DNA of 20,762 nucleotides from a virus (lineage: Duplodnaviria; Heunggongvirae; Uroviricota; Caudoviricetes). Positions 1 through 20,762 of the stretch are shown piece after piece. The translations under genes were made by a program, and so were the position numbers. A model generated the notes under the pieces. The model ran no database searches, was not told the origin of the DNA, and saw only the letters and a list, made by a program, of their open reading frames with translations. The DNA lies in the IMG/VR virus record IMGVR_UViG_2718218128_000001; one strand, written 5' to 3'. How positions within the stretch are numbered: the first letter of the stretch is position 1; each line of letters starts with the position of its first letter.

Positions 1-1170
1 TCACTCCTCATTTTCTTCTGAGCTGTACTCCACATCGGAGAGTTTAACCTCAAGCTCTAAGCCCGTCGTGAAACCGTTATTATTGAGGTTGTGGGTCACC
101 TTGCTGATTAACCATGCCTGCTCGTCTATGACGCGCTTAAAGCCTGACACGCGTACAGGCGTCTCAGGAAATAAATCCGCTCGCCCTAGCGCCAGTGTGA
201 TTGAAAACTCCGCAACGCCTCGCTGCAGTTTATCCCACTTAGCCTGAGCGGCGCGCATCGCCTGTGCCTTTGAGGCATAGACCGTCGTCAGCGCCAGCAC
301 GTTATCGGCTTCACCGGCCATGTACTCACCCTCACGTGCTTCCTGTTCTTTTTTGACCTTTGTCTTTTTGCTGACCGGCTTTGCTTTTGGGTGTTCCAGT
401 GCGCGCAGGTGCTTCTCTTTTGGCTTGCGTTTCAGCGTTACTTTCTGCTTTTGTGGCTTCGGGTCTTTGGTGTGCAACCATTTAGCAGTGACGCCGGTAT
501 AAGCCCCACGGTCGGCAATGGCAAACTGATGACGGTCACCATCACTGCGGGTCAGCGTCATTTGCGGGACGGGTTTGCCGCTGGCCGTCATCGCACTACC
601 GGCTTTCAGAAACAACAGTTTCCCTGCCTTCACCGATACCGTTGCCCCGTTGCGGTCAGCCAGTCGACTCAAAAATACCGCGTCGGATTCCTGCGACTGG
701 TCGATATGCGGTACCGGGATTTTTTTCAGCGATTCCGCAATGCTGGCCGTCAGTTTGTTGCGCTTTGCGATGGTACTGACCAGTTCGCCGATGGTGGTGT
801 CGTGCCATGACTCTTCACGCCTGGAATTTAGCGTGCCGCGAAAGTCCGCGCTGCGCGCCCGGATGGTCAGGGTATCAGGAGCCCCCCGGTGCTCAATCTC
901 ATCGACCGTAAAATCCCCCTTATTCAGCAGCGCCGAACCCTGCCAGCCAAGCCACAACGTCAGCACTGCCCCGCGCAGGGGTAACTCGACTTTCCCATCG
1001 GTGTCATCGAGCTCAATGTCGAGCTGGTCAGCTTCAAAGCCCCTATTGTCCGTCATGGTGAGAGAAATCAGCCGGTCGCTGAAGTTACTGGTAATGTCCT
1101 GACTGTTCAGCGTCAGCATAAAAGCCGGTGCAAGGCTGGCACCGGCGTCAATTGCCATCCCCGTTATCAT
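1..1170 (-). CDS. D: Tail protein D (late gene D homolog)
   Basis: 389-aa ORF with ATG start, length close to P2 gpD (about 387 aa). It sits last in the E-T-U-D tail block, and its start overlaps the U stop (ATGA). Confidence 0.88.
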   Translation of the reverse strand: MITGMAIDAGASLAPAFMLTLNSQDITSNFSDRLISLTMTDNRGFEADQLDIELDDTDGKVELPLRGAVLTLWLGWQGSALLNKGDFTVDEIEHRGAPDTLTIRARSADFRGTLNSRREESWHDTTIGELVSTIAKRNKLTASIAESLKKIPVPHIDQSQESDAVFLSRLADRNGATVSVKAGKLLFLKAGSAMTASGKPVPQMTLTRSDGDRHQFAIADRGAYTGVTAKWLHTKDPKPQKQKVTLKRKPKEKHLRALEHPKAKPVSKKTKVKKEQEAREGEYMAGEADNVLALTTVYASKAQAMRAAQAKWDKLQRGVAEFSITLALGRADLFPETPVRVSGFKRVIDEQAWLISKVTHNLNNNGFTTGLELEVKLSDVEYSSEENEE

Positions 1171-1652
1171 GCAGTGAAACCTCCGGGCATACCCTGCAGT
1201 TTATCTGTCAAATTACCGGCAGAGCCGAGAAGCTCACTGGCCTGTTTATTCAGGTCACCAAACATCTCTGTCAGCGATTCATCAACCCGTTTTAGCGAAA
1301 GCGTGAAATCAATCTTTCTGGCCGCACCATCACTGAAAAACTCGGTGCGTGTAGTCGATACTTTATCGACGATATACATCCCGAGGATATTTCCGGTTCC
1401 CTCTATCAACGGCCACGCTCTGCCTTCATTGGCCATCACCTCTACAGCCTTAAGTGAGATCCAACCGCCAGTGATAGCGGGGTATAGCGTACCAGCAAGC
1501 TGTATAGAGGTTTCCCCCTCGCCAAGAAACTGATAGGCAGGTGGTTTACCCACCCGGTCATTGGACACCCAGCGATAATCTTTCGAATGCTGCATCGACT
1601 GGTAAGGCAGGGTGCGAAGTTCAAACACAAACATTCCGAGAGCAAGCATCAT
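1167..1652 (-). CDS. U: Tail protein U
   Basis: 161-aa ORF between the tape measure gene and D, as in P2 (gpU about 159 aa). ATG start, translationally coupled to D. Confidence 0.85.
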   Translation of the reverse strand: MMLALGMFVFELRTLPYQSMQHSKDYRWVSNDRVGKPPAYQFLGEGETSIQLAGTLYPAITGGWISLKAVEVMANEGRAWPLIEGTGNILGMYIVDKVSTTRTEFFSDGAARKIDFTLSLKRVDESLTEMFGDLNKQASELLGSAGNLTDKLQGMPGGFTA

Positions 1653-1665
1653 CGTTTAATCCCCC

Positions 1666-4110
1666 TCAATAGTCGTGGGTCATGTTGGCACGCTGGCGGG
1701 CGCGTTTATCGCGCTCAATCTGTTCGAGCGTGTCGCGTAGTTGTCTGTCAAGCTGATGCCCCGGCGCAACACCTCCCGGCAGATTGATGTTGTATTCGCT
1801 TTTGCTCTGGTCAATGTAAGAGCGCCCCGCCGGTGCGGTAACTGGCTGATAAGCCTGATAGCCGCCATATGTGCTGGTTGCCGGGATGTAGGAATTACCC
1901 TGTGTGGCGGCATTGGTTTTGGCGGCGGTCTGGTCGAGGCTGTCCGACTCTTTGTTGATGATGCCGAGCTTTTCGAGAAGCCAGTCGACACCGCTGCGCA
2001 GCTTGTTAAAAACATTGAGCGGAGCCATCAAGGCAGAGGCCAGTGCCTGACCAAATATGACGCCGACATTTTTGCAGCTATCAAGCGTTTCCTGCGTGGC
2101 CTTAACCGGTGCTATCAGGTCTTTAAACCACTGCCAGACGCCGCGCAGTTTCTCGCCGAGACCATCAAAAATGGGAGCCAGTGGAGCGAACATTTCCCCG
2201 ACTGGGGCAAAGGCACTCATGATGCCCTCAATCACTCCCGAGAAAAATGCGCTGATGGGCTCCCAATATTTACGGATGAGTAGCGCCCCCGCCACAATCG
2301 CCGCACCGACGGCCACTATCGGCCAGGTAATCGCACCGAGCGCTGTCGCAATGGCACTACCGACGACAGTAAAGACCGTACCCAGCACGCCAGCAGCGGC
2401 GATAATGGCATTAATCCCCATGACAACCGGCCACGCAACGAGACCAATGCCGCCGATGATACCAATCAGCGCCAGCGCACCACCGGCGATGATGCCGATA
2501 GTTTCCGCTAACTCCTTGTTGTCTTTGATCCAGTCATCAAGCTTTAGCACATACCGTGTTGCTGTCTGAGTTAGCTGACGCAATGAGCTATCTTGCTGGT
2601 CGTAGAGGTCGGTACCGACGGCCTCATAAGCGGATTGAAACTCTTTGAAGTCGCCACCTAAGTTATCCTGCATGACCTTAACCAATTCCTCGGTTTTACC
2701 GTCAGAATCCTTAATTATCTTGGTCAGTTCATCCAGTTTTCCACTGGCCGCTGCGGCCATTAACACACTTGCAGCGGAACTGGCTTCCTCGCCGAATATC
2801 GTTTTCATATACTCGGCTTTTTGACCTGTACCGAGGTTGTTGCGCTTAAAGCTGGCTTGTATTTCTTTCAGGATGGTAAAGATTGGCCGTGTATTGCCTT
2901 TTTTATCCATCGTCTTAACGCCAAGCTCTTTAATGGCATCATAGGCTTTGCCAGTTGGAGCCTGCAGTCGACTTAAAACAGCTCGGCTACCGGTTCCTGC
3001 CATCGAACCTATGATTTTTGCATCGTGTAACGCACCCAGCATCGCGGCGGTTTCTTCTAGGCTGACACCGGCATCTTTGGCAACTGGACCAACATATGTA
3101 AGTGAGTCGTTTAATCCCTCAAATGATGCCTGTGTTTTATTTATCGCCATCGATATGACATCTGCTATATGCGATGCCTTGTCATCTGCGAGCCCGAATG
3201 CCGATTTGGTGCCAATAAGCAAAGCGGCGTTTTCCTCCATAGTTTTTTTATTTGCCAGCGACATATTCAGAATGGCCGGTGTTTGCGCCACTATGCCGTC
3301 TTTATCTGCGCCAGATTTGGCTACGATAATCTGCGCGGCGGCGGCATCATCTGCTGAGGCCGCTGAGTTATCGCCGAGCTGACGCGCCTGTTTGCGTAGA
3401 GCCTGCATTTCTGGAGACTGCTTATCGACCCCAAGCACGGCCTGCAGCTCGGAGTTTTTTTGCGCAAAGTCATAACCGGGCATCAGCAATTTAACCCCGG
3501 CCATCGTTCCCGCTGTCGCAATACCGACCCCGGCAGCACCTGCAGCGGCCATGTTACCGGCAAGCTCCTTACCCGATTTATATCGCTCTTTCACTCGGTT
3601 TAGGTGCGCCTGCTGTGCGCTGACCTTCTCCAATGCTTCACGCTGCCGGTTGAGCTGCGCCGTCGTCTCGCTGATGCGTGTTTTAAGCCCCCGCTCATCG
3701 TTTGCCAGATTGCGGGTATTGATACCGGCGGCACCCAGCTCGCGTTGTTGGCGTTTAACTGACTCGGTGAGGCTGTTGTATTTAACCTGCAGCCCCTCGG
3801 CGGCACGTTTTGCGGATTCGAGCACCTGTGCCTGCGCTCGCGTCGGGCGCTCAGTATTTTTGAATTGCGTTGCAAGCGCTTCAGCCTCGCGCTTTGCCTT
3901 CTCCAGCGACTGGCCGGTTACGGCCAGTTGAGCGCTGGTTTTGCGAAAGCCGTCGATTTTCGCGGCCTGCCCGTTCAGGTCACGCAGCCCTTTTTGTGTG
4001 TCGCGAATATCGCCCGACAGGGTTTTACTCGCGGTCTGGATGGATTTAAGCGGTCGGGTCGCCTGGTCGACCGCTTTCAGCAAAACCTCAAGTCTCAGGT
4101 TATTACTCAT
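1666..4110 (-). CDS. T: Tail tape measure protein
   Basis: 814-aa ORF (P2 gpT about 815 aa) with coiled-coil-like Q/A/K/E-rich N-terminal half and a Gly/Ala/Ile-rich hydrophobic segment. Its start is overlapped by the E' stop (aATGAGTAA). Confidence 0.9.
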   Translation of the reverse strand: MSNNLRLEVLLKAVDQATRPLKSIQTASKTLSGDIRDTQKGLRDLNGQAAKIDGFRKTSAQLAVTGQSLEKAKREAEALATQFKNTERPTRAQAQVLESAKRAAEGLQVKYNSLTESVKRQQRELGAAGINTRNLANDERGLKTRISETTAQLNRQREALEKVSAQQAHLNRVKERYKSGKELAGNMAAAGAAGVGIATAGTMAGVKLLMPGYDFAQKNSELQAVLGVDKQSPEMQALRKQARQLGDNSAASADDAAAAQIIVAKSGADKDGIVAQTPAILNMSLANKKTMEENAALLIGTKSAFGLADDKASHIADVISMAINKTQASFEGLNDSLTYVGPVAKDAGVSLEETAAMLGALHDAKIIGSMAGTGSRAVLSRLQAPTGKAYDAIKELGVKTMDKKGNTRPIFTILKEIQASFKRNNLGTGQKAEYMKTIFGEEASSAASVLMAAAASGKLDELTKIIKDSDGKTEELVKVMQDNLGGDFKEFQSAYEAVGTDLYDQQDSSLRQLTQTATRYVLKLDDWIKDNKELAETIGIIAGGALALIGIIGGIGLVAWPVVMGINAIIAAAGVLGTVFTVVGSAIATALGAITWPIVAVGAAIVAGALLIRKYWEPISAFFSGVIEGIMSAFAPVGEMFAPLAPIFDGLGEKLRGVWQWFKDLIAPVKATQETLDSCKNVGVIFGQALASALMAPLNVFNKLRSGVDWLLEKLGIINKESDSLDQTAAKTNAATQGNSYIPATSTYGGYQAYQPVTAPAGRSYIDQSKSEYNINLPGGVAPGHQLDRQLRDTLEQIERDKRARQRANMTHDY

Positions 4111-4590
4111 TGTGGTGTCCGCTACGCTGCAGCGCCTTTTCGCGCCATGTGATGAGCTCGGTCAGGCTCAGGGAATAGAGCTCTGATAGCGGCCAGTGGA
4201 ATATCACCGCGATATCCGCCATCAGGTCATCGGTCGACAGGTCGGGCGGGAAATCTACTCCGCCGAAGCCGGTGACAAAAAACCAATCACCTTAGCGGCC
4301 AGCGACAGCATATCGGGCAGGTTCATTGCGGTAAGCTCCTGCGCCGTAAGCGCGGGGTAGGTCATGCGTGGCAATACCTTAATCAGCGCATCGACTTCGG
4401 ACTGCGCCACCGCTGCCAGACTGACACCGCGCAGGGTACCGGCGTTCGGCTCAATCAGTGTGACTTTATCAATCGTCTGACCGGCGCGCTTAATCGGCTT
4501 GTCGAGGGTCACGACGTTCGGGTTTACGGTGTCAGTTTCATTGCCAGCCATATCAACAAATTCAGCGGTTTTACGTGGTGCTTTTGCCAT
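4103..4590 (-). CDS. E: E+E' tail assembly chaperone, programmed -1 frameshift product
   Basis: After a -1 slip at ggT-TTT-TTG, the reading frame continues as VTGFGGVDFPPDLSTDDLMADIAVIFHWPLSELYSLSLTELITWREKALQRSGHHNE and stops at TAA (4103..4105), overlapping the T start. This is the conserved E/E' arrangement of P2-like phages. Confidence 0.72.
4255..4590 (-). CDS. E: Tail assembly chaperone E (zero-frame product)
   Basis: Small ORF immediately upstream of T, ending just after a T-TTT-TTG slippery heptamer. Contains a TLDKPIKRAG...LIEPNAG segment typical of the gpE family as I recall it. The true start may be M1 (4590) or M14 (4551). Confidence 0.78.
   Translation of the reverse strand: MAKAPRKTAEFVDMAGNETDTVNPNVVTLDKPIKRAGQTIDKVTLIEPNAGTLRGVSLAAVAQSEVDALIKVLPRMTYPALTAQELTAMNLPDMLSLAAKVIGFLSPASAE
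4276..4282 (-). other. Slippery heptamer T TTT TTG for the E/E' -1 frameshift
   Basis: Plus-strand CAAAAAA at 4276..4282 is TTTTTTG on the minus strand, in frame as ggT TTT TTG within E. This is the same heptamer used by P2 E/E' as I recall it. Confidence 0.7.
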
Positions 4591-5135
4591 GATGTTTTTC
4601 TCTGCTCTGAATGGGGATTAATAACAGGCCAGCAGTGCTGACCGGTTAGGGAATTGTCCTGCAGACGCGAGACCGACCAGCGCATATCCCGCCACAGGTC
4701 ATCAATGGTGGTTTCGACGCTGTCGGCTTTTTTGTCACCCTTACCCGTGGCCTCAACCCCGCGATAACGCTCATACAGGGTGGCGGTCGCCATCGCCGTC
4801 ACGGCGCTGAGGTAGTGGAAAACGCGCACATTCTCGCCGTCGATTTCCTCGGCGTCAGGCACGTCGGCCAGTGTCTTAAACCCTGCGGCAATCTGGCGCA
4901 GCCGGTAGTCGTAAAGCTCCGCATTGGTTTCCGCCATGCCGGTCTTGATGGCGTTGCGCAGGCGCGCATCGGAAACCGTCTGCTCAAGGCGCATCAGTTC
5001 GCGCACCCGCTTCGGATCCACATCAGGGAAAAAGAACGTGTTTTTAATCACTGCGTCGCCCGTCTCCGGTGCGGGAATCACCACGCCCGGTACGTCCTGC
5101 GGTTCGTCGGGCTGATTCAGTATTACTGTCGTCAT
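4524..5135 (-). CDS. L: Head completion/stabilisation protein L with an aberrant C-terminal extension
   Basis: ORF directly downstream of terminase small subunit M, as in P2. The first ~165 aa look protein-like. The last ~40 aa (NSLTGQHCWPVINPHSEQRKTSWQKHHV...) are translated across the start region of E in another frame and look like read-through. Confidence 0.65.
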   Translation of the reverse strand: MTTVILNQPDEPQDVPGVVIPAPETGDAVIKNTFFFPDVDPKRVRELMRLEQTVSDARLRNAIKTGMAETNAELYDYRLRQIAAGFKTLADVPDAEEIDGENVRVFHYLSAVTAMATATLYERYRGVEATGKGDKKADSVETTIDDLWRDMRWSVSRLQDNSLTGQHCWPVINPHSEQRKTSWQKHHVKPLNLLIWLAMKLTP

Positions 5136-5228
5136 GACAACCTCATTAGGTTGGGCGGTGGACGCCGGTCGCCGTCAGGGTCAAAACCTGCTTTGACCGG
5201 CGTGCCGCCCGGCTCGGGGAGCGTTCAG

Positions 5229-5978
5229 TTAACCGGCGGTTTTTACCGCCTTTGGTGGACGCCCGCGCTTTGCCGCCGGTTTGTTGGCAGGTTTGCGCGT
5301 GCGCGGTTTAGTCGTTTTACGGGGCGCGGCCTCTGGCTTTGGCTTCAATGCCCGTTCCAGTCGCTCAATCTCCTTGCGCACACCGGCATTGCGGTCGAGC
5401 TGCATCGCGCGCTGAAACTGCGCCAGCGCCTCTGCATTCATACCGGCATCACGCAGGGTCAGGCCTGTCACCTTATGCAGACGGGCGCGCACCATATCGG
5501 GAACGTCAGCGCCGTCGGTCAGGTCGATAGTGGTCTGCAGCCAGGAAAGGTCGACAGACTCACCGGCATCGCGCAGGCGCTGTGCAGCAAGCGCCACTTC
5601 CTCAACCAGCATGTAAGGTGTTGTGCGGTGGTGGTCAGAGGTGAGGCCGTATTTCAGCGCGTACGGGGCAATTTCCAGCGCGCCAGCGATATCACCGGCA
5701 TCGAGACGCCACAGCATGACGGTCATGACAATGTCATCCTGCGCACCACGGCCATCAGCCAGCACACCGGCGACCCACGGCGCATAGAACGGCAGCAGCT
5801 CGCGCTTTTTCTCGGCTTTACGTTCGTTTGAACGGATGTTTTTTAACGTGCGGCGGTCATCGGCCAGCTTAACCAGCATCTGCTCATAGGCGGTTGCATG
5901 GCGCAGCGGGGCTTGCTCCCGCTGCGCGGCTTGAGAGGCCGAGACCCGCATCATGTGACGCTGTGCGGGGCTCGTCAT
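5229..5978 (-). CDS. M: Terminase small (endonuclease) subunit
   Basis: 249-aa ORF between capsid gene N and L (P2 gpM about 247 aa), with a basic K/R/P-rich C-terminal tail. ATG start. Confidence 0.82.
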   Translation of the reverse strand: MTSPAQRHMMRVSASQAAQREQAPLRHATAYEQMLVKLADDRRTLKNIRSNERKAEKKRELLPFYAPWVAGVLADGRGAQDDIVMTVMLWRLDAGDIAGALEIAPYALKYGLTSDHHRTTPYMLVEEVALAAQRLRDAGESVDLSWLQTTIDLTDGADVPDMVRARLHKVTGLTLRDAGMNAEALAQFQRAMQLDRNAGVRKEIERLERALKPKPEAAPRKTTKPRTRKPANKPAAKRGRPPKAVKTAG

Positions 5979-5981
5979 GGT

Positions 5982-7049
5982 TTAGGCTCCGCTTTCCGGT
6001 GCTGCAGGTGCGGTGAAATCGCCCAGGGTGATGTTTTCCAGCAGGCACCCGGCGGCATACGCCTCGACCACATAGTCGATATTCATCGACTCGTAGTTTT
6101 CAACGCGGTCTTTTTTCGGGTTTTCATCAATGCTGCGGCGGTGGCTCTCATCCATGAAATAGATAGAGAGGTTTTCCAGCGTGGTCACTAACACGGCATT
6201 CGCCGGGAAGTACGGCACACGCACAGCAGGCAGGTTGCCGATTCGCTTCTGGCTGATGATGATATCTGCCGCAAGCGCCTCGCTGTTTTCCTGCGGCTTG
6301 TTCACCAGCGGGAAATATTTGTCGGCTAGCAGCTTACGGCCAACGATGGCAACGAGTTTCGGGTCATCCTGATAAACCTCGTCAATCAGGTTGTTGGTGG
6401 CGTCCATCACCAGCGCGTCGAGGTTCTCATAGTCGCCGTTTCGACCTACACGAATCACTGCTGAAACGACCTTACCGTCAGCGTCGGTGATGTTGCTCAT
6501 CACGCGCGTCGGGGCTTCATTGCGGTATTTCTGCAGCCAGCCGACGGCCACATCCTGCAGCATCGGATTTTTGGTGCGGTCAGAGGTGGCGGCGCGGGTG
6601 GTACCGTTAAAACCGGCCATGATGAAATCCAGTGCCTGACGTTTGACAATGGCGTCGCGGATGCGGCGCTGGAAGTCCTGAAAACGCGCCCACAGGTCGA
6701 GGGTTTTATATTTCAGATGGAAGTCAAAATTAATTTGGTCGCACTCGTACTTGTTGGACTCAAGCGCGGTGAAGTCGGCGGTCTTACGCTCATCATCGCC
6801 CGAGGTGTCGGTCGTGCTGGCGATAGTACCGGTCACACCGACGCCGATTTTCTCACCCTTCATTTCTGCGACCGGCAGAATATTAATCGTCTGCAGAAAC
6901 GCGGATGACTCCTGCACTTTGTTCATCAGTGTTTGCGTGACGGACGGCTCGACGGTGAATTTTTTACTGACGTCATCAGTGCTGATGCCGTTCAGCTCAG
7001 CGACGCGGGTCAGATAGGCATTGAACTTAAAACGGGTATCCGGGCGCAT
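5982..7049 (-). CDS. N: Major capsid protein
   Basis: 355-aa ORF (P2 gpN about 357 aa) between the scaffold and terminase small subunit genes. ATG start. Confidence 0.9.
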   Translation of the reverse strand: MRPDTRFKFNAYLTRVAELNGISTDDVSKKFTVEPSVTQTLMNKVQESSAFLQTINILPVAEMKGEKIGVGVTGTIASTTDTSGDDERKTADFTALESNKYECDQINFDFHLKYKTLDLWARFQDFQRRIRDAIVKRQALDFIMAGFNGTTRAATSDRTKNPMLQDVAVGWLQKYRNEAPTRVMSNITDADGKVVSAVIRVGRNGDYENLDALVMDATNNLIDEVYQDDPKLVAIVGRKLLADKYFPLVNKPQENSEALAADIIISQKRIGNLPAVRVPYFPANAVLVTTLENLSIYFMDESHRRSIDENPKKDRVENYESMNIDYVVEAYAAGCLLENITLGDFTAPAAPESGA

Positions 7050-7125
7050 AGTATTTCCTGTTTGAATTTATCGGTTAGTCACTGCATCGGGCGGGGATGC
7101 CGCCCGGTTTCTGGTCTGCGGTTTA

Positions 7126-7980
7126 TCAGCAGTCGGTCAGCAGCTCATCGCCACCACCGCCGCTGGCTTTCGTGCGTCGCGGCTGGCTGAAACTTTCGGT
7201 TTTATCGAGGGTGGTTTTCAGGTCGGAAAATGCCTGGCTGGTTTCTTCAACCTTGCCGGTCAGTTCCTGTTTGAAAGTGGCAAACGCGGTTTCCATAGCG
7301 GAAAGGCGCTCGTCCTGTTTTGTCAGGTTGGTTTGCACATGTTCGCTGACGGTGGTCACCGCTTCATGCACATCATTCAGGCGCGCATCGTCGCTGACCT
7401 GCTTACGGCTGAAAATGGCTTTCACCTTATCGGCCAGGCTGTTGAGCACCGTGTCGGGAACGTCTTCAAACTCCAGCTCGGCCAGAGTGGCAGCGGAAAA
7501 GACGTTTTCAGGGTTGGCCTTAAAGCGTTGCAGCGGGTTGTGCTTCGCGTTGCGGCAGAATTCGAGGTATTCAGTGCCGAGGCTCGCCGGGTCATCGGTG
7601 ACAGCAAGGCCGACGAGGTAGCATTTGCCGGTATTGGCAAAATTCGGCTGAATTTCCATTGAGGTGTAGACCTTCTGCAATTTTTTATTCATCGCAATCA
7701 GGTCGTCGGTTGGGGTGATTCTGGCGAACAGCGCCCATTTGCCGTTAAGCGCAGAATCGTCGTCAATTATTTCAGCTTTCAGTTCAACCACATCGCCTAA
7801 GCGTTTGAAGTCGCCATCAGGAAAGAGACCGCGAATATGCTCAAGGTTAATGCGGCAACCGTAGACGCGAGGGTCAAACGATTCGGCCATTTCCTGAATA
7901 TCGTTGCCGCTGATAATGCGGCCGTCGCAGGTGTCACCCTCGACGCCGATGCGAAAGAATTTTGAGACTTTTTTTGCCAT
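7126..7980 (-). CDS. O: Capsid scaffolding protein
   Basis: 284-aa ORF (P2 gpO is 284 aa), divergent from the terminase gene P as in P2. ATG start. Confidence 0.86.
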   Translation of the reverse strand: MAKKVSKFFRIGVEGDTCDGRIISGNDIQEMAESFDPRVYGCRINLEHIRGLFPDGDFKRLGDVVELKAEIIDDDSALNGKWALFARITPTDDLIAMNKKLQKVYTSMEIQPNFANTGKCYLVGLAVTDDPASLGTEYLEFCRNAKHNPLQRFKANPENVFSAATLAELEFEDVPDTVLNSLADKVKAIFSRKQVSDDARLNDVHEAVTTVSEHVQTNLTKQDERLSAMETAFATFKQELTGKVEETSQAFSDLKTTLDKTESFSQPRRTKASGGGGDELLTDC

Positions 7981-8145
7981 TGTCAGGAGTCCTGAGGTTA
8001 AGGTTACTGGTCACCGCCAGTTTCCAGACTCAGGACACGCCAGACCACCAATGACGACTGGACAACCGCCCACACAACAGCACCTTAGCGAATCACTGAC
8101 GGCCATTAAGTAGCCTTGCCCTGAATCCACTACGGCGAGGCATCA

Positions 8146-9915
8146 ATGACCATTTCCACAGATACAACCTTGTTGCATGACCCGCGACGGCAGGCATCGC
8201 TGCTTTACTGGCAGGGTTTTTCCGTGCCACAGATTGCCGAAATGCTGCAGGTCAAGCGCCCGACCGTGCAGAGCTGGAAGCAGCGCGACGGCTGGGACGG
8301 CATCGCGCCGATTTCCCGCGTTGAAAGCAGCCTTGAGGCTAGGCTGATTCAGCTCATCGCCAAGCCGCAAAAGACAGGGGGTGATTTCAAAGAGATTGAC
8401 CTGCTCGGACGGCAGATTGAACGGTTGGCGCGAGTCAACCGCTACAGCCAGACCGGCAACGAAGCCGACCTTAACCCCAACGTCGCCAACCGCAACAAAG
8501 GGGAGCGCAAAAAGCCGAAAAAGAATTTTTTCAGCGACGAGTCTATCGATAAACTAGAGGAATTATTTTTCGACCAGTCTTTCGAGTACCAGTTGCAGTG
8601 GTACCGCGCAGGACTGGAGCACCGTATTCGTGACATTCTCAAATCCCGCCAGATTGGCGCGACATTCTATTTCTCCCGCGAGGCACTGCTGCGCGCACTC
8701 AAAACCGGCCATAACCAGATATTTTTATCAGCCAGTAAAACGCAGGCTTACGTGTTCCGCGAATACATCATCCAGTTTGCGCGACTGGTCGACGTTGACC
8801 TGACTGGCGACCCGATTGTCATCGGTAACAACGGCGCAAAACTGATTTTTCTCGGTACCAATTCCAACACCGCGCAGAGCCATAACGGCGATCTGTATGT
8901 CGATGAAATATTCTGGATCCCGAATTTTCAGAAACTGCGCAAAGTCGCCTCGGGCATGGCCTCGCAAAAGCACCTGCGCTCGACCTATTTTTCGACACCT
9001 TCCACGCTGGCGCACGGCGCTTACCCCTTCTGGTCTGGCGAGCTGTTCAACAAGGGGCGCAGCCGGATTGCCGACCGCATCGAAATCGACATCAGTCACA
9101 GCGCGCTCGCCGGTGGCCAGCTCTGCGACGATGGCCAGTGGCGGCAGATTGTCACCATTGAGGACGCCCTTGCGGGTGGCTGCACCCTGTTCGACCTCGA
9201 CCAGCTCAAACGCGAAAACAGTGATGAGGACTTTAAGAACCTGTTTATGTGCGAGTTTGTCGACGATAAAGCGTCGGTATTCCCGTTCGAGGAGCTGCAG
9301 CGCTGCATGGTCGATGTGATGGAGGAATGGGAGGACTTTGCCCCGTTCGCCGACCATCCGTTCGGCTCTCGTCCTGTCTGGATTGGCTACGACCCGTCAC
9401 ACACCGGCGACAGTGCCGGGTGCGTCGTGCTCGCGCCGCCGGTGGTCTCTGGTGGCAAGTTCCGCATGCTGGAGCGCCACCAGTGGAAGGGCATGGATTT
9501 TGCAGCACAGGCAGAGGGCATCCGCAAGCTGACCGAGAAATACAACGTTGAATACATCGGCATTGACGCAACCGGCCTCGGTCTCGGCGTGTTCCAGCTG
9601 GTGCGCTCATTTTACCCGGCGGCACGCGGCATCCGTTACACACCTGAAATGAAAACCGCAATGGTACTCAAGGCGAAAGACACCATTCGCCGTGGCTGTC
9701 TGGAGTACGACGCCGGAGCAACCGACGTCACGCAGTCGTTTATGTCCATCCGCAAAACCATGACTAGCAGCGGGCGCAGCGCCACCTATGAGGCCAGCCG
9801 CACCGAGGAAGCCAGCCACGCCGATATCGCATGGGCGACCATGCACGCCCTGTTAAACGAACCGCTTTCTGCCGGTAGCGGCATGCAGCCTAAATCTATT
9901 CTGGAGTTCAACTAA
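8146..9915 (+). CDS. P: Terminase large (ATPase) subunit
   Basis: 589-aa ORF (P2 gpP about 590 aa), divergent from O and immediately followed by the portal gene (2-nt spacing). Confidence 0.9.
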   Translation: MTISTDTTLLHDPRRQASLLYWQGFSVPQIAEMLQVKRPTVQSWKQRDGWDGIAPISRVESSLEARLIQLIAKPQKTGGDFKEIDLLGRQIERLARVNRYSQTGNEADLNPNVANRNKGERKKPKKNFFSDESIDKLEELFFDQSFEYQLQWYRAGLEHRIRDILKSRQIGATFYFSREALLRALKTGHNQIFLSASKTQAYVFREYIIQFARLVDVDLTGDPIVIGNNGAKLIFLGTNSNTAQSHNGDLYVDEIFWIPNFQKLRKVASGMASQKHLRSTYFSTPSTLAHGAYPFWSGELFNKGRSRIADRIEIDISHSALAGGQLCDDGQWRQIVTIEDALAGGCTLFDLDQLKRENSDEDFKNLFMCEFVDDKASVFPFEELQRCMVDVMEEWEDFAPFADHPFGSRPVWIGYDPSHTGDSAGCVVLAPPVVSGGKFRMLERHQWKGMDFAAQAEGIRKLTEKYNVEYIGIDATGLGLGVFQLVRSFYPAARGIRYTPEMKTAMVLKAKDTIRRGCLEYDAGATDVTQSFMSIRKTMTSSGRSATYEASRTEEASHADIAWATMHALLNEPLSAGSGMQPKSILEFN

Positions 9916-9916
9916 A

Positions 9917-10963
9917 ATGGGTAAACAAAAATCCCGTAAAGCCAACGCACAAAAGGCCAGCAAACCACAACAACTGACCGCCAGCGCACCGCCAAAAACG
10001 ACAGCGTTCACCTTCGGCGAGCCGGTGCCGGTACTCGATAAGCGCGACATTCTGGATTACGTCGAATGCATCAGTAACGGCAAATGGTACGAGCCGCCGG
10101 TCAGCTTCTCAGGGCTGGCAAAGAGCCTGCGCTCTGCCGTGCATCACAGCTCGCCAATTTATGTTAAGCGTAACGTGCTCGCGAGCACCTACATTCCGCA
10201 CCCGTTGTTATCCCGTCAGGATTTCAGCCGCTTTGCGCTCGATTATCTGGTGTTCGGTAACGCCTTTCTTGAGCAGCGCCACAGCGTCACCGGCCAGTTA
10301 ATCAAACTGCTGGCCTCGCCAGCCAAATACACCCGACGCGGAGTCGACGATTCGATTTTCTGGTTTGTGGAAAACTTCACCCAGCCGCACGAGTTCGCGC
10401 CTGATACCGTGTTTCACCTGCTGGAGCCCGACATTAATCAGGAGATTTACGGTCTGCCGGAATATCTCAGCGCGCTTAATTCCGCTTGGCTGAATGAATC
10501 CGCGACGCTGTTCCGCCGCAAGTATTATCAGAACGGCGCGCACGCAGGCTACATCATGTATGTGACTGACCCGGCGCAAAGTGCGACCGACGTCGAATCG
10601 CTGCGCGAGGCGATGCGTAACTCGAAGGGACTCGGCAACTTTAAGAACCTGTTTTTCTACGCCCCCGGCGGAAAACCGGACGGCATCAAAATCGTGCCAC
10701 TGAGCGAGGTCGCCACAAAGGATGACTTTTTCAACATTAAGAAAGCCAGCGCCGCCGACCTGATGGACGCGCACCGCGTACCGTTCCAGCTCATGGGCGG
10801 CAAGCCCGAGAATATCGGTTCACTCGGTGACGTTGAGAAGGTGGCAAAGGTATTTGTGCGCAATGAGCTGTCGCCGCTACAGGACAGGTTCAGGGAGGTA
10901 AACGACTGGCTCGGCATGGAGGTCATCAGGTTCAAAGAGTACACCCTCGATAATCCGGAATAA
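9917..10963 (+). CDS. Q: Portal protein
   Basis: 348-aa ORF (P2 gpQ about 344 aa) downstream of P. ATG start at 9917. Confidence 0.9.
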   Translation: MGKQKSRKANAQKASKPQQLTASAPPKTTAFTFGEPVPVLDKRDILDYVECISNGKWYEPPVSFSGLAKSLRSAVHHSSPIYVKRNVLASTYIPHPLLSRQDFSRFALDYLVFGNAFLEQRHSVTGQLIKLLASPAKYTRRGVDDSIFWFVENFTQPHEFAPDTVFHLLEPDINQEIYGLPEYLSALNSAWLNESATLFRRKYYQNGAHAGYIMYVTDPAQSATDVESLREAMRNSKGLGNFKNLFFYAPGGKPDGIKIVPLSEVATKDDFFNIKKASAADLMDAHRVPFQLMGGKPENIGSLGDVEKVAKVFVRNELSPLQDRFREVNDWLGMEVIRFKEYTLDNPE

Positions 10964-10973
10964 TCACCACTCT

Positions 10974-10992
10974 AGCCGCCAGCATGGCGGCT
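10974..10992. terminator. GC-rich hairpin between convergent Q and the cargo gene (possible bidirectional terminator)
   Basis: AGCCGCC-agcat-GGCGGCT is a perfect 7-bp stem with a 5-nt loop, lying between the Q stop (10961..10963) and the convergent stop at 10994..10996. There is no U-tract, so this is weak as an intrinsic terminator. Confidence 0.3.
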
Positions 10993-10993
10993 C

Positions 10994-11719
10994 TCAATCG
11001 TGAGTGGATATTTGCGAAACAAACTCTTTAACTCCATCTCGTTCAAGTATTTTACTGTCATGGATATACTTTACGATATCCCACTCGTAGTATGTACAAG
11101 CCATTGCAACTAAAGATATTATTTTTATGTCAGTTAAGTTAACTAATGTTTCATAATAATCTTCCCGTTCAACCCCGCAATTATCTATCAACTTCACAAT
11201 CAAATAAAAGCGACGCACCACTGAAAAAATGCAATCATTAGCATCCACTTCACTTAACCACTTTGTTATTACCTCTTTTTTTACCTTGGCTTTAACTAAA
11301 ATTACAATATTATCTTCAAGATAAGTTACGGCTGCACCACTTGTAAATTCTTCGACCACCCCGTCAGTTTGTCCATCAATATCACCAACTTGAACACAAA
11401 ACCTTTCAAAGTTAGAATCCTGACATTCAACCAAATGGAAAAATCTCACTTCAAATTTTTTATACTCTTCTAAAGATTCTTGCCTTTTTACTTCATCGAT
11501 CAGGCTGGAATTAGCCTCCCTTTGAAGTTTTATTGAATTTATAAGGAGGTAAATTGTAATAAATGAAAGTATAGGGTTGACGACACCACCCAAATAATCA
11601 CCAAACTGCGCCCAAACATCAGTCTTGCTGGATAAATGTCCGTTTACTCCGAAGTTGAAGTAATACAAGGCGCACACAGCTACAATCACGCCAGCCGAAG
11701 ACAGCAACACCTTTCTCAT
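10994..11719 (-). CDS. Hypothetical membrane protein of cargo cassette: two N-terminal TM helices plus ~180-aa soluble domain; candidate effector
   Basis: 241-aa ORF with ATG start overlapping the upstream gene's stop (ATGA). Hydrophobic segments at about residues 5-25 and 44-62. The region is AT-rich, unlike the phage backbone. No family recognised by eye. Confidence 0.6.
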   Translation of the reverse strand: MRKVLLSSAGVIVAVCALYYFNFGVNGHLSSKTDVWAQFGDYLGGVVNPILSFITIYLLINSIKLQREANSSLIDEVKRQESLEEYKKFEVRFFHLVECQDSNFERFCVQVGDIDGQTDGVVEEFTSGAAVTYLEDNIVILVKAKVKKEVITKWLSEVDANDCIFSVVRRFYLIVKLIDNCGVEREDYYETLVNLTDIKIISLVAMACTYYEWDIVKYIHDSKILERDGVKEFVSQISTHD

Positions 11720-12534
11720 ACAGTTTCAACCATACGGATTAGATATTTCACCACATCACCACTTTTTACTACAACTTTGCTAACAGTAAGTTTTAGATAT
11801 GTGTAGTTATCTTGCCTGCCATTATTATTGTGTAAATTTAATGAGACCAATCTTTTTTGAGCGGCGGGTATAGCCTTTAAAGGCATGTAAAAACCAAAGG
11901 CTACTGTATCATCTTCACCTTCGATAACTAACCTACCATTTCCAGTTCTCGCATTAAATCGAGTAATAACTGCGTTAATATTAACTTGACCGGGCTTTAT
12001 TTTTGATTGTGTCAAGTTTGTAGCAGTCATTGTGTCTAACTTTGCTATTCTTTGTTTTCCAGCAGGTTTTTTATAGTTAAGTTCAACATCAAAGTTTTTT
12101 TGAAGATTTATCCTATGCATCCTTACCAAAGGTTGTCTGATACGATCAATAAGTTCATCTTCAATTTCCTCAAGCTCCTCAATAATTCCTGCAGCTTTTG
12201 GAGATAGCTCCTTAGTTTCCAGATATAGAGATTCAGAAATAAAATACCCCATGACTTCCGAGAACACAGAACGGGTCATTTTTTTTAATTCGGCAGCTAA
12301 TTCCGGCTCATTAACAATCAAGTCGAAGTTTTGACCATAAGAACTTTTAAAGCTTTGTTTGAGAACCGCTCGCGCAGGGTTAACATGAGTGCGGCGCTTA
12401 ATAATTTTTTTTCTGAGTATTGCCTCTGCTAGTATGCATGTCACCTCAGCCGTTCCAGAGAGGGTATCAAGGCCATACTCCATATCAACTTCTTGATCAC
12501 CACTTTTGATGACAACGTCATAGCTAACTTTCAT
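11716..12534 (-). CDS. Hypothetical soluble protein of cargo cassette; candidate sensor or enzymatic component
   Basis: The ORF track starts at GTG (12540). The ATG two codons in (12534) is preceded by AAGGA at 7-nt spacing, giving about 272 aa. No TM segments, and no nucleotidyltransferase or nuclease motif recognised by eye. AT-rich. Confidence 0.6.
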   Translation of the reverse strand: MKVSYDVVIKSGDQEVDMEYGLDTLSGTAEVTCILAEAILRKKIIKRRTHVNPARAVLKQSFKSSYGQNFDLIVNEPELAAELKKMTRSVFSEVMGYFISESLYLETKELSPKAAGIIEELEEIEDELIDRIRQPLVRMHRINLQKNFDVELNYKKPAGKQRIAKLDTMTATNLTQSKIKPGQVNINAVITRFNARTGNGRLVIEGEDDTVAFGFYMPLKAIPAAQKRLVSLNLHNNNGRQDNYTYLKLTVSKVVVKSGDVVKYLIRMVETV

Positions 12535-12597
12535 CGGCACATCCTTGATTTAGTAACCTTTGGTTATTATTTTTCATCTTCTACTCATTGACACCGA

Positions 12598-12626
12598 TTT
12601 TTTACACCAAAAATATCAAATTGCAA
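12598..12626 (-). promoter_or_regulatory. Candidate sigma70 promoter for the cargo cassette
   Basis: Minus strand reads TTGCAA, a 16-nt spacer, then TAAAAA, about 60 nt upstream of the cargo start codon, in an AT-rich leader. Found by eye only. Confidence 0.3.
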
Positions 12627-12642
12627 GTGTGTGCTGCGCGCA

Positions 12643-12661
12643 ATGCTTTCCCCGCCACGCC
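12643..12661. other. cos-like site (19-nt cohesive end sequence)
   Basis: Plus-strand ATGCTTTCCCCGCCACGCC is the reverse complement of GGCGTGGCGGGGAAAGCAT. That matches my recollection of the phage 186 cohesive end and differs at 2 positions from P2 (GGCGAGGCGGGGAAAGCAC). It lies in a ~450-bp non-coding GC-rich stretch, in the expected place between Q and A. Confidence 0.6.
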
Positions 12662-12826
12662 TGCCCGCTTTACGGGGCGGTTTTAATGCAGTTGCATGAA
12701 CACTCGGGATCCGCGCCAGCTCTGGCGGCGCACGGTCAGAACGGGCAACCCCTGCGAATGCAAAAGCATGCACCTGTTGCATGCACGGCTAAAAACGGGG
12801 AAATCGCGGAAAAATGGCATAAAAAA

Positions 12827-12845
12827 CCGGCATTCACGGTGCCGG
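12827..12845 (-). terminator. Rho-independent terminator for minus-strand transcription
   Basis: CCGGCA-ttcacgg-TGCCGG hairpin flanked by AAAAAA on the plus side, which is a TTTTTT tract after the stem on the minus strand. It lies downstream of the small minus-strand ORF at 12986..13177. Confidence 0.45.
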
Positions 12846-12985
12846 TTTGGGGCTGGTTTTGTCGCGATTACTGGGCGTGTAATGCGCCAATAACACTATT
12901 GAGGCACATGCTGGCAAAAATCAGCAGAAAAATCGTCGTCCACCGATTTTCATAAACGAGAGATAACATATTGATATAGATCCTT

Positions 12986-13177
12986 TTATTTGTGCATTCT
13001 AATGTGGTTTAACAGGTGTTTGATAACGACCGTAAGCTCATCTTTACTGGCTTGCTCGACCATTTTTTCGGTGTAGCTTTCCACCTCACGAGAACTCAGG
13101 TCGTTATTTGAAGCCATTACGGTCAGCTTTTTTGCCCAATCGGCAAACGGGTCTATCGATGAAAGGGAATTATGCAT
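12986..13177 (-). CDS. Small hypothetical protein (about 63 aa from the internal ATG)
   Basis: ORF with a GAGG Shine-Dalgarno-like sequence upstream of the ATG at 13177 and a terminator-like hairpin downstream. The start overlaps the divergent gene's start on an ATGCAT palindrome. No family recognised. Confidence 0.3.
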   Translation of the reverse strand: MHNSLSSIDPFADWAKKLTVMASNNDLSSREVESYTEKMVEQASKDELTVVIKHLLNHIRMHK

Positions 13178-13607
13178 GTCCAAAAACCTCGAATTATTTA
13201 ACCAGCAGACGGCGGAAATTTTTGCGGTGTTATGGGATAACTTCCCGGTGCCGCAGGTCATCACCTACGAAAAATTTAACGCCGTGCTACCTGATGACTA
13301 CTTTGACCAACTTAACTCACCGGAAATGAAAGCACTGAATCAGTTGCGTAGTGTGGTTGAGGGTACATTCACTTTTCTCAGTGAAAACGGCTACATCCAA
13401 TATGAAACAGACCATCAGACTTATTTTCGGGATGTGCGCCTGACCGAGAAAGCACTCGCCGTGCTCAACAAAAAGCCCGAGGCACTCGGCGGTAGTGAAA
13501 CGATGGGCGATAAGATTATCAGTGCGGTGAAAGACGGGACACCCGGAGTTATTGCAGGTGCGGTGACAAACCTGCTTTCACTCGGTGTCAATCTGGTAAC
13601 CAACTAA
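13176..13607 (+). CDS. Hypothetical protein, 143 aa (accessory gene)
   Basis: ATG start with a good AAGGGA Shine-Dalgarno sequence 7 nt upstream. It is on the opposite strand to the flanking phage operons and has a hydrophobic C-terminal segment (GVIAGAVTNLLSLGVNLV). No family recognised. Confidence 0.5.
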   Translation: MSKNLELFNQQTAEIFAVLWDNFPVPQVITYEKFNAVLPDDYFDQLNSPEMKALNQLRSVVEGTFTFLSENGYIQYETDHQTYFRDVRLTEKALAVLNKKPEALGGSETMGDKIISAVKDGTPGVIAGAVTNLLSLGVNLVTN

Positions 13608-13673
13608 CGCCTCGCGTGGCTCGTTGTTCAACCCGTCAGCACTGAAAGCAAGTTTCAGCACCGGCGGCGTTTG

Positions 13674-13907
13674 TTAATGCAGCCAGCTATCGTCCTCCCA
13701 TACCTGCTGCATGATTTCCATTACTCGTTTTTTATCTTCGTCCAGTTTCAAACCGCTTAGTTCAACGCCATTAGCGGAGCCCTTGCGAATTCGGATAGCA
13801 GTCTTTGGGTAAATAGGTTGAAGATTGCGGTACAGTTCAGCCTCAAGTGCATCCAATGTTGCCTGACTAATTTTTTGCTCTTTATCCAACGTGATATTGA
13901 TTCTCAT
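13674..13907 (-). CDS. DinI-family protein (Tum-like antirepressor candidate)
   Basis: 77 aa, alignable by eye to E. coli DinI: MRI.VT. at the N-terminus, DAL..EL.R..Q in the middle, EDK.R..EI.Q..WE near the C-terminus. Downstream of a LexA box. Confidence 0.8.
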   Translation of the reverse strand: MRINITLDKEQKISQATLDALEAELYRNLQPIYPKTAIRIRKGSANGVELSGLKLDEDKKRVMEIMQQVWEDDSWLH

Positions 13908-13910
13908 AAT

Positions 13911-14093
13911 CTAATCAGCCTTATAAAAATTATCATCTTCGGTTTCGTTATTTTCGCTGTTTGCTAGGTCTGCAATGAGAGTGAGCGCGAGCTTTAAGTC
14001 TGATGGCTTGCAGTTTGCAATCAGAGATACCTCGGCAATAAATTGCACACAAGCCCACTTTTGCTGCGTTCGGCTGAAATGTTCGCCAACCAT
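13911..14093 (-). CDS. Small hypothetical protein (60 aa), first gene of the LexA-box operon
   Basis: ATG start preceded by a strong GGGAGGGA Shine-Dalgarno sequence. Its stop lies 3 nt before the DinI-like start, suggesting coupling. The LexA box is about 20 nt upstream. Confidence 0.45.
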   Translation of the reverse strand: MVGEHFSRTQQKWACVQFIAEVSLIANCKPSDLKLALTLIADLANSENNETEDDNFYKAD

Positions 14094-14112
14094 GAAATCC
14101 CTCCCATAGGGT

Positions 14113-14132
14113 TACTGTATGTTTATACAGTA
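14113..14132. promoter_or_regulatory. LexA (SOS) box
   Basis: TACTGTATGTTTATACAGTA has perfect CTGT-N8-ACAG spacing and matches 17 of 20 positions of the consensus TACTGTATATATATACAGTA. It sits between the stop of gene A and the 60-aa/DinI-like operon. Confidence 0.75.
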
Positions 14133-14206
14133 GCACGTATTGGCAAAAGATGGGAAGAAAAAAAACGAATAGAGCGATTGCTGTATGTGCATGATATGGA
14201 TATGAA

Positions 14207-16429
14207 TTACTCATGTATTGGTTTTGATTCTTCAGCCATCGCCGCAACACGATTAAGGATTTTCCGAGCTTTAGCCTCATGCGATGGTGCTGCGGAAAAT
14301 ATTTCTCCTTTGGCCGTTCCGCGTAGCCATTTACCATCAAAACAACTTTTACCACCGGCCATCAGGTGCAGGGCTTCGCCCCGGCTGATATTAATGCCGG
14401 TTGTCAGATGTATCTCATCGATAGTTTTAGCTATAGCTGCGTTTTGCTCATCCGTTCCGTGGATGAATTTTCGCCGTGCTGCTGGCTTTTGCTTCCTGAG
14501 TCGGTTGGTCAATTCTCGTCTTTCACGCCGACTCAGTGGTTTTGTTAAATCCAGTATCGGTGGATCGCTTTCGCTTCCCGTACAGTTATTGACAGAACTC
14601 CGAGGGACGGCTTTGCCGTCCTGAAGGTCAACGGCCAAATCAACAGCACGCTTCGGAACAATCTTCCACTGAGTGAGCCGGGTTAAAATCGGGCTTCCTG
14701 CACCTATGGAGGAATCGTAGACCCCCTTAATACATACCGTTTCCTCACCGTACTGATTAAGCTCGGTACGCGGTTCATACAGTGTGCGCACCTGTAAATC
14801 ATCGCGACGGACAAACGGCCCACCCTGAGCATTAACATAACCAGCCCAGTCACCAGCGTCGGCGGCATCATGGACGGCGGCAAACTCAACGCTCAGACCG
14901 TGCGCGGTTTCGGTATCAGCGAGGCGACGCAACTCACGGTAAACCGTCACCGGCGCACCACCAATAAACTGAAACTGACGGATGTGCCAGCGCGCAGCCC
15001 ATGCTGAAACGGCGGGGGCTGTCTCTTTCAGCAGCTCACCGCTTTCATCATCGGTTTCACCATCGAGAGCATAACCGTCGATATTTTTTGAAATGTATTT
15101 AGCAACATAGCCGGTTGCGCTGCCTTTCTCCGGGTCAATGGACTCCGCGTGGAAACGTGCTTTTTGGGATTTATCGCTTTTCAGTTCGTGGCGGTCTTCT
15201 TTCCATGCGTATTTACGGACGATGGAGCGAACATATTCAACATCTTCCGGCAGCATGAACATCAGCATGTGCCAGTGTGGAGTGCCGTCGTGATGGGGCT
15301 CGGCGACACGAATACCGAAAATACGGACATCTTCCCGATGTAGTTTGGCACGGATACGCGCCCAGATACCGGTTAGATAGTTTTGCGTGTCAGCCGGGCT
15401 GGCACCGCTCCATTTGCTGTTACGGTAACCGGCTTTAGTCGTGGCGTGATATTTTGACGGCGCGGTTAGAGTGTAAAACTCACCGACATAACCGAGCTCA
15501 TTACAGATGTTTTCAAACCCACGAATGCGGGTCATGAGCTCACAGCGGCGAATCGCAGGGTTAGCAACTGAGCCATCATATTTTTCAATTAGGCTGATAC
15601 GGTTGCCGTCTTCGTCTTCGAGATCCAGACCTTTGAGAAATTCACGAGTGCGGCGCTTTTGTTCACGCCAGTCAGTCACGCAGTTTTTACTCGCGTAAGT
15701 GTTTTTTTTCTTACTGACGTTGCCGACTGCAATTTGCAGGTGTTCGCGCCACGTAGCTGCTACACGGCGCAAACGACCGCGCCACCACCCATCGTTAAAC
15801 ATTTTGGCGATAGCCGGTGCGATTTCATCCGCACCGACATATTTTTTTTCAACCCGCTCCCAATGTGGTGGGATAACGTTGAATTGGAGGGAAATAAAGC
15901 CAGCACGAATATACCAGGTGTACAGCGTTTTAAGCTCGCCGAATCCGTGGTCATTAATGTTGGCAAGTTCACCACGAATGAAATTAGCAATATCAGCGGC
16001 CAACAGGTCAACATCAGCGCGCGACATGTCCGGGAGACGGTTATATCGGGCGACCATATTAACCATGCGTGACGACAGATATTGCATTTGCTGAGTATCA
16101 AAATGACTTCCAAAAACAGCGGTTGATACCTTGCTGTTGATACCAGCGCATTCGTATTTTTTTGCGACCAGTTCAAGACGCGGCAATGCCTTTTTGCAGA
16201 AGCTGATTAAAAATGCATTGGCTCGTTGACTACCCTGATTTTGTTCCAGCACCGCAGCAGTGCGATAAACATCTAACCGCACGCAGTCGGGCTGGAGAGA
16301 AAGCACCTTTTTTGCATGCAGCAAAGCCGCGAACATACGGTCGCGGCGATGCTGTTGCTCATAAGTAAGGTATGGGCTGGAGATTGCCGACCGTGGGACG
16401 TTCCACGGATAAGCGAATTGAACAGCCAA
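14207..16429 (-). CDS. A: Replication initiation protein A (rolling-circle HUH endonuclease)
   Basis: 740-aa ORF (P2 gpA about 761 aa) with an HUH motif (GTPHWHMLMF) and a Tyr-containing active-site-like region (GYVAKYISKNIDGY). The ORF as drawn starts at TTG, so the exact start is uncertain. Confidence 0.9.
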   Translation of the reverse strand: MAVQFAYPWNVPRSAISSPYLTYEQQHRRDRMFAALLHAKKVLSLQPDCVRLDVYRTAAVLEQNQGSQRANAFLISFCKKALPRLELVAKKYECAGINSKVSTAVFGSHFDTQQMQYLSSRMVNMVARYNRLPDMSRADVDLLAADIANFIRGELANINDHGFGELKTLYTWYIRAGFISLQFNVIPPHWERVEKKYVGADEIAPAIAKMFNDGWWRGRLRRVAATWREHLQIAVGNVSKKKNTYASKNCVTDWREQKRRTREFLKGLDLEDEDGNRISLIEKYDGSVANPAIRRCELMTRIRGFENICNELGYVGEFYTLTAPSKYHATTKAGYRNSKWSGASPADTQNYLTGIWARIRAKLHREDVRIFGIRVAEPHHDGTPHWHMLMFMLPEDVEYVRSIVRKYAWKEDRHELKSDKSQKARFHAESIDPEKGSATGYVAKYISKNIDGYALDGETDDESGELLKETAPAVSAWAARWHIRQFQFIGGAPVTVYRELRRLADTETAHGLSVEFAAVHDAADAGDWAGYVNAQGGPFVRRDDLQVRTLYEPRTELNQYGEETVCIKGVYDSSIGAGSPILTRLTQWKIVPKRAVDLAVDLQDGKAVPRSSVNNCTGSESDPPILDLTKPLSRRERRELTNRLRKQKPAARRKFIHGTDEQNAAIAKTIDEIHLTTGINISRGEALHLMAGGKSCFDGKWLRGTAKGEIFSAAPSHEAKARKILNRVAAMAEESKPIHE

Positions 16430-16430
16430 T

Positions 16431-16652
16431 TTATACCCCCCGATAGTGTTTGTTTTTTAGCTCTGCGATTTGCTGGCAGGTTACGCAAAAAGCCACGCCC
16501 GGAATCGCAATGCGGCGAGCTTCCGGGATTGGTGCGTCACATTCCTCGCAAAGAAAACGGGAAGGTGCAGCGATACGGGTGCGTGCGTTGCTGATGTGGC
16601 GTTCGCGGTCTTCCTGCTCGCGCAGTTGTGCTAAATCCATTGCGTCGGCCAT
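16431..16652 (-). CDS. TraR/DksA-family C4 zinc finger protein
   Basis: 73 aa with CEEC-x17-CVTC at the C-terminus. It sits immediately upstream of gene A, where P2-like phages carry a small zinc finger ORF. Confidence 0.7.
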   Translation of the reverse strand: MADAMDLAQLREQEDRERHISNARTRIAAPSRFLCEECDAPIPEARRIAIPGVAFCVTCQQIAELKNKHYRGV

Positions 16653-16879
16653 TAGTGCAGCTCCTGTGATTCATTCTCAAAGCGGGTTGCTTCACGGCGC
16701 AGCAGTTCGGCAGCTTCGGTGCCGCTCATTCCCTCTCTGGTAATATGGATAGCCAGCGCCTCAAGGCGGATGGAAACAGCGAGCGCGCGGTCTTTACGCT
16801 CTTCTTTTTTTGCATCGGTCAGCAATACGGCCAGCGCATCGCTATCAGTGTTAAAACTACGGATTTCGGTATTACGCAT
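16652..16879 (-). CDS. Hypothetical early-operon protein (75 aa)
   Basis: ATG start with a strong AGGAGAG Shine-Dalgarno sequence. Stop overlaps the next gene's start. Confidence 0.5.
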   Translation of the reverse strand: MRNTEIRSFNTDSDALAVLLTDAKKEERKDRALAVSIRLEALAIHITREGMSGTEAAELLRREATRFENESQELH

Positions 16880-16946
16880 AATTAACTCTCCTGATTTCGG
16901 GCAATAAGATGCCCGGCGGGTTTACGCCATTAAATTTCTGTTTGGA

Positions 16947-17285
16947 TTAATTCGGCATGGTTAGCCGTTTGGGAAATAAGCTCACTACTGCACGAAAATG
17001 ATTCATCGCTGTAATAAGCGCCTTTTTCTCGTCAGTAGTCAGCTCACTTAATTCGAGTTCATGACGAGCCGCCGGTATTTTTGCCAGAAAGAAAATAGCG
17101 GCCAGCGCCCGATTATTTTCTTCAAATTGTGGGGCACGTTTATCGCGCATATCATCGACAAAACGTTCAACCTCTTTCCAGCTATCGCCCCAATATCTCG
17201 CGCGCAATTCGGCAACATGATTGAGACCGGCCAGACGTTCACCCGCTTTTAGCGGAACAGTCGCGGAAACAGCTTCGATAGCCAT
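16947..17285 (-). CDS. Hypothetical early-operon protein (112 aa)
   Basis: ATG start with a G-rich Shine-Dalgarno-like sequence, co-directional with the early operon. Confidence 0.45.
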   Translation of the reverse strand: MAIEAVSATVPLKAGERLAGLNHVAELRARYWGDSWKEVERFVDDMRDKRAPQFEENNRALAAIFFLAKIPAARHELELSELTTDEKKALITAMNHFRAVVSLFPKRLTMPN

Positions 17286-17449
17286 GATCCCCCCCGCTTT
17301 TGAGTAGAGAGGCCAGCCAGTAAATCAGCCTGCGAGTGGCTCGGGTGCCAGCGCTTGCCGTCCTTACCTGCGATCCAGCCGTGGCCGTAGTGCATGCCGG
17401 GGCTTTGCTTAACGAGCAGAGATGCGAATGACGGTTCACTTTTCAGCAT
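17249..17449 (-). CDS. Hypothetical small protein (about 66 aa from the ATG at 17449)
   Basis: The ORF track starts at GTG (17455). The ATG two codons in has a GAGGTG Shine-Dalgarno sequence. It overlaps the next ORF by 37 nt. Confidence 0.35.
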   Translation of the reverse strand: MLKSEPSFASLLVKQSPGMHYGHGWIAGKDGKRWHPSHSQADLLAGLSTQKRGGSWLSKLFPRLFR

Positions 17450-17456
17450 ACGCACC

Positions 17457-17966
17457 TCAAATCAGACCAAACGATGCGCCAATACCGCTCATGGTATCGA
17501 CCACGCTCGACATAGCTGGATTAGTCTGCAGACGTGCATGCAGAGCCAGAGCCGACAATGACAACATGCGAATGCCGGAGTTAACGCTTTCAATCATGTT
17601 GTGCTTACGGGCAATGGTCAGACGTTCATCAGATACCGCGCCGCTCGCCAGTTCGCCGAGTTCACGCATTGCGCGCATGACATAAGACTGCAATTTGTCT
17701 TTAGCCAACTCATTAACCGGCACGCATGGTAGGCAGTGAATCTGCGCTAAAAAACCATCAATGAGGGTTGAGTCTTCGGTCAGGTCAGTCAGCAGCCACA
17801 ATTCAGACGGCGTGAACTGGTGAGGCTGTTCCGGGTTGAGCTTGTTACGTAACGTTTGAACGTTCATACCTGCACGCTTGGCCAGCTTCGCCATATTGTG
17901 ACGCTGTGCGAAAATGCGGCATGCTTCGTCATAGTGGGGATGTTTGGAAACCTGAAAATCAAACAT
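17457..17966 (-). CDS. cII: Phage regulatory protein CII (186-type)
   Basis: The ORF track starts at TTG (17996). The ATG at 17966 has an AGAGGGAA Shine-Dalgarno sequence and gives 169 aa beginning MFDFQVSKHPHYDEA, matching my recollection of 186 CII in both length and sequence. Confidence 0.75.
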   Translation of the reverse strand: MFDFQVSKHPHYDEACRIFAQRHNMAKLAKRAGMNVQTLRNKLNPEQPHQFTPSELWLLTDLTEDSTLIDGFLAQIHCLPCVPVNELAKDKLQSYVMRAMRELGELASGAVSDERLTIARKHNMIESVNSGIRMLSLSALALHARLQTNPAMSSVVDTMSGIGASFGLI

Positions 17967-17998
17967 GGTTAAATTCCCTCTAACTTGCATAATCAAAT

Positions 17999-18370
17999 TC
18001 AGTTAAGAGCGGTGCGCTGGTCGATGTAGCGACAATCAATCGCTTGTTGAGTCAGCTTATCGCGCCATGCTTTTACGTTTACGAGGGTTCGGCTTCGTTT
18101 AGCAGCTTCCTCTTTGTTGGAAAAGTCTTTGGTCGGAGCTTTGAGAAGGACTCCCTCATCGAGCCATTGCCAGACCAGACGCTCGCTAACACCGCGAGTA
18201 GCGGCGAAGTCTTTCACAGTCATCGTGTCTGACATAGCGGAGCGAATCATTGTCTGTAGAGCTGGCAGCATGGCGGTAACGATGGCATCAAACTGTGTTG
18301 GATCTAGCAGCACAGTTTGATTTTGTGAGTTTTGCGAGTCGTGCGTCGAGATTGATTTTGCATCTGACAT
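17999..18370 (-). CDS. Apl/Cox-like excisionase or early regulator (putative)
   Basis: First gene of the early operon, divergent from the repressor gene. Contains an HTH-like segment (MTVKDFAATRGVSERLVWQWLDEG). At 123 aa it is longer than 186 Apl or P2 Cox, so the start may be internal. Confidence 0.45.
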   Translation of the reverse strand: MSDAKSISTHDSQNSQNQTVLLDPTQFDAIVTAMLPALQTMIRSAMSDTMTVKDFAATRGVSERLVWQWLDEGVLLKAPTKDFSNKEEAAKRSRTLVNVKAWRDKLTQQAIDCRYIDQRTALN

Positions 18371-18491
18371 ATCGCATTATCTCCTGTTGTTTGAAATGTA
18401 GTGCAGTGGTGTGCATCTTGGTCGATGAATGCCACTATAGATCGTAAAAAGTTTTCTGTAAACACCCATAAAATTATCTGTAGGGGTTTTT
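18371..18491. promoter_or_regulatory. Lysis-lysogeny switch region (divergent promoters and operators)
   Basis: 121-bp intergenic region between the divergent Apl/Cox-like and CI-like genes. CTGTA-containing motifs recur (ttctgtaaac, atctgtaggg) and there is a TGCA-N7-TGCA element. Individual operators not resolved. Confidence 0.4.
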
Positions 18492-19352
18492 ATGAGTTCT
18501 GAGCTTGATGTTCAGTGGCGTGTTAGTGCAACGAACGGCGTATTGGAACGCTTAATGTCAGCCTATGGGGTCAAGATGCAAAAGGATTTGGCTGACCTGC
18601 TAGGTATCGCTAAACACAGCGTTAGCGGCTGGGTTCAGCGTGATGCAATACCTGGCAATGTCATAGTTAGGTGTTGTCTTGACACGGGAGCTGATATCAA
18701 TTGGCTTGTAAATGGAGAACTTGCAAATGCAAATCACGAGCGAGCCAGTTGCAAGTTAAAAGGCAAAGAGCTTTATGACGAGATTATGACGAATGGTGGT
18801 AAAACCGTTTTGCGTAGGATTCTTGATGCGTATGGCTTTACCATGCAAAAGGAGCTCGGTGATTTGCTCGGCATTTCCTCTGGCACAATTAGCACATGGG
18901 TAAGGCGAGATTTTTTCCCTGGTGATGTTGTTGTTACATGCGCTCTTGATACCGATACGTCACTGGAATGGTTAGCAACAGGCAAGGGGCAAATGCGAGC
19001 TAACAGGGAAGATGTCACATCTGGTTTTTCTATTAAAAAATCTCGTCTTGAATCTGGTGAGCTTAAGGATGCAGGAACGTGGCATCCTGACCCCTCAATG
19101 ATTCCTTCTAACTCAGGGGAATTGATTTTTGTTGACGGTGTAGCTGCCTCTTGGCTTGTCGACTGTTCTGCTTCGAATATAAGTAATGGTCGCTGGTTAA
19201 TTGATATCGACGGCGCTCTTGATGTTTTTGATGTAATTCGCTTGCCCGGTGGAAAAGTCAGGTTGTCAAATAAGTCTGCTGAGTTTGAATGCAACATTAC
19301 AGACATTACTCCTGCCGGGGCTGTAGTTTTCACATTGGAAAAACACGTGTAA
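18492..19352 (+). CDS. cI: CI-type immunity repressor with duplicated N-terminal HTH domain
   Basis: 286 aa, same strand as integrase and divergent from the early operon. Residues ~14-75 and ~105-166 are clear internal repeats (LERLMSAYGVKMQKDLADLLGI..SGWV.RD versus LRRILDAYGFTMQKELGDLLGI..STWVRRD). No GDSM-like serine motif was seen in the C-terminal domain. Confidence 0.7.
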   Translation: MSSELDVQWRVSATNGVLERLMSAYGVKMQKDLADLLGIAKHSVSGWVQRDAIPGNVIVRCCLDTGADINWLVNGELANANHERASCKLKGKELYDEIMTNGGKTVLRRILDAYGFTMQKELGDLLGISSGTISTWVRRDFFPGDVVVTCALDTDTSLEWLATGKGQMRANREDVTSGFSIKKSRLESGELKDAGTWHPDPSMIPSNSGELIFVDGVAASWLVDCSASNISNGRWLIDIDGALDVFDVIRLPGGKVRLSNKSAEFECNITDITPAGAVVFTLEKHV

Positions 19353-19360
19353 GGGACATT

Positions 19361-19699
19361 ATGAAATGTAAACTCTTTTTAGCTCTGCTTCTTACCCTTT
19401 CTTTTGGAGCCTCAGCCGCTGAAAAAACACAGGATTTAGATGGCGCTAAGTTTGGTGAGGATTGGCCGTTAACTTTTGAAAAAGCTACGGTGTCTTGTGT
19501 CAACGGTAAATATGCCTTTGTGTACGACAAAGCAACAGATGACCGATACCCATTAAATGGTTTTGCGATTGATGGAGTAAAGTCTGGAAAGCTTGAGGGG
19601 AGCAATATTGATACTGTTTGGAAAGATAGCCCGGAGTATGCAGGCGTAAAAATTCCTTTGGATCCTGTAATGGATGCTGCAACAGCACTTTGGGAATAA
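19361..19699 (+). CDS. Small secreted protein (signal peptide), possibly YebY/DUF2511-like; moron candidate
   Basis: ATG at 19361 gives MKCKLFLALLLTLSFGASA followed by AEK, a typical Sec signal peptide. The mature region has W..F...TVSC..G and YPLNG, resembling YebY-type periplasmic proteins from memory. Lies between the repressor and integrase genes. Confidence 0.5.
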   Translation: MKCKLFLALLLTLSFGASAAEKTQDLDGAKFGEDWPLTFEKATVSCVNGKYAFVYDKATDDRYPLNGFAIDGVKSGKLEGSNIDTVWKDSPEYAGVKIPLDPVMDAATALWE

Positions 19700-19721
19700 T
19701 TAGAGTTGCCTCGGTGACATT

Positions 19722-20762
19722 ATGACTGTAAGTAAGCAAAAAAATGGCAAATGGTTATGCGAGCTCTATCCAAATGGTCGAGAAGGGCGGCGTATACGTC
19801 GGCAATTCAATACCAAAGGTGAGGCCGAGGCATTCGAAGCATTTACGAAAAGTGAGAGTGAGGATAAGCCGTGGCTCGGCAAGAAAGAAGACCGCCGACG
19901 CTTAAGTGAGATTATCCAGCTTTGGCATAATTTACACGGACAGGCACTGGTCGCCAGTAAGTCGCGGTTAGCTAAACTTCAAATCGTGTGTAATGGACTT
20001 GGTGACCCTATTGCATCCCGCCTTACTGCTAAAGATTGGGCTCATTACCGTGACCGCCGACTTCGGGGGGAGATAGATAATGGCTATCATAAAGACCCGG
20101 CAAAATGGATTGCTAAACCGATAACTGTCAATCGTGAGCAACAATATCTTGAGGCTGTATTTAATGAGCTCAAAAGGCTAGGGGAGTGGAGCTTACCAAA
20201 TCCACTTGATGGAGTCCGTGTTTTCAAGGAAGCCGAGAAAGAAATGTCTTGGCTCACTTTGTCTCAAATTCCGAAATTGTTTCAGGCATGCGAGCAATAC
20301 GGAAAAGAAGACCTCACCATGATTGTTAAGATTTGTCTTGCAACAGGTGCTAGATGGGGTGAGGCTGAGAGGTTGACACGTCCCCAGCTCTCGCCACATA
20401 AACTGACCTTCACCAAAACGAAAGGGAAAAAGAATCGAACCGTTCCGATCCCAAAATGGTTGTATGACGAATTATCTGAAAGGCAGGGAAAGATGTTTAA
20501 GCCTTGCTATCAGGAGTTTAAAAAGATGCTCAAACTAACGGATATCGAACTGACGGAAGGGCAAAAGACACACGTTCTGCGTCATACCTTCGGCGCTCAT
20601 TTTATGATGAATGGCGGGAATATTCTTGTGCTGCAACGTATACTCGGTCATGCGAATATTCGTGAAACTATGAAGTATGCACATTTCTCCCCGGATCATC
20701 TTGAGGAGGCTGTAACATTTAATCCTTTAACATTATGTAATGGTTTTAAATGGAAAGATTAA
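19722..20762 (+). CDS. int: Tyrosine integrase (P2-type)
   Basis: 346 aa with tyrosine recombinase motifs: LATGARWGEA (Arg), HVLRHTFGAHF (His-x-x-Arg) and ETMKYAHF (catalytic Tyr). It reads toward the window end, where the att site would be. Confidence 0.9.
   Translation: MTVSKQKNGKWLCELYPNGREGRRIRRQFNTKGEAEAFEAFTKSESEDKPWLGKKEDRRRLSEIIQLWHNLHGQALVASKSRLAKLQIVCNGLGDPIASRLTAKDWAHYRDRRLRGEIDNGYHKDPAKWIAKPITVNREQQYLEAVFNELKRLGEWSLPNPLDGVRVFKEAEKEMSWLTLSQIPKLFQACEQYGKEDLTMIVKICLATGARWGEAERLTRPQLSPHKLTFTKTKGKKNRTVPIPKWLYDELSERQGKMFKPCYQEFKKMLKLTDIELTEGQKTHVLRHTFGAHFMMNGGNILVLQRILGHANIRETMKYAHFSPDHLEEAVTFNPLTLCNGFKWKD

Follow-up and report, generated by a model that had tools for sequence, protein, structure and literature searches.

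Two genes that are normally far apart in phages of the P2/186 family, L in the head operon and E in the tail operon, lie side by side in the DNA examined here. This DNA is a stretch of 20,762 nucleotides from the IMG/VR virus record IMGVR_UViG_2718218128_000001 and is referred to below, at its full length, as the window. In it the reading frame of L runs straight into the 5' end of E. The question raised by this locus is what kind of element has such a gene order: a prophage that lost a block of genes by deletion, a reduced element that makes its own capsids and depends on a helper phage, a phage lineage with a different but maintained gene order, a laboratory construct, or an error of sequence assembly.

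Gene content and relatives of the window

The window is bounded exactly by the stop codons of D and int. Neither the att sites nor the gene of the late activator (B/ogr) fall inside it. The Pfam families of the large ORFs are those of the P2-family late region in reverse orientation, and the Peduoviridae head and packaging module is present in the P2 order (Q P / O N M L). The closest intact relative is a 186-like prophage of E. coli EC1 (NZ_CP058574, positions 1224459-1255179), equivalents of which are found in at least 70 further complete E. coli genomes. The features of the window outside gene L that are needed for the comparison are as follows.

1-1170, minus strand: tail gene D; Pfam PF05954; 100% identical to EC1, intact
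1167-1652, minus strand: tail gene U; Pfam PF06995; 100% identical to EC1, intact
1666-4110, minus strand: tape measure gene T; Pfam PF10145; 100% identical to EC1, intact
4103-4240, minus strand: coding region of E', the frameshift extension; EC1 'GpE family phage tail protein' (EC1 locus L002, 9787-9924)
4255-4590, minus strand: tail assembly chaperone gene E, 111 aa; Pfam PF10109; 100% identical to EC1, intact
4276-4282, within E: T6G slippery site for the E+E' frameshift; sequence match, the frameshift being known from P2
5229-5978, minus strand: M, small terminase; Pfam Phage_term_smal; 100% identical to EC1
5982-7049, minus strand: N, major capsid protein; Pfam Phage_cap_P2; 100% identical to EC1
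7126-7980, minus strand: O, scaffold/protease; Pfam Phage_GPO; 100% identical to EC1
8146-9915, plus strand: P, large terminase; Pfam Terminase_5/6N/6C; 100% identical to EC1, intact
9917-10963, plus strand: Q, portal; Pfam Phage_portal; 100% identical to EC1, intact
12644-12661, minus strand: 186-type cos cohesive end, GGCGTGGCGGGGAAAGCA; exact 18-nt match to the annotated cos of 186

The position of E' was carried over from the EC1 annotation through the left arm of the alignment described below, which is 99.94% identical. Both the E' extension and the ribosome-binding region of E are kept. An exact match to cos would be expected 0.01 times by chance. The remainder of the window contains, besides cos, two cargo ORFs, a DinI/Tum-type gene, the replication gene A, an early region, a CI-type repressor, a DUF2511 gene and the integrase. 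Searches of the two cargo ORFs against PADLOC and Pfam gave no convincing family.

The late genes are 85-94% identical to those of phage 186 (NC_001317; Eganvirus), with 94% identity in the head genes and 85% in the tail genes, and 72-77% identical to those of P2 (NC_001895); with the 186-type cos, they are collinear with both phages. By its sequence the window is assigned to a 186-like (Peduoviridae, Eganvirus-type) prophage of E. coli. It has the architecture and the cos sequence of 186, conserves the partial terminator tI, and includes a DinI/Tum-type gene and the Apl/CII/Fil region. It differs from 186 in a different and larger CI repressor (286 aa), in its integrase region and in the cargo genes beside cos. 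P2 has the same late gene order and the same four-operon late scheme, and its gpL carries a C-terminal motif that is conserved in the family, although its nucleotide identity to the window reaches only 72-77% in the late genes. The four late operons of P2 are PQ, ONML...S, VWJIHG and FI FII E E' T U D (PMC3931495).

The fusion of L to the start of E

The boundary between L and E is occupied by a single long ORF, here called L', with the following parts.

4524-5135, minus strand: L' fusion ORF, 203 aa; Pfam Phage_GPL (PF05926), PHROG 71 'head-tail adaptor Ad1'
4656-5135, minus strand: native part of L (head completion/head-tail adaptor; homolog of 186 Q), residues 1-160 of 169, by comparison with the native protein
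4524-4655, minus strand: read-through of L', 43 codons plus stop, by translation; spans what was the FII-E spacer and, out of frame, the first 67 nt of E
4627-4650, minus strand: hairpin corresponding to 186 tI, the 'partial terminator of pJ transcript' (NC_001317, 15906-15932), with one base different

A sequence-only reading of the window had taken the product of this ORF for an L homolog, and the profile searches agree. The Phage_GPL match (E=2.7e-46) covers residues 30-161 of L' and ends at profile position 131 of 139, and the PHROG match is to the head-tail adaptor. The overlap of 67 nt between L' and E (4524-4590) is also as it had been read. The same reading regarded the last ~40 residues as read-through. 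They are indeed read-through, although the figure is 43 and nine native residues have been lost in addition: by tblastn, residues 161-203 of L' fall on the FII-E spacer and the start of E in EC1. The spacer itself is kept whole in the window.

Within the fusion, native L ends at ...SRLQD, and residues 161-169 (KPRCIVGQL) are missing. The corresponding motif, K[PS]RCIV[GS]Q[IL], is kept in all but one of 64 unique full-length L homologs (63/64), P2 gpL among them, in a set drawn from 36 bacterial species, 80 IMG/VR contigs, 186 and P2. By this count the lost nonapeptide is among the best conserved parts of L, and because it has been lost, head completion is probably impaired. A sequence search for a solved structure of L found none.

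The read-through also contains the tI hairpin, which was found in a terminator scan and whose predicted RNA fold has an energy of -20.2 kcal/mol with a modest z-score (-1.66). A scan for sigma-70 promoters around the junction found none. Ribosomes translating L' would cross the ribosome-binding site and start codon of E.

The deletion junction and its intact parent

In BLAST comparisons with phage records and E. coli genomes the alignment of the window breaks every time at exactly the same place, 4654/4655. When the segment 3900-5400 was compared with phage records by megablast, positions up to 4655 matched the T/E/tube-end side of P2-family phages and positions from 4654 onward matched the L/M side, and no record covered both sides of 4654/4655. 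A three-way alignment of the window with both flanks from EC1 defines one further feature.

4654-4655, no strand: deletion junction; placed by aligning the window to the two EC1 flanks; the BLAST arms meet here

The two arms can be placed on the EC1 prophage with almost no differences. Positions 1-4655 of the window correspond to 5685-10339 of EC1 locus L002 with 3 mismatches (99.94% identity), and positions 4654-20762 to 20001-36111, the differences there being 5 mismatches and 2 small gaps (99.96% identity). All differences between the window and the EC1 prophage thus amount to 8 substitutions, 2 small indels and one block of 9,663 bp, present in EC1 between L and E together with a normal L of 169 aa; the two are otherwise collinear, with the same gene order over all 20.8 kb of the window. 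Protein identity is 100% for D, U, T, E, M, N, O, P, Q, CI and Int, and no extra frameshift or stop was found in the genes of the window when they were compared with EC1. With no further decay and with these proteins identical, the deletion is recent. The span from D to int is 30,427 bp in the intact EC1 relative and 20,762 bp in the window, which bears out the earlier remark that the window, at about 20.8 kb, is shorter than intact members of the family (30-33 kb).

The mapping of the breakpoint against P2 and 186 that had been proposed was carried out, and it places the junction at window position 4654/4655. The missing block corresponds to 7219-15896 of 186 (8.7 kb, beginning within Q and reaching the stop of I) and to about 6482-19373 of P2 (12.9 kb), where it would include orf30 and fun(Z), which are absent from the 186-like relatives. 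The distance of ~13 kb from L to E that had been quoted for the family therefore holds for P2, but is too large for 186 and for the nearest intact relative.

At the level of single bases, the left parental flank reads ...GGGAATT/ACAGCC and the right parental flank ...GCGGCTT/GTCCTGC, while the window reads GGGAATTGTCCTGC. The two flanks have a 2-bp TT microhomology in common at the junction, and 9,663 bp separate the two copies of TT in the intact EC1 prophage. On the left the break falls at the stop codon of FII, the tail tube gene, and on the right it lies inside L, 28-30 nt short of the 3' end of that gene. A look for short direct repeats at the junction had been suggested; only the TT dinucleotide is common to the flanks there. 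A search for direct and inverted repeats within 150 bp on each side of the breakpoints found just words of 7-8 nt, none of them at the junction, the longest word common to both flanks being 7 bp. Homologous and site-specific recombination were rejected as the source of the deletion, since there is no repeat longer than TT at the breakpoints. An invertase-mediated event was rejected as well: the crossover sites of the fibre-region invertase are not at the breakpoints. The junction is best read as the signature of illegitimate, microhomology-mediated joining.

A junction of this kind could also be made by an assembler, from a chimeric join or a collapsed contig, and its rarity would fit such an origin. 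L is joined to E in none of the 5,426 complete E. coli genomes searched, of which 71 carry both halves at separate places, and a 21-mer across the junction had no match in three large contig collections (GTDB species genomes, IMG/VR and JGI metagenomes). However, the 203-aa fusion protein is encoded on contigs of two Logan runs, ERR3328749 and SRR19500608, whose accessions come from different archives (ENA and SRA). These contigs span the junction and are 100% identical to the window over 118-6539 and 121-6522, so that the same junction stands in two assemblies with 6.4 kb of identical flanks. The junction does not lie in a repeat: the parental flanks share 2 bp at the breakpoint and have no repeat of more than 7 bp that would allow an assembler to jump, and a k-mer assembler cannot make a false join from an overlap of 2 bp. 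Given two independent runs with the junction and only 2 bp of common sequence, the join was not fabricated, and the deletion exists in sequenced bacteria; an assembly artefact is highly improbable. In the search of the Logan collection the fusion protein was recorded for those two contigs only. An identical M protein is found in 966 blocks of the collection; among the contigs that carry it, the 23 longest are all intact.

A clean deletion with a length divisible by 3 (9,663 = 3 x 3,221) might be expected had it been engineered in the laboratory, for example to obtain a packaging strain deficient in lysis and tails. Against this, the junction contains no scar, cassette, FRT/lox site or added restriction site, all of its bases coming from the parental flanks; the breakpoint on the L side ignores the gene boundary; and the junction was found in runs deposited in two different archives. 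Deliberate construction is thus extremely unlikely.

It could further be asked whether the L-E order is natural, being maintained in a distinct phage lineage that has its tail genes elsewhere. The sequence-only reading had named this as a test of its own proposal, and we examined the gene order at 116 loci with an L homolog, drawn from 36 species and IMG/VR. The order M-L-X, followed by homologs of R, S and V, is found at 114 of these loci and the L-E order at none. Queries with the EC1-type holin and endolysin were matched in only about half of the same loci. Beyond the adjacency itself nothing speaks for a natural order, while the L frame is truncated and fused, without its normal stop, and sheath, tube, baseplate and fibre genes are found nowhere in the window. 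We regard this explanation as having a negligible chance of being correct.

Losses, remaining functions and nature of the element

Sheath, tube, baseplate, fibre and lysis genes were sought across the whole window, both by Pfam and by collinearity with EC1, and none is present. All are found in the 9,663-bp block of EC1, in keeping with the earlier proposal that the lysis cassette and these tail genes had been deleted. According to the RefSeq annotation of EC1, the block comprises X, the holin, the endolysin, the spanins LysB and LysC, the tail completion genes R and S, the baseplate genes V, W, J and I, the tail fibre gene, several fibre-assembly cassettes, an invertase pseudogene (a remnant), the sheath gene FI and the tube gene FII. 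The lost genes are flagged in the P2 record as essential tail or lysis genes. Having neither a complete contractile tail module nor a lysis cassette, the window is a defective derivative and not a complete phage. It had also been suggested that a hotspot of the Z/fun type was lost with the block. The deletion did take the site that separates the fibre-assembly genes from the sheath gene, but the nearest relatives have no fun(Z)-type gene there: the site is occupied by alternative fibre-assembly cassettes and by an invertase gene, in some cases a pseudogene. There is no sign that a defence gene was lost.

The block also contains regulatory signals. In the records of P2 and 186 (NC_001895 and NC_001317) the homologous interval is annotated with the terminator of the O (head-lysis) operon, with the activator site, start and terminator of the V operon, and, for the sheath operon, with an activator site and the promoter (pF in P2, pJ in 186). 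Two late promoters would therefore have gone with the block. The strict late-promoter consensus TGT-N12-ACA gave only intragenic matches in both the window and EC1, the expected spacers having no exact site, so that the loss of promoters is predicted by homology, from the annotation of 186 and P2. Imperfect sites of the TGT-N12-ACA type were found in the expected spacers, one of them in the following region of the window.

7981-8145, no strand assigned: divergent late promoter region, equivalent of 186 pV/p12 and P2 pO/pP; predicted by homology

This spacer has the imperfect site at its position 79 and is predicted by homology to hold the only late promoters left in the window.

The sequence of events that we propose begins with illegitimate recombination at TT, a single event that deleted everything from near the 3' end of L to the stop codon of FII. 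Judging from the records of 186 and P2, the loss of this block would remove the terminator of the head-lysis operon, the baseplate and fibre operon together with the promoter that drives it, and also the sheath-operon promoter. E-E'-T-U-D would be left without a late promoter of its own and, since the sheath-operon promoter is lost, would be transcribed only through the head operon, as a 3' extension of it that passes tI. The result would be a fused operon O-N-M-L'-E/E'-T-U-D, driven by the late promoter of the head operon only and attenuated by tI.

What remains in the window allows some predictions as to what the element can still do. Immunity as well as integration and excision should be kept, because CI, int and apl are intact, and replication should be kept because A is intact. 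With O, N, M, P, Q and cos intact, heads are probably still made and filled. E/E', T, U and D cannot build a tail alone; tails would not be built and the host cell would not be lysed. We infer that the element is a locked-in ('grounded') prophage that is inherited vertically and keeps its cargo genes.

The sequence-only reading had left two possibilities side by side, a deletion-derived defective prophage and a reduced capsid-encoding element dependent on a helper. The discrete gap relative to EC1, the cut in L, the retention of E/E', T, U and D, and the lack of the same adjacency in all the relatives surveyed (71 complete E. coli genomes with both halves, 23 contigs and 116 loci) decide for the first. 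A near-identical intact relative is available, the gap is a discrete one of 9,663 bp and its breakpoints are definable; in addition, L is truncated and fused and genes for the virion and for lysis are lost. The element is almost certainly a recent, lineage-specific, deletion-derived defective prophage, formed by one internal loss of ~9.66 kb, and no observation speaks against the deletion itself. The other possibility is not supported as an evolved architecture; a helper phage may still rescue the element on occasion.

In the form in which it can still be considered, the helper-dependent alternative is that of a nascent satellite, which would excise, replicate and package its own 21-kb genome in its own heads, and would take tails and lysis, and perhaps gpL too, from a co-resident or superinfecting phage of the P2 family. 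P2 heads and tails are assembled separately and are then able to join, and the genes for head, terminase, portal, cos, replication and integration are all intact here. Both Logan contigs stop, at window positions 6522 and 6539, within 6514-6545. Nowhere else does the window share 31 nt or more exactly with divergent phages of the P2 family, P2 itself among them. Contigs would break in this way if the isolates had a second P2-family prophage, and this is a weak hint of a possible helper. Capsid-forming PICIs encode their own capsid and packaging genes, as this element does, and any movement of the element would depend, as with these and P4-like satellites, on a helper, here for tails and lysis. 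It differs from them in having no satellite-specific genes, in not being part of a conserved lineage, in keeping part of the tail module and in standing one deletion away from a normal phage. All its genes are collinear with those of an ordinary intact prophage at >99.9% identity, and the partial tail set of E, T, U and D is still kept although it is useless. L is damaged in a conserved motif. Nor does the architecture recur across hosts, whether among the 116 loci, the 5,426 complete E. coli genomes or the three contig collections. The genome has ~69% of the parental length and may be too short for stable packaging in full-size heads. Taken together, these observations make a nascent satellite unlikely. 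If true, it would be a satellite caught at birth, and it would mean that a single step can turn a helper-type phage into a capsid-forming satellite.

As a defective prophage, the element belongs to a familiar class. Defective ('grounded' or cryptic) prophages, incomplete P2-like ones among them, similarly have their morphogenesis and lysis genes deleted while immunity and cargo genes are kept. Defective P2-like elements with conserved cargo have been described (PMC13586616), as have pools of defective prophages (PMC2669165, PMC6379469). 'Grounded' P2-like prophages with cargo are thus already known. Biologically the case is ordinary, a young defective prophage whose breakpoint is mapped precisely, and it poses no new biological question. 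The window is nevertheless unusually young compared with other defective prophages, with a single event, no pseudogenes elsewhere and a parent that can be reconstructed exactly. It provides an exactly reconstructed case of the locking in of a P2-family prophage by one microhomology-mediated deletion, with no other decay.

Its value is mostly practical. This prophage would yield no plaques, and inducing it would not lyse the cell. The unplanned fusion of the head operon to E-T-U-D could be used to gauge transcription past the tI of 186. The L' fusion also explains why a head-completion protein of 203 aa overlapping E would be reported by annotation pipelines.

Cargo genes of the gpA-gpQ interval

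The gpA-gpQ interval is the known main defence hotspot of P2 (PMC13586616). Two cargo ORFs of the window are positioned within this hotspot, and two small ORFs adjoin cos on the side of the replication gene A.

10994-12540, minus strand: cargo ORFs of 241 aa and 274 aa, in the interval from portal gene Q to cos
13176-13607, plus strand: small ORF (143 aa) adjoining cos on the A side
12986-13264, minus strand: small ORF adjoining cos on the A side

The PHROG matches of the two cargo ORFs are exclusively to families of unknown function (phrog_8999 and phrog_13337). Neither ORF matched a Pfam family and no convincing family was found with PADLOC, where the sole match was that of the 241-aa protein to a ZorB/MotB-like N-terminal stretch (E=0.002). 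The counterpart of the 241-aa gene in E. coli EC1, which harbours a near-identical intact prophage (NZ_CP058574), is split by a frameshift. Together, the 241-aa and 274-aa ORFs may represent an uncharacterised two-gene defence candidate. The 143-aa ORF, a hypothetical protein in the EC1 annotation, matches phrog_2266, another family of unknown function. The two small ORFs likewise belong to the uncharacterised cargo of this hotspot.

Immunity repressor and antisense ORF

Two further ORFs of the window are on the plus strand.

18492-19352, plus strand: immunity repressor (286 aa) with Phage_CI_repr matches
4815-5831, plus strand: 338-aa ORF antisense to the head-completion gene L and the small terminase gene M

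In the repressor, the Phage_CI_repr HTH is matched in two stretches and is accompanied by a CI C-terminal domain, whereas the product of the annotated phage 186 cI gene (NC_001317, 22433-23011, 579 nt) is much shorter. The 286-aa protein looks like a CI variant with a duplicated HTH. The 338-aa ORF is most likely spurious, an antisense reading frame of the kind that GC-rich coding DNA gives rise to, as nothing is annotated at this position in EC1.

Truncated L genes and related prophages

Another head-completion protein truncated at its C-terminus is P0008 of the L sequence cluster, a 155-aa variant ending in ...RWSV and annotated on 5 E. coli contigs. In Rosenbergiella collisarenosi (NZ_JABBFP010000004.1, around 4001-8198) the L fragment comprises residues 67-132 only, and homologs of S, V and T lie within 4 kb beyond it; this locus looks like another, independent P2-like prophage, internally deleted with breakpoints different from those of the window.

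The two independent Logan contigs sharing the deletion junction (L004 and L005; runs ERR3328749 and SRR19500608) have almost coincident ends on both sides, at window 118/121 and 6539/6522. On the right, the break falls where the capsid gene is ultra-conserved (window 6514-6545) and exactly identical even in P2, which suggests, as one possible cause of the assembly breaks, that these isolates carry a second P2-family prophage.

Otherwise identical intact prophages differ in the region of the tail fibre and its assembly genes, for which at least four arrangements are found (loci L006-L009, ~16300-19300; EC1 locus L002, 12191-13934). In EC1 the adjoining invertase is a pseudogene, but phage vB_EcoM-613R3 has an intact copy. 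These observations suggest that the host-range segment is invertible and may be frozen in some lysogens.

Follow-up and report, generated by a model that had tools for sequence, protein, structure and literature searches.

The stretch of prophage DNA analysed here (20,762 nucleotides, hereafter the window) carries an AT-rich cassette of about 1.64 kb (10993-12635; 36.6% G+C) between the terminator of its portal gene and its cos site, and the overall best explanation, with a probability of roughly 0.6, is that this cassette is cargo of an accessory-gene hotspot and most likely serves an anti-phage function. The window belongs to a 186-like (Eganvirus, Peduoviridae) Escherichia coli prophage with the full P2/186 gene set, and the cassette, which is 100% identical to sequences in E. 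coli strain 40EC and others, encodes two proteins on the minus strand, referred to here as A (272 aa; 11716-12534) and B (241 aa; 10994-11719). The cassette is an ordinary kind of feature in that it is cargo of a hotspot already published for the P2-like phages.

The base composition of the window changes abruptly at the cassette. In 300-bp sliding windows the terminase and portal genes (8900-10999) have G+C fractions of 0.55-0.62, which fall to 0.34-0.41 in 11000-12649 and return to 0.55 in 12650-12949. The G+C content of 10993-12633 is 36.6% as compared with 52.4% elsewhere in the 20.8-kb window, and the lowest value among 1585 other windows of 1641 bp is 43.9% (mean 52.8, sd 4.2), which places the island at z = -3.8; the steepest fall and the steepest rise in G+C occur at about 11008 and 12627, respectively. 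The contrast is even stronger at the third codon position, with GC3 values of 0.33 for gene B and 0.30 for gene A against 0.70 for the portal and 0.71 for the terminase gene. The island is the lowest-G+C part of a wider accessory zone of lower G+C, and the far side of cos (~12960-14500) is likewise at only 0.41-0.49.

The left flank is formed by the GC-rich portal gene (9917-10963, plus strand; G+C 0.554), a homologue of 186 W and P2 Q that matches Pfam Phage_portal (E 5e-13) and is annotated by PGAP as 'phage portal protein'. It is followed by the portal terminator hairpin (10974-10992), which alignment to empty sites identifies as the 186 tW stem-loop AGCCGCCAGCATGGCGGCT. On the right are the heptamer GCGCGCA (12636-12642) and the 19-nt cohesive end ATGCTTTCCCCGCCACGCC (12643-12661), then a GC-rich cos-flanking region that alignment finds to be common to 186-like phages (12662-12950) and, beyond it, the replication endonuclease gene gpA (14207-16336). 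Positions 12643-12661 are the exact reverse complement of the 186 cohesive end GGCGTGGCGGGGAAAGCAT; in the phage 186 record (NC_001317), cos lies at 1-19, tW at 164-187 and the end of gene W at 196. The cos-flanking region also contains a minus-strand hairpin with a T-run (~12845-12820), whose position fits 186 t95b and which may be its equivalent.

The junctions of the cassette were located by comparison with three empty-site references, E. coli SA53-3, Yersinia phage MHG51 and phage 186. Homology to these relatives ends just past AGCCGCCAGCATGGCGGCT on the left and restarts at GCGCGCA, directly before the cohesive end, on the right, so that the right edge of the cassette is only 7-9 bp from the 19-nt cohesive end. 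In 186 the corresponding place is taken by a GC-rich spacer of ~140 bp between tW and cos (nt ~28-167), which the cassette supplants together with the tW T-run; the alignment points to a replacement and rules out a simple insertion. Gene B ends with its stop codon against the tW hairpin, and the T-run of the empty relatives is exchanged for cassette DNA. The right junction is placed identically in a 58%-identical variant of the A-B pair from other E. coli prophages. GCGCGCA and the cohesive end are retained in all the 15 relatives inspected, irrespective of the cargo, with divergence starting directly to the left, and a GC-rich hairpin just past the portal stop is present in most of the 15. 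The two anchors are sequences that the phage cannot lose, namely the hairpin that terminates the portal gene and, on the other side, the cos core from 7 bp before the cohesive end; what lies between them is exchangeable, presumably through recombination in the conserved flanks. An earlier note on this DNA had described a sharp AT-rich island in a GC-rich phage backbone, running from 10964 to 12642 and bounded by the portal (Q) stop and hairpin on one side and the GC-rich cos region on the other. The sliding-window G+C and codon-usage comparisons that it proposed bear out this description, with a discontinuity at both edges; the junctions do coincide with tW and cos, and the edges it gave lie within about 30 bp and 7 bp of those obtained by comparison.

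To establish what occupies this site elsewhere, the distance between portal and cos was measured in 80 IMG/VR contigs that encode a portal 76-100% identical to that of the window. The site is empty in 65 of the 80 loci (158-185 bp, G+C 0.52-0.66). Seven others have a distance of 383-491 bp (G+C 0.41-0.47); the four inspected among these carry an ORF of 74-103 aa, and the one copy tested matches DUF2188. The remaining eight loci hold AT-rich cargo of 1.3 kb or more (G+C 0.33-0.45), which is the A-B cassette in two cases. The large cargoes otherwise found in this tW-cos slot include GmrSD_N and HEPN pairs with PADLOC matches to NsnA/PD-T4-2 (E 2e-33 and 1.5e-68; loci L084 and L086), a DndB-like protein and its partner, a set of three genes with a PLD domain (PDC-S05/NsnC-like), a further pair of a soluble and a multi-transmembrane protein to which no function is assigned, and two small ORFs. 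The distance from cos to gpA differs in every locus surveyed (594-4442 bp). Among 5426 complete E. coli genomes the cassette is present in 13, in copies that are 99.4-100% identical, while the 58%-identical variant is rarer still, with four occurrences.

The interval in which the cassette lies is part of the gpA-gpQ cos-proximal hotspot of P2-like phages (the P2 old/tin locus) defined by Rousset et al. 2022 (PMC9122126), and confirmed or re-analysed in later studies (PMC13586616; bioRxiv 10.1101/2024.10.15.618418). The supplement of Rousset et al. includes the proteins of the island (WP_073507268/9) among the hotspot loci, labelled 'hypothetical'. The cassette shares with this hotspot its location between portal and gpA beside cos and its hypervariable content among near-identical phages (empty, DUF2188, PD-T4-2-like, DndB-like, PLD and other), and recognised defence systems are found there in relatives. 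The published definition lumps the whole gpA-gpQ span, whereas the cassette is confined to the portal side of cos, unlike P2 old/tin and 186 tum/orf97, which are on the gpA side. The PD-T4-2/NsnA-type pairs of L084 and L086 occupy the exact same tW-cos slot and are also AT-rich and made up of two genes, but their proteins are unrelated to A and B and their relevance is one of guilt by location alone.

The two genes form a translationally coupled operon, in which the ATG of gene B overlaps the stop codon of gene A (ATGA), and which runs opposite to the portal/terminase operon. The ATG at 12534 is favoured as the start of gene A over a GTG at 12540 because of a Shine-Dalgarno sequence, AAGGA, at 12546-12542, 7 nt upstream. 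A weak candidate for a sigma-70-like promoter of the operon (12566-12594, minus strand; GTGTCA-17-AATAAT, 9/12) was found by consensus scan alone. The hairpin at the 3' end of the cassette is the terminator of the portal gene itself, shared convergently, with the T-run absent on the cassette strand. With a promoter near cos, a ribosome-binding site and coupled genes, the operon would be self-contained. Morons, as described by Hendrix and colleagues, are accessory transcription units that are autonomous, atypical in composition and situated between conserved phage genes. The cassette resembles them in being polymorphic in presence and absence between conserved genes, in deviating in G+C and GC3 from the flanking phage genes, and in having a candidate promoter and a 3' hairpin, although its promoter and terminator are consensus-level predictions. 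It may be regarded as a putative moron, that is, a mobile two-gene accessory cassette on the portal-side arm of the hotspot.

Protein A is a soluble protein with a C-terminal OB fold that carries the invariant motif TRFN.RTGNGRL; its invariant residues include H140, R192, N194, T197, G198, G200 and R201. Its family comprises 78 homologue clusters, all annotated as 'hypothetical', and a profile search against 1.84 billion representatives retrieved 259 relatives, nearly all of 260-285 aa; a 90%-identity cluster of A covers Escherichia, Salmonella, Serratia, Enterobacter and Klebsiella. The A protein of the window matches Pfam DUF7946 and DUF7947 (PF25678 and PF25679) with 14.5 and 12.9 bits, below the 27-bit gathering threshold. 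Across 47 members of the family, weak matches in the right order were obtained to DUF7947 in 38 and to DUF7946 in 11, and among the proteins to which the profile search extends are some with bona fide matches, such as P0284, which is of equal length. Given these weak matches throughout the family and the profile connections to genuine members, A is probably a remote relative of the DUF7946 (N-terminal) and DUF7947 (C-terminal) proteins, with the same domain order. A literature search returned no publication naming DUF7946 or DUF7947, and membership therefore gives no functional information.

Protein B has two N-terminal transmembrane helices, at about residues 3-23 and 42-63 as judged from hydropathy and the predicted fold, with a conserved motif, W..FGDY.GG..NP, at the start of the second. 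Among the invariant residues of B are D41, G44, G45, P49 and Q66. In the predicted fold (pLDDT 87) two hydrophobic helices are followed by a helix of ~70 residues and a helical bundle; B is predicted to be a two-transmembrane protein of the inner membrane with a cytoplasmic bundle. Homologues of B form 71+ clusters in one count and >150 in another, all 'hypothetical'. PHROGs places B in phrog_8999 and returned families of unknown function alone. One submitter had labelled a protein of this kind as AbiC type; Pfam gave no support to the label, and a literature search for putAbiC yielded no papers.

Searches of the window proteins and the whole family alignments with Pfam, NCBIfam and PADLOC gave only the weak DUF7946/DUF7947 matches, PDB sequence-profile searches returned nothing, and fold, Pfam and PDB profile searches found no meaningful structural or family match for B. 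In PADLOC-DB v2.0.0 neither protein has a significant component match: the A protein of the window has no match, the 47 members of its family give scattered single-member matches with E of about 0.002 or weaker, and B matches only the transmembrane region of ZorB (E 0.002, 15.7 bits). A literature search for the accessions WP_073507268/9 and the PHROG ids found no papers mentioning them.

Comparison of the window with a second locus (L060) is informative on the selection acting on the pair. The A proteins are 95% identical while 69% of the synonymous sites differ (pS 0.69), giving a dN/dS of ~0.02, and the B proteins are 80% identical. From the numbers of homologue clusters, the confident AF2 folds and this dN/dS, both A and B are real, constrained genes under strong purifying selection. 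The same evidence refutes the idea that the dip in G+C is a non-coding or structural feature, such as bending or IHF-type DNA near cos, with spurious ORFs. AT-rich DNA often flanks packaging sites, which lends that idea its initial appeal, but two long ORFs with ~80 and >150 homologue clusters leave it practically no likelihood, and the empty relatives have a GC-rich spacer at the site.

The pair is conserved and independently mobile as a unit, and B comes after A in all the contexts examined. It is found at the same cos-portal slot in the E. coli variants and in Pectobacterium, in the portal-gpA interval with reversed orientation in Providencia, in another prophage-like region in Aeromonas, in Pseudomonas soli, where it adjoins a Lamassu system (LmuB_C) as well as a fragment of an integrase (rve), and alone in a Chromobacterium chromosome with housekeeping genes on both sides. 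A search of plasmids gave no copy of the cassette, and the deposited phage genomes gave only one distant (30%) match. In a metagenomic locus (L018), the gene of a remote, bona fide DUF7946/DUF7947 protein overlaps the next gene, which encodes a multi-transmembrane protein that was tested as a homologue of B and proved unrelated. The partner in a closer relative is B-like and shares the motif of B.

The earlier note had held the cassette to be independent of the core phage genes, and had suggested that related P2/186-like genomes be compared at this locus. The independence is upheld by its restriction to 13 of the 5426 E. coli genomes, by the other cargo at the site and by the presence of the pair outside P2-like phages; related phages do not all carry the cassette, and close relatives have at this place a GC-rich spacer of ~175 bp or cargo that is quite unlike it. 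The further claim of the note, that the cassette was acquired recently from a lower-GC donor, fares less well. The difference in GC3 from the adjoining genes is what would be expected of DNA that is still donor-like in composition, and the near-identity of the 13 E. coli copies fits a recent spread inside E. coli. But the module is equally AT-rich in each host examined (0.37 in the E. coli variants and 0.40 in Pseudomonas; in Chromobacterium it has 0.36 between flanks of 0.61), and versions in different 186-like phages remain AT-rich in spite of saturation at synonymous sites. Those homologues for which a name is given belong to Enterobacterales, Aeromonas, Pseudomonas and Chromobacterium, Proteobacteria of 50-65% G+C, with no low-GC donor lineage among them (the profile search against 1.84 billion representatives carries no taxonomy), and the unrelated cargoes of the same site are also AT-rich (0.33-0.45), suggesting a general property of cargo. 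A recent uptake from a donor of much lower G+C is thus quite unlikely. Since the low G+C is the same across hosts and the synonymous sites are nearly saturated, the AT-richness is an old, standing trait of the gene family and not the signature of a fresh donor; it may be maintained by selection, for example through H-NS silencing or low expression, or by continual transfer.

With regard to function, the location of the cassette, the defence-type cargo in its slot, the Lamassu neighbourhood and the success rate published for P4 make it somewhat probable that A-B serves in defence. In the P4 hotspot, six of eight randomly picked unknown cargoes gave protection against phages (PMC13586616). The same study obtained a machine-learning defence signal in only 15-32% of the unknown P2 proteins, a figure that counts against a defence role. 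The newly named P4 systems of that study were considered as counterparts and are unlike the A-B pair. The pair would constitute a prophage-encoded system of the exclusion or abortive-infection type. It resembles lambda RexA/RexB, Kiwa KwaA/KwaB and the Abi systems with transmembrane effectors in combining a soluble protein with a small multi-transmembrane protein, here prophage-encoded in one operon. No homology of A or B to KwaA/KwaB, RexA/RexB or the Pfam Abi families was found, nor to any characterised defence protein in the PADLOC, family, structure and PDB profile searches. More tentatively, and with odds that are against rather than for it, A might sense a cue of infection through the conserved face of its OB fold and B might act at the membrane.

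Other benefits to the host have also to be considered. The pair could be a toxin-antitoxin (addiction) or lysogenic-conversion module whose benefit lies, for example, in stabilising the prophage, modifying the envelope or responding to stress; B would then be a toxin or modifier acting at the membrane, under the regulation of A. A coupled operon of a small membrane protein and a soluble partner would suit such a module, as would the occurrence of the pair alone at chromosomal sites without defence neighbours and the absence of homology to defence families. The recognisable cargo at the same site in relatives is, however, of the defence type, the pair adjoins Lamassu in Pseudomonas, and A, with 272 aa and an OB fold, is unlike the typical small antitoxins; this alternative, therefore, appears unlikely, though less so than a recent donor. 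It overlaps with the defence interpretation because many of the toxin-antitoxin-like modules in the hotspot have proved to be defence systems, such as CmdTAC (bioRxiv 10.1101/2024.10.15.618418).

A benefit to the phage itself, in the lytic cycle or in counter-defence (anti-defence, a packaging accessory, or the timing of lysis or superinfection), is very unlikely. The cassette is directly beside cos and would form the extreme left end of the packaged DNA, and B is a membrane protein, like the holins and the superinfection-exclusion proteins. Against this, most close relatives lack the cassette, and a 175-bp spacer suffices for their normal packaging; chromosomal contexts that are not phage also harbour the pair, and the operon, which runs opposite to that of the portal and terminase, has a promoter-like site of its own.

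An anti-phage cargo hence remains the preferred reading of the cassette. There is about an even chance for a broader proposal, that A-B represents an uncharacterised two-gene anti-phage system, with a DUF7946/DUF7947 OB-fold sensor and a two-transmembrane effector, which is distributed across Enterobacterales, Aeromonas, Pseudomonas and Chromobacterium and has a remote Bacteroidota-type version with a different membrane partner, and that the P2/186 hotspot has, in the ~175-bp tW-cos spacer, a second insertion slot, separate and precisely bounded, whose cargo comes to within 10 bp of the cohesive end.

The cassette illustrates, and does not challenge, the known rule that the cargo of P2-like hotspots is AT-rich and swappable. 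The A-B pair is a defence candidate of moderate interest, and the precise two-anchor anatomy of the portal-side arm is of interest as well. Cargo can be packed within 7 bp of the cos site, and the gpA-gpQ hotspot consists of two arms split by cos, which matters when the boundaries of the hotspot are used to mine for new systems. If A-B protects against phages, it would add one more sensor-plus-membrane-effector system, with a combination of folds not yet tied to immunity, and the DUF7946 and DUF7947 families would gain a function.

The portal terminator hairpin tW (10974-10992) that anchors the left end of the AT-rich two-gene cassette is altered at its junction with the cargo, the T-run which reads GGCGGCTTTTTC in the empty relatives being replaced by GGCGGCTCTCAATC in the cassette-bearing phages (10990-11000 in the window). 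The stop codon of gene B (10994-11719, minus strand) directly adjoins the hairpin in these phages and thus, the portal and cassette transcripts converge on a single stem-loop that lacks a U-tract on either side. Within gene B, the plus strand shows a very strong negative GC skew (-0.33 to -0.50 at 11000-11450), far more extreme than elsewhere in the profiled 8-16 kb stretch, indicating that its coding (minus) strand is markedly richer in G than in C.

Genes A (11716-12534, minus strand) and B are conserved to an unequal degree. Between the window and L060, one of the 80 IMG/VR portal relatives surveyed, gene A is 95% and gene B 80% identical, with the synonymous sites saturated between these two copies. 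Among the relatives at the 90% level, the best match of A and the best match of B belong to different Klebsiella species. This inequality could reflect differing constraint on the two genes or recombination within the module.

The slot between tW and cos carries other cargo in several of the surveyed relatives. At L094 (1352-3018) it is occupied by an unannotated pair of 33% G+C, in which a soluble protein of 327 aa precedes a multi-TM protein of 228 aa, a layout that resembles the A-B cassette; no above-threshold match was obtained for this pair in Pfam or PADLOC. Inserts of 383-491 bp were observed in seven of the 80 relatives, and the four inspected (L022, L049, L050 and L062) share a recurring mini-cargo, an ORF of 74-103 aa that matches DUF2188 in the one copy tested (L049); the right portion of the original spacer is kept beside it in L022. 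In Pseudomonas soli (L008-L010), a distance of ~1.7-2.9 kb separates the A-B pair from an rve integrase fragment and a Lamassu-type gene set with MC3 and LmuB_C domains, the block being inserted as a whole next to the housekeeping genes pheST-ihfA, with phage tail genes instead on its other side in one strain.

The gpA-side arm of the hotspot, across cos from the cassette, is also low in G+C (0.41-0.49 at 12960-14200) and is occupied by small genes of unknown function, including a 143-aa ORF (13176-13607, plus strand; phrog_2266) in head-to-head overlap with a 63-92-aa ORF (12986-13177/13264, minus strand; phrog_2454). The same small-gene set accompanies the 58%-identical variant cassette of other E. 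coli prophages (L004-L007), and a SIR2 protein takes its place in strain SA53-3, a relative with an empty portal-cos slot.

A perfect LexA-box-like palindrome, CTGTATGTTTATACAG (14115-14130), which is the sole match in the window, with at least one match in 12 of 100 shuffles, lies just upstream of a 60-aa ORF (13911-14093, minus strand) and a DinI-family gene (13674-13907). This arrangement is the positional counterpart of the p95/tum SOS operon of phage 186, which is LexA-controlled in 186. Two overlapping RefSeq 'hypothetical protein' CDSs (12585-12782, minus strand; 12686-12955, plus strand) run across the conserved cos core together with the hairpins on its flanks, and in such GC-rich non-coding DNA these ORFs are probably spurious. 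Sequence inspection revealed a hairpin on the minus strand, CCGGCACCGTGAATGCCGG followed by TTTTTTA (12820-12845), which was absent from the output of the scan tool run on the window and sits where t95b of phage 186 would be expected. Such a hairpin would stand between the SOS operon on one side and, on the other, cos and the A-B cassette, which has the same orientation as the operon.

What the first reader, a model, noticed from the sequence alone, without database searches (positions are those of the whole stretch)
10994..12540. Unassigned two-gene cargo cassette (soluble protein plus 2-TM membrane protein) in the portal-to-cos variable region
Two co-directional minus-strand genes overlap by 4 nt (ATGA), which implies translational coupling. 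The upstream product (~272 aa) is soluble. The downstream product (241 aa) has two N-terminal transmembrane helices and a ~180-aa cytoplasmic domain. This pairing of a sensor-like protein with a membrane effector is typical of abortive-infection systems, although the gene order is the reverse of Kiwa. The cassette sits between portal gene Q and cos, within the A-to-Q interval where P2-like phages carry old, tin and other anti-phage systems (the hotspot survey by Rousset and colleagues, as I recall it). I looked for cyclase or CD-NTase motifs (GS...DxD), nuclease, TIR and Walker motifs and found none, so it could be an undescribed defence or superinfection-exclusion system.
Basis: partly seen in the sequence, partly recalled or inferred. 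Interest (0 to 1): 0.85.

Follow-up and report, generated by a model that had tools for sequence, protein, structure and literature searches.

The report
AbiC-like membrane protein with OB-fold partner
A 1.6-kb, two-gene cassette next to the packaging site of a 186/P2-type E. coli prophage encodes a membrane protein distantly related to the old, unsolved lactococcal abortive-infection protein AbiC and a soluble partner that always accompanies it, so it is most likely an untested anti-phage module of a partly known kind.

Summary
Two co-directional minus-strand genes, A (12534-11716, 272 aa, soluble) and B (11719-10994, 241 aa, two N-terminal TM helices), overlap by ATGA. They fill a 1,640-bp, 36-37% GC insert that replaces the 137-bp portal-terminator-to-cos spacer of a 186-like prophage. 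The pair lies in the gpA-gpQ hotspot of Rousset et al. 2022. It is not unrecorded, though: their supplementary tables list this family as unnamed, untested systems (P2 no. 77, P4 no. 31). B is also not an orphan. Profile searches place it as a divergent branch of the putAbiC (AbiC/AbiP) abortive-infection superfamily, below the Pfam and PADLOC thresholds. A has a weak DUF7946 + DUF7947 architecture: an N-terminal domain with no structural match and a basic C-terminal OB fold. B followed A in all 33 fetched non-plasmid loci with downstream sequence. The pair occurs in P2-like prophages, P4-like satellites, integrative islands, ColE1 and IncX plasmids and isolated chromosomal inserts. The best reading is a mobile two-component Abi-type defence, with A as OB-fold sensor or regulator and B as AbiC-like membrane effector. 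No phenotype exists. I rate it a new variant of a known kind, of moderate interest.

The parts
10975..10991 (.). GC-rich hairpin (GCCGCC-AGCAT-GGCGGC) homologous to the phage 186 portal terminator tW. It lies 3 nt beyond the stop codon of gene B, so it could terminate both convergent transcripts.
   Evidence: Sequence. Phage 186 annotates tW at the homologous place. Homology to cassette-less Eganviruses ends at 10992, and the T-tract that follows the hairpin in 186 is missing here.
10993..12632 (.). 1,640-bp low-GC insert (the cassette). It replaces the 137-bp C/A-rich spacer found between tW and cos in cassette-less 186-like phages.
   Evidence: blastn against Yersinia phage MHG51 and phage 186: homology covers 10802-10992 and resumes at 12633/12636. 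GC is 0.34-0.38 inside the insert and 0.55-0.57 in the flanks. 14 of 5,426 complete E. coli genomes carry it, and 58 others match only the flanks; in the listed rows the two flanks lie within about 300 bp.
10994..11719 (-). Gene B: 241 aa. TM1 is about residues 5-23. A short periplasmic loop follows. TM2 is about residues 40-62 and carries the invariant motif W36..F39-G40-D41..G44-G45..P49 (Q38, Y42 and N48 nearly invariant). TM2 continues into a long stalk helix to about residue 104, followed by an acidic helical domain. B is a divergent member of the putAbiC (AbiC/AbiP) superfamily.
   Evidence: hhalign of the B family against a PF16872-positive P2-hotspot protein gave probability 98.9%, E 2.9e-17. 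A B-profile search gave 6,270 representatives at E<=1e-3, and 7 of 10 remote hits tested carry PF16872 above its threshold. tblastn hits genes annotated 'putative phage abortive infection protein'.
11716..12534 (-). Gene A: 272 aa, soluble. The N-terminal alpha/beta domain (about 1-178) has no structural match. The C-terminal basic OB fold (about 179-272) carries the invariant loop R192-x-N194-x-x-T197-G198-N-G200-R201. There are weak DUF7946 + DUF7947 signatures.
11716..11719 (-). ATGA overlap of the stop codon of A with the start codon of B (translational coupling).
   Evidence: The same 4-nt overlap is annotated or called in plasmid and satellite copies; other homologues overlap by 8-14 nt or are separated by 1-2 nt.
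12542..12546 (-). Shine-Dalgarno sequence AAGGA, 7 nt upstream of the ATG of A at 12534. It argues against the GTG at 12540 as the start.
   Evidence: Sequence. The RefSeq CDS is 819 nt long.
12566..12594 (-). Candidate sigma-70 promoter (GTGTCA-17-AATAAT) between cos and gene A. It is the only consensus match upstream of A.
   Evidence: 9 of 12 matches. This is a pattern match only. The region has 12 such matches against 6.0 +/- 2.2 in shuffles.
12636..12661 (.). cos region: 26/26 identity to the terminal bases of phage 186. The 19-nt cohesive end corresponds to 12643-12661. It marks the right limit of the cassette slot.

Best explanation
The cassette is a mobile, two-component anti-phage module of the abortive-infection type. 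It is carried as cargo in the cos-proximal hotspot of a 186/P2-like prophage and is probably expressed from its own promoter in the lysogen. What is shown: the two genes are translationally coupled and always inherited together. B is an inner-membrane protein with two TM helices, a long stalk helix and an acidic cytoplasmic helical domain, and it belongs to the putAbiC (AbiC/AbiP) superfamily. A is a cytoplasmic two-domain protein whose C-terminal domain is a basic OB fold with an invariant R-x-N-x-x-T-G-x-G-R loop. What is inferred: A is the sensor or regulator. In uninfected cells it keeps B silent, possibly by docking its basic OB domain on the acidic domain of B. During infection, the OB domain or the conserved E37/S65/H140 site of the N-domain binds a phage-made ligand, which could be single-stranded nucleic acid, a replication or packaging intermediate, or a phage protein. 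That changes the A-B complex. B then acts from the membrane in one of two ways: it dissipates the membrane potential through an oligomer lined by the invariant D41/N48 of TM2, or, like lactococcal AbiC and AbiP, it blocks late phage gene expression or replication. Either way the infection aborts before progeny are made, which protects the clonal lysogens and therefore the prophage.
For: Gene structure and coupling. Insert in the gpA-gpQ hotspot next to cos: with the hotspot definition read in Rousset 2022. B is homologous to putAbiC: hhalign probability 98.9%, E 2.9e-17 over 164 columns to a protein scoring 68 bits on PF16872. The B profile finds 6,270 representatives, and 7 of 10 remote ones carry PF16872 above its threshold. 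tblastn hits plasmid genes named 'putative phage abortive infection protein'. AbiC has 2 TM helices, and AbiP has 1 TM helix plus a nucleic-acid-binding domain; both are experimentally validated Abi proteins (review PMC13064643). A has an OB fold. The charge complementarity is family-wide: the median pI of the A OB domain is 9.6, and the median pI of the B cytoplasmic domain is 4.8, against 5.6-9.4 in ten stand-alone relatives of B (seven of them PF16872-positive) and 6.7 in the PF16872-positive P2-hotspot protein. B lies immediately downstream of A in all 33 fetched non-plasmid loci with downstream sequence. The A and B identity matrices correlate at r = 0.92, with 0 of 2,000 Mantel permutations reaching that value. 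Contexts: the same portal-cos slot holds a 58%/56%-identical allele in other E. coli prophages and an allele in an Enterobacter metagenome contig. The pair is also found in P4-like satellites after psu/delta, in int-AlpA-primase elements beside an AAA_15/21 + RloB system, in Pseudomonas islands beside a 1,724-aa AAA_16-domain (faint Pfam hit) protein or a resolvase, next to Mrr and ParDE in Marinomonas, on ColE1 and IncX1 plasmids, and as a bare two-gene insert next to valS in Chromobacterium. Among 98 neighbouring ORFs from 13 other loci there are integrases, NERD+UvrD, AriA-like and AbiO hits. In P4 hotspots, 6 of 8 randomly chosen loci of unknown genes conferred defence (PMC13586616).
Against: No experiment exists for this pair or any homologue; the searches found none. 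The pair is absent from the cloned-systems table of Rousset 2022. B itself does not reach the PF16872 threshold or any PADLOC AbiC/AbiP model, so membership is remote. The mechanism of AbiC itself is unknown. The OB fold is generic, because it also matches metal-binding (SilF) and toxin B-subunit OB domains. No A-B complex model could be made. Some copies sit among housekeeping genes with no other defence gene nearby. P2 hotspots also carry non-defence cargo such as partition systems and cdt toxins. Tight co-inheritance would also be expected of a plain toxin-antitoxin pair.
Confidence: 0.6

Rival explanations
1. A toxin-antitoxin or addiction module whose main role is to stabilise the mobile element that carries it. 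B would be a membrane toxin and A its antitoxin, with no primary anti-phage function.
For: The upstream soluble gene is translationally coupled to the downstream membrane gene. The pair is always co-inherited. It occurs on 4.6-6.1-kb ColE1 plasmids, where it takes up about a quarter to a third of the replicon, and on IncX1 plasmids among type I toxins. In Marinomonas it sits next to ParDE.
Against: A 272-aa, two-domain 'antitoxin' with an OB fold is atypical. The pair sits in slots where experimentally validated defence systems are found in P2 and P4. B is related to validated Abi proteins. It also occurs as a chromosomal insert with no element to stabilise. The two roles are not exclusive, since many Abi systems are TA-like.
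Confidence: 0.15
2. A superinfection-exclusion system that acts at the envelope. B would sit in the inner membrane and block DNA entry of incoming phages, with A as an accessory factor, and the cell would survive.
For: The pair is prophage-encoded and includes an inner-membrane protein. There is a conserved motif at the periplasmic end of TM2. Many prophage Sie proteins are small membrane proteins (general knowledge).
Against: The periplasmic loop is only about 16 residues long, and most conserved mass is cytoplasmic. Relatives AbiC and AbiP act after DNA entry, on capsid protein production, transcription switching or replication. An obligate cytoplasmic OB-fold partner fits intracellular sensing better.
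Confidence: 0.1
3. Non-defence cargo, for example a host-physiology or virulence (lysogenic conversion) function or a phage-cycle accessory such as a lysis or packaging modulator next to cos.
For: P2 hotspots also hold partition systems and cytolethal distending toxin. The cassette abuts cos and the portal terminator. No catalytic or defence domain is recognised directly.
Against: Most 186-like phages lack the pair entirely: 58 of 72 matching E. coli genomes match only the flanks, and only one of 50,697 phage records has the pair. So it is dispensable for the phage cycle. The same pair rides on plasmids, satellites and islands in Gamma- and Betaproteobacteria, which argues against a 186-specific role. 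B is homologous to Abi proteins.
Confidence: 0.1

Closest known systems
Lactococcal AbiC / AbiP group (Pfam PF16872 putAbiC; 'putative phage abortive infection protein')
   Same: B shares the N-terminal membrane module with the W-x-x-F-G-D-[YF]-x-G-G-x-x-x-P motif at the start of the last TM helix, and the following helical domain that contains the putAbiC region. The homology is detectable by profile methods. AbiC has two TM helices like B. Both are carried on mobile elements.
   Different: B scores below the Pfam and PADLOC thresholds. AbiC and AbiP work as single genes, whereas B was always preceded by A in the loci examined (33/33). The cytoplasmic domain of B is distinctly acidic (median pI 4.8), whereas AbiP binds RNA or ssDNA itself. 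In this system a separate basic OB-fold protein is present. No phenotype is known for B.
Rousset et al. 2022 catalogue of P2/P4 hotspot systems (unnamed system no. 77 of Table S5B and no. 31 of Table S1B)
   Same: It is the same protein family and the same locus class. The exact proteins of this window (WP_073507268 and WP_073507269) appear in their locus table. Systems no. 77 and no. 31 are 45-48%-identical alleles of B and A.
   Different: The systems are only listed (sequences, counts, number of TM helices). The allele of this window is rare enough (4 occurrences in the part of the table that is held) to fall below their curation threshold of 10.
Lambda RexAB and RexAB-type systems (e.g. 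P. putida RexABpp)
   Same: The logic is the same: a prophage-encoded gene for a soluble, nucleic-acid-binding-type protein lies directly upstream of a gene for an oligomerising inner-membrane effector, and together they cause abortive infection by membrane damage. This is the best functional analogy.
Pfam DUF7946 / DUF7947 proteins
   Same: A and its relatives match DUF7946 in the N-terminal half and DUF7947 in the OB-fold half, in the same order. Some homologues are pre-annotated with PF25678.
   Different: All matches are below the gathering thresholds for the window protein (12.8 and 14.4 bits against 27). No function or literature exists for either DUF.
Zorya ZorB (MotB-like) transmembrane segment
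   Same: 31 of 36 B-family members give a weak match to the PADLOC ZorB3 model over TM2 and the start of the stalk. There is an invariant Asp in the TM helix.
   Different: The best E-value is only 3.2e-5. There is no ZorA partner and no peptidoglycan-binding domain. The predicted topology of the helix is opposite (out-to-in). This is a lead about ion conduction, not membership.

Membership tests
putAbiC / AbiC-AbiP superfamily (for B) | Match to Pfam PF16872 at or above the gathering score (22 bits), or to a PADLOC AbiC/AbiP model | tested here: not met
   B has no PF16872 hit at E<=1, and none of its 36 relatives has one at E<=0.1. There is no PADLOC Abi model hit.
putAbiC / AbiC-AbiP superfamily (for B) | Profile-level homology to proteins that do carry PF16872 | tested here: met
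   hhalign gave probability 98.9%, E 2.9e-17 over 164 columns to a P2-hotspot protein that scores 68 bits on PF16872. 7 of 10 remote B-profile hits (E about 1e-18) carry PF16872 at 28-77 bits. tblastn hits 'putative phage abortive infection protein' genes.
putAbiC / AbiC-AbiP superfamily (for B) | N-terminal membrane anchor (two TM helices in AbiC) followed by a helical soluble domain | tested here: met
   Hydropathy peaks lie at about residues 13 and 52. AF2 helices are at 2-23 and 33-104, followed by a helical domain. The FGD-x-GG-x-x-x-P motif is shared with PF16872-positive proteins. AbiC topology is taken from the review PMC13064643.
putAbiC / AbiC-AbiP superfamily (for B) | Acts as a single-gene system | tested here: not met
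   B directly follows A in all 33 fetched non-plasmid loci with downstream sequence, and the two co-diverge. This is genomic evidence only.
putAbiC / AbiC-AbiP superfamily (for B) | Abortive-infection phenotype against phages | not testable with these tools
   Needs cloning and phage challenge.
DUF7946-DUF7947 proteins (for A) | Pfam PF25678 (N-terminal) and PF25679 (C-terminal) above the gathering score of 27 bits | tested here: inconclusive
   The window protein scores 12.8 bits (E 0.12) and 14.4 bits (E 0.039), in colinear order. 15 of 41 and 28 of 41 relatives match at E<=0.1, with best values 2.1e-6 and 5.6e-5. Several homologues carry a precomputed PF25678 annotation.
OB-fold proteins (for the A C-terminal domain) | Five-stranded closed beta-barrel superposable on known OB folds | tested here: met
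Lambda RexAB-type exclusion systems | RexA fold in the soluble protein and a four-TM RexB-like membrane protein | tested here: not met
Kiwa (KwaA/KwaB) | KwaA (4 TM) plus KwaB (DUF4868) | tested here: not met
   No PADLOC or Pfam match to either protein exists for the window proteins or their families.
Zorya | ZorA/ZorB motor pair plus soluble Zor components | tested here: not met
   There is only a weak ZorB3 match restricted to one TM helix. No ZorA-like gene is in the cassette.
P2-like gpA-gpQ cos-proximal hotspot cargo (Rousset 2022) | Variable genes located between replication gene A and portal gene Q, adjacent to cos, in a P2/186-like prophage | tested here: met
   Portal at 9917-10963, cassette at 10993-12632, cos at 12636-12661, gene A at 14207-16429. 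The definition was read. The exact proteins are listed in their Table S5A.

The most novel reading that the evidence does not exclude
The A-B pair defines a distinct, widespread two-component branch of the AbiC/AbiP superfamily. In it, infection sensing has been moved to a separate protein (a new N-terminal fold plus an OB domain). That protein gates an ion-conducting membrane oligomer built from the Asp/Asn-bearing TM2 and stalk of B. If so, this system would give the first mechanistic entry into how AbiC-type proteins, unsolved since 1992, sense phage and stop it.
Probability: 0.2. Interest if true: 0.7.

Novelty: new variant of a known kind. Interest (0 to 1): 0.5.

Why it matters
AbiC and AbiP were among the first abortive-infection genes cloned, and their mechanism is still unknown. 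putAbiC-like proteins are very numerous: a B profile finds more than 6,000 50%-identity clusters. This cassette is a compact Gram-negative version in which the membrane protein comes with an obligate, separable OB-fold partner. That arrangement is experimentally convenient for dissecting sensing versus killing in E. coli with standard coliphages. It would also add a named system to the P2/P4 hotspot repertoire. At present neither PADLOC 2.0.0 nor Pfam recognises the pair. For prophage biology it is a clean example of cargo exchange in a slot only 137 bp long between the portal terminator and cos. The same module is shared with satellites, plasmids and islands.

Tried and rejected
1. Direct family assignment failed. 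PADLOC, Pfam and NCBIfam gave nothing significant for either protein. PHROGs gave only 'unknown function' families.

2. Sequence searches against PDB chains found nothing for A or B.

5. JukAB was considered because it is a sensor-plus-effector pair known in Pseudomonas. It was rejected because JukA is a YaaW/Cbp3-like protein with DUF3944.

6. RexAB-type membership was rejected.

7. Kiwa was rejected (no hits).

8. The new P4 systems of Moura de Sousa et al. 2026 (Crouga, Bandua, Aernus, Toga, Reve, Hailong) were read, and none has this architecture. That paper's supplements are not held.

9. The motifs TGNGRL and QFGDY were sought in the supplements of DefensePredictor (12 files) and Vassallo 2022 and were absent. 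The supplements of the metagenomic-selection paper are not held.

10. Literature searches for DUF7946/7947, the WP accessions and the PHROG ids returned nothing.

11. Rfam, tRNA and repeat scans of the cassette found nothing relevant.

12. The search for related loci with the 41-sequence alignment failed for lack of a conserved stretch. It worked with 7 sequences.

13. The profile search for remote relatives of A listed only close family members, so the wider DUF7946/7947 neighbourhoods could not be surveyed.
Full report
**Where the window comes from.** The window is identical to a 186-like (Eganvirus, P2 family) prophage in the chromosome of E. coli strain S3. Terminase ATPase (8146-9915, +) and portal (9917-10963, +) are followed by the two genes of the finding on the minus strand. 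After them come cos, a few small conserved 186-type genes including a DinI/Tum-like gene, and the replication gene A (14207-16429, -).

**Check of the observation.**
- The ORFs are 10994-11719 (241 aa) and 11716-12540. The minus-strand junction reads GTA TGA GAA, so the stop codon of the upstream gene and the ATG of the downstream gene share ATGA.
- The upstream gene most likely starts at the ATG at 12534, giving 272 aa. AAGGA lies 7 nt upstream of that ATG but only 1 nt from the GTG at 12540, and RefSeq annotates the 272-aa form.
- The upstream protein (A) has no hydrophobic segment. The downstream protein (B) has two, centred near residues 13 and 52.
- The AlphaFold2 model of B (pLDDT 86.5) shows a helix at 2-23 and a 72-residue helix at 33-104, which is TM2 running on into a stalk. 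A helical globular domain follows.
- Lys and Arg are concentrated at the N-terminus and directly after TM2. This places both termini, and the roughly 180-residue domain, in the cytoplasm (positive-inside rule; inference).

**The cassette as an insertion.**
- Homology to cassette-less Eganviruses (phage 186, Yersinia phage MHG51) ends at 10992, right after the hairpin of the portal terminator tW. It resumes at 12633-12636, immediately before the 26 terminal bases of 186 that contain cos (12636-12661, 100% identity).
- In those phages the interval is a 137-bp C/A-rich spacer. Here it is 1,640 bp with 36-37% GC, against about 55% in the flanks.
- Of 5,426 complete E. coli genomes, 72 match this flank type. 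Fourteen carry the cassette at 99.4-100% identity. The other 58 match only the flanks; in the listed rows the two flanks lie within about 300 bp.
- The position is inside the gpA-gpQ, cos-proximal interval that Rousset et al. 2022 defined as the P2 defence hotspot. The cassette lies on the portal side of cos.

**The genes are real and form a unit.**
- A has 111 and B has 71 clusters of homologues in a single-sequence search, down to about 35% identity. An A-profile search finds 457.
- They come mainly from Enterobacterales, Aeromonas, Pseudomonas, Chromobacterium, Marinomonas, Marinobacter, Methylobacter, Bordetella, Achromobacter and Cupriavidus.
- In every fetched non-plasmid locus where sequence downstream of A is available (33 of 33; three others are cut by contig ends), a B homologue follows directly. 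The start usually overlaps the stop of A by 4-14 nt.
- Pairwise identities of A and of B across 23 distinct pairs correlate at r = 0.92, and 0 of 2,000 Mantel permutations reach that value. The two genes therefore travel and diverge together without partner swapping.

**What B is.**
- B itself reaches no Pfam, NCBIfam or PADLOC threshold.
- The supplementary tables of Rousset et al. contain a P2-hotspot protein annotated putAbiC that carries the same motif (WGQFGDYIGGVLNP) at the start of its last TM helix. That protein scores 68 bits on PF16872. It aligns to the B-family profile with hhalign probability 98.9%, E 2.9e-17, over 164 columns. The aligned region includes the TM module and the segment RRFYLIxKLID, which aligns with the start of the putAbiC domain.
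- A B-profile search of 1.84 billion representatives gave 6,270 hits at E <= 1e-3 but only 94 at E <= 1e-30. B proper is thus a small branch of a very large superfamily.
- Seven of ten remote hits tested carry PF16872 above its gathering score.
- tblastn of B against plasmids hits genes named 'putative phage abortive infection protein'.
- According to a 2026 review, lactococcal AbiC has two TM helices. AbiP has one TM helix plus a sequence-independent RNA/ssDNA-binding domain, and the two superpose structurally. AbiC lowers capsid protein production, and AbiP disturbs the early-to-late switch and replication. Their mechanisms remain unknown.
- B is therefore a remote AbiC/AbiP-type protein. 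It fails the formal HMM thresholds and, unlike AbiC and AbiP, it is never found alone.

**What A is.**
- The AlphaFold2 model is confident (pLDDT 89, pTM 0.83).
- Foldseek finds nothing at E <= 0.001, and its best matches are again OB or cold-shock domains.
- The N-terminal alpha/beta domain (about 1-178) has no match.
- Pfam gives sub-threshold, colinear hits to DUF7946 (N-terminal) and DUF7947 (C-terminal). These recur in 15 and 28 of 41 family members. No literature exists on either DUF.
- The invariant residues form a loop in the OB domain, R192-x-N194-x-x-T197-G198-N-G200-R201, together with N233/L234/N237 and K263. In the N-domain, E37, S65, G67 and H140 are invariant.
- The OB domain is basic across the family (median pI 9.6) and the cytoplasmic domain of B is acidic (median 4.8). 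Ten stand-alone relatives of B, seven of them PF16872-positive, range from 5.6 to 9.4. This suggests, but does not show, that the two domains dock on each other, or that A supplies the nucleic-acid binding that AbiP has in cis.

**Contexts.**
- A 58%/56%-identical allele occupies exactly the same portal-cos slot in other E. coli 186-like prophages; it is indexed in 437 blocks of the collection. Another allele occupies the slot in an Enterobacter roggenkampii prophage. In Pectobacterium and Dryocola the neighbouring ORF sizes suggest the same slot, but those ORFs were not annotated.
- In Pantoea ananatis the pair follows psu, delta and a sid-sized gene of a P4-like satellite.
- In Dickeya it lies between the integrase and AlpA of an int-AlpA-primase element that also carries an AAA_15/21 + RloB system.
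- In Pseudomonas it lies in islands next to a 1,724-aa protein with a faint AAA_16 Pfam hit (possibly STAND-type), or next to a resolvase.
- In Marinomonas it lies beside Mrr and ParDE.
- In Chromobacterium it is a bare two-gene insert next to valS.
- Nineteen plasmid records carry both genes adjacent. These include 4.6-6.1-kb ColE1-type plasmids and 38-51-kb plasmids typed conjugative, one of which was typed IncX1/IncX3.
- Among 98 neighbouring ORFs of 13 further loci there are integrases, NERD+UvrD candidates, AriA-like ATPases and AbiO. Ordinary housekeeping genes are also present.
- Only one of 50,697 deposited phage genomes has the pair: Klebsiella phage Kp4865-4, at 30-35% identity.
- This is the distribution expected of a self-contained, horizontally mobile defence or addiction module. 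It is not that of a phage-cycle gene.

**Prior record.**
- The exact proteins of this window appear as 'hypothetical' in Rousset's table of P2 loci.
- Diverged alleles are listed as unnamed system no. 77 of the P2 table (50 occurrences, '2 TM in protein 1') and no. 31 of the P4 table (49 occurrences).
- Neither motif occurs in their table of cloned systems, so the family was catalogued but not tested.
- I found no later description. The six new P4 systems of 2026 have other architectures. The DefensePredictor and Vassallo supplements lack the motifs. JukAB and RexAB-type systems are built from different proteins.

**How it most likely works (confidence about 0.6 for the class, lower for the details).**
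- Shown: a coupled, co-inherited pair consisting of a cytoplasmic OB-fold protein and an AbiC-type membrane protein, carried as cargo of defence hotspots and other mobile elements.
- Inferred: A senses infection through its OB domain or its conserved N-domain site and controls B. B then stops the infection from the membrane, either by dissipating membrane potential or, like AbiC and AbiP, by blocking late phage expression or replication.
- A lead for the first option is that TM2 carries invariant D41, G44, G45 and P49 and nearly invariant N48. In addition, 31 of 36 family members give a weak match to the Asp-bearing TM helix of ZorB3. However, the predicted orientation is opposite to that of MotB/ZorB.
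- The nearest functional analogy is lambda RexAB, without homology.
- Rivals are a plain toxin-antitoxin/addiction module (0.15), envelope-level superinfection exclusion (0.1) and non-defence cargo (0.1).

**Verdict.** The family is already catalogued and its membrane component belongs to a known Abi superfamily. I rate it a new variant of a known kind with moderate interest (0.5). It is one of many untested hotspot candidates. It is made more attractive by the obligate OB-fold partner, which could open up the old AbiC problem in E. coli.

Noticed in passing
window 4110-4700 (junction near 4590-4660): The prophage of this window is defective. A truncated head-completion gene (L homologue, annotated as a pseudogene) abuts tail genes E/E'. 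The genes between them in the P2 gene order (lysis, baseplate, fibre, sheath and tube genes) are therefore missing, which amounts to about 9.7 kb. Only strain S3 has this junction. The other cassette-bearing genomes have the tail tube gene next to E and about 16 kb between this point and the cassette, so the cassette normally rides in apparently complete prophages.
   Followed up: yes
window 10975-10999: The portal terminator hairpin is kept, but its T-tract (GGCGGCTTTTTC in 186) is replaced by GGCGGCTCTCAATC where the cassette begins. The stop codon of gene B lies 3 nt from the hairpin on the other strand. Termination of the late portal transcript and of the cassette transcript may therefore share one altered hairpin.
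   Followed up: partly
gene B residues 28-84 (window about 11468-11638): 31 of 36 B-family members weakly match the PADLOC ZorB3 (MotB-like) model over TM2 and the start of the stalk (best E 3.2e-5). NCBIfam PRK09040 hits the same stretch. TM2 has invariant D41, G44, G45 and P49 and nearly invariant N48. The predicted topology is opposite to MotB/ZorB, so this is an unexplained resemblance.
   Followed up: partly
gene A residues 37, 65, 140 (window 11716-12534): E37, S65 (in an invariant S-Y-G loop with low model confidence) and H140 are invariant in the N-terminal domain, which has no structural match. They could form a catalytic or ligand site. Distances in the model could not be inspected.
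   Followed up: no
L044 (NZ_CP049104.1 4149-5704) and L045 (NZ_CP024261.1): The same A-B pair (about 37%/30% identity, 4-nt overlap) sits on a 6.1-kb ColE1-type plasmid and on IncX1 conjugative plasmids between the type I toxin genes dinQ and dqlB. On the small plasmids it takes up a quarter to a third of the replicon.
   Followed up: partly
window 12664-14200: On the other side of cos the window keeps small conserved 186-type genes: a 63-aa gene (12986-13177, -), a 143-aa gene (phrog_2266), a DinI/Tum-like gene at 13674-13907 and a 60-aa ORF. The same set is present in prophages carrying the divergent allele. In a related Yersinia Eganvirus, the gene next to cos is annotated 'expression from plasmid blocks 186 infection; P2 Orf97 homolog'. 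This points to a second possible exclusion function in the interval.
   Followed up: no
window 10993-12632: The cassette has 36-37% GC inside a 55% GC prophage. AT-rich immunity loci of this kind are reported to be silenced by H-NS (title and abstract of bioRxiv 10.64898/2026.09.05.749240 seen). Expression in the lysogen may therefore be conditional.
   Followed up: no
L034 (Pantoea ananatis, 12307-14770): About 3 kb downstream of the pair in the P4-like element there is a HEPN_Swt1 + DUF5343 + MauJ-like gene trio after a transposase. It is possibly another defence system in the same islet.
   Followed up: no

Follow-up and report, generated by a model that had tools for sequence, protein, structure and literature searches.

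The abortive infection (Abi) proteins AbiC and AbiP are anchored in the membrane, have been validated by experiment, and are each encoded by a single gene (PMC13064643). There are two transmembrane (TM) helices in AbiC and a single one in AbiP; the extra-membrane domains of the two proteins can be superposed, and neither has been given a fold or a function (PMC13064643). AbiP binds RNA and ssDNA and requires its TM segment, and its toxicity is triggered by a phage major tail protein (PMC13064643). Both proteins act after DNA entry, at the level of capsid protein production or of replication/transcription, and AbiP has been tied to nucleic-acid binding, not to membrane damage (PMC13064643). The gpA-gpQ locus of P2-like phages was described as a defence hotspot (Rousset et al. 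2022, PMC9122126), and this status was confirmed by later work (PMC9519451; PMC13586616). The cassettes at this locus include old, tin, the '2TM + 1TM + TIR' genes of AC1, and PD-T4/PD-lambda. Here we describe two adjacent genes at this locus, GeneA and GeneB, and propose, at somewhat better than even confidence, that they form a putative two-gene anti-phage (abortive-infection) cassette of the AbiC/P type in a P2/186-like prophage hotspot.

The analysed stretch of DNA (20,762 nucleotides, hereafter the window) is, according to its annotation, a P2/186-like prophage of E. coli and extends from the tail/baseplate genes to the integrase. GeneA (11716-12534) and GeneB (10994-11719) are both located on the minus strand, and the portal gene Q (9917-10963, plus strand) ends just before GeneB and is convergent with it. 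The GC content of the two-gene cassette is 36.7%, against 56% in the adjoining terminase and portal genes. A 19-nt cohesive-end sequence, GGCGTGGCGGGGAAAGCAT, which we take to be the 186-type cos sequence, was found at 12643-12661 on the minus strand; this is the single exact match in the window, and no match was found in 100 shuffles. The region flanking this string (12632-12699) matches the termini of linear P2-like phage records. Because the cos sequence was found at this position, the cassette can be placed between cos and the portal gene Q, as variable cargo in the part of the gpA-gpQ locus next to cos; the locus extends from the replication gene A to the portal gene Q. Alleles that are just 56-58% identical sit at the identical site in a prophage whose backbone keeps the gene order around the locus. 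The cassette is rare, with 13, 4 and 1 occurrences of three alleles among 5426 complete E. coli genomes, and it is missing from most P2-like phages.

The only trace of the pair found in the literature is Table S5A of Rousset et al. 2022, in which WP_073507268 and WP_073507269 are entered at the hotspot, both as 'hypothetical' (PMC9122126); no report of the pair having been tested was found. Searches of the main texts for DUF7946, DUF7947, putAbiC/PF16872, the PHROG identifiers and the protein accessions also returned nothing. The pair shares its position and a moron-like character with the other gpA-gpQ cassettes, some of which also combine a cytosolic component with TM proteins that are presumed to be suicide effectors (PMC9122126, PMC9519451). 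However, GeneA and GeneB contain no TIR, nuclease or ATPase domain, and no sequence relation to other gpA-gpQ systems was found in PADLOC.

A sigma-70-like promoter candidate (GTGTCA, 17 nt, AATAAT; 9/12 consensus matches) lies upstream of GeneA at 12566-12594 on the minus strand; this is a pattern match only, and 12 such sites occur in the region where 6.0 are expected. A GC-rich hairpin (AGCCGCC-AGCAT-GGCGGCT) was read from the sequence at 10974-10992, between GeneB and the portal gene convergent with it; neither strand shows a U-tract, and the hairpin was not reported by the terminator scan. No tandem repeats were found at the cassette, and no Rfam family reached the gathering level within 10900-13300. 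A ToxIN/AbiQ-type (type III toxin-antitoxin) design or another RNA component was therefore rejected.

GeneB encodes a protein of 241 aa with an ATG start (RefSeq WP_073507268, 'hypothetical'), and it belongs to phrog_8999, which has no annotated function (E 6.7e-83). Its close homologues fall into 71 clusters from Enterobacterales and Aeromonas, and every one of these is 'hypothetical'. Direct searches of GeneB against Pfam, NCBIfam and PADLOC gave no family; the TM2 region alone produced a signal, matching the ZorB3/MotB model weakly. Even at E<=1, Pfam has no match for the GeneB of the window or for any of 65 family members, and the window protein matches neither the AbiC nor the AbiP model of PADLOC directly. 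Apart from the weak ZorB match, no validated defence model of PADLOC v2 was matched by GeneA or GeneB. The label 'Phage abortive infection protein' was given by one submitter to a member of the cluster of a 56%-identical GeneB allele (P0030).

A relationship emerged at the level of profiles. A GeneB profile built from 65 homologues was searched against 1.84 billion representatives, and 6174 proteins were recovered at E<=1e-3. Among ten distant matches (E ~1e-18) that were scanned, six carry the Pfam domain putAbiC (PF16872), and several distant relatives match the PADLOC models of AbiP (to E 2.3e-13) and AbiC (to E 5.8e-9). Alignment of the GeneB profile with the putAbiC-bearing relatives by hhalign gave a probability of 99.9% (E 3.9e-35) in a full-length alignment of 229 columns. 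GeneB and the PF16872 proteins share the motif W-x-x-F-G-D-Y-x-G-G-x-x-N-P-I-L, the stalk, and a ...Y-F-R-x-I-Y-x-I-x-K-F-I-D... region; the GeneB stalk aligns to the L-Q...E-L...Q...F-E-x-T-F-F segment of the putAbiC relatives. The profile link, the common motifs and the hhalign result together show that GeneB belongs, over its full length, to the AbiC/P (putAbiC) superfamily as a divergent and distant branch. This link runs only transitively, or from profile to profile, because the window protein does not reach the putAbiC gathering score of Pfam (22 bits) or match the PADLOC models of AbiC and AbiP. The family itself was already known; what is new is the recognition that the 'hypothetical' GeneB belongs to it. 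In AbiC/AbiP as in GeneB, a helical extra-membrane domain comes after a membrane anchor at the N-terminus, and AbiC likewise has two TM helices; moreover, all of them are borne on mobile elements. Structure searches with GeneB found no solved analogue.

The preliminary description had proposed two N-terminal TM helices followed by an acidic, cytoplasmic domain with several 'conserved-looking' cysteines. The two helices were confirmed by several lines of evidence. The Kyte-Doolittle hydropathy (19-residue windows) peaks at 1.86 around residues 4-22 and at 1.81 around residues 42-60, and both segments exceed the usual threshold. Hydropathy of a single sequence is weak evidence in this case, because V, I and L abound in GeneB, and at least two hydrophobic windows also arise in 25% of its shuffled sequences. 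This uninformative shuffle test was replaced by charge exclusion across the family. Among the 65 homologues, charged residues account for 2 of 973 in the TM1 core (residues 9-23) and 0 of 1170 in the TM2 core (residues 43-60); whereas 31% of the residues outside the TM cores are charged. The sequence of TM1 (residues ~4-24; 11648-11710, minus strand) varies across the family while its hydrophobicity is kept (mean column conservation 0.57). The AlphaFold2 (AF2) model of GeneB (mean pLDDT 87) starts with a helix (residues 2-24) and a second, unbroken one (33-104), which are followed by a small hairpin and then by a bundle of helices (127-237). Within the long helix, the cytoplasmic stalk (residues 64-104; 11408-11530, minus strand) is a straight extension of TM2, and residues 60-110 have pLDDT values of 93-96.

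The charge pattern fits a predicted N-in/C-in topology: there are two K/R residues at the N-terminus, one K/R and two D/E in the loop, and four K/R right after TM2. The C-terminal helical domain (residues 127-237; 11009-11341, minus strand) would therefore be cytoplasmic. It corresponds to the region covered by putAbiC in the distant relatives, and it is acidic as had been described (34 D/E against 22 K/R, pI 4.75). GeneB matches no known transporter or housekeeping membrane family. The cysteines fared differently. All of the quoted strings (VECQD, FCVQ, DCIF, NCGVERE) are present in the translation; however, no alignment column has at least 50% Cys, and the residues are retained in only 8% (C99), 3% (C108), 31% (C163), 6% (C181) and 37% (C208) of the homologues. 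The cysteines are thus present but unconserved and are not a functional feature, and a Cys-based metal or disulfide site was rejected.

The conserved residues are found elsewhere, and most of them belong to the periplasmic loop, to TM2 or to the first part of the stalk. The invariant columns are Y19, F23, W36, F39, G40, D41, G44, G45, P49, L51, F53, L59, S62, Q66, N70, Q80, E90, R169 and W213, of which Q66, N70, Q80 and E90 belong to the stalk. The block with the highest conservation comprises the end of the loop and TM2 (residues 36-63; 11531-11614, minus strand), with the motif W-x-Q-F-G-D-Y-x-G-G-V-x-N-P-I-L-S-F-x-T-I-Y-L-L-I-x-S. The regional conservation is 0.86 for TM2, the highest of the protein, and 0.74 for the loop. 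One face of TM2 carries a stripe of polar or small residues (D41, G44, G45, N48, S52, T55 and S62), which continues to Q66 and N70. This polar face is also the conserved face, as the helical-wheel vectors point to 20 deg for conservation and 347 deg for polarity.

The TM2 region also accounts for the match to the ZorB3/MotB TM model of PADLOC, which covers residues 28-84 and was seen weakly in 55 of the 65 family members (best E 3.2e-5). As in ZorB and MotB, an invariant Asp opens a conserved TM helix. However, the predicted directions of the helices are opposite: the TM helix of MotB runs in-to-out, whereas TM2 of GeneB would run out-to-in. Moreover, GeneB lacks both a ZorA/MotA partner and an OmpA-like peptidoglycan-binding domain, and its C-terminal domain is predicted to be helical. 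Homology to ZorB/MotB was rejected, given that the match is limited to the TM segment, the topology is reversed, and both ZorA and the OmpA domain are missing. The match may serve as a lead on an Asp-bearing conducting helix, not as a sign of homology.

The preliminary description had also compared the protein with the TM effectors of cyclic-nucleotide systems. This comparison holds at the level of topology only: the effectors of CBASS, Pycsar and type III CRISPR have N-terminal TM helices and a cytoplasmic domain, and likewise a presumed abortive outcome. There are also weak PADLOC matches to CARF_HEPN (five) and SAVED_TM (one) among the 65 family members. A second-messenger-gated effector whose synthase is encoded elsewhere would account for these likenesses; nevertheless, we consider it very improbable. 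The closest relatives do not agree with it, GeneB being a distant AbiC/AbiP homologue by profile comparison, and the conserved partner of GeneB is an OB-fold protein and not a synthase. No cyclase or synthase gene was found in the hotspot of the window or in the related loci, which agrees with the earlier remark that a cyclase partner is missing. No SAVED, CARF or cNMP-binding domain was detectable in GeneB by family scans or structure search. With both the synthase and the sensing domain missing, the cyclic-nucleotide reading was rejected.

The partner, GeneA (11716-12534, minus strand; RefSeq WP_073507269, 'hypothetical'), encodes 272 aa. The ATG at 12534 was taken as the start, following PGAP and the N-termini of the homologues (MK(V/I)...); the longest ORF begins with the GTG at 12540. 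GeneA belongs to phrog_13337, which has no annotated function (E 1.4e-113). No TM segment was found (maximum KD19 1.18), and GeneA is predicted to be a cytosolic protein. The N-terminal domain (residues 1-147; 12094-12534, minus strand) is an alpha/beta and helical domain in the AF2 model (mean pLDDT 89) and is weakly DUF7946-like; its invariant residues are F62, S65, G67, Q68, F70, E93 and H140. The C-terminal domain (residues 148-272; 11719-12093, minus strand), which is weakly DUF7947-like, is predicted to form a five-stranded beta-barrel that can be superposed on known OB folds. This OB domain is basic (pI 9.9) and contains the invariant motif T-R-F-N-x-x-T-G-x-G-R-L.

The similarity of the window GeneA to the two DUF families is below the cutoffs. 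DUF7946 was matched at residues 12-141 (E 0.12) and DUF7947 at residues 188-216, with scores of 12.8 and 14.4 bits, respectively, against a gathering score of 27 for each. Among 30 GeneA homologues, weak matches were obtained by ten to DUF7946 and by 24 to DUF7947, with the best E value at ~3e-5 and the domains in the expected order. A few homologues carry precomputed DUF matches, including PF25678 (DUF7946). A search of the GeneA profile against PDB sequences returned viral IL-10 (E 0.054), which was set aside as a chance-level match.

GeneA and GeneB are strictly co-inherited in the loci examined. GeneA is located upstream, and its stop codon overlaps the start codon of GeneB by 4 bp (ATGA). 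The same adjacency, A and then B, was found in all 12 independent loci examined from Gamma- and Betaproteobacteria; whereas AbiC and AbiP are lactococcal, single-gene systems on Gram-positive plasmids. The pair occupies the gpA-gpQ site in P2-like hotspots of E. coli, Pectobacterium and Dryocola (L003-L006, L008, L009 and L015-L018). It is also found in integrase-flanked islands of a soil proteobacterium, Bordetella, two Betaproteobacteria and two Pseudomonas, as well as in one metagenomic contig and one 46-kb Klebsiella phage. The two genes overlap or lie no more than 12 nt apart, with the exception of L011, in which the GeneB ORF is apparently truncated. GeneA and GeneB homologues have diverged from those of the window to correlated extents (r = 0.84 for the identities), and the cluster counts are alike (71 for GeneB and 78 for GeneA). 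No GeneA homologue was found in any of 80 classical putAbiC prophage loci, and the GeneA-type partner is specific to the sub-family of putAbiC proteins to which GeneB belongs. While the P2 hotspot was already known, the obligate OB-fold partner and the resulting two-gene architecture are new.

The earlier suggestion that GeneB might be activated by direct interaction with the upstream product is compatible with all of these results and receives indirect support. A functional link between the two proteins is indicated by the 4-bp overlap, the constant gene order in 12/12 loci, the correlated divergence, and the pairing of a basic OB domain (pI 9.9) with an acidic domain (pI 4.75). However, strict synteny and co-divergence would be equally expected of a toxin-antitoxin (TA) pair or of any co-inherited operon. 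In a TA-like arrangement, GeneB alone would be both sensor and toxic effector, and GeneA would act as its inhibitor or chaperone until infection removes or titrates it. The inhibitor-first gene order, the translational coupling and the charge complementarity fit a neutralizing GeneA, and the strict co-occurrence and co-divergence fit it equally. Moreover, AbiC and AbiP each function without a partner gene, and a phage protein is the direct trigger of AbiP (PMC13064643). On the other hand, GeneA is bigger and more conserved than a typical antitoxin, with two conserved domains and invariant polar motifs in its 272 aa, and the family scans detected no DNA-binding autoregulator domain in it. In PARIS, a two-gene system from the hotspot of P4 satellites, deletion of either gene is non-toxic and defence is lost (PMC9122126), and therefore the two-gene cassettes of such hotspots need not be TA pairs. 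Taken together, the TA-like arrangement is regarded as rather unlikely, with perhaps a minor share of the probability.

The two-gene defence cassette is supported by the hotspot position, the low GC content, the AbiC/P homology, the synteny, the neighbouring genes and the allele turnover, and also by the basic OB fold of GeneA opposite the acidic GeneB domain and by the conserved polar face of TM2. The rarity of the cassette and the missing direct matches to putAbiC of Pfam and to PADLOC v2 defence models (the weak ZorB match apart) count against it. Outside P2, the pair is accompanied by integrases, an HNH nuclease, a NERD-UvrD helicase, a Schlafen-type helicase, an Mrr-like nuclease and a TIR gene. 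The cassette might instead be a non-defence moron, which serves envelope- or stress-related lysogenic conversion or is an accessory for the prophage's own cycle. Machine-learning predictors score just 15-32% of the unknown P2 genes as defensive (PMC13586616), so that such a role deserves consideration. Nevertheless, the homology of GeneB to validated Abi proteins, the recurrence of the pair beside nucleases, helicases and TIR genes, and the turnover of alleles at a fixed site in a cassette that most P2-like phages do not carry all argue against it, and we consider it improbable.

On the basis of these comparisons, we infer the following mechanism for the defence cassette. The two genes would make up a low-GC moron within the gpA-gpQ hotspot. 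GeneB would be a membrane-embedded effector with a two-TM anchor in the N-in/C-in orientation, and GeneA might be a cytosolic sensor or regulator that is synthesized in step with GeneB through translational coupling. The basic OB domain of GeneA would most likely recognize a phage-derived cue, either nucleic acid or a phage protein, and GeneA could relay the signal by direct contact to the acidic cytoplasmic domain of GeneB. The signal would then run along the helix formed by TM2 and the stalk, and activation may re-pack the TM2/stalk helices within a putative GeneB oligomer. Subsequently, the barrier or the potential of the inner membrane would be lost via the conserved polar stripe of TM2. 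As an alternative to such a leak, GeneB might trap nucleic acid at the membrane, as was reported for AbiP. In either case the infection would be aborted, and phage development would be halted ahead of progeny release.

The steps of this mechanism differ in strength. The membrane-damage step is considerably less certain than the two-gene defence cassette itself, and the link of AbiP to nucleic acid instead of membrane damage would count against it. The specific proposal that the OB-fold sensor GeneA directly gates GeneB, with the Asp/Gly/Asn/Ser stripe of TM2 as an ion or proton path in the oligomer, is tentative and has, in our estimate, clearly less than an even chance.

The high conservation of TM2 and of a loop that would face the periplasm could also point to superinfection exclusion, in which GeneB would block DNA injection or another envelope step of the incoming phage without killing the cell. 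GeneB is indeed a small, prophage-encoded protein of the predicted inner-membrane type, and the locus serves competition between phages (PMC9122126). However, the characterized relatives AbiC and AbiP act after the DNA has entered (PMC13064643), the bulk of GeneB and all of GeneA are predicted to be cytoplasmic, and a cytosolic OB-fold protein such as GeneA has no obvious part in blocking entry. Exclusion is therefore given only a slim chance, and an abortive defence cassette remains the preferred reading of the pair.

This locus shows that the AbiC/P family reaches E. coli and other Proteobacteria, where it was missed by the Pfam and PADLOC models. It also shows that a sub-family of AbiC/P has acquired an obligate OB-fold partner, and that the pair moves among defence islands, of which the P2 hotspot is one. 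About 19% of the P2-like prophages are currently without a recognizable defence gene (PMC13586616), and GeneA-GeneB would extend the annotation of these prophages by one system. AbiC and AbiP have been known as phage-resistance genes for decades, still without an assigned fold or mechanism. In a genetically tractable E. coli version, where sensor and effector could be separated and the invariant membrane residues are few, the mechanism of AbiC/P would become directly testable. If the gating of GeneB by GeneA were true, it would provide the first mechanistic handle since 1992 on the AbiC/P superfamily (>6000 sequence clusters), and it would suggest that the single-gene AbiC and AbiP hold the same membrane effector with the sensor built in.

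An exact copy of the 19-nt 186-type cos sequence is located at window 12643-12661 on the minus strand. The cassette of GeneA (the 272-aa OB-fold partner) and GeneB (the 241-aa protein with two TM helices) therefore lies between cos and the portal gene, and would be placed at one extreme end of the packaged linear genome. Two small, mutually overlapping ORFs annotated as hypothetical in RefSeq (PGAP), at 12585-12782 (minus strand) and 12686-12955 (plus strand), cover the cos region; they are probably not real genes.

The same site is occupied by a second allele in the E. coli 186-like prophages of loci L015-L018 (6001-7580), whose GeneA is 58% and GeneB 56-57% identical to the window pair (10994-12534). 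The site is unchanged and the gene order matches the window, including two neighbours located between cos and DinI in the window: a 143-aa ORF (phrog_2266; 13176-13607, plus strand) and a 63-aa ORF (phrog_2454; 12986-13177, minus strand). Possible roles of these hotspot ORFs include defence, anti-defence or backbone functions. Far more assemblies (437 index blocks) contain the L015-L018 allele than the window allele. The difference between the two pairs suggests that, at a site that stays fixed, alleles have been replaced or have diversified. Strain 40EC (NZ_CP070920.1) is 100% identical to the window over 10964-12700; however, its annotated feature coordinates are shifted by one base beyond about 13.6 kb (window ~13600-13675), and thus the window is not identical to 40EC over its full length.

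The GeneB homologue of a Betaproteobacteria MAG (L011:5798-6510) appears to be N-terminally truncated or frameshifted. Its longest ORF begins 176 nt past the stop codon of GeneA, with a score of just E 2.7e-29; either gene decay or faulty assembly may account for this.

Several classical putAbiC genes (those bearing PF16872 in loci without GeneA) on prophage contigs are preceded by a small same-strand ORF with a gap within about 30 nt, for example at L046:2515-2925 and L065:2535-2954; similar ORFs of ~124-139 aa are present in L049, L051, L061, L062, L084 and L086. An ASCH domain (PUA-like, RNA-binding) was detected in two of the four ORFs scanned. AbiC/P proteins could thus have another type of partner with a small beta-barrel; alternatively, the ORF could just be a conserved gene of the prophage backbone.

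Among the 65 GeneB family members (alignment A3), the PADLOC models CARF1--CARF_HEPN and SAVED4--SAVED_TM weakly matched five (best E 4.2e-5) and one, respectively, and neither matched the window GeneB; these matches may be TM or coiled-coil artefacts. The N-terminal TM module alone (GeneB residues 12-79; window ~11483-11686) gave a second PHROG match, phrog_33781 (E 5.8e-12), and was also matched by proteins of Leptospira phage LE1 and of a Shewanella Mu-like phage. Since these phage proteins do not contain the remainder of GeneB, the module with the W-x-x-F-G-D...N-P pattern seems to be joined to varied cytoplasmic domains.

Follow-up and report, generated by a model that had tools for sequence, protein, structure and literature searches.

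Replication gene A is followed, on the minus strand of the window (the whole 20,762-nucleotide stretch of DNA that was analysed), by a LexA box and two small open-reading frames, here called tumA and tumB (Table 1). The tumA frame ends in a TAG stop codon, which is separated by 3 nt from the ATG of tumB. A near-consensus LexA box upstream of a 60-aa ORF, and the succession of this ORF, its stop, 3 nt and the start of a 77-aa DinI-family ORF, had both been described in an earlier note made from the sequence alone. Both observations were confirmed, with the box lying 19 nt from the tumA ATG and the second product matching the Pfam DinI family PF06183 at E=7.4e-24 (84.3 bits, cut-off 24.2) over profile positions 2-63 of 63.

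The window is a PSP3-like, 186-like (Eganvirus) prophage of the P2-like group. Its DNA is 96% identical to that of Escherichia phage vB_EcoM-613R3, and the Salmonella phages PSP3 and SEN1 match most of the window at 88-90% DNA identity. Along the minus strand the order is cII, fil, DUF5347, DUF2732, a TraR-like gene, replication gene A, the LexA box and the two small ORFs, the same gene order as in the 186 early region, with cI and int divergent from these minus-strand early genes. Homologues of gene A are labelled replication endonuclease or gpA in PSP3, vB_EcoM-613R3 and E. coli genomes. The sequence GGCGTGGCGGGGAAAGCAT, an exact match to the P2/186 cos pattern, is taken as cos and as the end of the phage chromosome; the tum module accordingly lies close to the right end, where tum also lies in 186. 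A search of the whole window against Rfam at the gathering threshold gave no match.

Table 1 Positions of the features discussed in the text, numbered along the window unless another record is given
Feature	Position	Strand	Remark
241-aa gene, phrog_8999	10994-11719	-	between cos and the portal gene
274-aa gene, phrog_13337	11716-12540	-	overlaps the 241-aa gene; between cos and the portal gene
cos cohesive-end sequence (assumed), GGCGTGGCGGGGAAAGCAT	12643..12661	-	exact match to the P2/186 cos pattern; ~1 kb beyond tumB
Small ORF, phrog_2454, function unannotated	12986-13264	-	overlaps the 143-aa gene
143-aa gene, phrog_2266, function unannotated	13176-13607	+	convergent, between tumB and cos
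tumB, 77-aa DinI-family protein	13674..13907	-	ATG 3 nt past the tumA stop
tumA, 60-aa predicted antirepressor	13911..14093	-	putative counterpart of the N-terminal part of 186 Tum
Shine-Dalgarno sequence of tumA, GGGAGG	14100..14105	-	read from the sequence; conserved in the upstream alignment
LexA operator (SOS box), TACTGTATGTTTATACAGTA; TACTGTATAAACATACAGTA in the direction of transcription	14113..14132	-	near-consensus; unique in the window
Putative p95-type promoter	14127..14156	-	-35 TTCCCA (14151-14156), 18-nt spacer, -10 TACTGT (14127-14132)
Replication gene A (P2/186 A-type nickase)	14207..16429	-	directly upstream of tumA; synteny anchor
Gene in apl position, 123 aa, phrog_3554	17999-18370	-	weak Cox-like match; longer than 186 Apl
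cI immunity repressor, 286 aa	18492..19352	+	presumed target of TumA
DUF2511 gene	19289-19699	+	between cI and int
Split module of E. coli HS	L030 19540-20052 = NC_009800.1 924539-925051		62-aa ORF and DinI-like gene

LexA box and putative promoter of tumA

The LexA box differs from the consensus TACTGTATATATATACAGTA at two positions, both within the AT-rich centre. It was the single match to the LexA consensus in the window, and 100 shuffles yielded no match at all; the simpler pattern CTGT-N8-ACAG also occurs once in the 20.7 kb (0.15 occurrences expected), and that occurrence is the LexA box. The placement of the box was then compared over 27 loci, comprising the window, PSP3 and 25 species-level genome loci, and in all 27 a LexA box was present 17-23 nt upstream of the start codon of the tumA homologue. 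Because the box precedes a homologous small ORF in every one of these loci, the arrangement is, on the evidence of this comparison, more than chance.

A generic sigma-70 scan of the module called no promoter, the -10 hexamer being weak, and the promoter was placed solely via alignment to the annotated p95 promoter of phage 186. In that alignment the window sequence corresponds column for column with p95 (TTCACA, 18 nt, TACTGT), and the first six bases of the LexA box form the -10 hexamer. The CTTC(C/A)CA block and its spacing are kept across most loci in the upstream alignment. The SOS operon of 186 (p95, LexA site, tum and orf97) has its LexA-repressed promoter right after gene A, and the putative promoter of the window stands in the corresponding place. 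By this correspondence, we infer that LexA binds and that a p95-type promoter is active at the window copy. A generic scan for promoters and terminators found no intrinsic terminator after tumB.

On its opposite strand, the annotated LexA site of p95 is the same 20-mer as the window box. If both boxes are read along transcription, the 8 nt at the centre of the window box, ATAAACAT, are exactly the reverse complement of the 186 centre, ATGTTTAT (L002 3045-3064). Among the relatives, both orientations of the centre occur, as do intermediates, and a meaningful inversion relative to 186 was set aside on this ground; the difference is probably drift in the AT-rich spacer. A separate block, ATCCATATCATGNACATACAG, lies just past the gene A stop (about 14178-14200, minus strand) and is kept in 186, PSP3 and about 10 other loci, with diverging sequence on its flanks, while some distant loci have a short perfect inverted repeat there instead. 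No function is annotated for this block in 186.

The split tum module and its conservation

The two ORFs had been interpreted in the earlier note as a Tum-type antirepressor module split in two, and the comparison with 186 supports this reading, as the module is the counterpart of 186 p95-tum by its position, by its block of promoter and LexA box, and by homology. In 186 Tum, an N-terminal antirepressor region and a C-terminal DinI-like region are joined in one 146-aa polypeptide, whereas the stop, spacer and new ATG of the window keep the two parts from forming a single polypeptide of ~146 aa. The window module is a split relative and not a Tum protein of the 186 type. A three-way DNA alignment showed that the window, PSP3 and 186 stay colinear as the sequence passes from the gene A end into the 5′ part of the coding region, and that both the window and PSP3 lack ~36 nt from the stretch coding for the linker in 186. 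Nested internal starts are annotated within the tum gene of 186, and from one of them, a GTG, the phage produces a free DinI-like protein of 76 aa, annotated as 'truncated Tum' that 'modulates SOS induction'. The 186 gene orf97 is absent from the window.

PSP3 has these two genes too (AAN08399, AAN08400), and their order, the 3-nt junction and their place after gene A all agree with the window. Over 661 bp, the region of the window module is 94.4% identical in DNA to PSP3 (AY135486), and the proteins are 98.3% (TumA) and 98.7% (TumB) identical. The annotation of PSP3 tumA reads 'similar to 5' end 186 tum; UV induction of prophage', and PSP3 tumB is described as 'similar to dinI and 3' end of 186 tum'. 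The PSP3 LexA box lies 20 nt from the ATG, compared to 19 nt in the window, and differs by one base in its centre. Downstream of tumB, PSP3 carries gp37 and gp38 on the same strand, whereas the cargo at this place in the window is different and includes a convergent 143-aa gene ahead of cos. The module is the split tum of the PSP3 type, consisting of tumA and tumB after gene A with a LexA operator upstream of tumA.

The split is already known from PSP3 and Fels-2, the window copy being 98% identical in protein to an annotated one. In PSP3 the arrangement has been annotated since 2002, and published work points to it in arguing that 186 Tum joins an antirepressor to a DinI homologue. In Lemire et al. 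2011, which cites Bunny et al. 2002, tum is described as split by a stop codon in PSP3 and Fels-2, and the upstream PSP3 gene is given, second hand, as the antirepressor from a personal communication of G. Christie in Bunny et al. 2002 (PMC3121763). Lemire et al. 2011 also state that 186 Tum looks like an antirepressor fused to DinI (PMC3121763).

Alignment of both ORFs to 186 Tum, which the earlier note had suggested, gave a clear result for the 77-aa product and a weaker one for the 60-aa product. TumB aligned with residues 71-145 of Tum at 47% identity (E=5e-28), and its Met1 falls on Tum residue 71; counted from the 186 coordinates, codon 71 is the annotated internal GTG start. TumB also matched the E. 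coli DinI structure 1GHH (E=1.3e-8). Its score against the NCBIfam equivalog for chromosomal DinI was 52 bits, below the cut-off of 111, and because of this shortfall TumB is classed by profile as a member of the DinI family that is not the orthologue of host DinI. RecA-filament binding and SOS modulation would be the activities expected of TumB from its family membership. For TumA, no BLASTP alignment to 186 Tum was obtained, while an HMM of the TumA family matched Tum residues 14-49 at 13.4 bits, compared to a best score of 5.6 in 2000 shuffles, with the common core C-x3-D-x2-LAL-x-LIA-[DE]-[LI]-A. This weak profile match, taken with synteny, links TumA to the N-terminal region of Tum (residues 1-70), which is the region missing from the shortest truncated Tum of 76 aa, a product annotated only for the modulation of SOS induction.

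No match to TumA was found in Pfam, NCBIfam, PADLOC or the PDB sequences. The protein belongs to phrog_1993, labelled 'unknown function', and the gene is named 'hypothetical protein' by PGAP. An AF2 model gave a two-helix hairpin with an acidic tail at moderate confidence (pLDDT 72.5). A database search with TumA returned a family of 226 clusters at 90% identity, from host genera that include Escherichia, Salmonella, Klebsiella, Citrobacter, Cronobacter, Enterobacter, Kosakonia and others. Among the 120 clusters listed, nearly all were 59-62 aa in length; 110 fell within 51-66 aa, and the remaining 10 were longer as a result of start codons called too far upstream. The core of the protein, W12-E46, is nearly invariant, and the acidic tail behind it varies. 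The module was detected in 103 of 5426 complete E. coli genomes, 36 of them with at least 80% of the query covered, and many other Enterobacteriaceae also carry it. In two contigs, labelled 'Bacillota bacterium MAG' (L010) and 'Chryseobacterium sp. 18061' (L013), a tumA that is 84-90% identical lies in enterobacterial P2-like prophage DNA, and the presence of this DNA is probably due to contamination or misbinning in the assemblies.

The earlier note had left a choice between a genuine two-protein variant and a disrupted tum, and of these the first stood, on the strength of the PSP3 genes, the conservation of tumA and its frequent occurrence without a DinI gene. The second would mean that a nonsense mutation had cut a fused tum and left a prophage that is no longer SOS-inducible, as might be supposed from the single 146-aa ORF of 186, the best-studied relative, and from the 38 phage records matching the N-terminal region of 186 Tum, at least 28 of which have the fused form. 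Against this, the dN/dS of the tumA core relative to the window copy was 0.01-0.14 wherever dS was measurable, and at distant loci the synonymous sites are saturated while the protein is kept. By these measures tumA is under purifying selection and widely conserved. The 60-aa form is kept in length and sequence across many enterobacterial genera, the ~36 nt of linker are absent rather than interrupted, tumB has its own ATG, and PSP3, with its gene annotated for UV induction, is a described phage. The disrupted-gene reading was rejected on conservation and dN/dS, and we regard it as extremely unlikely.

A DinI-like gene follows tumA in just 9 of the 27 loci, and in one of these nine (L017) it is cut to 54 aa. 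Where it is missing, the next genes are cargo or late genes, such as those for tail protein X or holin. Because the DinI gene follows in so few loci, this distribution marks tumA as an autonomous, selected gene, predicted to be LexA-controlled, with tumB as an optional passenger. An autonomous and selected tumA with an optional tumB excludes a pseudogene, and it also argues against TumA and TumB being two subunits of an obligate antirepressor, in effect a non-covalent 146-aa Tum of which both parts are needed against CI. The genes are only 3 nt apart and probably co-translated, and both parts belong to one polypeptide in 186, as an obligate pair would lead one to expect. Such a pair is, however, difficult to reconcile with the loci that lack a complete DinI-like gene, with the free DinI-like product that 186 makes from its internal start, and with the attribution of antirepression to the upstream PSP3 gene alone in the literature (PMC3121763), and we consider it unlikely.

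CI repressor and proposed induction mechanism

The presumed target of TumA is the product of cI, which contains two tandem PF07022 HTH domains and a PF16452 C-terminal domain; no S24 peptidase domain was found in it by domain search. It is 97.9% identical to PSP3 CI and 32% identical to 186 CI over the whole length of the latter, which has one HTH domain in 192 aa compared to two in the 286 aa of the window protein. The window CI is a non-cleavable repressor of the 186 family and the likely target of TumA. A CI that has no self-cleavage domain requires an antirepressor for SOS induction, and the induction of 186 proceeds via p95, a promoter under LexA regulation, and Tum, an anti-CI factor (PMC7708051).

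We consider it highly probable that the module is the SOS operon of a PSP3-type (186-like, Eganvirus) prophage and that it works as follows. In a healthy lysogen, host LexA would sit on the operator, which overlaps the -10 hexamer, and silence tumA and tumB. Upon DNA damage, active RecA would promote the self-cleavage of LexA and the p95-type promoter would fire. TumA would then bind the phage CI, which would lose its hold on the lytic promoter so that lytic growth could begin, the block on CI being a reversible sequestration and not proteolysis. TumB would be translated from the start 3 nt past the tumA stop, probably by translational coupling. As a DinI-like RecA-filament binder, it would not be needed for antirepression and would most likely tune the strength or the duration of the SOS signal, corresponding to the truncated 76-aa Tum that 186 makes from its internal start.

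The same LexA-controlled pair might instead serve something other than induction, for example modulation of RecA and SOS by TumB with TumA as an unrelated small protein. This would fit with the weak similarity of TumA to Tum and the absence of a curated family annotation for it, and with the LexA-boxed DinI homologues that occur in many prophages and are dispensable for induction (PMC3121763). We find it very unlikely given that position, promoter and operator match the 186 tum operon, that a CI of this kind needs an antirepressor, that this type of TumA co-occurs with one CI lineage, and that published genetics in PSP3 (second hand, PMC3121763) and in E. coli HS (PMC12055606) speak for a role in induction.

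In E. coli HS, induction of the P2-like prophage DuoHS by mitomycin C is blocked by deletion of 'tum' or by lexA(Ind-) (PMC12055606). The 'tum' deleted in that study (the Phollow study) is ECHS_RS04495, a 62-aa ORF behind LexA-type boxes; this small ORF by itself is what induction requires. It is followed by ECHS_RS04500, a 77-aa DinI-like gene whose product is 79% identical to TumB, and the module stands right after the replication gene. The 62-aa product gave no BLASTP alignment to TumA, and the TumA HMM scored it at 1.9 bits, below the scores of shuffled sequences. The small ORF of HS is a third, different allele in the same split layout, paired with a single-HTH CI of 189 aa. Because it is not detectably homologous to TumA, the HS deletion result supports the architecture of the window by analogy only. 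A comparable logic is known from the prophages Gifsy-1/2/3 and Fels-1 (GfoA, GftA, FsoA), in which a LexA box drives an operon of a small antirepressor and a dinI homologue and the antirepressors bind a non-cleavable repressor (PMC3121763). These differ from the window in having dinI as the leading gene, in using antirepressors and repressors of unrelated families, and in being lambdoid and not P2-like (PMC3121763).

All seven distinct phages in the phage collection that have this TumA carry a PSP3-type CI (74-99.7% identity). In phages with a fused 186-type Tum, CI contains a single HTH and aligns only with residues ~100-280 of the window CI. CI was compared further in the 20 TumA-bearing loci, besides the window, in which a CI gene was found. 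The second HTH (HTH2, residues 100-168) was the best conserved segment at 67-96% identity, compared to 37-93% for the first (HTH1) and 31-85% for the C-terminal domain. In two of these loci, L012 and L013, CI is a 192-aa protein with one HTH, which shares 75% identity with HTH2 of the window, such that HTH2 is the only HTH retained in these proteins. The conservation of HTH2 suggests that it may be the segment recognised by TumA. We tentatively propose, as a possibility short of a probable one, that the small antirepressors of P2/186-like phages form at least three highly diverged types (the N-domain of 186 Tum, PSP3 TumA and the 'Tum' of E. coli HS), each with its own CI lineage, and that PSP3-type TumA recognises the HTH2 of CI. 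If this is true, the variable HTH1 or the C-terminal domain would set immunity specificity, and a conserved pair of TumA and HTH2 would let a single antirepressor induce several heteroimmune prophages at once.

For a gene that PGAP names hypothetical and to which Pfam, NCBIfam and PHROGs give no function, the assignment has some practical value, as a LexA box followed by the 60-aa ORF is a reliable marker for an SOS-inducible P2-like prophage.

Cargo genes around the module

Two sets of unannotated cargo genes flank the assumed cos site. On the tumB side, the phrog_2266 and phrog_2454 genes occupy the place of gp37 and gp38 in PSP3 and of orf97 in 186. On the other side, the 241-aa protein had no match in Pfam or NCBIfam and a weak ZorB/MotB match in PADLOC (E=0.002), while the 274-aa protein had no NCBIfam match and a sub-threshold match to Pfam DUF7947 (E=0.039). 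From their position, the 241-aa and 274-aa genes are candidates for a moron or an anti-phage system. The closest phage, vB_EcoM-613R3, carries different cargo in place of these two genes.

Follow-up and report, generated by a model that had tools for sequence, protein, structure and literature searches.

A PSP3-type CI immunity repressor with two HTH domains that may serve separate sets of operators

The gene at 18492..19352 on the plus strand of the 20,762-nt stretch of viral DNA analysed here (the window) encodes an immunity repressor, the CI of a PSP3-type (186-like, Eganvirus) prophage. In each CI subunit two HTH domains, paralogues of one another and borne on flexible linkers, precede a 186-type C-terminal domain (CTD), and on balance it is probable that the N-terminal domain, HTH1, reads immunity-specific pR operators and the second, HTH2, reads conserved auxiliary operators, in a PSP3-type CI with Tum induction. 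The assignment of HTH1 to pR and of HTH2 to a conserved palindrome is made on position and covariation. A fuller version, to which slightly less than an even chance is given, would have the two paralogous heads control separate regulons, with a fast-evolving HTH1 swapped together with its pR operators and a frozen HTH2 kept on auxiliary palindromes, including one inside cI itself.

18492..19352 (+): cI, 286-aa PSP3-type immunity repressor, arranged HTH1 - linker - HTH2 - linker - CI_C (ORF, Pfam, PSP3 and 2FJR matches)
18540..18719 (+): HTH1, residues 17-76, the extra N-terminal HTH, recognition helix AKHSVSGWVQRD (self-alignment, Pfam, homologue alignment)
18720..18764 (+): linker 1, residues 77-91, whose DNA holds the FL' palindrome (AF2 pLDDT <50 at 77-86)
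18765..18998 (+): HTH2, residues 92-169 (Pfam stretch 106-169), with a nearly invariant recognition helix, SSGTISTWVRRD
19029..19322 (+): CI_C domain, residues 180-277, 186-type oligomerisation domain (PF16452, Foldseek, hhalign)

The open reading frame is as the first-pass annotation described it, 286 aa long against 192 aa for 186 CI. Of the internal repeat that this annotation had called clearly homologous in both protein and DNA, the protein half stands, with 34/66 identities between residues ~14-76 and ~101-165 (52%, BLASTP self-comparison, E=2e-23), but the DNA half is overstated: BLASTN self-comparison of cI gave a single 32-nt match (75%, E=0.09), and a DNA-level dot plot showed a marginal signal only. 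A Phage_CI_repr-type HTH had been anticipated, and Pfam found two PF07022 stretches (E=1.3e-52 overall, best at residues 106-169) together with one match to PF16452 Phage_CI_C at residues 180-277 (E=1e-20). The likeness to the CIs of 186 and PSP3 is borne out by these two families, by a phmmer match to the 186 CI structure 2FJR (E=6e-22) and by 96% nucleotide identity to the cI of Salmonella phage PSP3 (286 aa, AAN08403, orf29); the CTD model superposes on 2FKD_A (Foldseek, TMt 0.89, rmsd 1.6 A) and is ~27-29% identical to the 186 CTD. Since 186 CI aligns only with residues 105-280, that is with HTH2 and the CTD, it is the N-terminal domain that is extra. The single HTH per subunit (~190 aa) that marks 186-type CIs is thus not found here, and two HTH domains in 286 aa are the defining trait of a PSP3-type sub-family within them. 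In the AF2 monomer both HTH domains are intact and modelled with good confidence; as a guide to inter-domain packing the model was set aside as uninformative (pTM 0.40, linkers at pLDDT <50). No similarity to the P2 C-type repressor (a ~99-aa C protein that binds direct repeats) was found, the Pfam and PDB matches being to the 186 CI family only.

The cI gene lies divergently from a lytic operon across a switch region with the following features.

17457..17966 (-): cII, 186 CII / CP76 family (PF06892, E=4e-46)
17999..18370 (-): Cox/Apl analogue of PSP3 gp30 type, 123 aa, with which the lytic operon begins (ORF, homology)
18352..18380 (+): possible pL-like lysogenic promoter TTGATT-17-CATTAT, analogous to 186 pL (read from the sequence, below the scan threshold)
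18434..18462 (-): pR-like lytic promoter TTTACA-17-TATAGT, into the cox/apl analogue and cII (promoter scan)
18440..18754 (unstranded): immunity cassette of ~315 bp, divergent from phage Midge, comprising the pR spacer and -35 together with the start of cI, HTH1 and linker 1
18448..18482 (unstranded): candidate HTH1 operators, low confidence, direct repeats AAAGTTTTCTGTA (18448-18460) and AAAATTATCTGTA (18470-18482), 22 bp apart
19361..20762 (+): rest of the lysogenic operon, with a DUF2511/YebY-like gene (19361-19699) and the integrase (19722 to the window end)

The pR-like promoter is placed 30 bp away from the start of cI, the same relative position as 186 pR, and the possible pL-like promoter overlaps the start codon of the cox analogue, an arrangement that recurs in related loci. 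No Pfam family was found for the Cox/Apl analogue, and cII likely starts at the ATG at 17966 rather than the TTG at 17996. Elsewhere the window has a 9.4-kb deletion relative to PSP3, and Pfam and PADLOC gave no useful matches for its cargo ORFs.

Comparison with phage Midge delimits the cassette, identity being 84-100% left of 18440, 18-69% within 18440-18754 and 76-96% beyond. Among 71 loci the HTH1 recognition helix has at least 35 variants, each with its own repeat at pR, and identity in the operator region tracks identity of the helix (Mantel r=0.73, 0/2000 permutations); the partial rank correlation, controlled for the left flank and HTH2+CTD, is 0.54. Pairs with the same helix and unlike left flanks average 0.72 operator-region identity, against 0.51 for pairs with unlike helices and like flanks. 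These patterns suggest that HTH1 sets immunity specificity, and the comparison of sites described below that HTH2 reads a conserved DNA palindrome. Of the earlier proposal that a duplicated DNA-binding domain could change operator spacing or immunity specificity, it is the specificity that is favoured, HTH1 and the pR region varying together as a cassette beside a near-invariant HTH2. The HTH1 coding sequence adjoins pR, and linkage in a mosaic genome could yield covariation without function.

The operators that HTH1 would read are less distinct. No clear palindrome is visible at pR for the window's helix type, no TTGCA half-site was found there, and no further copies of the pR-type sequence were found across the PSP3 genome. 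The two candidate repeats have a two-turn phasing, as do the 186 pR operators (PMC3675496); AAAATTATCTGTA is not kept in Pantoea relatives with the same HTH1 helix. They are what was retained, with low confidence, of a motif, TTNTCTGTAR, of which the switch region has all three copies against 0.17 expected: the one at 18250 is missing from PSP3 despite the same CI, and that at 18474 is altered in PSP3 and in locus L006 and is not kept in the Pantoea relatives. GTGCA-N5-GTGCA direct repeats (18401-18417) were considered as HTH2 sites and rejected; they would better fit the Cox/Apl analogue because they are one-turn-spaced direct repeats between pR and pL, on the model of 186 Apl (PMC7498355). 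In other loci a second class of pR-pL region occurs, independently of HTH2.

Two further sites in the window carry the palindrome that HTH2 is suggested to read.

18721..18732 (unstranded): FL' site, exact palindrome TTGCAAATGCAA inside cI, putative HTH2 operator, positioned like 186 FL
17985..17996 (unstranded): FR' site TTGCATAATCAA, differing from the palindrome at two positions, after the cox-analogue stop and before the start of cII, where 186 has FR

FL' is the sole match to TTGCAAATGCAA in the window at up to one mismatch. Across the loci, matches recur at +178/+186 (FL', 62/71) and at -530..-560 (FR', 25/71) and are sparse elsewhere; the FR' copy is exact in locus L073 and is also present in SW9. 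FL' is held by codon choice: CTT is used in 27/28 cases, GCA in 52/54, AAT in 48/49 and GCA in 33/41, against backgrounds of 0.19, 0.21, 0.60 and 0.21. The third codon positions within the site are fixed and those of nearby Gly, Glu and Thr codons vary, and in other lineages the motif is kept in a different codon context. The site itself sits within the divergent cassette and is missing from nine of the 71 loci. In the whole PSP3 genome there are two palindrome matches, both exact, one in cI and the other upstream of pag, where it overlaps the -35 of a TTGCAA-16-TATTAT promoter. Midge, which has another HTH1, and 613R3 carry an exact palindrome upstream of ogr, overlapping the late-activator promoter, and SW9, with a third HTH1 type, has copies of both FL' and FR' as well as a TumA that is 98% identical. 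The three positions (within cI, at its junction with cII on the lytic side and at the promoter of the late activator) are those annotated in 186 as the CI sites FL, FR and pB, and putative auxiliary operators of 186 type lie at analogous places.

No other part of the protein is as conserved as HTH2. Among 25 aligned homologues the mean pairwise identity is 0.80 for HTH2, 0.55 for HTH1 and 0.48 for the CTD, HTH2 being more identical than HTH1 in 278/300 homologue pairs; restricted to representatives of the full HMMER scan, the means are 0.69, 0.47 and 0.32. A set of 80 genome loci was fetched by patterns taken from HTH2, so the locus set alone is no proof of its conservation. A helix pattern S/T-x-W-x-R-R is common to HTH2, HTH1 and 186 CI. 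Single-HTH CIs of 196 aa carry an HTH2-type recognition helix, LSSGTISTWVRR, and in these relatives CTTGCATTTGCAAG-like palindromes fill the 17-nt spacer of a TTGACA/TAGATT promoter, pointing to CTTGCATTTGCAAG as their pR operator. They include CIs of Rahnella/Ewingella prophages (P0133, loci L075-L085), whose HTH and CTD are 52% identical to cI residues 101-285 and which have the helix LSSGTISTWVRR and the TTGCA palindrome in common with the PSP3 type but differ in having one HTH and in placing the palindrome in their own pR spacer. This looks like the ancestral arrangement.

The second half of the proposed scheme, Tum induction, depends on the CTD and on an SOS module elsewhere in the window.

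14115..14130 (unstranded): LexA box CTGTATGTTTATACAG on the plus strand (CTGTATAAACATACAG on the tumA strand), ~20 nt upstream of tumA
13674..14093 (-): tumA (13911-14093) and tumB (13674-13907, DinI-like), predicted SOS-controlled antirepressor module (PSP3 annotation)

By sequence, the CTD has no LexA-type catalytic pair and is not an autoprotease, in agreement with the first reading, which saw no evident Ser-Lys signature. Pfam gave no match to Peptidase_S24 (PF00717) at E<=0.1, and hhalign against E. coli LexA (probability only 32.6%) placed A217 opposite S119 and F246 opposite K156; the column aligned with the Ser is not conserved in the family consensus of 25 sequences. DPSM (residues 200-203) was weighed as a degenerate GDSM active site and dropped, since hhalign places it on VDPSLF of LexA and its Ser is unconserved. 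The LexA/DinI module is present as described, with the only CTGT-N8-ACAG of the window and a tumB product matching PF06183 (E=7e-24). Since the LexA box precedes tumA/tumB and the CTD has no catalytic pair, the antirepressor-driven induction put forward earlier is well supported as a prediction. In 186 itself, induction is by a Tum under LexA control (PMC7708051). A TumA of 98-100% identity occurs in just those ten phage records that have the PSP3-type CI family.

Other divisions of labour between the two HTH domains would account for part of these data. HTH1 and HTH2 of one subunit might occupy the two halves of each operator as a single-chain pseudo-dimer, with altered half-site composition or spacing; we regard this as unlikely. 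In the model the ~15-residue low-confidence linker may permit such adjacent binding, and the window's pR spacer is not a clean palindrome, but TTGCAAATGCAA and many of the type-specific pR elements (ATCGCAAATGCGAT, ATCGTAAAAACGAT, TCGCAAAATGCGA) are symmetric, which fits identical heads, and the window's pR lacks the TTGCA half-site. Beside the pR -10 nearly every type has a conserved GATCG that gives way to a type-specific stretch, which would favour the pseudo-dimer, yet GATCG may be mere promoter context; as a candidate HTH2 half-site it was rejected, there being no second argument for it.

Slightly less probable still is that only HTH1 binds DNA, HTH2 having a structural or docking role (for example as Tum target or dimer contact) and the palindromes belonging to another factor or to promoters. 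HTH2 is conserved beyond what is usual for a phage recognition domain, and the near-identity of TumA across three HTH1 types means that its target is a conserved part of CI. On the other hand, the single-HTH relatives rely on an HTH2-type domain alone, with the palindrome in their pR spacer, and HTH2 keeps the recognition-helix pattern of HTH1 and 186 CI. The palindrome at the pag promoter doubles as a -35 hexamer, but FL' lies in no promoter and is nevertheless held by codon choice, and all three site positions are those of known 186 CI sites.

The tandem HTH is an old, conserved family architecture and not private to this cI. This 286-aa gene is also present in PSP3, SEN1 and 613R3, and the ~280-aa tandem arrangement occurs in prophages of >70 Enterobacterales species and in hundreds of prophage CI clusters with identity down to 41%; most cI relatives are ~190 aa and align with residues ~100-283 only. 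In codon register the DNA of the two HTH copies is 55% identical (58/73/33% at codon positions 1/2/3), with other in-frame offsets at <=36%. This DNA similarity is the residue of protein constraint, and synonymous sites between the copies are near saturation, so the duplication is old. The notion that the duplication arose recently by accident and has no function, or that it reflects faulty assembly of the contig, for which the 9.4-kb deletion is the one structural oddity elsewhere in the window, is refuted by this distribution, by the near-saturation of synonymous sites and by two intact, confidently modelled HTH domains. Literature searches yielded no description of a tandem HTH in PSP3 or 186-type CIs beyond Nilsson et al. 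2011, where the PsP3 CI is described as longer in its C-terminal domain, and the papers searched contained no characterisation of the CIs of PSP3, SEN1, vB_EcoM-613R3, Midge, RCIP0057 or SW9.

In the preferred reading, with HTH1 on pR and HTH2 on the palindromes, HTH1 would read operators over the pR spacer and -35 (about 18440-18483) and repress the cox-analogue/cII lytic operon, and HTH2 would read TTGCAAATGCAA at FL' (18721-18732), at FR' (17985-17996) and at the pag/ogr promoter outside the window. The CTD would oligomerise in the manner of 186 CI, allowing pR and its flanking sites to be bridged or wrapped, and on SOS induction the Tum antirepressor would act on a conserved part of CI, with no self-cleavage. 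Such a system could have arisen from a single-HTH CI with the TTGCA palindrome at pR by duplication of its head, after which the added head would have diversified jointly with the pR operators; new immunities would follow from swaps of the ~315-bp cassette that leave auxiliary operators, oligomerisation and Tum sensitivity unchanged.

Few alternatives to lambda are understood quantitatively, and the 186 switch is among them. If the proposal is correct, domain duplication and neofunctionalisation offer a natural route to new immunity types, by which heteroimmune phages arise without rewiring of the looping, oligomerisation or induction circuitry. In heteroimmune relatives a resident CI would be expected at FL', at FR' and at the late-activator site, where it would damp late gene expression without classical immunity, so that partial cross-regulation would be expected among nominally heteroimmune prophages co-resident in Klebsiella, Enterobacter, Salmonella and E. 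coli. For synthetic circuits the family would be a source of orthogonal DNA-binding cassettes that can be swapped on one shared scaffold. If it is wrong, the gene is an ordinary copy of PSP3 cI.

Among the closest relatives, the cI region of PSP3, SEN1 and 613R3 is 96-98% identical to that of the window in DNA and has the same HTH1 helix, so that these phages presumably have the same immunity, whereas Midge/RCIP0057 and SW9/SI22 have other HTH1 helices and pR regions with the same HTH2, FL', FR' and TumA. The resemblance to 186 extends from the two Pfam families, PF07022 and PF16452, to the gene order (int, cI, convergent promoters, apl analogue, cII), a palindromic operator within the spacer of pR, putative auxiliary sites (where cI codes for the linker, at the junction with cII and at the promoter of the late activator), and a LexA-controlled Tum module predicted to take over from self-cleavage. 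PSP3-type CI differs in its two HTH domains per subunit and 286 aa (192 aa in 186), in an operator of the form TTGCA-AA-TGCAA rather than TTCAC-N5-GTGAA, in pR operators apparently read by a separate, variable head, in a Tum split into TumA and TumB, and in an Apl analogue unrelated in sequence (PMC3448106). Lambda CI and LexA have in common with it an N-terminal HTH and a C-terminal beta domain whose fold is distantly similar (Foldseek TMt 0.55-0.61), but the present cI has no S24 Pfam match, both catalytic positions are substituted and induction is predicted to be by antirepressor. 186 CI assembles seven of its dimers into a wheel, which wraps or loops DNA, and its single HTH reportedly recognises two distinct operator types. 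Engineered single-chain 434 repressors and eukaryotic POU domains likewise join two lambda/434-like HTH modules of separable specificity by a flexible linker, and in both cases the two modules bind one composite site. For PSP3-type CI the sequence evidence instead favours separate sets of sites for HTH1 and HTH2, with a third domain that, by analogy with 186, would oligomerise the repressor.

The cI product is a CI-family protein with two HTH segments, HTH1 and HTH2, ahead of its C-terminal domain (CTD). Pfam found Phage_CI_repr (PF07022) in two stretches (E=1.3e-52) and Phage_CI_C (PF16452) at residues 180-277 (E=1e-20), and the two HTH segments align with each other at 34/66 identities (E=2e-23), bearing out the internal tandem duplication and the Phage_CI_repr-type HTH of the first-pass annotation. 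The homology claimed there for both protein and DNA stood for the protein and was overstated for the DNA: self-comparison gave only a 32-nt BLASTN match (E=0.09), and in codon register the copies are 55% identical, with 33% identity at third codon positions. The duplication is real but old. The suggested comparison with 186 CI (192 aa against 286 aa; PDB 2FJR) aligned residues 105-280 only (E=6e-22), so that the N-terminal HTH1 is the extra domain; HTH1 and HTH2 are 50% identical to each other and 40% and 35% identical, respectively, to the 186 N-terminal domain. An AF2 monomer (mean pLDDT 80.5, pTM 0.40) has three folded domains connected by low-confidence stretches, residues 77-86 and 171-177; the model is compatible with independent heads and does not give the inter-domain geometry.

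Features of the switch region and the induction module:
18492..19352, plus strand: cI, 286-aa ORF
18462-18434, minus strand: pR-like promoter TTTACA-17-TATAGT, strong and sigma-70-like
18721-18732: FL' candidate site, exact TTGCAWWTGCAA, within cI at linker 1 codons Leu-Ala-Asn-Ala
17985-17996: FR' candidate TTGCATAATCAA, the window's second copy, in the gap from the stop of the cox analogue to the start of cII
17999-18370, minus strand: Cox/Apl analogue, 123 aa
19361-19699, plus strand: DUF2511/YebY-like gene between cI and int, with a signal-peptide-like N-terminus
14115-14130: LexA box CTGT-N8-ACAG, ahead of tumA by about 20 nt
13911-14093: tumA, downstream of the LexA box

The CTD model superimposes on the 186 CTD (2FKD_A; TMt 0.89, rmsd 1.6 A); its resemblance to LexA, lambda CI and UmuD is only distant (TMt about 0.55-0.6). 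Pfam found no S24 domain in CI, and a profile alignment to LexA, with a probability of 32.6%, placed Ser119 and Lys156 on Ala217 and Phe246. The CTD lacks the LexA-type catalytic pair, in agreement with the earlier claim that CI has no Ser-Lys autoprotease signature. The residues DPSM (200-203) were rejected as an active-site motif; they align to LexA VDPSLF, and their Ser is not conserved. CTGT-N8-ACAG occurs once in the window, and tumA is followed by tumB (DinI family). Tum under LexA control induces phage 186 (PMC7708051). The LexA box, tumA, the DinI-family tumB and a CTD without the catalytic pair make the predicted induction of CI by an antirepressor, also put forward in the first-pass annotation, well supported.

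The cI region is 96-98% identical in DNA to those of the related phages vB_EcoM-613R3 (613R3), SEN1 and PSP3, and the 286-aa PSP3 counterpart is annotated 'CI; immunity repressor'; judged by sequence, the window gene is the PSP3 repressor. A word-indexed search returned 731 CI homologues, of which the best 120 listed are nearly all 267-290 aa with the same domains; hosts among the matches listed are Klebsiella, Enterobacter, Salmonella, Escherichia, Citrobacter, Pantoea, Cronobacter, Brenneria and others. Among 50%-identity representatives, a full HMMER scan picked up several clusters of ~285-294 aa; the majority of the proteins found are ~190 aa, have a single HTH and match residues ~100-283. 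Other CI lineages (P0137; P0196 and P0184) carry tandem HTHs too, where copies within a protein are 54-70% alike and less like those of the window CI; this pattern points to repeated independent duplications or concerted evolution, and head duplication seems recurrent among the CI family. In P0184 and P0199 three stretches were matched. The 525-aa P0214 is unrelated; it has about six HTH repeats and lacks a CI_C domain.

The two heads are conserved asymmetrically across the alignments. Among 25 aligned sequences, mean pairwise identity was 0.80 for HTH2, 0.55 for HTH1 and 0.48 for the CTD; HTH2 was the more conserved head in 278/300 pairs, and the helix regions stood at 0.83 (HTH2, GISSGTISTWVRR) versus 0.51 (HTH1). 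With only the window and the full-HMMER-scan representatives, the values were 0.69, 0.47 and 0.32. The HTH2-type helix LSSGTISTWVRR is also borne by 196-aa single-HTH relatives. Scanning genomes yielded 80 loci, each from a different Enterobacterales species; they cannot prove HTH2 conservation because they were fished out by peptide patterns from HTH2; after the window and phage loci were added, the double-HTH set comprised 71 loci.

Comparison with the related phage Midge delimits a cassette: identity is 84-100% from the cox analogue to 18439, 18-69% at 18440-18754 (pR spacer and -35, cI start, HTH1 and linker 1) and 76-96% beyond, beginning with HTH2. The 71 loci contain at least 35 variants of the HTH1 helix, and each variant comes with a distinct repeat across the pR spacer and -35, for example ATCGCAAATGCGAT, TCGCAAAATGCGA, ATCGTAAAAACGAT and CCGTTTTT...AAAAACGG, or, in Midge, a direct repeat AAATCGAwwwTGAGT with 22-bp spacing. 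The same helix goes with the same pR element in different inter-promoter classes (for example, loci L018/L048, L025/L050/L059 and L012/L053). Operator-region identity tracks HTH1 helix identity (Mantel r 0.73, 0/2000 permutations as high; partial rank correlation 0.54 with left-flank and HTH2+CTD identities removed), indicating statistically that HTH1 travels with the pR operator region, with physical linkage as a caveat. The best candidates for operators of the window helix type are AAAGTTTTCTGTA (18448-18460) and AAAATTATCTGTA (18470-18482), 22 bp apart, the second being poorly conserved among Pantoea relatives.

Direct repeats GTGCAGTGGT / GTGCATCTTG (18401-18417) lie between the two promoters, pR-like and pL-like, at a spacing of one helical turn. 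Many loci keep them, and others have an alternative class GTTCTATGGTGTTACATGTGGTGTGT; by analogy with 186 Apl the repeats are likely binding sites for the Cox/Apl analogue. This protein matched no Pfam family; its PSP3 counterpart, gp30, is 117 aa, and the Midge record notes, from HHpred, similarity to a DNA-binding protein of Mesorhizobium R7A. A 14-nt inverted repeat within its gene (ATCAAACTGTGTTG / CAGCACAGTTTGAT, 93% complementary, 18287-18321) is weakened in Midge and PSP3 and is therefore probably due to chance. From its place between cI and int, the DUF2511/YebY-like gene is presumably expressed from the lysogenic operon; an unrelated ~130-aa gene replaces it in some relatives (L089, L090).

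The pattern TTGCAWWTGCAA has one match in the window at <=1 mismatch, the exact FL' site. A copy with <=2 mismatches sits at a constant position in 62/71 loci, and matches cluster again at -530..-560 in 25 of the 71, over a sparse background elsewhere. Synonymous positions are fixed in the FL' codons, with CTT for Leu in 27/28 loci (background 0.19), GCA for Ala in 52/54 (0.21), AAT for Asn in 48/49 (0.60) and GCA for the second Ala in 33/41 (0.21); neighbouring Gly, Glu and Thr codons are free to vary. The palindrome is conserved by position and at the codon level. Where the linker peptide is QIANLNLQD or EFDNSHLQT, a 1-mismatch palindrome is retained with an 8-nt shift and in a different codon context, which shows selection at the DNA level. 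The whole PSP3 genome has two matches at <=1 mismatch, both exact, one in cI and the other at 21281-21292, where it overlaps the -35 of the promoter TTGCAA-16-TATTAT that precedes the late activator pag; the same site precedes ogr in 613R3 and in Midge, whose HTH1 is different. The phage SW9 has a third HTH1 helix; its HTH2 helix is identical and its TumA 98% identical, and it has the palindrome exact in cI and degenerate at the cII junction. In single-HTH relatives, CTTGCATTTGCAAG-like palindromes occupy the 17-nt spacer of a TTGACA/TAGATT promoter. The cII ORF (17457-17996, minus strand) starts mechanically at TTG (17996); the conserved MFDFQ start is the ATG at 17966, leaving a 32-nt gap before cII that contains the FR' candidate. 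In Serratia loci L029-L044 and L065, an HTH2 helix GISSGTMSTW (Ile to Met) is consistently paired with the FL' variant TTGCAAAAGCAA, which may reflect helix-operator covariation for HTH2.

We propose that HTH1 binds immunity-specific pR operators and that the palindrome, at FL', FR' and the late-activator promoter, is the target of HTH2; the CTD would oligomerise as the 186 CTD does, bridging the pR and palindrome sites, and Tum would target some conserved part of CI. A single-chain pseudo-dimer placing both heads on each operator is less likely, since the conserved element and many type-specific elements are symmetric, though it may still apply to the helix type of the window. HTH2 as a docking domain that does not bind DNA is disfavoured, as single-HTH relatives depend on that domain. 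That the duplication arose recently by accident or through faulty assembly is refuted.

Elsewhere, the window lacks PSP3 7222-16609 (~9.4 kb; genes X, holin, endolysin, lysB/C, R, S, V, W, J, I, H, G, FI and FII), with a clean junction (AATT|GTCC, 1-2 nt microhomology) at 4654/4655 in ORF 4524..5135 (minus strand), fusing gene L to the end of FII. Either the prophage is defective, lacking tail and lysis genes, or the sequence has been spliced or collapsed. Positions 10992-13602 have no PSP3 homology and contain the following ORFs:
10994-11719, minus strand: 241 aa, hydrophobic N-terminal segment, overlapping the next ORF
11716-12540, minus strand: 274 aa
12986-13264, minus strand: ORF
13176-13607, plus strand: ORF
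These had no Pfam match, and PADLOC gave a single weak ZorB match (E=0.002); they may be cargo or defence genes in a variable region beside cos.

The sole comment on the PSP3 CI protein found in the searchable literature states that PsP3 CI, compared with 186 CI, has 'a longer C-terminal domain' (PMC3448106). The same literature yielded no description of the extra length as a second HTH, of asymmetric evolution of the two heads, or of a conserved palindrome within cI and at other 186-like CI positions. Databases have contained cI and its two-domain Pfam architecture since the sequencing of PSP3; as a sequence feature, they are known and ordinary. We rate the CI system as a variant of the 186-type switch that is new against the searchable literature. 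Its pR-like promoter occupies the same place as pR of 186, and the 22-bp spacing of its candidate operators is the same two-turn phasing that pR operators show in 186 (PMC3675496). The palindrome positions are those of the annotated 186 CI sites FL (linker codons of 186 cI), FR (apl/cII junction) and pB, which in 186 instead read TTCAC-N5-GTGAA.

Follow-up and report, generated by a model that had tools for sequence, protein, structure and literature searches.

The 112-residue open reading frame located between the immunity repressor gene cI and the integrase gene int of the analysed DNA (the window, the whole stretch of 20,762 nt of virus record IMGVR_UViG_2718218128_000001) encodes a member of the DUF2511 family with the fold of Escherichia coli YebY, and it is the same gene as gp28 of Salmonella phage PSP3 (orf28, NP_958085.1), the two proteins being 92% identical. 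The account that we hold to be reasonably probable is that the PSP3 gp28-type gene is a long-resident accessory gene of the cI–int operon of PSP3/186-like Peduoviridae, with exclusion of superinfecting phages as its favoured role and with an impaired copy in the window. The proposed mechanism is that the gene would share the transcript of cI and int, initiated at a pL-type maintenance promoter as well as at a CII-activated establishment promoter, its translation possibly being coupled to that of cI, and that the product would be exported by the Sec pathway, cleaved after Ala19 and released in lysogens as a soluble acidic periplasmic protein of 10 kDa. The ancestral protein was probably a small periplasmic binding module, and the window copy is a C111W allele carried along in a prophage without tail and lysis genes.

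The DUF2511 gene and its lysogenic operon

The gene reads from an ATG at position 19361 to a TAA at 19697–19699, and cI, the DUF2511 gene and int all lie on the plus strand (Table 1), with 8 nt between cI and the DUF2511 gene and 22 nt between the latter and int. The original prediction had described a signal-peptide protein gene of 112 codons in this interval, and it is exact in position and strand. The window repressor is 98% identical to CI of PSP3 and 100% identical to that of phage 613R3, and the duplication of its HTH is visible in the DNA itself, where a repeat search pairs positions 18561–18607 with 18828–18874. The window integrase is 89–93% identical to those of PSP3, SW9, Midge, RCIP0057 and 613R3. 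As the SD-like AAGGGA of the DUF2511 gene overlaps the cI stop codon, translational coupling of this gene to cI is possible.

Table 1. Features of the lysogeny region; positions are counted from the first letter of the window
Feature	Position	Strand	Basis and remarks
Candidate pL lysogenic promoter, TTGATT-17-CATTAT	18352..18380	+	8/12 match, weak, putative; within 5' end of apl-like gene, facing pR
pR-like early lytic promoter, TTTACA-17-TATAGT, for apl/cox-like gene and cII	18434..18462	-	Consensus scan, 10/12; matches 186 pR position; putative function
cI immunity repressor, 286 aa	18492..19352	+	Pfam: two Phage_CI_repr and Phage_CI_C; tandemly duplicated HTH
SD-like AAGGGA of the DUF2511 gene	19351..19356	+	Sequence read; overlaps cI stop codon (19350-19352)
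Signal peptide, residues 1-19 (MKCKLFLALLLTLSFGASA)	19361..19417	+	Rule-based analysis; predicted SPase I cleavage after ASA
Mature YebY-fold domain, 93 aa, 10.2 kDa, pI 4.4, and stop codon	19418..19699	+	Pfam PF10709, PDB 7N0J match, AlphaFold
Cys46 codon TGT, invariant family cysteine, partnerless in this allele	19496..19498	+	Cys in 131/132 aligned members; aligns with YebY Cys48
GATACCCATT, intact in the window	19545..19554	+	Alignment; 10 bp deleted in sister prophages
Codon 111, TGG (Trp)	19691..19693	+	TGC (Cys) in PSP3, 613R3 and E. coli strain 222
P2-type tyrosine integrase, 346 aa, last operon gene inside the window	19722..20762	+	Pfam Int_N and Phage_integrase

The two promoters upstream of cI have the same geometry as the annotated face-to-face pL/pR arrangement of phage 186, the pL candidate being recovered by the relaxed scan only and falling below the threshold of the main promoter scan. 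In the annotation of 186 the lysogenic operon consists of pL/pE, cI, int, orf69 and a terminator. The promoter/terminator scan of the window found no plus-strand promoter or terminator between cI and int, and plus-strand terminator-like matches occur only inside int; this, together with the common orientation of the three genes, agrees with the earlier claim that the gene lies in the direction of lysogenic transcription. Two other readings of the same DNA were discarded. A 136-residue version starting at ATG 19289 would begin inside cI and without a ribosome-binding site, and every annotated relative starts with MK(R/H/C)K, while the antisense reading frames at 19330–19605 and 19500–19739 were rejected as true genes, the family match and the dN/dS pattern both agreeing with the plus frame. 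The Pfam and PHROG matches and the dN/dS values establish that the gene is real and not a chance reading frame. Across the whole window, Rfam gives zero matches at its gathering thresholds.

Membership of DUF2511, which the original prediction had offered as a possibility, holds both by sequence and by fold. The Pfam profile (PF10709) matches with 59.5 bits against a cut-off of 21 (E 4.5e-16), residues 29–110 aligning to profile positions 5–86 of 87, and PHROG 2950 (phrog_2950) matches over the full length with 174 bits. The sole solved relative found by sequence is E. coli YebY (7N0J; phmmer, E 3.4e-6). The AlphaFold model, built on a 105-sequence alignment, has an overall pLDDT of 89.6 and displays the antiparallel beta-sheet packed on helices that characterizes YebY and MlbQ. 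Foldseek superimposes it on 7N0J with an E of 1.6e-8, a target-normalised TM of 0.90 and an rmsd of 1.2 A over 92 columns, and the second structural match is MlbQ (2MVO), with an E of 6e-4, 24% identity and a query-normalised TM of 0.63. Searches of other collections with the 112-residue protein were negative: no NCBIfam model matches it, PADLOC, which holds no model for this protein, returns no match, and the BFVD viral fold library contains nothing at E <= 0.001.

The Sec signal peptide of the original prediction is upheld by rule-based analysis. The protein starts with an MKCK n-region (+2), followed by a hydrophobic core of 11–13 residues (L5–F15, with Kyte-Doolittle values up to 2.6) and a predicted cleavage site between A17-S18-A19 and A20, the sequence around the site being MKCKLFLALLLTLSFGASA followed by AEK. 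The same rule-based analysis finds neither a lipobox nor a second hydrophobic segment in the 112-residue protein. Conservation and modelling agree with this assignment: in the homologue alignment the hydrophobic core is variable and A20-E21 is invariant, and in the AlphaFold model residues 1–20 are disordered (pLDDT 56–60) and the chain is folded from residue 22 onwards (pLDDT 96–98). Apart from the Sec rules, the call rests on the homologue YebY of E. coli, whose periplasmic location has been determined by experiment (PMC8689200). The mature protein contains no His, one Met and one Cys.

Relatives and the cI–int slot

Besides PSP3, the gene is found in phages SEN1, SW9, SI22, Midge, RCIP0057 and vB_EcoM-613R3, always in the order cI–gp28–int; all these homologues resemble the window protein in having 112 residues, 71–94% identity, the same synteny and short intergenic gaps. 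Of the 313 phage records whose integrase is of the P2 type (E <= 1e-40), only 10 have a DUF2511 gene; these correspond to seven phages and are exactly those whose integrase is more than 90% identical to that of the window. This distribution makes it a lineage-specific accessory gene and not a family-wide core gene, which is the outcome that the original prediction needed, given that it regarded universal presence at this position in the phage family as fatal to its proposal. Within the PSP3-like lineage, every sampled member carries the gene.

Public contigs with the exact window protein number at least 1000, and the protein is also in RefSeq (WP_001394631.1, from E. coli EC1); positions 4654–20762 of the window are 99.96% identical to the EC1 prophage, which is inserted beside yfiB/dgcN. 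The gene is carried by 43 of 5426 complete E. coli genomes, in all of them on the chromosome and in the order cI–DUF2511–int. More distant relatives keep the same place. In 186-like prophages, three homologues with 63–72% identity (P0007, P0011 and P0013) immediately follow cI, as do three others with 56% (P0019), 36% (P0020) and 37% (P0021) identity, and a further one (P0023, 36%) belongs to the immunity region of a different P2-like element; the P0011 homologue is indexed in 1924 collection blocks, mostly from Salmonella.

The gene and its genomic setting had thus been described before, namely as PSP3 gp28, as PHROG 2950, as a RefSeq protein and through its published context. Among the five papers of the searched library in which DUF2511 is mentioned, none deals with the phage-borne copies, to which no function is assigned; a search combining DUF2511 with prophages returned an unrelated paper only, and neither orf28 nor gp28 appears in a 2011 paper on the regulatory regions of P2-like phages. 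Two proteomics papers with a DUF2511 protein were set aside as uninformative, since the peptide in one is of the chromosomal YebY type and the protein in the other gives no indication of its origin.

The original prediction regarded the gene as inserted cargo, a moron, in an interval where P2-like phages normally have cI and int side by side. The comparison on which this was founded is sound: cI and int adjoin each other, or are separated by no more than 78 nt, in 186, Fels-2 and representatives of three other genera (Gegevirus ST437-OXA245phi4.1, Cartapus and ESSI2_ev040), so that the window does contain an extra gene between genes that are adjacent in relatives. Two other features that define a moron fail, and the label is too strong. 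The gene has no promoter or terminator of its own, being embedded in the operon, and its base composition is not deviant in the GC profile, with 43% GC against 45–46% in the neighbouring genes (ranges along the profile of 0.42–0.43 for the DUF2511 gene, 0.43–0.47 for cI and 0.43–0.50 for int), the whole lysogeny module being AT-richer than the other phage regions. Nor did the repeat search find direct or inverted repeats bracketing the gene, and there is thus no insertion scar. Pairwise dN/dS is 0.08–0.27 overall and 0.04–0.18 in the mature part, similar to that of cI, which shows the gene to be under purifying selection. The presence of relatives down to 36% identity in the same slot, a dN/dS of about 0.1 and the absence of a GC shift indicate that the gene is old in its place. 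What stands of the proposal is, therefore, lineage-specific accessory cargo that is long resident, and not a recent insertion.

The slot as such serves as a site for cargo. In two lineages (L017 and L023) the DUF2511 gene is followed by a further gene, of the bPH/SHOCT type, and in Klebsiella phage 4LV2017 the cI–int interval is occupied by unrelated reading frames of 349 and 201 aa. The latter belong to a wider set of Peduoviridae lysogenic-operon cargo that also lies on the cI–int transcript and includes orf69 of 186, the RES gene of Cartapus and the Abi gene of ev040; unlike the DUF2511 gene, this cargo lies mostly downstream of int and not between cI and int, and its proteins are unrelated.

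As for its origin, the V-x-SGK segment (residues 72–80) is common to the phage clade and to enterobacterial YebY, and corresponds to a gap in most family members, and the P0021 homologue is 42% identical to E. coli YebY. From these two similarities, the phage gene probably goes back to an ancient capture of an enterobacterial yebY. Capture by imprecise excision was considered because of a prophage remnant that lies 3.5 kb from copD-yebY in L023/L024, but it is not supported: between the phage copy there and the chromosomal YebY beside it the identity is no more than 32%, and the gene does not lie at the att-proximal end.

The Trp111 allele of the window

The original prediction overlooked that the window carries a variant allele. 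A cysteine occupies position 111 in 126 of 132 aligned family members and in every other close homologue, including gp28 of the seven phages named above, whereas the residue is Trp in the window protein and in one further variant (P0001, found on 8 contigs), and in these two only. In YebY a disulfide links Cys48 to Cys113, and replacement of either residue completely abolishes expression of the protein (PMC8689200). The window protein lacks one of the two cysteines that this DUF2511 disulfide requires: with Trp at position 111, a single Cys is left in the mature protein, so that the Cys46–Cys111 disulfide cannot form. Judged from its sequence, the window allele is for this substitution probably destabilised or non-functional, although we see the chances as close to evenly balanced.

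Sister prophages carry further damage. In seven complete E. coli genomes (H91–H97), the region is 97.8% identical to that of the window and spans 451 bp against 461 bp. Ecol_545, the one of the seven that was inspected in detail, has the same Trp111 allele together with a 10-bp deletion of GATACCCATT, by which the conserved RYPL motif is lost, and its RefSeq gene is described as 'frameshifted'; the accessions of its CI and integrase proteins are those of EC1. The window prophage has also lost other functions, as it lacks 9,661 bp that are present in the EC1 prophage, comprising the tail tube gene, sheath, fibres, baseplate, spanins, lysozyme, holin and X and extending into the last 28 nt of L. 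The junction of this deletion, at positions 4654/4655 of the window, was found in no complete E. coli genome. The Trp111 substitution, the frameshifted sisters and the lost tail and lysis genes together suggest that the DUF2511 gene is dispensable, and possibly decaying, in the lineage of the window.

The opposite reading, which is that the window copy is fully functional and that Trp111 is tolerated or adaptive, with Cys46 serving for example as a reactive thiol or for dimerisation, appears somewhat unlikely to us. The exact protein is present on its many contigs and the second Trp111 variant on its eight, and the Trp111 reading frame is intact in 11 complete E. coli genomes, so that Trp111 may be tolerated, but repeated sequencing of a single clone may lie behind the many contigs. 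If C111W is set aside, few non-synonymous changes separate the window from 613R3, with an omega of 0.04 in the mature part; there is thus no general sign of relaxation outside codon 111. AlphaFold is confident on the Trp111 protein, but a model driven by a multiple alignment cannot assess stability. Against full function stand the conservation of Cys111 in the family, the lack of expression of the YebY cysteine mutants and the seven frameshifted sisters. An impaired copy remains the preferred reading. The gene is ordinary annotated cargo, and the window prophage, itself defective, probably carries it as an allele in decay. Since the disulfide-loss and frameshift alleles occur naturally, they could be used as controls that need not be constructed.

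Candidate functions in lysogens

The role ranked first is that superinfecting phages are excluded at the periplasmic stage of DNA entry, which we put forward as a tentative proposal by analogy of position. It is favoured on account of Glo of phage K139, a non-homologous, soluble periplasmic exclusion protein whose gene occupies the corresponding place immediately before int. K139 is a P2-like Vibrio phage (Longwoodvirus) with the gene order PL, cI, orf2, glo, int, so that here too a signal-peptide protein is encoded directly upstream of int in the PL operon. Glo is annotated as 'periplasmic protein; involved in phage exclusion', in line with its description as a soluble periplasmic exclusion protein (PMC3952083). 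The differences are that Glo has 137 aa and that K139 has the extra orf2 between cI and glo. Glo was also considered as a distant DUF2511 member, and this was rejected, with an hhalign probability of 0.4% and a Pfam match that is sub-threshold only.

Exported exclusion proteins are also encoded in the lysogeny modules of other phages. Sie2009 has such a position in the lysogeny module of phages of Gram-positive bacteria. Ltp of phage TP-J34, the product of a lysogeny-module gene that is expressed from the prophage, is an exported exclusion protein that blocks DNA injection (PMC3952083). The DUF2511 gene shares with this class the arrangement of a gene for an exported protein in the lysogenic operon near the repressor and the integrase. 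Ltp and Sie2009-type proteins differ from the window protein in that they are lipid- or membrane-anchored, have an unrelated sequence and fold, and come from siphoviruses of Gram-positive hosts. Homology of the window protein to a known exclusion or defence protein was sought with hhalign against Glo, with PADLOC and in BFVD, and none was found. The low dN/dS shows no arms-race signature, and this counts against exclusion.

Should phage exclusion be its role, P2-like phages would possess two soluble exclusion proteins of the periplasm that are unrelated to each other. A broader proposal, doubtful and again resting on analogy, is that phage-borne DUF2511 proteins may be widespread, unrecognised soluble periplasmic lysogen-protection factors of P2-like phages, that is, Glo analogues that would intercept the ejection proteins of an incoming phage or else a stress by copper or peptides. 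On this view the YebY fold would be a general periplasmic 'interceptor' module, captured by phages from enterobacterial yebY, and Trp111 and the frameshift would be loss-of-function steps in domesticated defective prophages.

An effect on copper, ranked second and in our estimate unlikely, would follow if the phage protein acted as an extra, constitutive YebY paralogue, damping copper import by YebZ (CopD) and YobA (CopC) and thereby altering copper load and mar induction. The hosts E. coli, Salmonella and Klebsiella carry AZY operons. The window protein has much in common with E. coli YebY, namely the DUF2511 domain, a Sec signal peptide, the fold and the positions of W35, C46, YPLNG, SGK and W87, and the V-x-SGK segment and the closeness of P0021 to YebY point in the same direction. 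Chromosomal YebY, when co-expressed with YebZ, lowers YebZ-dependent copper accumulation and has been proposed to be a safety valve (PMC11923076). Nevertheless, the identity of the phage protein to YebY is only 29–32%. In contrast to YebY, the window protein has no disulfide partner and is left with one Cys and one Met as metal-ligand residues, without any His in the mature part, while YebY itself binds copper weakly and only in its reduced form (PMC8689200). The genetic setting also differs. YebY is encoded by the third gene of the yobA-yebZ-yebY copper-uptake operon of E. coli, whereas the window gene belongs to a phage lysogenic operon; its neighbours are cI and int and not yobA or yebZ, neither of which accompanies the phage gene, and the EC1 locus lies inside a prophage. 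The CI/recombinase context has in fact been listed as 'unrelated to copper homeostasis' (PMC8689200). If the protein does behave like YebY, prophages would tune copper import and, via mar, antibiotic tolerance in enteric pathogens.

Ranked third, immunity to a peptide antibiotic or bacteriocin, in which a toxic peptide would be bound outside the cytoplasm, is improbable. It derives from MlbQ of Microbispora (2MVO / 6QFP), which belongs to the same family, has the same fold and also binds its ligand outside the cytoplasm; MlbQ is the second-best structural match and has been proposed to give self-resistance by direct binding of the lantibiotic NAI-107 (PMC8689200). MlbQ is, however, an actinobacterial and thus Gram-positive lipoprotein with a long linker, encoded with ABC transporters in an immunity operon, its similarity to the window protein is limited to the identity and TM value given above, and there are no bacteriocin or transporter genes near the phage gene.

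A core phage function, in which the protein would be needed for the lysogeny decision, integration or excision, is hardly credible: the gene does occur in every sampled phage or prophage with this integrase type and is packed tightly between cI and int, but a protein that is exported to the periplasm has no access to DNA transactions in the cytoplasm, related phages do without the gene, and frameshifted alleles persist in integrated prophages.

The CI repressor, gp28 and the integrase

Synonymous divergence between the window and the corresponding locus of phage vB_EcoM-613R3 increases along the lysogeny genes. cI is nearly identical in the two (dS 0.04), the DUF2511 gene (gp28) occupies an intermediate position (0.18), and int reaches 1.24, a value at which synonymous sites are saturated. 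This gradient suggests a recombination boundary where gp28 meets int, or close by. The window integrase has 346 aa, versus 349 aa in the phage records.

The N-terminal HTH domain of the window CI is tandemly duplicated, giving two PF07022 domains, and the duplication is marked by a DNA repeat inside the gene (see table). The CI proteins of phages 186 and Fels-2, in contrast, carry one such domain in 192-210 aa. The long CI is found in most prophages that harbor the DUF2511 gene, although locus L026 has a short CI. For the neighboring gene, at the apl/cox position, no Pfam family scored above threshold with the encoded protein, and the PSP3 counterpart of this gene has been described as a singleton Cox/Apl type in which a conserved domain is undetectable (2011 paper, PMC3448106).

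Features of the window outside the DUF2511 gene
Feature	Position	Strand	Remark
Junction	4654-4655		2-nt overlap between flanking matches; comparison with EC1 prophage
Portal gene	9917-10963
ORF, portal-A interval	10994-11719	-	no Pfam or PADLOC family
ORF, portal-A interval	11716-12540	-	no Pfam or PADLOC family
ORF, portal-A interval	13176-13607	+	no Pfam or PADLOC family
Replication gene A	14207-16429
apl/cox-position gene	17999-18370	-	product 123 aa
cI	18492-19352		two PF07022 domains
DNA repeat in cI	18561-18607 / 18828-18874		spacing 267 nt
int	19722-20762		346 aa

Other occupants of the CI-int slot

In Klebsiella phage 4LV2017 (Elveevirus), the space between cI and int is taken by a 349-aa and a 201-aa ORF (locus L019, 3864-5520), and a scan of the longer one returned no Pfam family. 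These ORFs are different cargo in the same position as the DUF2511 gene. A degraded P2-like prophage remnant in GCA_032164335.1 (L023/L024, locus 1-4975) retains cI, a DUF2511 homologue (P0020) and a bPH/SHOCT gene. The chromosomal copD-yebY genes lie 3.5 kb from this remnant, with a truncated integrase between, and P0020 and the chromosomal YebY, both YebY-family proteins, are just 32% identical.

The missing tail and lysis block and the portal-A interval

Compared over its positions 1-4655 and 4654-20762, the window is 99.9% identical to the prophage of E. coli EC1, but it is short by 9,661 bp. The absent stretch holds the tail tube, sheath, tail fibre, baseplate, S/R, spanin, lysozyme, holin and X genes, as well as the final 28 nt of L, the head-completion gene. 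Either the prophage is defective, or the junction is an artefact of assembly or splicing; in a set of 5426 complete E. coli genomes, the junction was not found in any.

The interval between the portal gene and gene A, with ORFs within 10994-13607, is a recognised variable hotspot of P2-like phages. The sole match of its first ORF is a weak ZorB/MotB-like one (E 0.002).
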